Source of the DNA: Nitrosopumilus sp. b3
Lineage (GTDB): Archaea; Thermoproteota; Nitrososphaeria; Nitrososphaerales; Nitrosopumilaceae
Direction of reading: 5' to 3'
Assembly (NCBI RefSeq): GCF_014078525.1
Contig: NZ_MU078696.1
Span: 83,873 to 115,872 of the forward strand
DNA length: 32,000 nucleotides
Both the position numbers and the translations under genes were made by a program. Numbering within the stretch: the stretch's first letter is position 1; each line of letters opens with the position of its first letter. Positions 1 through 32,000 of this stretch are shown here, piece after piece. A model generated the notes under the pieces. The model ran no database searches. It was not told the origin of the DNA and saw only the letters and a program-made list of their open reading frames with translations.

Positions 1-840
1 AAAATAAGATTTCTTAATAGAACCAAAAAGTCTGCTGGTTATAAACATAATTTTATACAAAAATACTTTTCATCTTTTTATAATTACTTCTTACGTAAAG
101 AACTTCCTATAACTAAATTTCCAGTTTTGCATTTACTTCCAGATCCATCATGGATAGAACCTCTTAAAAAAATCGGTATTCCACAAGAAAAATTATGTGT
201 TACTGGCAGTCCTTATTGGGATCAGTTATATAGAAATTCAAAAAATTATGTTCCAAAACAAACTGTTTCCAAGAAAATTTCAATCTTGATAATCACTGAC
301 GCATTATTGGAACATGGTATATGGAATAAAAATAAATTTACATCATTTATCACCAACTTAATAAATGAATTGTCAAAAAAATCGGAATTTTCATTTTCAT
401 TTAAGATACATCCTGCATCTGAAAACAAAACAAAATATCATAATCTATTTCAAAAATTAAGAAATGATTCAAAAATTTATCAAAATGAAAATATTTGGGA
501 TATTTTAGGACAATATGATCTAGTTATAACATTTGGATTTTCAACAATTCATTCTGAACTTTCATTGGTAGGGGCAAAGATGATTTTACTAGATTTCAAT
601 TTCAATTTTCCTTTATTTCCTTTTGTTAAAGAAGGATTAGAATTTGGGAATGTTATGAAATGCACTGATATATCTCATTTAAATGACATGATTATTGATT
701 TTACAAATAATGCCAACATTTCAAACAAATCGTTTAACTCAACTAAAAATTTTCTCTATAAATTTGATGGAAAATCAGGATTACGAGTTAGTGAAGAATT
801 AATTAAAATAATTAATCAAAATTTACCAGAAAAAAAATAA
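1..840 (+). CDS. 5'-truncated CDS; C-terminal part of a GT-B-fold (TagF/capsule-type) glycosyl- or glycerophosphotransferase-like protein
   Basis: Frame 1 has no stop from nt 1 up to the TTG at 127 used by the ORF track, so the gene most likely runs off the left edge. KIHPASEN...DLVITFGFSTIHSELSLVGAKMILLD resembles the HP...(I/V)IT..S...E C-terminal donor-binding half of TagF/KpsS-like enzymes. Pattern-level assignment only. Confidence 0.4.
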   Translation, partial: KIRFLNRTKKSAGYKHNFIQKYFSSFYNYFLRKELPITKFPVLHLLPDPSWIEPLKKIGIPQEKLCVTGSPYWDQLYRNSKNYVPKQTVSKKISILIITDALLEHGIWNKNKFTSFITNLINELSKKSEFSFSFKIHPASENKTKYHNLFQKLRNDSKIYQNENIWDILGQYDLVITFGFSTIHSELSLVGAKMILLDFNFNFPLFPFVKEGLEFGNVMKCTDISHLNDMIIDFTNNANISNKSFNSTKNFLYKFDGKSGLRVSEELIKIINQNLPEKK

Positions 841-956
841 ATTTAATTTTAATGATCATTTTGACTCTGATTCAAAAGACATTGAATCACTTTAATGCTT
901 TATTTAAAATACTATATTTTAAAAAGGATTAATAGATTCAAAAATTAAACAATACT

Positions 957-2273
957 GTGGACAGATCATTAACAAATTCTAACAATCTTAAGAATAGAGC
1001 AAAAAAAGTAGTTCCTCATCTTACTGGAACTTTTAGTAGAGCTGCCCCATCATATGTTGAAGGAGTTTTCCCTGTATATGCTCAATCTGCAAAAGGTTCT
1101 CATTTTATTGATGTGGATGGAAATGAATACATTGATTATTTGATGGCTTTGGGTCCAATAACACTTGGTTATAACTATGAACCCGTTAACCAAGCTATAA
1201 TTTCACAGTTAAAAGAGGGGATTCTATTTTCTCTCCCACATCCTATAGAGGTAAAATTATCTGAAAAAATTTGTGAAGTAATCCCATATGCAGACATGGC
1301 AAAATTTGAAAAATCTGGTTCAAATGCAGTAACTGCAGCAGTTCGTGCGGCTCGAGCTTTTACTAAAAGAGATAAAATTGCTTATTGTGGTTCTGGCGGT
1401 GTATGGCATGACTGGCAAGCTGCAATGGTCAGTAGAGATGGTGGAGTTCCAAAATTTAATTCTGAATTGATAAAAATCTTTGATTATAATGATGTAGATG
1501 GTCTAGAACAAATTTTTGAAGATAATAAAAATGAGATTGCCGCTGTAGTTTTAGAACCAACCATGTATGAGCAACCACAAAATGATTTCCTTGATAAAGT
1601 TAGAAAAATAGCAACTCAGAATGACTCTCTTTTAGTTTTAGATGAAATTGTAACTGGATTCAGATTTGATATTGCGGGTGCACAAAAATATTTCAACATT
1701 AAAGGTGATCTGGTTTGCTTTGGTAAGGGGATGGGAAACGGCCTTCCAATTTCTTGCATTACTGGCCCATCTGAATTTATGAAAACTTTTGATGAATTAT
1801 GGGTTTCTTCCACAAATAACAGTGAAAATCTTTCTCTTGCAGGAACTTATGCGGTTATTAAAGAAATGGAAGAAAAGAACACAATATCTCATTGTTGGGA
1901 TATTGGAAAAAAATTATTTTACGGATGGAATAAAACTGTCGAAAAATTTGGTTTAGATGCAAAGATGTATGGCTATCCGATACGAATGCACATGCAATGC
2001 TTTGATTCAACTAAGAAGGAATCCCTTTCAATGAAATCTCTCATATTACAGGAAATGATAAAAAAAGGCATTTTTATGTCTGTGTTAGGAGGTACTTTCA
2101 TTTGTTTTTCTCATTCTGAAAAAGATATTGAAAATACCCTAACTGCTTTGGAAAGTGCATGTGAATTTGTAACTAAAAATGTTAAAAATGAAAATTACGG
2201 AGATTTTTTAGAAGGATTAATGCCAAAATCAATTTGGTCCATGAAAATATTTCCGACAAAAAAGAATTTTTAA
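957..2273 (+). CDS. Class-III PLP aminotransferase (glutamate-1-semialdehyde aminomutase-like), probably a sugar/glycan-pathway aminotransferase
   Basis: GTG start. Family hallmarks are DVDGNEYIDY, KSGSNAVTAAVRAAR, LDEIVTGFR and CFGKGMGNGLPIS (putative PLP lysine). Its stop lies 1 nt from the stop of the convergent cytidylyltransferase gene. Confidence 0.8.
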   Translation: MDRSLTNSNNLKNRAKKVVPHLTGTFSRAAPSYVEGVFPVYAQSAKGSHFIDVDGNEYIDYLMALGPITLGYNYEPVNQAIISQLKEGILFSLPHPIEVKLSEKICEVIPYADMAKFEKSGSNAVTAAVRAARAFTKRDKIAYCGSGGVWHDWQAAMVSRDGGVPKFNSELIKIFDYNDVDGLEQIFEDNKNEIAAVVLEPTMYEQPQNDFLDKVRKIATQNDSLLVLDEIVTGFRFDIAGAQKYFNIKGDLVCFGKGMGNGLPISCITGPSEFMKTFDELWVSSTNNSENLSLAGTYAVIKEMEEKNTISHCWDIGKKLFYGWNKTVEKFGLDAKMYGYPIRMHMQCFDSTKKESLSMKSLILQEMIKKGIFMSVLGGTFICFSHSEKDIENTLTALESACEFVTKNVKNENYGDFLEGLMPKSIWSMKIFPTKKNF

Positions 2274-2274
2274 T

Positions 2275-3018
2275 TCATTTTATACTTGCATTGAATTTAG
2301 CTTGATTTTCAAGAAACTCTTTTTGTCTATAAAAATTTATTTCAATTATCTCTTTGTTATGTTTTAAATATTCTAAAATTTCTTCTCCACTGGATTCTAT
2401 TTCTATTTCTTTATATAATCTTCTAAAAAATTCTAGATCTTCTTCATAATCTAAAGTAAATCTTACATTTTCATTTTTTTCAAATTCTTTTAATATAACT
2501 AAATCACTGGTGAGATTAGCTTTTTCAATAAATCTAGTTATTACATCTGTGTTGGTTTCTTCTAGATTAGCTATAGAATATAGTTTTTCAATTCCTTTTT
2601 TATTAATTGCATATGTAAAAAACCCTGTAATGATTTCTTTGGGGTGTGTAATCAAATCTACTGATTTCGCTTTTAATTCTGATATGGCTCTTTTACCTAT
2701 TTCATAATTATATGATAAATCATCCCCATCAACTAAAAGTGCATTTTCAATATCAAATTTATTAAAACAATCAAACCATCTTTTAATTTTATTTAATAAT
2801 GATCCTCGAAAAATTTTCACATTATTTTTTTTTGCTATTTCTTCAAATATATCATCGTCTTTTGACTTTGATGTTGCTAAAATTACTGTAAATCCTGTTT
2901 TTTTTGCTCTCTTAATTACGACCTCTATTGTTTTTAATTCTCCTTTGACGTTCATTATTGCTTTATTACGCAAACGTGTAGATGAATTTCTCACAGTGAC
3001 TATGGCAGCATCACTCAT
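2275..3018 (-). CDS. Acylneuraminate cytidylyltransferase-family protein (SpsF/NeuA-like CMP-sugar synthetase)
   Basis: N-terminal AAIVTVRNSSTRLRNKA matches the R-x-S-x-R-L-x-x-K nucleotide-binding loop of the CTP_transf_3 family. Last gene of the neuB-like minus-strand operon, with a 4-nt gap to gmd. Confidence 0.65.
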   Translation of the reverse strand: MSDAAIVTVRNSSTRLRNKAIMNVKGELKTIEVVIKRAKKTGFTVILATSKSKDDDIFEEIAKKNNVKIFRGSLLNKIKRWFDCFNKFDIENALLVDGDDLSYNYEIGKRAISELKAKSVDLITHPKEIITGFFTYAINKKGIEKLYSIANLEETNTDVITRFIEKANLTSDLVILKEFEKNENVRFTLDYEEDLEFFRRLYKEIEIESSGEEILEYLKHNKEIIEINFYRQKEFLENQAKFNASIK

Positions 3019-3022
3019 TTCT

Positions 3023-4003
3023 TCAAAAACTCAATGAATGTGATTTGTGGTATTCTATATCATGTTCAACCATCTTTTTCACTAATTCTTTAAAACTTGT
3101 TTTAGATTTCCATCCAATCTTTTCTTTTGCTTTTGAGGCATCTCCCACTAAATCTTCTATGTCCGTTGGTCTCATTACTGATTGATCAATTTCTACGAAA
3201 TCGTGCCAGTCTCCTAATCCTGCATAATCTGTTGCCAGGGTCAGAAATTCTTCAACCGAGTGGGATTCTCCTGTTGCAATTACATAATCATCAGGGTTTT
3301 TTTGCTGTAACATCATCCACATAGCTTCTACATAATCACCTGCAAATCCCCAGTCTCTTTTTGCGTAAATGTTTCCGAGTTTAAGTTTTTTTTGTTTTCC
3401 CAATTTAATTTCTGCAAGTGTCCAAGAAATTTTTCTTGTTACAAATTCAAGACCTCGCAATGGTGATTCGTGATTAAATAAAATTCCACAACATGCAAAA
3501 ATATTGTATGCTTCTCTATAATGATTTGATATATTATGTGCAAAAACTTTTGCTACTCCATAAGGACTTCTTGGAATAAATGGTGATTCTTCATTTTTTA
3601 TTCCAATATAATTCCCATACATTTCACTTGATGATGCTTGATAAAATTTTGCGTCTGGAGTATTTTCTTTTACAGCTTCTAATATTCTCAAAACACCTAA
3701 CCCTGTAATATCCGAAGTTAGAATTGGTTGTTGAAATGAAGCTCCTACAAATGACTGAGCAGCCAAATTGTAAATTTCATCAGGCATGGATTTTTTTATG
3801 GCAGATTGAATTGAACCATAATCTGCTAAATCAGCTTTGATTGTTGTTACTTTATCAAAAATGCTAATTTCTTCTAATCTCTCAAAACATTTGTGACTAG
3901 TACGCCTAAAAGTTCCAGAAACATTGTATCCTTTATCTAACAAAAATTTTGCTAAATAAGTACCATCTTGACCGGTTAATCCAAAGATTAATGCATTTTT
4001 CAA
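3023..4003 (-). CDS. gmd: GDP-mannose 4,6-dehydratase
   Basis: ALIFGLTGQDGTYLAKFLLDKGYNV, FYQASSSEMYG, SPYGVAKVFAH (YxxxK) and GILFNHESPLRGLEFVTRKI are near-canonical Gmd motifs. 4-nt start/stop overlap with the upstream gene. Confidence 0.85.
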   Translation of the reverse strand: MKNALIFGLTGQDGTYLAKFLLDKGYNVSGTFRRTSHKCFERLEEISIFDKVTTIKADLADYGSIQSAIKKSMPDEIYNLAAQSFVGASFQQPILTSDITGLGVLRILEAVKENTPDAKFYQASSSEMYGNYIGIKNEESPFIPRSPYGVAKVFAHNISNHYREAYNIFACCGILFNHESPLRGLEFVTRKISWTLAEIKLGKQKKLKLGNIYAKRDWGFAGDYVEAMWMMLQQKNPDDYVIATGESHSVEEFLTLATDYAGLGDWHDFVEIDQSVMRPTDIEDLVGDASKAKEKIGWKSKTSFKELVKKMVEHDIEYHKSHSLSF

Positions 4004-4821
4004 TTTAGTATCAATCCTGCCTCAGTTATTTTCTGTAGGAATTCCCTAAAACCCTTTCCACCATTTTCATGCCCTTTCCAAACTTCTATTGCAAATCCTT
4101 TATCTTGATGCCTATTTAAAATTGGTATAATCTTTTCAAATTCCATACTGCCTTCTCCATATTGCAATCCTTCTCCATCAATACCATCTGCATCTGAAAT
4201 ATGAAAATGATCCACATTATTTTGAATAATATTAAGTTGATCAATTAATGAAATCTGTTTTGTGTTACAATAAAGTTGGGCATGACACAAATCATAACAT
4301 ACTTTGAGATTCAGTTCTTTACAATATTGATTCATGTCATTTGCATCAAGAAAAACATTCGAATTCCATCTACCACCAAAAAACCATGCATAAGGCGGCA
4401 TATTTTCCATCAAAAAATTTACTTTGCTGATATCTAATTTTTCAACAGCCTTTGTAATGCTGGTTTTAACCTTCTCTTTATTTTCTCTGCTTATTTCTGT
4501 TAGTGAATAACCACCAGGATGTACAATTATTGATGGTCTTCCTTGGAATTGTTCACTTAACTTAACTGTTTTATCTATTGCTTTTTGAATCAATTCTATT
4601 GTTTTTTCTTGAGAATGTATTTGATTTGTTTCTCCTAAACTGACTATATCTAATAACTTTCTTTCAAAATATTCATAACAATGAACAATTAATCTCTGTT
4701 CAAATTTTTGCTCTAATTCTAAATTTAAATCACTATCTGAAAAATGGAATTCTAAAATTTTTGGTTTAAATAACAACATGTCATCTAAGTCTTGTTTTCT
4801 TACTTTCATTCCTAAAATCAT
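4000..4821 (-). CDS. Xylose-isomerase-like TIM-barrel protein (sugar phosphate isomerase/epimerase family)
   Basis: IVHPGG, LMENMPP, CHAQ and HFHISDADG fit the AP-endonuclease-2/xylose isomerase-like TIM barrel pattern. Translationally coupled (4-nt overlaps) on both sides. Confidence 0.55.
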   Translation of the reverse strand: MILGMKVRKQDLDDMLLFKPKILEFHFSDSDLNLELEQKFEQRLIVHCYEYFERKLLDIVSLGETNQIHSQEKTIELIQKAIDKTVKLSEQFQGRPSIIVHPGGYSLTEISRENKEKVKTSITKAVEKLDISKVNFLMENMPPYAWFFGGRWNSNVFLDANDMNQYCKELNLKVCYDLCHAQLYCNTKQISLIDQLNIIQNNVDHFHISDADGIDGEGLQYGEGSMEFEKIIPILNRHQDKGFAIEVWKGHENGGKGFREFLQKITEAGLILN

Positions 4822-5867
4822 AAATCATCATCTTGAATGTAATTGCCTTTTTTTATTCCCCGTTTTGATTTTTTGCCCAATATATCATAAAAAAATTGAG
4901 GTGAAAGTCCTTTTGCAGGTCCTTTGACCTCAAGATTATCTTCTGAAAAGACATCTCCTTTATTTACATCAATTTTTACAACTATGCTTTTTCCTAAAAC
5001 TTCTTTTTGTAGAATTTCCCCTCTAGTCATTTTTTTTATGGGTTTTCCTTTTGCTTTTTCTGCTTCTCTGATATTTTTTACCAATTCTTTAAATTCATTG
5101 GGTTCTAGTGATGCAGCTTGATCTAAACCCTCCATCGTTTTATCTAATGTAATGTGCCTTTCAATCATCACTGCTCCTAATACTGTTGCTGCTAGCGTAC
5201 TAACAATTCCTGATTCATGTCCACTGTATCCTATAGGAACTTGAAATTTATTTTTTAATACAGGTATGAGTTCTAAATTTAGTGTTTCAACGGGAGCTGG
5301 ATATGTGCTATTACAATGAAGTAAAACGAACTGAGCATTGTTTTTTTCTAAAAAATATACGGTTCTTTCTATTTCTTCCATATTTGACATTCCTGTGGAA
5401 ACAATTAATGGCTTACCTGTTTTAATTATGTAAAGTAATAAAGGAAAATTTGTCAAATCTGCCGAGGCAATTTTGTATGCTGGAAGATTAAATTGTTCGA
5501 GGAAGTCTACACTAGGTATATCCCATGGAGTACATAGAAATGTAATGTTTTTTTGCTTACAATATTGAACTAATTGCTTATAATCTTCATCTTTGAATTC
5601 TACTTCTTTAAGAACATCTATTAGAATCTCTAAACCCTGACTCTCAATATTAGGATTTTTTAAAACATCTTCTCTATAAAGATCCTTTAAGGATCTTTTT
5701 TGAAATTTTACTGCGTTCACTCCTGCATCACATGCTTCATCGATAAGCTTTTTTGCAGTTTCAATATTGCCATTATGATTTATTCCGATTTCCGCAATTA
5801 TGTAAGATGGGTATTGTGAACCAATAATCTCATCTCCAATATTGATTTCATTATGAATTTCTGTCAT
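4818..5867 (-). CDS. neuB: NeuB-family nonulosonic acid synthase (N-acetylneuraminate/legionaminate/pseudaminate synthase-like) with C-terminal SAF domain
   Basis: YIIAEIGINHNGNIETAKKLIDEACDAGVNAVKFQKR and LLHCNSTYPAP match the family. The C-terminal SIVVKIDVNKGDVFSEDNLEVKGP is SAF-like. First gene of a 4-gene minus-strand operon. Confidence 0.85.
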   Translation of the reverse strand: MTEIHNEINIGDEIIGSQYPSYIIAEIGINHNGNIETAKKLIDEACDAGVNAVKFQKRSLKDLYREDVLKNPNIESQGLEILIDVLKEVEFKDEDYKQLVQYCKQKNITFLCTPWDIPSVDFLEQFNLPAYKIASADLTNFPLLLYIIKTGKPLIVSTGMSNMEEIERTVYFLEKNNAQFVLLHCNSTYPAPVETLNLELIPVLKNKFQVPIGYSGHESGIVSTLAATVLGAVMIERHITLDKTMEGLDQAASLEPNEFKELVKNIREAEKAKGKPIKKMTRGEILQKEVLGKSIVVKIDVNKGDVFSEDNLEVKGPAKGLSPQFFYDILGKKSKRGIKKGNYIQDDDL

Positions 5868-5954
5868 TTGTTACTAGAAAAATTTTAGAGTATTTTAACG
5901 TGATTTTAGTTTCAATTTTTCAAAAGGGATATTTAATACCCTCAAAAATGATGA

Positions 5955-6962
5955 ATGTTCATGCAAATTTTGGTTGTTGGTTTAGGCTCAATGGGTAAAC
6001 GAAGAATTAGAAGCTTGATGAAACTTGGTTTTAAAAATATTATTGGATTTGATCCTAGATCTGACAGGCGTAGTGAATCAGAAAAATTATATAAAATATC
6101 CACCGTTTCAACAATAAAAGAGGCTATTCAAAAAAAACTTTATTGTATGATTATTTCGACTCCGCCTGATTCTCATTACAAGTATGCATCAATTGCAATA
6201 AAAAACAACATTCATTTTTTTACAGAAGTAAATCTTTCATCATATGATGTTAAAAAAATTATTGTACAATTAAATAAAAAATCTATTATTGGATTACCCT
6301 CAAATACACTTCTACATCACCCGCTAATTAAAAAATTAAAAATACTTTTGAAACAAAATCAAATTGGAAATACTTTAACGGTATATCATCATTTTGGACA
6401 TTATTTACCTAACTGGCATCCATGGGAAGATTATAGAGAATTTTATGCATCTAAGAAAAAAACAGGCGCAGCAAGAGAAATAATTCCCTTTGAATTAGTT
6501 TGGTTAACATATTTGTTTTCTAAAATCAAATCTGTTTATGGAAGTATTCACAAAGTTTCTAATCTTAAAACTAACATTAATGATCTTTACCAAATAATAA
6601 TTGAGTTTTCAAATGGCATTCAATGTATTATGGTAATTGATGTAATTTCTGATCCTGCATTTAGCCAAACAAAAATTATTGGTCAAAAAGGAGTTATCCT
6701 TTGTGATCATAATGAAGGAACAATTAAGATAGGAAAATCTTCTAAATGGAAAACAATTCAAATCAAATCTGGTGAAGTTGCAAAGGGATACAAAGGAAAT
6801 ACTCCGTCAGAATCATTATATGTTGATGAAATGAACCAATTTATGGTTGCAATTAAACAGAAAAAACAACCTCGATATACCTTTAATGATGAATTAAAAA
6901 TTTTAAAGATTTTGGATGCTATTGAACTAAGTGATAAAAGATCTAGAAAAATAAATCTATAA
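5955..6962 (+). CDS. Gfo/Idh/MocA-family NAD(P)-dependent oxidoreductase
   Basis: ILVVGLGSMGKRR Rossmann start and ISTPPDSHYKYASIAIKNNIHFFTE (the family's TP..H...A..A...G.H...E pattern). The start could be ATG 5955 or ATG 5961. Confidence 0.65.
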   Translation: MFMQILVVGLGSMGKRRIRSLMKLGFKNIIGFDPRSDRRSESEKLYKISTVSTIKEAIQKKLYCMIISTPPDSHYKYASIAIKNNIHFFTEVNLSSYDVKKIIVQLNKKSIIGLPSNTLLHHPLIKKLKILLKQNQIGNTLTVYHHFGHYLPNWHPWEDYREFYASKKKTGAAREIIPFELVWLTYLFSKIKSVYGSIHKVSNLKTNINDLYQIIIEFSNGIQCIMVIDVISDPAFSQTKIIGQKGVILCDHNEGTIKIGKSSKWKTIQIKSGEVAKGYKGNTPSESLYVDEMNQFMVAIKQKKQPRYTFNDELKILKILDAIELSDKRSRKINL

Positions 6963-7014
6963 AAATAATATAAAAATCAACTCCGAATACTTTGTAGTAA
7001 TTAAATTATATAAT

Positions 7015-7109
7015 ATGTACTTTAAATAGAAATGTAATGTGATGAAAACATGAAAGCAAACTTTAAGATCAAAAAGGATGAAGAACAAAATAATAATGAA
7101 GAATTGTCA
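7015..7109 (+). repeat. Direct repeat copy 1 (95 bp, identical to 7215-7309): TATA-like box plus the first 20 codons of a small ORF
   Basis: Base-by-base comparison: atgtactttaaatagaaatgtaatgtgatgaaaacatgaaagcaaac...gaattgtca is identical in both copies. The flanking bases differ on both sides (t/c at 7014/7214 and at 7110/7310). Confidence 0.95.
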
Positions 7110-7202
7110 TCAAAAGAGAAAGAGATCACTAATGAGGAATTTATAAAAAAAGGAATGAATGTTTGGACATATAGATCTAAATCTGGATTAAATATTAAAT
7201 AG
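7050..7202 (+). CDS. Small charged hypothetical protein (50 aa), paralog of 7250-7441; below the ORF-track length cutoff
   Basis: Hand-translated: MKANFKIKKDEEQNNNEELSSKEKEITNEEFIKKGMNVWTYRSKSGLNIK, stop TAG 7200-7202. TTTAAATA box at 7021-7028, about 22 nt before the ATG, compatible with a leaderless mRNA. Confidence 0.4.
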   Translation: MKANFKIKKDEEQNNNEELSSKEKEITNEEFIKKGMNVWTYRSKSGLNIK

Positions 7203-7214
7203 AAACTATTTCAC

Positions 7215-7309
7215 ATGTACTTTAAATAGAAATGTAATGTGATGAAAACATGAAAGCAAACTTTAAGATCAAAAAGGATGAAGAACAAAATAATAATGAA
7301 GAATTGTCA
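7215..7309 (+). repeat. Direct repeat copy 2 (95 bp, identical to 7015-7109)
   Basis: Exactly 200 bp downstream of copy 1. Covers the TATA-like box and codons 1-20 of ORF 7250-7441. Confidence 0.95.
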
Positions 7310-7441
7310 CATGTTGAGAACAAAGTGATCAATGATGAGGAATTTGAAAATTATATTAAAAAAACAGGTGCTGCAGGATCATTTATGGTATTTAGAAATT
7401 TTAAGAAAAAACAAGATGAATTAGGCATTGATGAGATTTAA
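7250..7441 (+). CDS. Small charged hypothetical protein (63 aa)
   Basis: ORF-track entry. The first 20 aa are identical to the 7050-7202 ORF. The remainder is recognisably related but diverged (E-x-I-x-N-(D)-EEF). Confidence 0.45.
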   Translation: MKANFKIKKDEEQNNNEELSHVENKVINDEEFENYIKKTGAAGSFMVFRNFKKKQDELGIDEI

Positions 7442-7451
7442 TAAATGAATA

Positions 7452-8528
7452 ATGTCTGCGGATAATGAGTTTATTTTATCAGAAAATACTTTACTTAAAC
7501 TATTAAAAACAAAGAAAGAATCTGGATTTGAGGAAAAAACTTGGGATGAATGGTTTTTACATGTTTTTTCCAACGAAGGGGAGAAATCATCAAATGATAA
7601 AATTATAGATGATTTTTTTTATAACAATGACTTTGAACAATGGATAAAAAATTTTGCATTAAATTTAAATGATATTCAAAATGAATCCTCAGCAAAAAAT
7701 ATTTTTCATGATGATAACAAAAATGACTTTGCAATAGTTATCGGTGCTGGACCTTCATTAAAAAAAAATAAACATTTAGAACAATTAGCAAAAAGCAATT
7801 ATTGTGGAACAATTATTTGCACAGATCGTTCATTAATACCTACATTGAAAGCAGGAGTAACACCGGAAAGATTTCCTTCTTTTTTTGTAATTACAATTGA
7901 TGCATATGAAAAAATTACAAACTATTATGATGATGAAATTGTTAACAAATTTGGTCCTTTAATTAAAGGAATTTTTTCTGTACTTACTTCTCCCAATGTC
8001 ATGAAAAGAGTAAGAAATGCTGGAATCAAAATTCATTGGATACATTCATTATTTGATTATGACGAAGGTAAAAAATCATTTAATCATATTTCTGCTTTGA
8101 TGATTAGATCAAAAAAACCTGATCATAAATTACCTGCAATTCAAACAGGTGGCAATGTTGGAACATCAGGTTGGTTTCTCGCTTGGAAAATATTAAAATG
8201 TAAAACTATCTGTCTAATTGGAATGAATCATGGATGGGAAGAAGATGATCCACAAGATTTAATTTTATCTCATGGTGCTGCAGGAGACATTTCACAACTT
8301 TCATTAGATGATGAAAGTTTTCAAAGAATGTTTCCCAAAATTTTTAATCCCTATTTTCAAACATATTGTATATTAGATCCAATTTTTCAATACTATAGTA
8401 CAACATTCAAAGAATTTATCATTAGGTCTCCAGAAGAAGTAACCACTGTCAATTCTACAGAGGGAGGTTCTTTATTTGGTGACAGAATTACATGTATTAA
8501 ATTCATCGAATTTTTATCAAAATTTTAA
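7452..8528 (+). CDS. DUF115 / MptE-like domain protein (Maf-type putative nonulosonic-acid glycosyltransferase)
   Basis: FAIVIGAGPSLKKNKHLEQLAKSNYCGTIICTDRSLIPTLKAGVTPE...VITIDAYE fits the DUF115 core (G-x-GPSL ... D ... P(D/E) ... D). The 358 aa with an N-terminal extension is longer than the roughly 230 aa I recall for archaeal MptE pterin kinases. It sits beside the NeuB-type module. Confidence 0.55.
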   Translation: MSADNEFILSENTLLKLLKTKKESGFEEKTWDEWFLHVFSNEGEKSSNDKIIDDFFYNNDFEQWIKNFALNLNDIQNESSAKNIFHDDNKNDFAIVIGAGPSLKKNKHLEQLAKSNYCGTIICTDRSLIPTLKAGVTPERFPSFFVITIDAYEKITNYYDDEIVNKFGPLIKGIFSVLTSPNVMKRVRNAGIKIHWIHSLFDYDEGKKSFNHISALMIRSKKPDHKLPAIQTGGNVGTSGWFLAWKILKCKTICLIGMNHGWEEDDPQDLILSHGAAGDISQLSLDDESFQRMFPKIFNPYFQTYCILDPIFQYYSTTFKEFIIRSPEEVTTVNSTEGGSLFGDRITCIKFIEFLSKF

Positions 8529-8569
8529 ATGTAAGTTTATAACATAATTCAAATTACTAATAATGAAAA

Positions 8570-10216
8570 TTGAAAGTTCTTTTGATACAGCCCGAAGTTA
8601 GATTAGATGATAAACCATTTGATTTTCCATTCTGGGCAGGTATTTTTGCTTCAATCGTTGAACAAAAACGGGGTCAAGTTGCTATATTAGATCTAAATGC
8701 AATCAGAATGAATTATGGTGGAGACTATGTTCCATTAGAACAGATAAGAAAAGATATTGCATCTGAAAAATGGGATCTCATAGGAATCAGTGGATTAACT
8801 ACCATGTATCGAAGAATTAAAGAATTAGTTCCTACAATTAAAAAATTATGTCCTAATTCAATTTTGATAGCTGGTGGAGGATTTGCAACCTATAATCCTG
8901 ATGAAATATTGCAATTAATTCCTCAAATTGATTTGATATGTATTGGAGAAGGTGAAGAAACATTTTCTGAGATATATGACACGATCAATAATGGGAATAA
9001 TGATTTTGAGAAAATTAAAGGATTATGTATTAATAAAAACGGAATTCCAACATATACGGAGCCACGAGCATTAATTCCTAATTTAGATACAGTGCCGTAC
9101 CCTGCATATGATTTGTATGAATTAGATGTGTATTTTAGATATTCATCATATCCATATTCCGTTGAAGCATTTAATGCAAAAAGAAGAGCCACCGCAGTAT
9201 GGGAACGAGGTTGTCCTAGAGGTTGTACATTTTGTTCTCACAATGGAATGTCTCGTATAGACTTGCAAAATATTTATGGTGAAGGGGATAGAAAAAAAGG
9301 AGAACAACTAGTTAGAATATCTGATAAGGAAAATAATACGTTTCAATTACCAGCAAGATGGCCTACTGCTCAATATGCAGTGAATAATATCAAATTATTA
9401 CATGAAAAATATAATGTCGATTTTGTTTCAATTTTAGATGAAAACATGACAAGTAATAAAAAATGGACAGAGGAATTTTGTAATTTGTATATCGATGAAG
9501 GATTAAATGAATTAGTAAAATGGGGAACTTTAGGTGATGCACCCAGTGTTGCAACTCAGTCACATCTTTTACAAACAATGAAAGATGCAGGTTGTACTTA
9601 CATTTCATTTGGATTTGAGTCCGCATCTGATAAAGTACTCAAGGAAGATATTCAAAAAGGACAAACACGAAAACATCTTCAAATCACTATTGATGCTATT
9701 AGAGAAGTTCAAATGAGGCCATTAACTACTTTCATGATTGGAAATGAACATGAAAATATTAATGATTTGATGGAAACAGTAGATTTTTGGATTAAAAATA
9801 ATATTGAAATTGATCCTTTCATATGTACCCCTTACGTTGGCAGTCCTATTTACTATAATAATAAAAGATTCCTATTGGCACAATATGATGAAAAACTAAA
9901 ACACGCTGATAAATTAGATATTGATAAATCTGTAATCAAAAAATGGGAATTAGATGCACTTGATAAATTTATGACAGAATGTGGAGATGCAACTCTATAC
10001 ACTGGAACTGTGAGTAAATACTTCACTATTCCAGAGCTTATCGCATTAAAGAGATTCATGTATAAACATGAAACAGGAAGAATGTTGGAAATGGCGCATC
10101 AACGATATGATCAAACAGGATTAGAACAATGGAATCATGATAACAAATGGAATGATTATTGCGGTATATGTAAAGCAAAAGAAACACTATCAGAATACAT
10201 GACAATGCAAATTTGA
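8570..10216 (+). CDS. Cobalamin-binding-domain radical SAM enzyme (class B rSAM, putative methyltransferase)
   Basis: The N-terminus resembles a B12-binding domain (LIGISGLTT...SILIAGGGFATYNPDE...DLICIGEGEETF). CxxxCxxC cluster motif CPRGCTFC at nt 9212-9235. GFESASDKVLKEDIQKG matches the rSAM core. TTG start as in the ORF track. Confidence 0.85.
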   Translation: MKVLLIQPEVRLDDKPFDFPFWAGIFASIVEQKRGQVAILDLNAIRMNYGGDYVPLEQIRKDIASEKWDLIGISGLTTMYRRIKELVPTIKKLCPNSILIAGGGFATYNPDEILQLIPQIDLICIGEGEETFSEIYDTINNGNNDFEKIKGLCINKNGIPTYTEPRALIPNLDTVPYPAYDLYELDVYFRYSSYPYSVEAFNAKRRATAVWERGCPRGCTFCSHNGMSRIDLQNIYGEGDRKKGEQLVRISDKENNTFQLPARWPTAQYAVNNIKLLHEKYNVDFVSILDENMTSNKKWTEEFCNLYIDEGLNELVKWGTLGDAPSVATQSHLLQTMKDAGCTYISFGFESASDKVLKEDIQKGQTRKHLQITIDAIREVQMRPLTTFMIGNEHENINDLMETVDFWIKNNIEIDPFICTPYVGSPIYYNNKRFLLAQYDEKLKHADKLDIDKSVIKKWELDALDKFMTECGDATLYTGTVSKYFTIPELIALKRFMYKHETGRMLEMAHQRYDQTGLEQWNHDNKWNDYCGICKAKETLSEYMTMQI

Positions 10217-10236
10217 GAAGACAATAAAAAAGAAAA

Positions 10237-10911
10237 ATGAGAAAAATTACTGTAACTGGTTCTGAAGGATTAATAGGTTCGGAAATATGCAAATATTTTA
10301 AAAATACTGATCACGTTAAAAAACTTGACATTAAACTTGGACATGATCTTTTAGATGAGTCATTTGTAAAAACTTGGTTTAAAAAAAATAAATCTGATTA
10401 TCTTATAAATTGTTTTGCATTAAATGATCATATTAATCCTAAAGGAAAACATTACACTCTGTATGATTTTACTTTAGAATCTTTTTCAAAGTACTTGCAA
10501 ACAAATTTGATATCTTTATTTTCTGTATGTAGAGAATTTGCGCGAAATAACAAATTTGGAGCGATTGTTAATTTTTCTTCTACATATGGATTAGTTTCTC
10601 CAAATCCAGCTTTATATGATGGATTTCATAAAGATATTGGATATGGAGTTTCAAAAGCAGGAGTATTGAATTTAACAAAATATTTGGCTGCACATTTGGC
10701 CCCCAAAATTAGAGTCAATTCAATTGTTCCAGGAGGAATACAATTAAATCAAAATAAAAATTTTATAAAAAACTACTCGAAATTAACTCCGATGAATAGA
10801 ATGATGAAAAAATCAGAATTAAATGGATTAGTGGATTATTTATGTTCAAAAAAATCTAGTTATGTTACTGGTTCTACAATTATAGCTGATGGTGGATATA
10901 CTGCATGGTAG
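10237..10911 (+). CDS. Short-chain dehydrogenase/reductase (SDR)
   Basis: ITVTGSEGLIGSEI glycine-rich loop, YGVSKAG (YxxxK) and RVNSIVPGGI. Confidence 0.75.
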   Translation: MRKITVTGSEGLIGSEICKYFKNTDHVKKLDIKLGHDLLDESFVKTWFKKNKSDYLINCFALNDHINPKGKHYTLYDFTLESFSKYLQTNLISLFSVCREFARNNKFGAIVNFSSTYGLVSPNPALYDGFHKDIGYGVSKAGVLNLTKYLAAHLAPKIRVNSIVPGGIQLNQNKNFIKNYSKLTPMNRMMKKSELNGLVDYLCSKKSSYVTGSTIIADGGYTAW

Positions 10912-10991
10912 GTATTGATACATATATTATTACAGTGAGAAATTCTTTAAAAAGATTATAAAATATAACCATGATGATTGTTAGTTAACAT

Positions 10992-13679
10992 GTGCAGTTT
11001 AATATTCTGTTTTTAAAAAATTCGCTTTTTTTTGACCTTGTTTTTATTTTTATATTATTAATTTCTACATTTTTTATTTTTATCGTGATTCATGATAGTA
11101 TTAACCCCTCATTTATTTCTGATTCCACTTTCTTCATTGGTGTAAGTAATAATCTGTTTGATGGTAAGGGATTAACATCATCTTATATCCCATCGAATTA
11201 TGATTATGCTGGTATACATGGTAATGATATTTCAAATCTAATTAAAACAAATCCTAATATTAATTCTGAATATAGTAAGCCACCTGTATTTTTTATTTTG
11301 GAAGGGGCATTTTTTGAAATTACAAATGCAAACGAATCGAATTGGGTTTTCATTACATCTGTTTTTACTGCAATAATTTCATCATTTTTCATAGTTTTAT
11401 TTTATCTCTTGATCAGAAAATACTTTGAACCCTTTATTGCAGTATCTTCTACATTAGTTGTTTTCACGTCATTTTTCTTTTTAACGGAAATAACACATGG
11501 AATGGCACATACATTGACTTATCTTTTCATTGTACTGGCATTTTTTTTCCTAGAAAAAAAAATTAAACATTATTTTTTATTTGGATTGTTTATTTCTCTT
11601 GGAATTTTAACACATGAATTAGCAGTTATACCATTATTCAGTTACATTACATTTTTGATTTTTAAATATGAGATCAAAGGATCTTTAATAGTTTTAGGTA
11701 CTTGGTTTATTATTTTATTCCCTTGGATGATTAGACAATTTCAAATATTTGGAGATTTTGGCATAGGAGTTGGAATACCTTTTTCCAACACAATTTCATC
11801 ATTTTTTATTGCTGAATCCATTGAATCCTCTCCGATTTTAGGATTGGAAAATGAATTAATCTCTGCTTCTGCATATCTACAACAACTTTTTTTCAATTCA
11901 CATTTACCTTATAATTTACCTAAAACTGATCTTTTAGTATTTTTTTTCATATTTGTAGGATTTTCTTTCTTTTTGTCAACTAAATTACAAAAATGCTTTT
12001 TCATATCAAAGATAAAACAAAAAATATTTTTGATATTAACACTTTCTCTTATTTTAATATTATTTTTAGGTATTTTTGATATTTTAATTCTTAATGGAAT
12101 TACTTTAATTTATGAAACTTTGAACAATCAATTTTATTCTGAAGAATCAACAATGGATTCTGATCAAGAAATAAATAGATTAACTTTAGTTATACAATTT
12201 CTAATTATTTTTATTCCTATTATTACTTTGATATATTTTTTAAGAAAATACTTTTTGAAAAATAATCTTTTTGATAAAGATCTCACAAGATTTCATTCAA
12301 TAATCCCTTTCATTATGATTTTTTCAATTTTTGCAATGTATATTGTAACTATTAGAGCAGGAGGTGTTTATTTTCCACCATTTTACCCAGCTTTATTTTT
12401 AACTCTTCCATTAGGAATACTAGGATTAAAAAAATTTATAGGATTTTTTATTTTTGATGACACTAAACTGAAAAAATTTTTACCATATGTTGTTATTGGA
12501 ATTATTCTTATCATTTCAATTTCTTTTATTTTAGATCAAAGTATTTCTTGGATTATCACAATTCATGAATTTGATTGGAGAACTAATGAAAATTTTCCAG
12601 ATTTTTATAATTGGTTTAATGAAAATATAAACAATGAATCTGTAATTATGACTACTTATCCTGCAAATACTTATCTTAATACTGGAAATCCTACAGTTCC
12701 AATCCCAAATGAATTTTATTCTAACTCATTTGAAACAAAAAGATACATTGAACATTATAATGTAGAATATATTTTACTTCTAAATCCTATTCCTACGGAT
12801 ATAATACGTGCAAAACTTTCATCTTTTACTCCTGTTGTTACTTGCAATCAAGACTGTATGATTTTAAAATATAATCCAAATCAAGAGAATTACATTGAAC
12901 TTGCTGCTAAAGAATTTTTGGAGGTTTACAATTATGATGTCCTGAAAATCAAAAAGTTTCTTTATGATGACTTCGGATGGGATCCAAAACCAAATGAAGA
13001 TGGAGAAATCCAATTAAGACTCAACTTTACTGATGAAGATGTTAATAAATTATCAATATCATTCATTGAATCCACATTTGATCAGATTAATCCTATCATA
13101 CAATTAAGACAAGAAAAAAATAAACAATCTTTAGAAAATGCAAAAATCCATGAACAATCTAATCAGTATTATGATGCATTATCTATATATGATAAACTTT
13201 TAGAAACTAACAAGTTTGATTTTAAAGCATTAGAAGGTAAAATTCGTGTTTATCAGAATCTTGATGATAAAACTCAAGTAAACAAAATTTTTGATGAAAT
13301 TTATTTGTTATATCAAGAAAAAATAAATACAAAAAGTCCTTTTGATTCACCAATTGAAACTTTCCAAACAAAATATCTGGAAACTATTCGTTCTGAGATA
13401 CATTACTGGCAAAATGAATCTAGTGATCGTAAACTACTTGATGCATATGAAGAATTTTTTGAACTTGATAAATTTAGTCAAGAAGGTTGGTATGGAAAAG
13501 CAGAAACCTTAGAAAAATTAGGTAAATTACCTGAAGCGATACGAGATTATAATTTCTTACTTAGAGTGGTCCCTTCTGAACAAACTGATGAAATTCAAAA
13601 TAAAATAACTGAAATAGAAAACCGTTTGAAGTTAGAACCAAAAAATAATAAACAACGAACTAGAATAATTAGTAAATGA
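10992..13679 (+). CDS. Polytopic GT-C-fold (ArnT/PMT_2-like) membrane glycosyltransferase fused to a C-terminal TPR domain
   Basis: About 550 aa with many hydrophobic helices, including KPPVFFILEGAFF (similar to the PPL.. loop of ArnT/PMT_2). The C-terminal ~250 aa contain TPR-like repeats (YYDALSIYDKLLETNKFDFKALEGKIRVY; GWYGKAETLEKLGKLPEAIRDYNFLLRV). No WWDYG motif, so not an STT3/AglB. GTG start; its stop overlaps the next ATG (ATGA). Confidence 0.55.
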   Translation: MQFNILFLKNSLFFDLVFIFILLISTFFIFIVIHDSINPSFISDSTFFIGVSNNLFDGKGLTSSYIPSNYDYAGIHGNDISNLIKTNPNINSEYSKPPVFFILEGAFFEITNANESNWVFITSVFTAIISSFFIVLFYLLIRKYFEPFIAVSSTLVVFTSFFFLTEITHGMAHTLTYLFIVLAFFFLEKKIKHYFLFGLFISLGILTHELAVIPLFSYITFLIFKYEIKGSLIVLGTWFIILFPWMIRQFQIFGDFGIGVGIPFSNTISSFFIAESIESSPILGLENELISASAYLQQLFFNSHLPYNLPKTDLLVFFFIFVGFSFFLSTKLQKCFFISKIKQKIFLILTLSLILILFLGIFDILILNGITLIYETLNNQFYSEESTMDSDQEINRLTLVIQFLIIFIPIITLIYFLRKYFLKNNLFDKDLTRFHSIIPFIMIFSIFAMYIVTIRAGGVYFPPFYPALFLTLPLGILGLKKFIGFFIFDDTKLKKFLPYVVIGIILIISISFILDQSISWIITIHEFDWRTNENFPDFYNWFNENINNESVIMTTYPANTYLNTGNPTVPIPNEFYSNSFETKRYIEHYNVEYILLLNPIPTDIIRAKLSSFTPVVTCNQDCMILKYNPNQENYIELAAKEFLEVYNYDVLKIKKFLYDDFGWDPKPNEDGEIQLRLNFTDEDVNKLSISFIESTFDQINPIIQLRQEKNKQSLENAKIHEQSNQYYDALSIYDKLLETNKFDFKALEGKIRVYQNLDDKTQVNKIFDEIYLLYQEKINTKSPFDSPIETFQTKYLETIRSEIHYWQNESSDRKLLDAYEEFFELDKFSQEGWYGKAETLEKLGKLPEAIRDYNFLLRVVPSEQTDEIQNKITEIENRLKLEPKNNKQRTRIISK

Positions 13680-15040
13680 AGTATAACGTTTTATTTTTAG
13701 TAATTGATTCGTTACGTTCTGATAAATGCTATGATACAACTAAAACGTCAATTACTCCAAATATTGACTCATTAATCAAACAAGGAATTTATTTTTCTCA
13801 GGCAATAAGCTCCATTGCTTCCACTTCACCTTCAATGGGAAGTATGTTTACTGGACTTTTTCCTTTTAAAACTGGAATGAGTAATGATACATATGAAAAA
13901 TTGAATGCTGATGTACCTACATACGTAGAGCATCTCAAAAAGCATGGTTATACTACTTTTGCAACAACGTCTGAAGTAAATTCATTTTTAGGGATAACAG
14001 AAGATTTTGATCTTAAACTAGAATCTTCAACTCATAATAATTACTATGGTTTGTTTAAGGGATTGGGAAAAAAAATTCTTGCAAAGATAGGTTCTATTTT
14101 AAACGAGCCATGGTTTTTTTATATTCACATTAACGACTTACATCAACCAATTGTAGTGCCTGAAAGCTTTGATCATCCAAAATATGGTGAAACCTCATAT
14201 GAAAGAATGGTCTCTGCAATTGATTCATGGATTGGTGAACTTTTGAAAAAAATTAATCTAGAAAATACTTTGATTGTTATTACAGCAGATCATGGAGAAT
14301 ATATTCGCTCATTAAAAATCAATGATCAAATAATAAATCTTGAGTCTGGAATGGGAGAAAAAACTCTTTGGCAAATTGGTAACAAGATTCCTTCTGTATT
14401 ATATGGACCAAAAAAAAAACTTTCATTGTATCTGCACAAAATTAGAAATTCTAGAAGAGAAAAACAAATCAAAAATTTGTCGTTGTCAAAATATGAAGAA
14501 CGAGTACTTACAACATCACGAATGAGTCAAGGTAGTCATGTCTATGATGATGTATTAAAAGTGCCCTTAATTTTTGCAGGGCTTAATATCAAATCTAGTA
14601 AAATAATTTCACAACAAGTAGGTTTAGTAGATGTTTTTCCCACAATTGTTGCATTAATAGGCTTAGAAAATTTGAATTCAAATATTGATGGAACTAGCTT
14701 GATTCCTCTTTTTACAAATCAGCATCTTGATGAAAAACCTATTTTTATTCAAAGCATGCCATATGTCACTGAAAATCATAAAAACTATGTAGGGATTAGA
14801 ACAAGTGACTTCAAATATGTTAGAGATGCTAATAATCATGAAAATTTTGAGCTTTTTGATCTAATTCGTGATCCTCTAGAACAACATGATGTTTCACATG
14901 ATTTTCCTGAAATTGTGACTAAAATGGAGAATATTTTGCAAAATTATCTTAAACAAGAAATTAAACCTGATTCCAAAAAATTAGATGATGTAGAAAGAAA
15001 AAAAGTTGAAGAAGAATTAAAAAAACTTGGATACATCTAA
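13676..15040 (+). CDS. Sulfatase-family (alkaline phosphatase superfamily) protein with Thr at the nucleophile position; probably not a true sulfatase
   Basis: LFLVIDSLRSD (metal Asp), ITADHGE, and the nucleophile segment S-T50-S-P-S-M-GSMFTG (T50 at nt 13823-13825) in place of C/S-x-P-x-R-xxxx-TG. No N-terminal signal peptide. Confidence 0.75.
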   Translation: MKYNVLFLVIDSLRSDKCYDTTKTSITPNIDSLIKQGIYFSQAISSIASTSPSMGSMFTGLFPFKTGMSNDTYEKLNADVPTYVEHLKKHGYTTFATTSEVNSFLGITEDFDLKLESSTHNNYYGLFKGLGKKILAKIGSILNEPWFFYIHINDLHQPIVVPESFDHPKYGETSYERMVSAIDSWIGELLKKINLENTLIVITADHGEYIRSLKINDQIINLESGMGEKTLWQIGNKIPSVLYGPKKKLSLYLHKIRNSRREKQIKNLSLSKYEERVLTTSRMSQGSHVYDDVLKVPLIFAGLNIKSSKIISQQVGLVDVFPTIVALIGLENLNSNIDGTSLIPLFTNQHLDEKPIFIQSMPYVTENHKNYVGIRTSDFKYVRDANNHENFELFDLIRDPLEQHDVSHDFPEIVTKMENILQNYLKQEIKPDSKKLDDVERKKVEEELKKLGYI

Positions 15041-15092
15041 AATCACTTTTTAGTTTAGAACTGTTTTTATTTAAATTCGTTTTTTTAAAAAT

Positions 15093-16208
15093 ATGAATAG
15101 AAAAAATGTTATAATTTTAATGATTGATGGTGGAAGGTTAGATCGTGCTTTATCCTCAACTGTTTTTAACAGACTTAAAAATAATTCTGCCTTTTTCTCT
15201 CAATCTGTAACTTATGGACCTCATACTATAGCTGCTATGCATGCAGTTTTCAGTGGTACATATGGAAATAGGACTGGAACTGATAGCTATTGGTCTACAT
15301 TCAAATTTAAAAAAGATAAATTTAAAACATTAACTGAATACCTTCATGATTTAGAATACTACACTTTAGCTGATGTGGTTAATGAATTAGTTATACCTAA
15401 ACAAGGATTTGATAAATTTCTTATTCATGATGAACTAAAAGATGATCTTACTTCACGTCATTGTAATTACCTTGAAGAAATGAGTAAGATGAATTCCGAA
15501 GGAAAAAATTTCTTCTTGTATCAACAATACAGCAATATTCACACTGGTATTATGAATGAAGTTCTTAAGGTATATGATAATTTTAGCGACGAATATTTTT
15601 CTAATAAAGAAAAAAATGAACAACGTTATGATAAATTATTTGCAGATGCAGAAATTTATTTAGAAACAATTCTTCAACACATTAAAACTCTTGAATTAGA
15701 TAAAAATTCATTAATTTTGATAATGTCTGATCATGGAATTAGTGTGGGAGAAAAAATTGGAGAAAGAGCATATGGTGCATTTTGTTATGATTACACTTTA
15801 CGAACATTTACTTATTTTGTATATCCTGAAATAAAACCTATTGAGATCAAACAACAAGTACGAACCATAGATTTTATGCCTACAATTTTAGATTATCTAA
15901 ATATACCACTTTCTGAAAAATTTGAGAAGATTGATGGTGAATCACTACTTTCTTTGATTAATGGTAATTCAATAGAAGAAAAACTAGCATTTTCAGAAAC
16001 AGGAAATCCACTTAAGGACAATCGGCCTCCAGAAAATCCTAATACTAAATCTATACGTTCATCAAAATGGAAATTTATTTTTAACGAATATGATGGTTCT
16101 AAGGAACTTTATGATCTAGAGTCTGATCCATCTGAAGAAAGCAATCTTATTGGAAAGAATTTAGAAATAGAAAACATTCTTTGGAAAGAAATTCAAAATT
16201 ATCTGTAA
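15093..16208 (+). CDS. Second sulfatase-family / alkaline phosphatase superfamily paralog, also lacking the C/S-x-P-x-R formylglycine motif
   Basis: IILMIDGGRLDR, IMSDHGIS, and the nucleophile region VTYGPHTIAAMHAVFSG (Thr40 or Thr45; no Cys, no Arg). No signal peptide. Its stop is 1 nt from the stop of the convergent nucleotidyltransferase gene. Confidence 0.7.
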   Translation: MNRKNVIILMIDGGRLDRALSSTVFNRLKNNSAFFSQSVTYGPHTIAAMHAVFSGTYGNRTGTDSYWSTFKFKKDKFKTLTEYLHDLEYYTLADVVNELVIPKQGFDKFLIHDELKDDLTSRHCNYLEEMSKMNSEGKNFFLYQQYSNIHTGIMNEVLKVYDNFSDEYFSNKEKNEQRYDKLFADAEIYLETILQHIKTLELDKNSLILIMSDHGISVGEKIGERAYGAFCYDYTLRTFTYFVYPEIKPIEIKQQVRTIDFMPTILDYLNIPLSEKFEKIDGESLLSLINGNSIEEKLAFSETGNPLKDNRPPENPNTKSIRSSKWKFIFNEYDGSKELYDLESDPSEESNLIGKNLEIENILWKEIQNYL

Positions 16209-16209
16209 T

Positions 16210-16959
16210 TTAGATATATTTTTTTTTAGCATTTTCTAGGTCTTGCGGTGTATCAATCTCACACCATTCACCATTTACAATTATTGGTTCAACTAAGATA
16301 TTTTGTTCAATTATCTCTTGAATCATATCTGTTAGATAAGATTTTTTAAAGGTTTTAGCATCACGAAATGGAGCTGGATTATTTTTTTCCACTCTGGTAA
16401 ATTCATCCACAAAAATTTTTGATCCTTTTTCAGAAAATTTCATTATTCCAATAAACTCTCCATTTTTTTGATTTTTTGCAATTTGTGAAATGTTTTTTTT
16501 AATTTTTATAATTTTGTTATTTTCAATTATTACGTTGTCTGCTTGAGATTTTGGATGCTCTGTTCTATTTTCATATTTTGATTCCCAATTTAGATCTGTA
16601 GCAATTCCAATATCTACCTTTGATTGTATGATTTGCTGTAGGATTTTCTCATCGAACAAAATATCTGAATATGTTGTTATGACATCTCCTCTAATTTCAT
16701 TTTTTGCAGCCATTAGGCTCAAAAGAACATCATGTTTTTCATATTCTGTGTCTTCCAAATATCTAATTTTGTTAAATTTGAATTTATCTTTATGTGGTCC
16801 TGTAATTATGATAATTTCTTCAATATTGTTGTTTTTCAAAATTTCTATTTGTCGTTCTAAAATAGATTTACCGTTGATGTCCAATAATCCTTTTGGCATT
16901 TCTTTAGTTTGTGAACCTAGTCTTTTTGCAGATCCTGCAGCAATAATGATAGCTTTCAT
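16210..16959 (-). CDS. Nucleotidyltransferase (NTP_transferase fold); candidate phosphonate cytidylyltransferase (PntC / Fom1-N-domain-like)
   Basis: MKAIIIAAGSAKRLGSQTKEMPKGLL is the G-x-G-x-R-L...K signature. Last gene of the pepM-ppd operon, 6 nt after ppd beta. Confidence 0.75.
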   Translation of the reverse strand: MKAIIIAAGSAKRLGSQTKEMPKGLLDINGKSILERQIEILKNNNIEEIIIITGPHKDKFKFNKIRYLEDTEYEKHDVLLSLMAAKNEIRGDVITTYSDILFDEKILQQIIQSKVDIGIATDLNWESKYENRTEHPKSQADNVIIENNKIIKIKKNISQIAKNQKNGEFIGIMKFSEKGSKIFVDEFTRVEKNNPAPFRDAKTFKKSYLTDMIQEIIEQNILVEPIIVNGEWCEIDTPQDLENAKKKYI

Positions 16960-16965
16960 ATTTTT

Positions 16966-17514
16966 CTAGAGTGAATTTACTACTCTGTCTCTAATAGTTT
17001 TAGGTTTCCATAAAACCCTTTTACTCCTTTCTTTACTAGTAGATATTTTGATTAATAGAAATATTGGCCCATCTTGTTTTTTTATTTGATCTAAAACAGA
17101 AATCAATCTAGTTTTTGACTTTATTACAAATATTTTATAATTAACACTGTTTGCAATTTTTTCCAAACTTATTTTTGATGAATTAGTAGGTTGCCCTCCA
17201 GTTGATTCATGACTATTGTTGTCAAAAACCACATGTACCAAATTCTTTGGCATTAAACTTCCTATGGTGACTAGAGAACCTAAATTCATAAGGATGTTGC
17301 CATCTCCATCAAAAACAAAAATTTGTTTTTTAGGATTTTTTAAAGCAATTCCCAATCCTATGGATGATGCGAGACCCATTGAACCAATCATGTAGAAATT
17401 TGATTTTTTATCATTCATTTCAAATAAATCTCTGCTCATAAATCCATTAGCTGAAACAATCGGATTTTTTCCAGCACTTTTTGCAACAATTTTTACTGCC
17501 TCTTTTCTAATCAT
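16966..17514 (-). CDS. ppd: Phosphonopyruvate decarboxylase, beta subunit (ThDP-binding domain)
   Basis: ThDP motif GDGNILMNLGSLVTIGSLMPKNLVHVVFDNN (nt 17215-17307). 8-nt overlap with the alpha subunit gene. Directly downstream of PEP mutase, which argues against the related sulfopyruvate decarboxylase ComDE. Confidence 0.85.
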   Translation of the reverse strand: MIRKEAVKIVAKSAGKNPIVSANGFMSRDLFEMNDKKSNFYMIGSMGLASSIGLGIALKNPKKQIFVFDGDGNILMNLGSLVTIGSLMPKNLVHVVFDNNSHESTGGQPTNSSKISLEKIANSVNYKIFVIKSKTRLISVLDQIKKQDGPIFLLIKISTSKERSKRVLWKPKTIRDRVVNSL

Positions 17515-17995
17515 GAAACATCCTCCTGATTACAAGCGCACATGGTTTTTTGTCTTTTATTTGGTTTAGTGCCCAATCACAACATGCTTTCCAATTTTTT
17601 TCAGTCATAATTTTCGTTTTTAATCCAATCAGTTTTAGAAGTTCAGGTTGAATTTTACCAATTTTTAGATGTTCTGGAGCGTCATCTGTAAGAAATCCTC
17701 TCCAACCAATAAGAAATATTATTGGAATTTCATAAAGCTGAACTAGAGATGTAATGGTGCTTATTGAATTTGCAAATCCTGCATTTTGCATAAACACCAA
17801 TGATGGACTTTTAGAGAGAGACATTCCTGTGGCAATTCCTACTGCCTCTTCTTCCCTAGTTGTAATTATGATGTTGTTGTTTTTTAAGCATTCATCAATA
17901 AAATATTTTAATGTAGAATCAGGAACTCCTATAAAATTTTCTACCTTGTTCTTTTTTAGATAATGATATGTTTCACGTTGTTCCTTTTCATTCAA
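17507..17995 (-). CDS. ppd: Phosphonopyruvate decarboxylase, alpha subunit (ThDP pyrimidine-binding domain)
   Basis: GVPDSTLKYF...TTREEEAVGIATGMSL...MQNAGFANS is typical of the N-terminal ThDP-enzyme domain. 4-nt overlap with pepM. Confidence 0.85.
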   Translation of the reverse strand: MNEKEQRETYHYLKKNKVENFIGVPDSTLKYFIDECLKNNNIIITTREEEAVGIATGMSLSKSPSLVFMQNAGFANSISTITSLVQLYEIPIIFLIGWRGFLTDDAPEHLKIGKIQPELLKLIGLKTKIMTEKNWKACCDWALNQIKDKKPCALVIRRMFHD

Positions 17996-18891
17996 TTTAT
18001 GTATCCTAATTTTTTTAGATTTTCTTCAATGTCTATTTCCTGCTTTTTTATGTCATACATTTCTTGCAGATGAAATATCTCTTCCATAGAAGTCATTTTT
18101 GTTTTAACATCACCAAGACTTTTTGCTGTAGATAATTCTTTTAGATGTTCTGTCATTGCCCAATGAGCCGCTCGTAGTGATTGATTTGCATAAATTACCA
18201 TTTTTATCTTATGATTTTGAAGTTCCTCCAACGTTACATTTGGATATGATGTAGGAATAGCAATAATGGGTATTTTCCCATTCCATGTATCACAAAATTC
18301 AAAAATTTCATCTGGTAATTTTTTTTTTGAATGAATTAAAATCGCATCAGCACCTGCATTCTCATAAGCATTTGCTCTTTTTTTTGCTTCATCCACTCCC
18401 AATCCTGCGATTAATGCTTCAATTCTCGCTATAATCATAAAATTTTCATTAACTTTAGAATTTTTTGCCGCTAGTATTTTTGCAACAAAATCTTTCTCAG
18501 GCAATAATTCTTGTTTCCCACTTTCTAGAAGACTGTTTTGTTTTGGAAATATCTTGTCTTCTATACTTACTGCAGCAATTCCTGCGCTCTCATATTTCTT
18601 TACCATGTGGCTTACATTACTTGGTCCTCCAAATCCTGTATCACAATCAGCAATTATGGGAATTGAACAAGCATCTGCCATTCTAGATGTTACCGAAAGA
18701 AATTCAGTCATTGTGAGAATGCTTGCATCTGGTAATGCATGAGTTGCAGATATAGCAAAACTACCAGCCCAAACTGCATCAAAATTATTCAATTCTACTA
18801 ATTTCGCAGACATTGCATCAAACCCACCTGCAACTTTCAAAATTTTATTCTCTTTTAATTTTGATTTTAGTAGATTGGCTCCATTACTCAT
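17992..18891 (-). CDS. pepM: Phosphoenolpyruvate phosphomutase (PEP mutase)
   Basis: Isocitrate-lyase-superfamily fold carrying the PepM-diagnostic EDKxxxxxNS motif, EDKIFPKQNS, checked codon by codon at nt 18532-18561. Also IIADCDTGFGG. Confidence 0.9.
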   Translation of the reverse strand: MSNGANLLKSKLKENKILKVAGGFDAMSAKLVELNNFDAVWAGSFAISATHALPDASILTMTEFLSVTSRMADACSIPIIADCDTGFGGPSNVSHMVKKYESAGIAAVSIEDKIFPKQNSLLESGKQELLPEKDFVAKILAAKNSKVNENFMIIARIEALIAGLGVDEAKKRANAYENAGADAILIHSKKKLPDEIFEFCDTWNGKIPIIAIPTSYPNVTLEELQNHKIKMVIYANQSLRAAHWAMTEHLKELSTAKSLGDVKTKMTSMEEIFHLQEMYDIKKQEIDIEENLKKLGYIN

Positions 18892-18953
18892 TTTTATCAG
18901 ACATGTTTAGCAAATAATTTAATATATAATAATAGATCTTTTAGTTTCTTTAT
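18892..18953. promoter_or_regulatory. 62-bp divergent promoter region between pepM and the Fe-ADH gene, with a central AT-rich TATA-like element
   Basis: aatttaatatataataat spans about 18916-18933. Its centre is about 26-27 nt from both start codons (18891 on the minus strand, 18954 on the plus strand), the spacing expected for archaeal TATA boxes driving leaderless mRNAs. Not verified experimentally. Confidence 0.35.
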
Positions 18954-19898
18954 ATGTGGACAATAAAACAACCTCCAAAAATTATCTTTGGAAAAAACTC
19001 AGTTAAAGAATTTTCATTTCCTGATAAGTGCTTAGTAATTACATCCAAGGGAGCAAGATCGCGTGGATGGTTAGAATATGCTGATCTAAACAATACGATA
19101 ATTTTTGATGATGTGGAATCTAATCCCTCAATAGAAACTACTGAAAAGATTATTTCTAAATTTCAAAATTCTGATTTTAGTTATATTGTTGGAATGGGGG
19201 GTGGAAGTTCTATGGATGTAGCCAAGTACTGTGCATTTAAAATGAATAAATTGAAGATAATGATCCCAACTACTTTTGGTAGTGGCAGTGAGGTAACTAG
19301 AATTTCAGTTCTTAAGGTAGATGGTAAGAAAAAAAGCTTTCATGATGATGGACTTTTTGCAGATATTGCCATAATCGATAGTCATTTCATTGAATATTCT
19401 GATGATAACATAATTAAAAATTCAGTAATTGATGCTTGTGCTCAATGTACTGAAGCCTATGACAGTAAACTTGCAAATCCATATACAAAATTTCTTTGTA
19501 ATTCAGCATTTGATCTTTTAGAAGAAGGTATCTTAACTAAGAACTATGAAAAAATTGTAATAGGTTCTTTATTTGATGGTCTTGGATTTGGGAATTCTTC
19601 AACTACATTAGGACATGCTCTCTCTTATGTATATTCCAATGAGGGTGTTTCTCACGGTCATGCCTTAGCTTTTACAACTATGACAGCTCATAAATTTAAC
19701 AATTCTCCATTTTATGAAAGATTTATGAAATTAGTAAAAAAACTCCAGTTTGAAAAAATAAATCTCAATCAGTCTTTAGACGAAGCTGCAGAATTAATTT
19801 TAACAGATAGAAAACACTTAGATAATAATCCAAAAAATGTAACAAAAAATGATATAATTAATCTTTTAAATAATATTAATTCCGAAATGTCTTTTTAA
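18954..19898 (+). CDS. Iron-containing alcohol dehydrogenase; candidate phosphonoacetaldehyde reductase (Pdh/PhpC/FomC-like)
   Basis: GMGGGSSMDVAKY (Fe-ADH NAD(P)-binding glycine motif) and GHALSYVYSNEGVSHGHALAF (metal His cluster). Divergent from pepM. 314 aa, which is short for the family. Confidence 0.75.
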   Translation: MWTIKQPPKIIFGKNSVKEFSFPDKCLVITSKGARSRGWLEYADLNNTIIFDDVESNPSIETTEKIISKFQNSDFSYIVGMGGGSSMDVAKYCAFKMNKLKIMIPTTFGSGSEVTRISVLKVDGKKKSFHDDGLFADIAIIDSHFIEYSDDNIIKNSVIDACAQCTEAYDSKLANPYTKFLCNSAFDLLEEGILTKNYEKIVIGSLFDGLGFGNSSTTLGHALSYVYSNEGVSHGHALAFTTMTAHKFNNSPFYERFMKLVKKLQFEKINLNQSLDEAAELILTDRKHLDNNPKNVTKNDIINLLNNINSEMSF

Positions 19899-19943
19899 AT
19901 ATATGATGCTATAGTTTTTTAATAATTCAAAAAAAAAAAATAA
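19899..19943. terminator. Convergent intergenic region with oligo-T tracts on both strands (putative archaeal terminators)
   Basis: T6 at 19915-19920, downstream of the plus-strand ADH gene. A12 at 19929-19940, which is T12 on the minus strand, 3 nt after the GT2 stop codon. Confidence 0.35.
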
Positions 19944-20837
19944 TCAATGACGTTTTTCTCTTACTACACTTACAAGTGAAAATAACATTATTGATGTCAT
20001 CATTAACATAGCTCCCAAAATTGTAGAGCCTATTCCAAGTAAAGCTAAATTTGTAATCACTTGGCGTGTATCTGTAAATCCTTGAATAGTCCATAAAATA
20101 AAGAATAGTCCTAAAGTTAAAAAAAAGATTCCTGGCAATCCATAGAATTTCAAAGGGTGCTCTATTGAGATAAATTTTAGAGTGCTAACAATTACTAAGA
20201 CACCATGTGATACAGGATGGTGGGTAGAAGTATTTCCTTCATACGATACTATTATTGGAACTTCAATGACTTTAAAATTCATTTTTGATGCTTTTATTAA
20301 AATCTCTGTTGAAACACCCATTCCATAATCAGAAGGTGTTATGGCATTAAGGATTTTTTTTGAATATGCACGAAAACCACTCTGTGAGTCAGTAATGTCT
20401 TTCCCTATTGATGTGTTGGTAATTTTTGTTATGACTTTGATTCCCATTTTTCTATATTTTGGAATGGAACTATCTTTATCGAGAAATCTTGAACCTATGA
20501 CTATGTCTGCATCTTGATCAAGAATTGGCTGTATTACCGATTCTATGTCCTTTACATTATGTTGACCATCAGCATCAAATGTTACTAAAATATCACACTC
20601 GATCTCTTTTCCTTTAATGAACAGGCTACGAATGCTTGCACCATAACCTAAATTTTTGGGATGGTTTATGACAGCTGCTCCTAATTTTTCAGCAATCAAT
20701 GCAGTTGAATCATTTGAACCATCATTACAAACTATGATCGTATCTGTGTACTGTTTTAATTGCGTAATAATTTTTCCAATATTTTGTTCTTCATTATATG
20801 CAGGCAGACCTATAGCTATTTTCATTACTACTTTCAT
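19944..20837 (-). CDS. GT2-family glycosyltransferase with C-terminal TM helices (dolichyl-phosphate hexose synthase-like)
   Basis: IAIGLPAYNEEQNI, IVCNDGSNDST and TFDADGQH (DxD-type) motifs. C-terminal hydrophobic segments (GIFFLTLGLFFILW; LALLGIGSTILGAMLMM). The start may be M1 (20837) or M5 (20825). Confidence 0.8.
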   Translation of the reverse strand: MKVVMKIAIGLPAYNEEQNIGKIITQLKQYTDTIIVCNDGSNDSTALIAEKLGAAVINHPKNLGYGASIRSLFIKGKEIECDILVTFDADGQHNVKDIESVIQPILDQDADIVIGSRFLDKDSSIPKYRKMGIKVITKITNTSIGKDITDSQSGFRAYSKKILNAITPSDYGMGVSTEILIKASKMNFKVIEVPIIVSYEGNTSTHHPVSHGVLVIVSTLKFISIEHPLKFYGLPGIFFLTLGLFFILWTIQGFTDTRQVITNLALLGIGSTILGAMLMMTSIMLFSLVSVVREKRH

Positions 20838-20884
20838 TAATTTTTGACTTTAAGAAGATTTTGCATAATGCTATTTTTTGCAGT

Positions 20885-21901
20885 TTATTCCGAAATACTT
20901 TTTTTAATAAAATCGATTGATTTTACTGGAGACGGATCAGTTTTTGATATAACTGCATAAAAAATAGAGGAATAATCTAAAAGATAAATCAGATTAATTA
21001 ATTTAGAAAGTATACTGCCTTTTACAGAATGGATTTCATAATAATCAATTTTATTAATGTTGAAATATTTTTTCAAAATTTCCCATCTTTCTTTCGTTTT
21101 TACATAGTCATTATTACCTTCTAAAAGAATAGGTTGAACATTACTGTGTTTTTCCCACGGTACAATACCATTATGACAAGCTTCAATTACATCTTCAGAT
21201 ATTGTGTGGATTTTTCCATTTTCTTGAAGAGAATTTTTAAATCTTATGGCTGCAGCTTGTAATCCATGTGGATAGTAAATTAAAGGAGTTCCAGAAATCC
21301 ACATGGCAAGATTAAGAGATGGATTTTCTTGTGTTAAATTATTCGATGAAATTTTATCTCTGAGAGATTCTAATTCTGTTAGTGATTCTAAAATATCTTC
21401 ATGTTTTACTGGTATTACTGACTCTAAGATTTTTAACATTGAATATAAAAAATTAGTAAATGAAACACGTGGTGAATGAATTTGTTTAATTTCTCTGAAT
21501 TCAATATTGTATTTAGTACAATATCTTTTCATTTTACCTCCTGATGAAAAAGCAATCAATTTACAATTTAATTTTGAAGCTAACTTTAGAACATTTAATG
21601 TCTCTTCTGTGTTACCTGAAATACTTACTACGATTACTAAGGTATTAGAATCAACAGTTTCTGGAAGTAAATATCCTTTTACTACATCAACGTGAATTTT
21701 TGTTTTAGATAAAATGGATGCAAAAATATCTCCAAGTGCACCTGAACCTCCCATTCCTGCGAAAATAATATGTTCAATACCATCAAAATCAGCTTTAACA
21801 AAATTTTGCTCATAAGATTTTCTTGCAATTTCTGGCCACATATCATACACTTTGTGCATTTGTTGTGAATCATATTTTTCTAGAATGGAAAGATCTAACA
21901 A
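20885..21901 (-). CDS. Bifunctional phosphoglucose/phosphomannose isomerase (archaeal SIS-domain PGI/PMI family)
   Basis: IIFAGMGGSGALGDI and VVSISGNTEET are SIS motifs. Size and N-terminal region are typical of the archaeal PGI/PMI family. Confidence 0.7.
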   Translation of the reverse strand: MLDLSILEKYDSQQMHKVYDMWPEIARKSYEQNFVKADFDGIEHIIFAGMGGSGALGDIFASILSKTKIHVDVVKGYLLPETVDSNTLVIVVSISGNTEETLNVLKLASKLNCKLIAFSSGGKMKRYCTKYNIEFREIKQIHSPRVSFTNFLYSMLKILESVIPVKHEDILESLTELESLRDKISSNNLTQENPSLNLAMWISGTPLIYYPHGLQAAAIRFKNSLQENGKIHTISEDVIEACHNGIVPWEKHSNVQPILLEGNNDYVKTKERWEILKKYFNINKIDYYEIHSVKGSILSKLINLIYLLDYSSIFYAVISKTDPSPVKSIDFIKKSISE

Positions 21902-21950
21902 TATGTTAAATCAGAAATCAATCACAATAAAATATCTACTGGTATATCTA

Positions 21951-22880
21951 CTATTTCTCACTATGTTGGTAATTATTTATTAATTCTTGGACTCCTTCTT
22001 TTAATTCAAATTTTGGAGAATATGTAAGGTGGTTTTTTGCCATCGTTATGTCAGCTTGACTATATTTAATATCTTCATTCTTTTCAGGCAAATATTGTAT
22101 TCCTAGTTTTTTTCCAGACCATAAAATCATCTGTTCTGCAAGATCTTTAACAGTAATTGTTTTTCCACTGGCAATGTTGAATGTTCCACTTTTATTATAC
22201 AATAAAGTACTGTTAATTGCATTAACCACATCACATATTGCAACGAAATCCCTTGTTTGTAAACCGTTTCCGAATATTTCTAATGGTTTATTTTCTTTAA
22301 TTTTTTCAATGAATTTAGTAATTACTCCTGCATATTCTGATGATTGACCAATACCATATATGTTGAAAAATCTTAGAATAATACAATGTATGCTATGTTT
22401 TGATACAAATCCTTTGATCTTTTGTTCCATTTTCACCTTACTTTCACCATATGGGGAAATGGGATTCATTGATGATTCTTCAGTTAATTTAACACCCTGA
22501 ATACTATCTCCATACACAGCAGCTGATGAAGATACGATTAGTTTCTTTACATTATTTTTTTCACAAGCAATTAATACATTATTTGTTCCATCCACATTAA
22601 CTCTGAATGTTTCTGTAGGATTGTTGATTGATTCTGATACTGAAATCTTAGCAGCAAGATGAATTACTATTTCTTGATCTTTTACAGCATTTAGTATGTC
22701 TAGAGGTTTTGTGATGTCTCCTTCTATAACTTTGGCACCTATATCTATAAGATGTGATACAGAATCTTTAGTAGAGTTGGAAAAATTATCAAAAATTGTA
22801 ACTAGTTGGTCCTTTTCTAAAAGTGATTTTACTAGATGCTTTCCAATAAAACCAGCTCCACCAGTGACTAGAATTTTCAT
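21951..22880 (-). CDS. NAD-dependent sugar-nucleotide epimerase/dehydratase (UDP-glucose 4-epimerase-like extended SDR)
   Basis: MKILVTGGAGFIGKHL, SSSAAVYG and SPYGESK (YxxxK). Confidence 0.8.
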   Translation of the reverse strand: MKILVTGGAGFIGKHLVKSLLEKDQLVTIFDNFSNSTKDSVSHLIDIGAKVIEGDITKPLDILNAVKDQEIVIHLAAKISVSESINNPTETFRVNVDGTNNVLIACEKNNVKKLIVSSSAAVYGDSIQGVKLTEESSMNPISPYGESKVKMEQKIKGFVSKHSIHCIILRFFNIYGIGQSSEYAGVITKFIEKIKENKPLEIFGNGLQTRDFVAICDVVNAINSTLLYNKSGTFNIASGKTITVKDLAEQMILWSGKKLGIQYLPEKNEDIKYSQADITMAKNHLTYSPKFELKEGVQELINNYQHSEK

Positions 22881-22968
22881 AAAAATAATAAAACAAAATA
22901 GGGTTATATTTTGTACCTAAATTTACACTATCAGTTGATTTTTAAAATGTTAAATTTTGATACTCTGT

Positions 22969-24024
22969 ATGGTTGATACTATTATTGATTCATCTTTGAG
23001 AACAGTTGAATGGAAAGATAACAAAGTAATAATGATTGACCAGACCAAGCTTCCAAACGAGCTTGTTTTTGTAGAATATGATGATTTCACCCAGGTTGCA
23101 GATGCCATCAAAACTTTGGTGGTTAGAGGCGCACCTGCAATTGGAGTATCAGGTGCATTTGGGTTAGCATTAACTGCATTACAAAGTAAGGCAACAACCA
23201 AAGACGATTTACTGTCTGATTTAGAAAATGCTAGAAAAATCCTTTTTGCAACTAGACCAACTGCAGTGAATCTGGGTTGGGGATTGGAAAAAATCATGAA
23301 TGTTGCAAAATCAGGAGATACAGTTGAACAAATTAAAAAACTAGTTATTGAAACTGCAAAAAAAATGGCAGAGGAAGACATTGAAATTAACAAAGCCATG
23401 GGAAAGAACGGCTCTGCTCTTTTTGATGATAATGACACTATAATGACTCACTGTAATGCAGGTGCTCTAGCTACAGTAGCATATGGAACGGCACTAGGTG
23501 TAATTAGAGCAACAAGAGAATCTGGAAAGAACATCAAAGTAATAGCTACTGAGACAAGACCGATCCAGCAGGGCTCAAGACTCACTGTCTTTGAACTAAA
23601 GCATGACGGATTTGATGTCAGTCTAATTCCAGATACCGCTGTAGGATACTCAATGGCTAATGGATTGGTAAACAAAGTTGTAGTTGGTGCAGACAGAATT
23701 GTAAAGACAGGTCATGTCTTTAACAAAATTGGAACCTATCAGGTGGCAACCATGGCAAAGCAACACGGAATTCCATTTTACGTAGCAGCCCCACTATCCA
23801 CCATTGATCTTGAAACCAAAGCAGAAGATGTAATTATTGAGATGCGTAAAGGAAGCGAAGTCACAGGAATTGGATACAAAAAGACTGCTCCTGATGATAT
23901 CAACGTGATAAATCCGGCATTTGATATGACGCCGCCTGAACTAATTTCAGGAATAATTACCGAAAAAGGTGTGGCAAGAGCTCCATACGAGAAATCAATC
24001 CCAAAATTATTTCAAGCTAATTAA
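22969..24024 (+). CDS. mtnA: Methylthioribose-1-phosphate isomerase / aIF-2B-I family isomerase
   Basis: VEWKDNKVIMIDQTKLPNE, AIKTLVVRGAPAIG, TRPTAVNL, THCNAG and GADRI. I prefer the in-frame ATG at 22969 over the ORF-track TTG at 22957. Confidence 0.8.
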   Translation: MVDTIIDSSLRTVEWKDNKVIMIDQTKLPNELVFVEYDDFTQVADAIKTLVVRGAPAIGVSGAFGLALTALQSKATTKDDLLSDLENARKILFATRPTAVNLGWGLEKIMNVAKSGDTVEQIKKLVIETAKKMAEEDIEINKAMGKNGSALFDDNDTIMTHCNAGALATVAYGTALGVIRATRESGKNIKVIATETRPIQQGSRLTVFELKHDGFDVSLIPDTAVGYSMANGLVNKVVVGADRIVKTGHVFNKIGTYQVATMAKQHGIPFYVAAPLSTIDLETKAEDVIIEMRKGSEVTGIGYKKTAPDDINVINPAFDMTPPELISGIITEKGVARAPYEKSIPKLFQAN

Positions 24025-24063
24025 TAGAAAGTTTTTATTGTTTTTCAAGCTGCACCATACAAT

Positions 24064-24702
24064 ATGAGTACTGTCTCTGCACAAGCAATTGAGGACTCTT
24101 TAAAACAATGCATGGATCCCGAAGTCCCTCTAAACATTGTAGAGATGGGATTAATCTATGGAATTGATGTTGCTGAAAACAATGATGTCAATATCAAAAT
24201 GACGATGACCACTCAAGGCTGTCCACTACACGAAACACTAGTCCAAGATGCAACAAGATATGCCAAAAAGGTTCCAGGAGTGAACAATGTCAAAATTGAC
24301 ATCGTATGGGAGCCTGCATGGTCAATGGATAAGATGACTGAAGAAGGAAAAATGAAATTAAAAAGTATGGGTGCTGCAATGAACACTCCTGCACCAATAA
24401 ACTATGAAACTGCATTGCCCCAAGGAGTTGGAAAACTAGTGCAACAAGAGGATGGTTCCATGGTATTGGCAAACGAGCATGATCAAGGATTTATGGTTAA
24501 TCAAGCAATTGTTGACTTTTGGAAATCATGTAACGGGCAACGCAAAGTAACAGAACTAGTAGAAGTGTTTGCCCAACAGACAGGACTGCAAAGAAACCAA
24601 GTAGAAAAAGAAGTCATGCAGTTACTGCAACAGTTACGTGAGGGCGGATTGATTGCAATTGCAGGCCAGCCAGACACGCCAAATGTTGAATTTAAAAAAT
24701 AA
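24064..24702 (+). CDS. Fusion protein: N-terminal DUF59 (SufT/MIP18-like Fe-S assembly domain) and C-terminal PqqD-like domain
   Basis: N-terminal: MDPEVPLNIVEMGLIY...MTMTTQGCPLHE...IDIVWEPAW. C-terminal: VNQAIVDFWKSCNGQRKVTELVEVFAQQTGLQRNQVEKEVMQLLQQLREGGLI matches the PqqD/RRE consensus pattern. Confidence 0.6.
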   Translation: MSTVSAQAIEDSLKQCMDPEVPLNIVEMGLIYGIDVAENNDVNIKMTMTTQGCPLHETLVQDATRYAKKVPGVNNVKIDIVWEPAWSMDKMTEEGKMKLKSMGAAMNTPAPINYETALPQGVGKLVQQEDGSMVLANEHDQGFMVNQAIVDFWKSCNGQRKVTELVEVFAQQTGLQRNQVEKEVMQLLQQLREGGLIAIAGQPDTPNVEFKK

Positions 24703-24733
24703 TCTTAAATCATTTTGAAATTTTCTAAATCTG

Positions 24734-24886
24734 TTATTCATATGTGTGTAGTTTATGCGTTTTTTCAAATTCCGTCCCATTTACGTAACCTTTTGTTAAT
24801 GCAAACTCCCATAGATTGTATTTATCACTATACAATTCACCGAGTTGGCTTTTTGTCTTAAAAAGACTCAATCCCAATTTGCGCAT
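24734..24886 (-). CDS. Possible small ORF (50 aa), below the ORF-track cutoff
   Basis: Hand-translated: MRKLGLSLFKTKSQLGELYSDKYNLWEFALTKGYVNGTEFEKTHKLHTYE. Lies 31 nt downstream of the HTH gene on the same strand. No family recognised. Confidence 0.2.
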   Translation of the reverse strand: MRKLGLSLFKTKSQLGELYSDKYNLWEFALTKGYVNGTEFEKTHKLHTYE

Positions 24887-24917
24887 CTTAAATAATATCA
24901 TCGTAGATTTCTCTGAA

Positions 24918-25415
24918 TCACATCTTAGTACTATTGTCTCTTTTTTTTATCTCTTCTTCAGAAATGGCTGATCCTTCACTAAAATTTTTTAACAAAATAA
25001 ATCTAATTACACGTTTGACTAGACCCTCATCTATGTCTTTTATGATTGTATTTACTTTGGTTTTATCCTTCATATTCTTTTCCGCGTATTCAAGAATCTT
25101 TGTATCTAGTCGATAAATTCTATCTTCTATTGCTAGATAATTTTCATCATCTTCGTTTAGATGATCGAATAATCTGCCTCTTTGTGATTCTAACCGCTGA
25201 AATTGCTTTGCAATCCAACTGGTATAATCATATTTTAAATAATTTTCATCAAGCTGATCATTCCAAAATTGTATGTCTTCATTTATTGTATTTCGATTTA
25301 CATCTAAGATCTTACTTATTGCTACAGCTGATTTGCCTTGTTCGATATGGAGTTTGAAAACTTTGTTTCTTCTCTCTTCTCTTTGCTTCTTGGTATAAGG
25401 TCCACCATTTTTCAT
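24918..25415 (-). CDS. Helix-turn-helix DNA-binding protein (resolvase/transposase-type HTH at the N-terminus, coiled-coil-like remainder)
   Basis: GGPYTKKQREERRNKVFKLHIEQGKSAVAISKILDVNRNTINEDI resembles HTH_7/HTH_23-type motifs. Flanked by 215 and 336 nt of non-coding DNA. Confidence 0.4.
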   Translation of the reverse strand: MKNGGPYTKKQREERRNKVFKLHIEQGKSAVAISKILDVNRNTINEDIQFWNDQLDENYLKYDYTSWIAKQFQRLESQRGRLFDHLNEDDENYLAIEDRIYRLDTKILEYAEKNMKDKTKVNTIIKDIDEGLVKRVIRFILLKNFSEGSAISEEEIKKRDNSTKM

Positions 25416-25751
25416 CCAAATAATACAATTTCTTGTAATTTAATTTCGTTGAGCAAAAATATTTCACTTTTTTCATTTTTAGATATGATCAATAATGTCT
25501 AGTCTAGATCGTTCATTATGCCACATTCAATTATTTTAATTTATTCCAAACTGCAAAATCTAGGAACATTCAACGATCTTATGGAGTAATTTGATCGAGT
25601 TGATCCAACAAGTTCAAAATTATAAGCTCAAAAGTGAAAGTAATTTATCTATGGATAAAACCATCACTTTGACTAAAGTCACATTTTAGTAACAAACAGA
25701 TAAAAAATCTAGATAAATTTATCCAAAAACTGCATAGTTCTGCATAGTTTT

Positions 25752-26399
25752 CTAAAAGATATAGTTTGAATTTGCACCATCAAAGTTTATTGTAACACCT
25801 GACAGATACTTTATTTTGTTTTCAATTATTGCTTTGACAAAGCTTCCAATCTCTTCAGGCTCACCTAGTCTTTTCATGAGTAATGATTTTTTGTACTCTT
25901 CAACATTTTCTACTAATTCTTTCGTTCTATCTGTATTGATGGGACCTGGCGCAATATTGATACAACTAATGTTTCTTTGAGCATATTCTTTACTCAATAC
26001 TTTGAAAACCTCACTAAACGCTGCACGATAGGCCGAAGAAATTATCAATTTCATATTTGGTTCTTTGATCACATTTGAACTAATCAAAAAGATATATCCT
26101 CCATCACTAATTTTGATATTTTGCAAAATTGTACAAAATCCTAAAAATAATTGATTGTGGTATAGTTTCCAATCCTCTTGTGATATTTCAGAAAATGGTT
26201 TTGAAGCCGGACCTCCTGTATTTAGTACTAAAATGTCTGTTTGATTGTGTTTTTCAAGAAATTGTTTTACACTGTCTAAATCTGAAGTATCTATATCTTT
26301 TTTAGAAGCAGCAAATACATCAATTCCTATTGATTTTAGAGAATCTGCAATTGCTTTTCCTATTCCTCTGGAACCTCCAAGAACAATAGCACTTGCCAT
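25752..26399 (-). CDS. SDR-family protein with an atypical active site (Y-x-x-x-F instead of Y-x-x-x-K)
   Basis: VLGGSRGIGKAI, LNTGG and NIAPGPINTD are SDR features. The Tyr124 codon is at 26028-26030, and position +4 is Phe128 (26016-26018, checked on the sequence). Confidence 0.65.
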   Translation of the reverse strand: MASAIVLGGSRGIGKAIADSLKSIGIDVFAASKKDIDTSDLDSVKQFLEKHNQTDILVLNTGGPASKPFSEISQEDWKLYHNQLFLGFCTILQNIKISDGGYIFLISSNVIKEPNMKLIISSAYRAAFSEVFKVLSKEYAQRNISCINIAPGPINTDRTKELVENVEEYKKSLLMKRLGEPEEIGSFVKAIIENKIKYLSGVTINFDGANSNYIF

Positions 26400-26425
26400 A
26401 ATACTCTCAAAATCTTTGTGGATAA

Positions 26426-26665
26426 TTAAATTTCTTTAATTTCAGTAATTGTGCCTAACACTGAATCCATTTGGATAACTGCCTTTTTCTCATCCCATCC
26501 TAATGCAACATACCAATCTCCTGCATCATCATGATATTTTGTCTCCAAAGTTTCAATATTTTCTGGTTTTACATCATATTTTTTTGCAATACCAGATACT
26601 GCCAAAGCAATTGCATCCTTTTCTTTCTCTAATCGTCTTTTCATTAACCCAATTCCAGGACTCAT
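26426..26665 (-). CDS. Hypothetical small protein (79 aa)
   Basis: ORF-track entry, co-directional with and 26 nt upstream of the SDR gene. No recognisable motif. Confidence 0.35.
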   Translation of the reverse strand: MSPGIGLMKRRLEKEKDAIALAVSGIAKKYDVKPENIETLETKYHDDAGDWYVALGWDEKKAVIQMDSVLGTITEIKEI

Positions 26666-26772
26666 AGAATTCCTTTCATTGTTTCATCTAATATAGTTAA
26701 TTCACAAAATTAGCCATAATGTTGAATTTTTCTAATATTCTTACAATATTACAAATAACCCAAATACTTTGA

Positions 26773-27375
26773 ATGAATAAAATGAGATTAATTCAAAGAT
26801 TATCTAATTCTAGACTAGCCAAATCTTCTACTCTAGTTTCTCTAGTATCAATTCTTGCAGTAATTGGTCCTGTTGTTATAGTTTCAGCAGGATTTTGGGA
26901 TGCAATATCCCACCTCCAAAAAGAACCAGAATTTTTTTGGAGTCCTTCTCATATGATAGTATACTTTGGAGTATCAATGACTACATGTTCTGCAATAATG
27001 GGCTGCATGCTAATATTTAGAAAATCAGTTCATGGCTCTCTCAAAACTGGAATTAAACTGGTAATTGTTGGATCTATATTACAAATTGTTTCGGGATTTG
27101 GTGATTCTTTATCTCATGATATTTTTGGCATTGATGGATTGATATCCTGGTCTCACCAACCTCTGGAATTGGGTCTAGTTCTTGCATCATTAGGTGGAAT
27201 ATTGATCCTAAAGAATAGGGAGCATACAAAACTCAAGGCATTTCTTCCATTCTCAATTGTAACTTTCTTGTTTTTTACAACTTGGCTATTCTTTAATTTG
27301 GTACTAATTTTTGGGCATACAATTCAATGTATTCCAGTCTATGAAATATTCTCTTCTGGATGCTCAATTTTGTAG
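26773..27375 (+). CDS. Polytopic membrane protein with repeated His-containing loops (WDAISH, SPSH, GDSLSHD, SWSH)
   Basis: About 5-6 hydrophobic helices by eye. No family recognised. The 3' end overlaps the convergent ORF by 37 nt. Confidence 0.45.
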   Translation: MNKMRLIQRLSNSRLAKSSTLVSLVSILAVIGPVVIVSAGFWDAISHLQKEPEFFWSPSHMIVYFGVSMTTCSAIMGCMLIFRKSVHGSLKTGIKLVIVGSILQIVSGFGDSLSHDIFGIDGLISWSHQPLELGLVLASLGGILILKNREHTKLKAFLPFSIVTFLFFTTWLFFNLVLIFGHTIQCIPVYEIFSSGCSIL

Positions 27376-27830
27376 TTTTTAATTTTAAAATATGAAATAA
27401 TAATCATTGCAACAGCTCCTACAAGAACTAAAATGCCTGCAGGAATCATTTCATGAGAACTTGTATCTCCTAACTCTATCTGTAACTCAATTGGAGTTTC
27501 TGAAATATTTGTCACTTTGATTGTATGGATGCCATCTTCAAAAAAGTCAAAATACCCTACTGACAGTTTTGTTTGTATTTTTTCTTCTTGAATTACATTA
27601 TCTTGAGTATCTAATATCTGCACAAAAATTTCTTCACCTGAAAATTCTGGCATGTAAAATTTGTAAAATCCAATTCCTACTCCCGTAAACTCTGACTTTA
27701 ATTCAAAAGAGTTTGATTGCTTTAGAATTAACGAATCACTAGTTTTTTCAGTTTCTACAAAGATAAATGAAATCCAAATCATTCCTATTATCACTAATCC
27801 CAATCCCAGTTTGAATGGTGACACCTTCAT
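27339..27830 (-). CDS. Membrane-anchored hypothetical protein (N- and C-terminal TM helices flanking a beta-rich domain)
   Basis: LGLGLVIIGMIWISFIFV near the N-terminus and IPAGILVLVGAVAMIIISYF near the C-terminus. No family recognised. Confidence 0.45.
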   Translation of the reverse strand: MKVSPFKLGLGLVIIGMIWISFIFVETEKTSDSLILKQSNSFELKSEFTGVGIGFYKFYMPEFSGEEIFVQILDTQDNVIQEEKIQTKLSVGYFDFFEDGIHTIKVTNISETPIELQIELGDTSSHEMIPAGILVLVGAVAMIIISYFKIKNYKIEHPEENIS

Positions 27831-27869
27831 ACATTCTTGCCAAATTATTAGCCTAATAAGATAATCTAA

Positions 27870-27944
27870 AGGGCTCGGAGGGCTTCGATCCCTCGACCTA
27901 GCGGTTCGAAGCCGCTCGCACTATCCAGGCTGTGCAACGAGTCC
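27870..27944 (-). tRNA. tRNA-Arg (anticodon TCG)
   Basis: Hand-folded reverse complement: GGACTCG TT GCAC AGCCTGGATA GTGC G AGCGG CTTCGAA CCGCT AGGTC GAGGG ATCGAAG CCCTC CGAGCCC (+T discriminator). The D, anticodon and T stems pair perfectly. The acceptor stem has one A3:C70 mismatch. No encoded CCA and no intron. Confidence 0.85.
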
Positions 27945-27988
27945 AAACAAGTAAGAATTTAACAGGCCTAAATATCTGTCTAGATACT

Positions 27989-29164
27989 TTGAAGGTATCA
28001 AAAAAAGTCATAGGTGTTGAATATGCAATTAGAGATATTGTAGTTGCTGCACGCAAAGTACAGCAGAAAGGAATGCAAGTTGATTATCTCAACATAGGTG
28101 ATCCTGTACAGTTTGGATTTCAGCCACCTGACAATGTAAAACAAGCTTTGATTGATGCAATTAACAAGGGTGAAAATTATTACTCTACATCAGAAGGTCT
28201 CTTGGAATTAAGAGAAGAAATAGCAAAAAAAGAAAACGCAAAGGGACTCTCAATTGGTGCTGATGACATTCTAGTTACAAATGGAGTATCTGAAGGATTA
28301 GACATGGTGATTTCTTCAATTGTAGAAGAAGGCGATGAAGTGTTATTGCCTGGACCATATTATCCACCTTATGCCTCATATGTTAGACTTCATGGTGGAA
28401 TCCCGATAGAATTTGCAGTAGACTTGGAAAACTCTACACCAGACATTGAAGATATAAAATCCAAAATTACTCCAAAAACTGTAGCAATTTGTTTAATCAG
28501 TCCTAATAATCCAACTGGTGTTGTATTCAATGAAAAATCCCTCAAAGAACTTGTAAACATTGCAAATCAAAATAATCTATACATCATATGTGATGAAATT
28601 TATGATCAAATAATTTTTGATGAAAAATTCGTTGGAATTGGCAAGGTTGCAGGAGATTCTCCTGTGATTGTTCTTAATGGATTCTCCAAAGTCCACCTAA
28701 TGTCTGGATGGAGAATTGGATACATTGCATTTAATCAATCTCCTCAACTAGAATCATTACGGGAGCATCTTCCAAAATTAGCTAGAGTAAGAATTGCTAC
28801 TAGTCTTCCAGTACAACATGCAGCTTTGGAGTCACTTCGTGGTCCTCAAAACTACATTAGTGAATTTGTCTCTGAAATTAAAAAACGACGAGACTTGGTT
28901 GTAAAACGACTAAACGAAATGCCTGGTCTTTCTTGCCCCACTCCAAGAGGTGCATTTTATGCATTTCCAAAGATTGAAGACAATAAATTTGGAACCGACA
29001 AAGAATTTGTAACCAAATTATTGGAAACTAAAGGCGTCCTTACTGTTCACGGTTCAGGATTTGGAGAGCAATATGGTAGTGGTCATTTCAGGCTGGTCTA
29101 TCTTCCAAGTCTTGAAATCCTAGACTCTGCAATGAACAAAATTCAAGATTTTGTTAGTCAGTAA
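27989..29164 (+). CDS. Class I/II PLP aminotransferase (aspartate/alanine aminotransferase-like)
   Basis: YAIRDI, LNIGDP, NPTGVV and GFSKVHLMSGWRIGY (PLP Lys). The ORF-track start (27932) overlaps the tRNA gene, so I trimmed it to the in-frame TTG at 27989 (MKVSKKVIGVEYAIRDI). The exact start is uncertain. Confidence 0.8.
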   Translation: MKVSKKVIGVEYAIRDIVVAARKVQQKGMQVDYLNIGDPVQFGFQPPDNVKQALIDAINKGENYYSTSEGLLELREEIAKKENAKGLSIGADDILVTNGVSEGLDMVISSIVEEGDEVLLPGPYYPPYASYVRLHGGIPIEFAVDLENSTPDIEDIKSKITPKTVAICLISPNNPTGVVFNEKSLKELVNIANQNNLYIICDEIYDQIIFDEKFVGIGKVAGDSPVIVLNGFSKVHLMSGWRIGYIAFNQSPQLESLREHLPKLARVRIATSLPVQHAALESLRGPQNYISEFVSEIKKRRDLVVKRLNEMPGLSCPTPRGAFYAFPKIEDNKFGTDKEFVTKLLETKGVLTVHGSGFGEQYGSGHFRLVYLPSLEILDSAMNKIQDFVSQ

Positions 29165-29559
29165 CTCCAAACTGAAATCTTTTTTGGAATAATCTCTATA
29201 ATACAGTCAGTATCATCTAGCAATTCTTTTGCAGATCTATTCTCCATTGTATCAAAGTATCGCAAGAGAATCTTTTTTGCAATTGTTTTGACTTTGGTTT
29301 TATCTAAAATTAGATTGGCTTTCCCTTGCCCCATCACTCCATAAATGTCAGGAGACTTGATACCTACATCTATGCAAAATGCAACTTGTGGGTTTCTTTT
29401 TGCATTTTTTGCCTTTACAGTTTTAGTGTTTGTTCCAATGTAGAATTTTTTCCCACTATATCTATACCAAACAGGAACAATATGTGGTGTTTTATTTTTA
29501 CCAACTGTAGATAAACGCAATATTTTTTGAGATTTTAGAAATTCATCTCTTTTGCTCAT
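29158..29559 (-). CDS. Pyridoxamine-5'-phosphate-oxidase-family split-barrel protein (FMN- or F420-binding)
   Basis: ILRLSTVGKNKTPHIVPVWYRYSGKKFYIGT...KNAKRNPQVAFCID fits the PPOX-like pattern. Confidence 0.65.
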   Translation of the reverse strand: MSKRDEFLKSQKILRLSTVGKNKTPHIVPVWYRYSGKKFYIGTNTKTVKAKNAKRNPQVAFCIDVGIKSPDIYGVMGQGKANLILDKTKVKTIAKKILLRYFDTMENRSAKELLDDTDCIIEIIPKKISVWSY

Positions 29560-29776
29560 GCTTTCTAAATCCCAATACTATCATAAAAATCCCAAATCCT
29601 AACATTGCAACAGATACTTTCTCATTGGTAAATTCTGCATTCACCAAAAATTCCTCTACAAATTCTATTCCCCAGATCAATAACTGCTGAATTAGAACAA
29701 TTCCACCCATTACACAAAATAAAACCCCAATTGCGGTAAACCAATTTCTACCACGTCTATAGTATTCGTGACTCAT
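29543..29776 (-). CDS. Small two-TM membrane protein (77 aa), hypothetical
   Basis: Two hydrophobic segments (WFTAIGVLFCVMGGIVLI; VAMLGFGIFMIVLGF). 17-nt overlap with the downstream PPOX-like gene. Confidence 0.35.
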   Translation of the reverse strand: MSHEYYRRGRNWFTAIGVLFCVMGGIVLIQQLLIWGIEFVEEFLVNAEFTNEKVSVAMLGFGIFMIVLGFRKHEQKR

Positions 29777-29792
29777 GATAAATGAAATAGAC

Positions 29793-30464
29793 TTAGATAA
29801 TTTTGATACCTGGATTTTTTATCTTGTTTTTTATCATCGCATTAAGTAGCAATGGCGTAGACATTTCTGCCAAATATGATAGTTCTATTGGACCCAAGTA
29901 AATTGATCTCAGTCCTTTGATTTCATCAATCAAAGTATTAACTACTTGAACTGAATCATTGTCATCTCCGCAAACAAATATGTCGTAATCAAGTTCTAAT
30001 GTAGGATTCACTAGTTTTTTCTCAGAAATCACATGAAATGCTGAAACCAATTTTGATTTATTTTTCATATGGTTTAGTACAAGTTTGTATGAAAATGGTT
30101 TATTTTCTTTAATTGATATGCACTCAAAGCCCACATCAGTTTTTGTCATTGGAACAATAGGAGATACTACAACGCAACTGTCTTTGACTTCAGGTAATAT
30201 TCCAGAACATACTGAATCAATATTTTCATAAGGAATTGATAAAATCAAAACATCACTCTCTTTTGCAACTGAAACATTGTCATTTCCAGAAATTGTCCCT
30301 TTAATCTCCCCAAATGCTTCTTTTGCAAGATTTGTATATTCAACTGCAGATTCTGATGCTCTTGCAGCATCTCTAGAGCCAACTATTACATCATGATTTT
30401 GTGACCATCTTAGAGCAAAACCTTTGCCCATGCCACCAGTTCCGCCAATAATTCCTACTTTCAT
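29793..30464 (-). CDS. NADPH-dependent F420 reductase-like oxidoreductase (NpdG/FNO family)
   Basis: MKVGIIGGTGGMGKGFALRW Rossmann start, followed by the VGSRD pattern. About 220 aa, typical of the family. Confidence 0.65.
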   Translation of the reverse strand: MKVGIIGGTGGMGKGFALRWSQNHDVIVGSRDAARASESAVEYTNLAKEAFGEIKGTISGNDNVSVAKESDVLILSIPYENIDSVCSGILPEVKDSCVVVSPIVPMTKTDVGFECISIKENKPFSYKLVLNHMKNKSKLVSAFHVISEKKLVNPTLELDYDIFVCGDDNDSVQVVNTLIDEIKGLRSIYLGPIELSYLAEMSTPLLLNAMIKNKIKNPGIKII

Positions 30465-30516
30465 GATAAATCATCTGATAATCTTATTATTATCTTTATT
30501 TGAATTTCCGATCAAG

Positions 30517-31137
30517 TTGGGGCATATTATTTTTCTAAGACATGGTCAGGCAAAAAATAACACTGAGCGAATTTTAGCCGGTAGAACAGAAGGAGTTCCG
30601 CTAACTGATGTTGGAATAAAGCAAGCAGAACATACTGCTGAACTACTAAAACACATGAATGTCTCTGCAATCTATTCAAGTCCAATTCAACGGGCAAAAC
30701 ATACTGCAGAAATTGTTGGAAACCACAACTCTCTTGATGTAACTATTGATGATCGTCTAATTGAGCTTGATATGGGAAAATTTACTGGAGTTCCATATGA
30801 TGAAATATTTACCAGTCATGGAAATGTCTTTATGAAATTTTACAATGGAGAATTGGAAATTGCACACAATGGAGTGGAAACCTTCTCAGAAGTCAAAAAA
30901 CGGGTGTTAGGAATAGTTGATCATGTTATTGAAAAACATCCAGATGAAAATGTTGTTCTTGTTACACACATGGATCCAATCAAAGCAATGCTTTCTACTA
31001 TAGTTGATCTATCTCCTACTAATCTATTTGAGCTAATTATTGAGAATGCATCTCTGAATCTCTTTCGAGAAAAAGATCGAAAGTTTTCTCTTTCTGGACT
31101 TAATGTAATGCATCCATCAAGATTCGATCTCCGATAG
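30517..31137 (+). CDS. Histidine phosphatase (phosphoglycerate mutase-like) family protein
   Basis: IIFLRHGQAKNN (RHG catalytic motif), SSPIQRAKHTAE and LVTHMDPIKA. The ORF-track start (30424) overlaps the F420 reductase gene by 41 nt, so I trimmed it to the in-frame TTG at 30517. The start is uncertain. Confidence 0.7.
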   Translation: MGHIIFLRHGQAKNNTERILAGRTEGVPLTDVGIKQAEHTAELLKHMNVSAIYSSPIQRAKHTAEIVGNHNSLDVTIDDRLIELDMGKFTGVPYDEIFTSHGNVFMKFYNGELEIAHNGVETFSEVKKRVLGIVDHVIEKHPDENVVLVTHMDPIKAMLSTIVDLSPTNLFELIIENASLNLFREKDRKFSLSGLNVMHPSRFDLR

Positions 31138-31196
31138 CATCTAATAATCTTGAAAACCCTTAAATAGAAATTATTGGCCACGTCATTCAATCGCTA

Positions 31197-31457
31197 ATGA
31201 AGAAATTGGTCGGATTATTCTTAGTATTGGCAGTTATAGTAGTTATTCCAGCTATAGAGTCAGCATTTGCTGCAGGTGATGAACCTGGAGAATATCTTGA
31301 TCGTAGAGTTGTTATTTGGAATTTATTCTTTAGAATGATGACAGTTGCATTTACAGTTGGAGCCGTAGTGGCAGGAACAATGATCTGGCAAGTTTGGAGA
31401 TTTAGAGAATCTCATCCAAAAGCAAAACCAACTCCATATGAGGGGACTGACTGGTAG
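31197..31457 (+). CDS. Small membrane protein resembling the N-terminal (signal/TM1) part of cytochrome oxidase subunit II
   Basis: Signal-like MKKLVGLFLVLAVIVVIPAIESAFA, then the TM helix MMTVAFTVGAVVAGTMIWQVW followed by RFRESHP, as seen after TM1 of canonical CoxII. TAG stop 2 nt before the next ATG. Confidence 0.5.
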   Translation: MKKLVGLFLVLAVIVVIPAIESAFAAGDEPGEYLDRRVVIWNLFFRMMTVAFTVGAVVAGTMIWQVWRFRESHPKAKPTPYEGTDW

Positions 31458-31459
31458 AA

Positions 31460-31888
31460 ATGGGTGGACACTCTAACTGGCCTGAATGGATTTACGTCGG
31501 TATCGTTATTGCATTAATGACTTGGGTAGGAGCTGAAGCTTGGGAAGCTGAAAGACTAGTAGAACATGTTCCTGAAGACGCAGAGACTATCATAGTTACA
31601 GGTCAACAATGGTTCTGGACTTTTGAACACGAAGACGGTACAAAAGAAATTGGTGAACTTCATGTTGAAACAGGTAAAGCTTACAAATTTGAGATAGTTT
31701 CTACTGATGTCATTCATTCATTTAATATTCACGATTATGTTGTTTTGATGGATGCCGTTCCTGGTAGAGTAAATACTGTATGGTTTGCACCAGACGCACC
31801 AGGAGTCCATGACATTCAATGCAGAGAGTACTGTGGATTAATTCACTATAACATGAGAGGAACATTGTATGTGGAGGATCCAGCTTGA
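31460..31888 (+). CDS. coxB: Cytochrome oxidase subunit II-like protein (TM helix + cupredoxin domain with a complete CuA site)
   Basis: QQWFWTFEH. CuA ligands H86-x34-C121-x-E-x-C125-x3-H129-x2-M132 (HSF...CREYCGLIHYNM, nt 31715-31855), counted by hand. Confidence 0.8.
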   Translation: MGGHSNWPEWIYVGIVIALMTWVGAEAWEAERLVEHVPEDAETIIVTGQQWFWTFEHEDGTKEIGELHVETGKAYKFEIVSTDVIHSFNIHDYVVLMDAVPGRVNTVWFAPDAPGVHDIQCREYCGLIHYNMRGTLYVEDPA

Positions 31889-31937
31889 TAACGCTTTTAT
31901 CACAACTTTCTATTGTTGCATGTGAGGAGATTAACTA

Positions 31938-32000
31938 ATGGTTCTAGAATTACAAAAACCACGTCCAATTTGGCAAATAATGTTCTCAACACATCATACT
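31938..32000 (+). CDS. 3'-truncated start of a probable haem-copper oxidase subunit I
   Basis: ATG at 31938 preceded by GAGGAG 8 nt upstream. MVLELQKPRPIWQIMFSTHHT resembles the region just before the first TM helix of CoxI. Only 21 codons are visible, and the call also relies on its position after coxII. Confidence 0.4.
   Translation, partial: MVLELQKPRPIWQIMFSTHHT

Follow-up and report, generated by a model that had tools for sequence, protein, structure and literature searches.

The window, the whole 32,000-nt stretch analyzed here, comes from the marine ammonia-oxidizing archaeon Nitrosopumilus sp. b3 and contains a complete phosphonate gene cluster that lacks the methylphosphonate synthase gene mpnS. 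We consider it probable that this cluster represents an mpnS-less (HEP-type) allele of the Nitrosopumilaceae phosphonate cluster, with transfer of CMP-activated 2-hydroxyethylphosphonate (HEP) to a surface glycan as its most likely function. The surface sugars would then most likely bear HEP, an ethylene precursor, rather than methylphosphonate, a methane precursor.

The phosphonate genes and their products

Assignments from Pfam and NCBIfam agree with the original prediction of a PEP-to-HEP core plus an activating nucleotidyltransferase (NTase), and its details proved exact: the PepM motif EDKIFPKQNS and the GDG...NN motif of a split phosphonopyruvate decarboxylase (Ppd) lie precisely where it had placed them (Table 1), pepM and ppdA overlap by 4 nt, ppdA and ppdB overlap by 8 nt, the NTase gene follows after a 6-nt gap, and the Fe-ADH gene is divergent from pepM, across a 62-nt spacer. 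The proposed extent of 16210-19898 covered these genes correctly but was too short on the left, where two Thr-type sulfatase-fold genes also belong to the cluster. All seven cluster genes are intact and translationally coupled.

Table 1. Features of the phosphonate cluster and adjoining genes, in window coordinates
Feature	Position	Strand	Families, motifs or remarks
PMT_2 (GT-C) polytopic protein, 895 aa, C-terminal TPR repeats	10992..13679	+	PMT_2 26.2 bits (cut-off 26.1), weak TPR
Second sulfatase-fold/NPP-like protein, 454 aa	13676..15040	+	PF00884, Phosphodiest, SGSH_C
52-nt spacer at mpnS site of related clusters	15041..15092		L171 aligns on both sides
Sulfatase-fold protein S371, 371 aa	15093..16208	+	PF00884, SGSH_C
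PntC/LicC-type NTase, 249 aa, V78/D141 allele class	16210..16959	-	NTP_transf_3
Recombination breakpoint	16955..16970		ppdB stop/NTase start; sharp identity break at 16962 vs L171
Ppd beta half (C-terminal ThDP-binding), 182 aa	16966..17514	-	TPP_enzyme_C; GDG-x27-NN at 17215-17307
Ppd alpha half (N-terminal ThDP/pyrimidine-binding), 162 aa	17507..17995	-	TPP_enzyme_N
PepM (PEP mutase), 299 aa	17992..18891	-	EDKIFPKQNS at 18532-18561; PF13714 190 bits
Short Fe-ADH, 314 aa	18954..19898	+	Fe-ADH and ADH_Fe_C domains
GT2 dolichyl-phosphate hexose transferase/AglJ-like	19944..20837	-	PF00535; context gene, convergent with ADH

PepM is 100% identical to WP_182129700.1 of Nitrosopumilus sp. b3. Its best NCBIfam match was TIGR02320 PEP_mutase, whose cut-off of 319.55 it misses at 290.5 bits, and its best PDB matches were the PEP mutases 5unc and 1m1b. 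Both Ppd halves scored higher with TIGR03297 Ppyr-DeCO2ase than with the corresponding sulfopyruvate decarboxylase subunit: the alpha half covered positions 2-152 at 104 bits compared to 97 bits, and the beta half positions 171-339 at 175.7 bits compared to 159.5 bits. The length of the Fe-ADH is typical of related thaumarchaeal clusters (310-319 aa). It retains GGGS, D160, H221 and H234, shares Q164 with the ADH of the Streptomyces monomycini cluster, and is a predicted phosphonoacetaldehyde reductase that would yield HEP.

The NTase matched LicC (1jyk) in a profile comparison (E = 8.6e-21). For its AlphaFold model (pLDDT 93.7), the best Foldseek match in the PDB was PntC (6pd2; E = 1.3e-17, TM 0.78), followed by LicC. 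Sequence alignment to either protein breaks down past ~residue 115. The enzyme is predicted to convert HEP to CMP-HEP, with CTP as the probable nucleotide.

S371, in which the formylglycine motif was sought and found absent, has an invariant D12 and carries the motif TYGPHTIAAMHAVFSG, whose residues T40, T45, S54 and G55 are invariant in 86 of 86 sequences. The sequence ahead of its metal-binding Asp contains neither a signal peptide nor a TM segment. S371 is a candidate phosphonyl transferase or esterase. The 454-aa protein has Thr50 at the position of the sulfatase Cys/Ser that becomes formylglycine, with T-S-P-S-M opposite x-x-P-S-R in an alignment to sulfatase 6b0k; T50 is present in 71 of its 73 homologs and D11 in all 73.

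Absence of mpnS and exchange of cassettes

Searches of all six frames of the window for MpnS, HEPD or HppE, using tblastn with ten thaumarchaeal MpnS (best E = 0.004, over 33 aa) and an HMM built from ten thaumarchaeal MpnS (best E = 0.58), found none, upholding the claim that no MPnS/HepD-type gene is present. It was likewise correct that no ORF of this size class (at least 200 aa) is cupin-like, but not that every one has another assignment: nearly all are assigned by Pfam or NCBIfam, the exceptions being 26773-27375, without a family match, and 127-840, with only a weak glycosyltransferase match. The place after the ADH gene is also not where mpnS is to be sought. In 11 of 11 mpnS-containing genome loci it is flanked by the two sulfatase-like genes, a site occupied in the window by the 52-nt spacer, in which a six-frame search found no mpnS remnant.

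Comparison with locus L171 indicates how the two forms are related. The L171 interval homologous to the spacer (5463-6958) is a gene for a 458-aa MpnS, preceded by a sulfatase-like gene whose product is 85% identical to the 454-aa protein, and the mpnS indel maps to window positions 15034-15102. DNA identity to L171 is 93-98% over 16962-19811 and 63-71% over 15189-16962; the encoded proteins are correspondingly similar for ADH (97%), PepM (95%), PpdA (93%) and PpdB (94%), compared to only 48% for the NTase and 65% for S371. Since the near-identical backbone of L171 carries mpnS and identity falls at the ppdB/NTase boundary, the absence of mpnS, although real, is not a plain gene loss: two cassettes alternate at this site, NTase-sulfatase and NTase-sulfatase-mpnS. 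While the phosphonate pathway itself is of a known kind, no earlier account of this cassette polymorphism seems to exist.

Among the loci compared, the NTase and S371 of the window represent a separate allele class, one restricted to clusters without mpnS. At NTase residue 141, 9 of 9 clusters without mpnS have Asp and 69 of 69 with mpnS have Glu. Shared ancestry accounts for part of this perfect association, as the Asp/Glu split in the NTase tree may go back to as few as one to three evolutionary events. Residue 78 is Val or Gln in mpnS-less clusters and Ile or Met in those with mpnS, while position 96 of S371 is V, H or P in 9 mpnS-less clusters and I or L in 76 with mpnS. The best 120 NTase homologs (55-100% identity) all have V78, and 119 have D141; in six loci from three blind look-ups among them, mpnS was sought and not found. 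The mpnS-less layout recurs in independent assemblies (L002, L003, L005, L008, L012, L014, L020, L169 and L172-L177).

Surroundings, predicted product and alternatives

The cluster occupies a variable cell-surface glycosylation island beside mtnA that is rich in sugar-nucleotide genes. The convergent GT2 gene noted after the ADH is indeed present; its product matched PpgS (135.7 bits) and AglJ (126.8 bits) in NCBIfam, both below cut-off, and homologs adjoin the cluster in L002, L019 and L169. On the other side, the end of the 895-aa PMT_2 gene shares 4 nt with the beginning of the 454-aa sulfatase-like gene. The PMT_2 gene is absent from L171, but in L173 and L174 the ADH is flanked by PMT_2 genes; the product of the window gene is a possible acceptor-side glycosyl or oligosaccharyl transferase, whose membership in the phosphonate module is uncertain. 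The window also holds genes for a class-III aminotransferase (957-2273) and a B12-radical SAM enzyme (8570-10216).

To our knowledge, MpnS is the only enzyme of this archaeal cluster for which an assay exists. In the proposed pathway, PepM would convert PEP to phosphonopyruvate, the split Ppd would decarboxylate this to phosphonoacetaldehyde, the short Fe-ADH would reduce the aldehyde to HEP, and the NTase would form CMP-HEP. The phosphonyl group would then pass to a glycan or glycoprotein, probably via the two sulfatase-fold proteins acting as cytoplasmic Thr-nucleophile enzymes. Without MpnS, HEP would escape cleavage to methylphosphonate. CMP-HEP is the product of the Fom1 cytidylyltransferase domain, and phosphonate tailoring as a rule proceeds through nucleotidyl activation (PMC6697681); esters of HEP are known from marine high-molecular-weight DOM polysaccharides and actinomycete phosphonoglycans (PMC5649143, PMC8931226, PMC8942020). 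Expression of N. maritimus Pdh in E. coli gave insoluble protein (PMC12619172).

It is doubtful, though conceivable, that HEP is only an intermediate that non-core enzymes aminate, hydroxylate, methylate or oxidize to another head group. CMP-HEP is methylated by Fom3 in fosfomycin synthesis (PMC6697681, PMC9381506), and the aminotransferase and radical SAM genes of the window could be read in this light; however, both accompany an MptE-like/NeuB nonulosonic-acid module in the pepM-less loci L082-L084 and are missing from other pepM loci. Because a PhyH-type dioxygenase gene lies beside the NTase gene in some mpnS-less relatives (L003, L175-L177), HEP is perhaps not the final head group in every mpnS-less cluster, yet the Pfam- or NCBIfam-annotated ORFs of the window include neither a PhyH nor a cupin gene. 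Moreover, no gene family among the compared loci is specific to the mpnS-less ones, and a substitute enzyme is therefore not present.

We regard as quite improbable the alternative that an mpnS outside the window, either solitary or part of another phosphonate cluster, still allows the organism to make methylphosphonate. Very close relatives of the window locus carry mpnS (L171, L165-L168, L170), and two pepM clusters (L005, L008) occur together in one thaumarchaeal genome, IBTHAUMO2, but both of these lack mpnS. A hidden mpnS in the b3 genome is unlikely because 48 of 48 thaumarchaeal metagenome loci that were sampled via mpnS and have enough flank show pepM at a distance of ~2.9 kb, because the mpnS-less layout recurs in so many independent assemblies, and because the NTase/S371 allele class of the window is known only from mpnS-less clusters. 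Together with the 11 genome loci and 6 further loci in which mpnS also lies inside the phosphonate cluster, mpnS was apart from pepM in 0 of 65 informative loci.

Decay of a methylphosphonate cluster after mpnS loss, with the product no longer made, is known in L031 (frameshifted pepM, ppd genes gone, 45-aa mpnS remnant) but is very improbable here: the genes are intact and coupled, the architecture is kept even where the NTase homologs share as little as 55% identity, 45 positions are invariant among 45 aligned sequences, and in place of an mpnS remnant or deletion scar there is a replaced NTase-S371 allele. It is hardly credible that the NTase and sulfatase-like genes are mere neighbors serving ordinary sugar-nucleotide or sulfate-ester metabolism, as the character of the island and below-cut-off NCBIfam matches of the NTase to sugar-1-phosphate transferases might suggest, since the NTase gene lies 1-10 nt after ppdB in every examined cluster, the S371 gene adjoins it in all examined thaumarchaeal loci except L019 and L003 (with its close copies L175-L177), both change allele along with mpnS, the closest NTase structure is the phosphonate-specific PntC, and neither sulfatase-like protein has the formylglycine motif C/S-x-P-x-R.

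Relation to known phosphonate systems

The preferred reading, CMP-HEP destined for a surface glycan, has parallels in several systems. Fosfomycin synthesis (Fom1, FomC, Fom2) shares the predicted PEP mutase, phosphonopyruvate decarboxylase, Fe-ADH reduction and HEP cytidylylation steps (PMC6697681). In contrast to Fom1, the NTase of the window is a separate protein, unfused to PepM; the window also lacks a linked Fom3-type methyltransferase, its B12-radical SAM gene belonging to the NeuB module, as well as Fom4 and FomD homologs, and the expected product is a surface decoration rather than an antibiotic. The Pnt pathway and the LicC phosphocholine pathway resemble the window in having a LicC-like NTase gene beside ppm (Rice et al. 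2019, PMC6697681) and in the predicted logic of transfer from CMP-phosphonate to a cell-surface glycan, and PntC and LicC are the best fold matches. They differ in that the phosphonoacetaldehyde branch enzyme of Pnt is an AEP transaminase rather than an ADH (the HEP branch), in sequence (only ~24% identity between the NTase and PntC), in the archaeal host, and in that Thr-type sulfatase-fold proteins stand here instead of a LicD-like transferase.

HEP-containing phosphonoglycans are attributed to Stackebrandtia nassauensis and Glycomyces (Yu et al. 2014, as cited in PMC8942020 and PMC13576164), and HEP esters to marine high-molecular-weight DOM (Repeta et al. 2016, as cited in PMC5649143). The window is predicted to yield an end product of this kind, a polysaccharide with HEP in ester linkage. 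The named producers are actinomycetes, whereas the window is archaeal. We know of no archaeal HEP-glycan that has been demonstrated.

The methylphosphonate biosynthetic cluster of N. maritimus SCM1, reportedly described by Metcalf and colleagues in 2012, comes from the same lineage and shares pepM, split ppd, short Fe-ADH, nucleotidyltransferase and sulfatase-like genes. The comparison was made via other Nitrosopumilus loci, whose MpnS match N. maritimus MPnS (6b9s, a structure said to be from Born and colleagues in 2017) at 660 bits, with invariant H/Q/H ligand positions. Unlike the SCM1-type cluster, the window lacks mpnS, and its NTase has V78/D141 in place of the I78/E141 of L171. Gene order and coupling in the window are those of 11 genome and 48 metagenome mpnS loci, several of which also lie beside mtnA and a PGI/PMI gene.

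Phosphonate core genes and the position of mpnS

The genes that would lead from PEP to 2-hydroxyethylphosphonate (HEP), together with a nucleotidyltransferase (NTase) that would activate it, received the assignments given them in the original prediction, and Pfam, NCBIfam and PDB sequence searches agreed on these. PepM belongs to the isocitrate lyase/PEP mutase fold family (Pfam PF13714, 190 bits against a cut-off of 31.5), and a sequence search matched it to the PEP mutases 5unc (E = 7e-70) and 1m1b (E = 6e-61) of the PDB. Its top NCBIfam family was TIGR02320, at 290.5 bits and thus below the cut-off of 319.55, with phosphonopyruvate hydrolase second at 252 bits. The EDK-x5-NS motif, which Acker et al. 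use as a criterion for PepM and the Asn of which sets PepM apart from phosphonopyruvate hydrolase and lyases, is present as EDKIFPKQNS at residues 111-120. Alongside pepM, and overlapping it by 4 nt, lies ppdA, encoding part of the predicted phosphonopyruvate-consuming enzyme.

Ppd is split into two adjacent ORFs with TPP_enzyme_N and TPP_enzyme_C domains (Pfam) and the cofactor motif GDG-x27-NN; the two ORFs overlap by 8 nt, and 6 nt separate ppdB from the NTase gene. The halves scored 104 bits with TIGR03297 versus 97 with ComD, and 176 versus 160 with ComE, either half falling below the whole-protein cut-off. The call of phosphonopyruvate rather than sulfopyruvate (ComDE) decarboxylase rests on the overlap with pepM. 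The iron alcohol dehydrogenase (ADH) has 314 residues and carries Fe-ADH and ADH_Fe_C domains (Pfam); this short form is the usual one throughout the related archaeal clusters. In an alignment with ADHs encoded beside bacterial pepM genes, the nucleotide-binding GGGS motif and the metal ligands D160, H221 and H234, all features of group III iron ADHs, were invariant, and the fourth position was Gln (Q164), as in the ADH of the Streptomyces monomycini cluster. The protein is predicted to be a phosphonoacetaldehyde reductase of the PhpC/FomC/AlpJ type, converting phosphonoacetaldehyde to HEP. The N. maritimus Pdh formed inclusion bodies (PMC12619172). Both predicted motifs were recovered at exactly the same nucleotides, and the split Ppd, both gene overlaps, the 6-nt gap, the divergent ADH and the convergent GT2 gene that follows it were likewise as predicted. 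The predicted extent of the cluster, 16210-19898, was correct for the core genes; its left limit was not, as both sulfatase-like genes are also members (see table).

Features of the window and of related loci, with identities to the near-identical mpnS-bearing contig L171
Feature	Coordinates	Strand	Protein identity to L171 (%)	DNA identity to L171 (%)	Remark
NeuB-module genes (NeuB, GMD, AP_endonuc_2, GFO/IDH)			81-90	~84	
Segment extra relative to L171	6968-13671				~6.7 kb
MptE-like/B12-radical SAM pair	7452-10216	+			
B12-radical SAM	8570-10216				548 aa
454-aa sulfatase-like	13676-15040	+	85	85	
mpnS	L171 5463-6958; window 15034-15102			no counterpart	not in window
371-aa sulfatase-like (S371)	15093-16208	+	65	63-71 (with NTase)	
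NTase	16210-16959	-	48	63-71 (with S371)	
ppdB	16966-17514	-	94	93-98 (four core genes)	
GDG-x27-NN	17215-17307				
ppdA	17507-17995	-	93	93-98 (four core genes)	
pepM	17992-18891	-	95	93-98 (four core genes)	100% identical to WP_182129700.1 (Nitrosopumilus sp. b3)
EDKIFPKQNS	18532-18561				
Fe-ADH	18954-19898	+	97	93-98 (four core genes)	
Core genes right of cluster	22957-31888				
MptE-like/B12-radical SAM pair, related loci	L082 8837-11647; L083/L084 8833-11659; L165 632-3333				
Decayed phosphonate cluster	L031 6356-9497				Nitrosopumilus sp. AH-660-L10, single-cell genome
PhyH-family dioxygenase	L003 12699-13526; L175-L177 8766-9593				275 aa
Lactamase_B_3 and Rieske genes	L165-L170 ~5357-6993				441 and 98 aa
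B12-radical SAM, Candidatus Scalindua MAG	L023 11755-12831				anammox

The claim that the window holds no MPnS/HepD-type gene was borne out, supporting the reading of the cluster as an HEP core that lacks mpnS. Six-frame searches of the window, by tblastn with methylphosphonate synthase (MpnS) from ten relatives and with an HMM built from these, found no MpnS, and a scan of all of its ORFs against Pfam and NCBIfam found none that was cupin-like. The queries were taken from loci related by PepM (GTDB species representatives), the ORFs of which were tabulated: a recurrent ORF of 456-462 aa adjoins the cluster in the relatives and has no counterpart in the window. One copy matches the N. maritimus MPnS (PDB 6b9s) with 660 bits and HEPD with 303 bits, and nine MpnS copies all agree at the His/Gln/His ligand positions. 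Loci with mpnS have a fixed order, in which a sulfatase-like gene (~450 aa), mpnS and a second sulfatase-like gene (~373 aa) are met by a convergent NTase-ppdB-ppdA-pepM series, the ADH gene pointing away from pepM. This order of pepM, ppd, pdh, NTase and sulfatase-like genes is kept in the window, which lacks the 2-His-1-Gln bicupin MpnS. As the canonical mpnS slot is here a spacer of 52 nt between the two sulfatase-like genes, mpnS is missing from its precise position.

An mpnS located away from pepM in strain b3 would leave the organism able to make methylphosphonate. An unbiased measure of linkage came from 80 metagenome loci sampled by MpnS rather than by PepM. In each of the 48 loci having at least ~3.2 kb of downstream flank pepM lay ~2.9 kb from mpnS, as it did in all 21 whose flanks reach 6 kb or more on each side, and every sampled locus without pepM ends too early to reach it. 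An unlinked mpnS was never seen in these 48 metagenome loci, 11 genome loci and 6 loci obtained later. Since mpnS was linked to pepM in every informative locus, a stray mpnS in b3 is unlikely; a second, mpnS-bearing cluster is possible.

Cassettes at a common locus

Among the scorable thaumarchaeal pepM loci of GTDB species representatives, 11 carry mpnS and 8, the window counted, do not, and a gene-family comparison of the fetched loci found no family specific to the mpnS-less ones. The comparison of the window with L171 (see table) is decisive: identity falls exactly at the ppdB stop/NTase start, near position 16962, and per-gene identities reveal the same mosaic in other relatives. The break thus shows that a nearly identical backbone carries either [NTase + sulfatase-like] or [NTase + sulfatase-like + mpnS] as exchanged cassettes, and that the lack of mpnS is no plain deletion. 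A stable monophyletic mpnS-less lineage including the window, as a concatenated five-gene tree had suggested, was overturned by the finding of mpnS beside PepM proteins 85-95% identical to that of the window (L165-L168, L170 and L171); recombination makes the concatenated tree misleading, and per-gene comparison is required.

Two NTase positions and one in S371 track mpnS. NTase position 141 is Asp in 9/9 clusters without mpnS and Glu in 69/69 with it (11 from genomes, 55 from metagenomes and 3 further), and position 78 is Val (8) or Gln (1) in the former versus Ile (68) or Met (1) in the latter. Position 96 of S371 is V, H or P in the 9 mpnS-less clusters versus I or L in 76 with mpnS. NTase residue 141 falls in the conserved segment R132-x-x-H135-P-x-x-x-A140-[D/E]-N-V. 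Among the best 120 database homologs of the window NTase (55-100% identity), all 120 have V78 and 119 have D141; in a blind test of three homologs on long contigs, the cluster was present and mpnS absent in 6/6 returned loci. Several other columns that had appeared to segregate were discarded: NTase 66 and S371 110, 111, 124 and 315 lost the split when more sequences were added, and those of PepM and the ADH were variable on both sides. A reading in which D141 and E141 arose by convergence many times independently must also be tempered. The mpnS-less sequences occupy a single clade of the NTase tree, with 98% support, together with basal branches, and the association with mpnS may consequently rest on one to three events.

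Putative activating and transferring enzymes, and the predicted product

The AlphaFold model of the NTase (built with database homologs; pLDDT 93.7) has a single-domain nucleotidyltransferase fold. Foldseek placed the phosphonate-specific cytidylyltransferase PntC (6pd2, E = 1.3e-17, TMq 0.78) first among PDB structures, followed by LicC (1jyk, TMt 0.81), and the sequence profile agreed (1jyk, E = 8.6e-21). In every related locus examined the gene occupies the same place after ppdB, apart from L019 and L020, which have their NTase genes elsewhere in the cluster. We predict a PntC/LicC-type cytidylyltransferase acting on CTP and HEP, the latter hinted at by the co-variation of NTase allele and mpnS. 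Phosphonate tailoring as a rule proceeds through nucleotidyl activation, and CMP-HEP is the product of Fom1 (PMC6697681). In the clusters expected to act on HEP, the side chains at both positions (V78 versus I78, D141 versus E141) are one methylene shorter, and the smaller Asp and Val might give space for the larger HEP. Rice et al. reasoned likewise on steric grounds about the Glu of PntC and the Asp of LicC (PMC6697681); the HMMER alignment of the NTase to LicC/PntC ends near residue 115, short of position 141.

Both sulfatase-fold proteins belong to PF00884 but are without the C/S-x-P-x-R formylglycine motif. Opposite the motif of 6b0k the 454-aa protein has T-S-P-S-M, and S371 has T-I-A-A-M at the same position. 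Thr replaces Cys/Ser in 71/73 homologs of the 454-aa protein and in 86/86 of S371, Met or Leu replaces the Arg of the motif in both families, and the N-terminal metal-binding Asp is kept in 73/73 and 86/86, respectively. A Pfam match to the NPP-type phosphodiesterases was also found for the 454-aa protein, and inspection of both sequences found no signal peptide or leader. Members of the alkaline phosphatase superfamily that transfer phosphoryl groups typically use a Thr nucleophile, and for this reason we propose, by analogy, that these proteins could transfer the phosphonyl group of a CMP-phosphonate onto an acceptor or, alternatively, cleave esters of this kind by hydrolysis.

Taken together, these findings suggest that the cluster probably makes CMP-activated HEP and attaches it to a surface glycan. 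HEP-glycans are known from actinomycetes (PMC8942020), and a cluster of HEP type that lacks mpnS belongs to a kind of system already known. More tentatively, and as a possibility that we rate short of probable, Nitrosopumilus populations might have two swappable cassettes at a single locus, one consisting of NTase I78/E141, sulfatase-like I96 and mpnS and yielding methylphosphonate, the other of NTase V78/D141 and sulfatase-like V96 and yielding HEP. Homologous recombination in the interval from ppdB to the upstream sulfatase-like gene would effect the swap. The enzymes of activation and transfer would have adapted together to how large the phosphonate is, and the Thr-type sulfatase-fold proteins would represent a novel class of transferase, moving phosphonyl groups from CMP-phosphonates to glycans. 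On this view the methane precursor and the ethylene precursor in the polysaccharides of marine dissolved organic matter (DOM) would both have Thaumarchaeota as a source. Our literature search found no description of two cassettes alternating on near-identical backbones, of an NTase and sulfatase-like signature tracking mpnS, or of the Thr-type nature of these 'sulfatases'. The gene content of N. maritimus SCM1 is taken here from equivalent loci and from papers citing Metcalf et al. 2012.

Marine Thaumarchaeota are routinely credited with methylphosphonate, and hence methane, by way of pepM-type markers. Because clusters with pepM more than 90% identical can differ in mpnS, counts of pepM, ppd and pdh and the phylogeny of pepM are unfit to attribute methylphosphonate production; attribution should use mpnS only, or the NTase D141/E141 signature as a proxy. 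Qin et al. list ammonia-oxidising archaea in which they call the pathway to methylphosphonate 'complete or nearly complete' (PMC7490402), and in ocean surveys pepM, ppd and phpC, all three of which Thaumarchaeota carry, are far commoner than mpnS (PMC9381506, PMC8931226). Prominent among the constituents of marine DOM polysaccharides are HEP esters, from which attack by C-P lyase releases ethylene (PMC5649143), and the mpnS-less allele is a candidate biological source of those in the high-molecular-weight fraction. The natural pair of cassettes also offers a ready experiment on substrate selection by the cytidylyltransferase and on the function of the sulfatase-like proteins.

The surrounding glycan island and related loci

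A variable surface-glycan island adjoins mtnA, with the cluster at the island's edge. The core genes to its right are 86-96% identical to those of other Nitrosopumilus genomes (L016-L021), whereas the phosphonate genes (13676-19898) are only 45-70% identical to those of the same genomes, indicating that evolution and recombination of the phosphonate and glycan island are independent of the chromosome on either side. The island of L083 and L084 extends to mtnA without any phosphonate genes.

A nonulosonic-acid module makes up the left part of the window; it encodes NeuB, a GDP-mannose dehydratase, a CMP-sugar synthetase-like protein, a class-III aminotransferase, an MptE-like protein, a B12-radical SAM protein and an SDR. 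Together with PepM, Ppd, ADH and NTase, the radical SAM protein could be read as Fom3-like, methylating CMP-HEP to CMP-2-hydroxypropylphosphonate. We rejected this reading, as the protein belongs to the MptE-like/NeuB module: homologs 70-88% identical always stand behind the MptE-like gene in NeuB modules, pepM-free loci included, and a search of 20 other GTDB thaumarchaeal pepM loci found no homolog, although L165-L168, pepM loci obtained afterwards, have an MptE-like/B12-radical SAM pair within a few kb.

The pair itself, comprising a Maf/PseD-like (MptE-like) protein and the B12-radical SAM protein, is conserved at 70-88% identity across Nitrosopumilus and Nitrosotalea, with pepM nearby or absent; C-methylation of a nonulosonic acid is one possible function. 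It lies in the segment by which the window exceeds the otherwise collinear L171, between a GFO/IDH-type oxidoreductase and the 454-aa gene. The segment further contains the SDR gene and a gene for a PMT_2/TPR membrane protein of 895 aa; the stop codon of the latter overlaps the start of the 454-aa sulfatase-like gene by 4 nt.

Several related loci differ in content. In the decayed cluster L031 pepM is broken, leaving an ORF of 193 aa (tblastn spans residues 1-299), both ppd genes are absent and mpnS is reduced to its final 45 codons, located upstream of the gene for the sulfatase-like protein; the locus contains no runs of N. Some mpnS-less clusters labelled Nitrosopelagicus (L003 and L175-L177) carry a PhyH-family Fe/2-oxoglutarate dioxygenase gene between the NTase and sulfatase-like genes, together with an ADH shortened to 235 aa, and the dioxygenase may mark a hydroxylated HEP derivative. 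Genes for a Lactamase_B_3 protein (metallo-beta-lactamase fold) and a Rieske protein stand beside the ADH in several clusters, with or without mpnS, and are missing from the window. Nitrosopumilaceae archaeon IBTHAUMO2 has two pepM clusters on separate contigs (L005 and L008), both mpnS-less and both with D141 NTases. Three loci under bacterial labels, L007 and L013 (Patescibacteria, CRAIB_MAG54) and L020 (Chloroflexota, SP196), hold thaumarchaeal-type clusters with PepM 66-70% identical and thaumarchaeal synteny, and are probably binning contamination. In the Candidatus Scalindua MAG, a gene for a B12-radical SAM protein 23% identical to that of the window lies ~0.9 kb downstream of pepM, making this locus a candidate for a P- or C-methylating phosphonate pathway.
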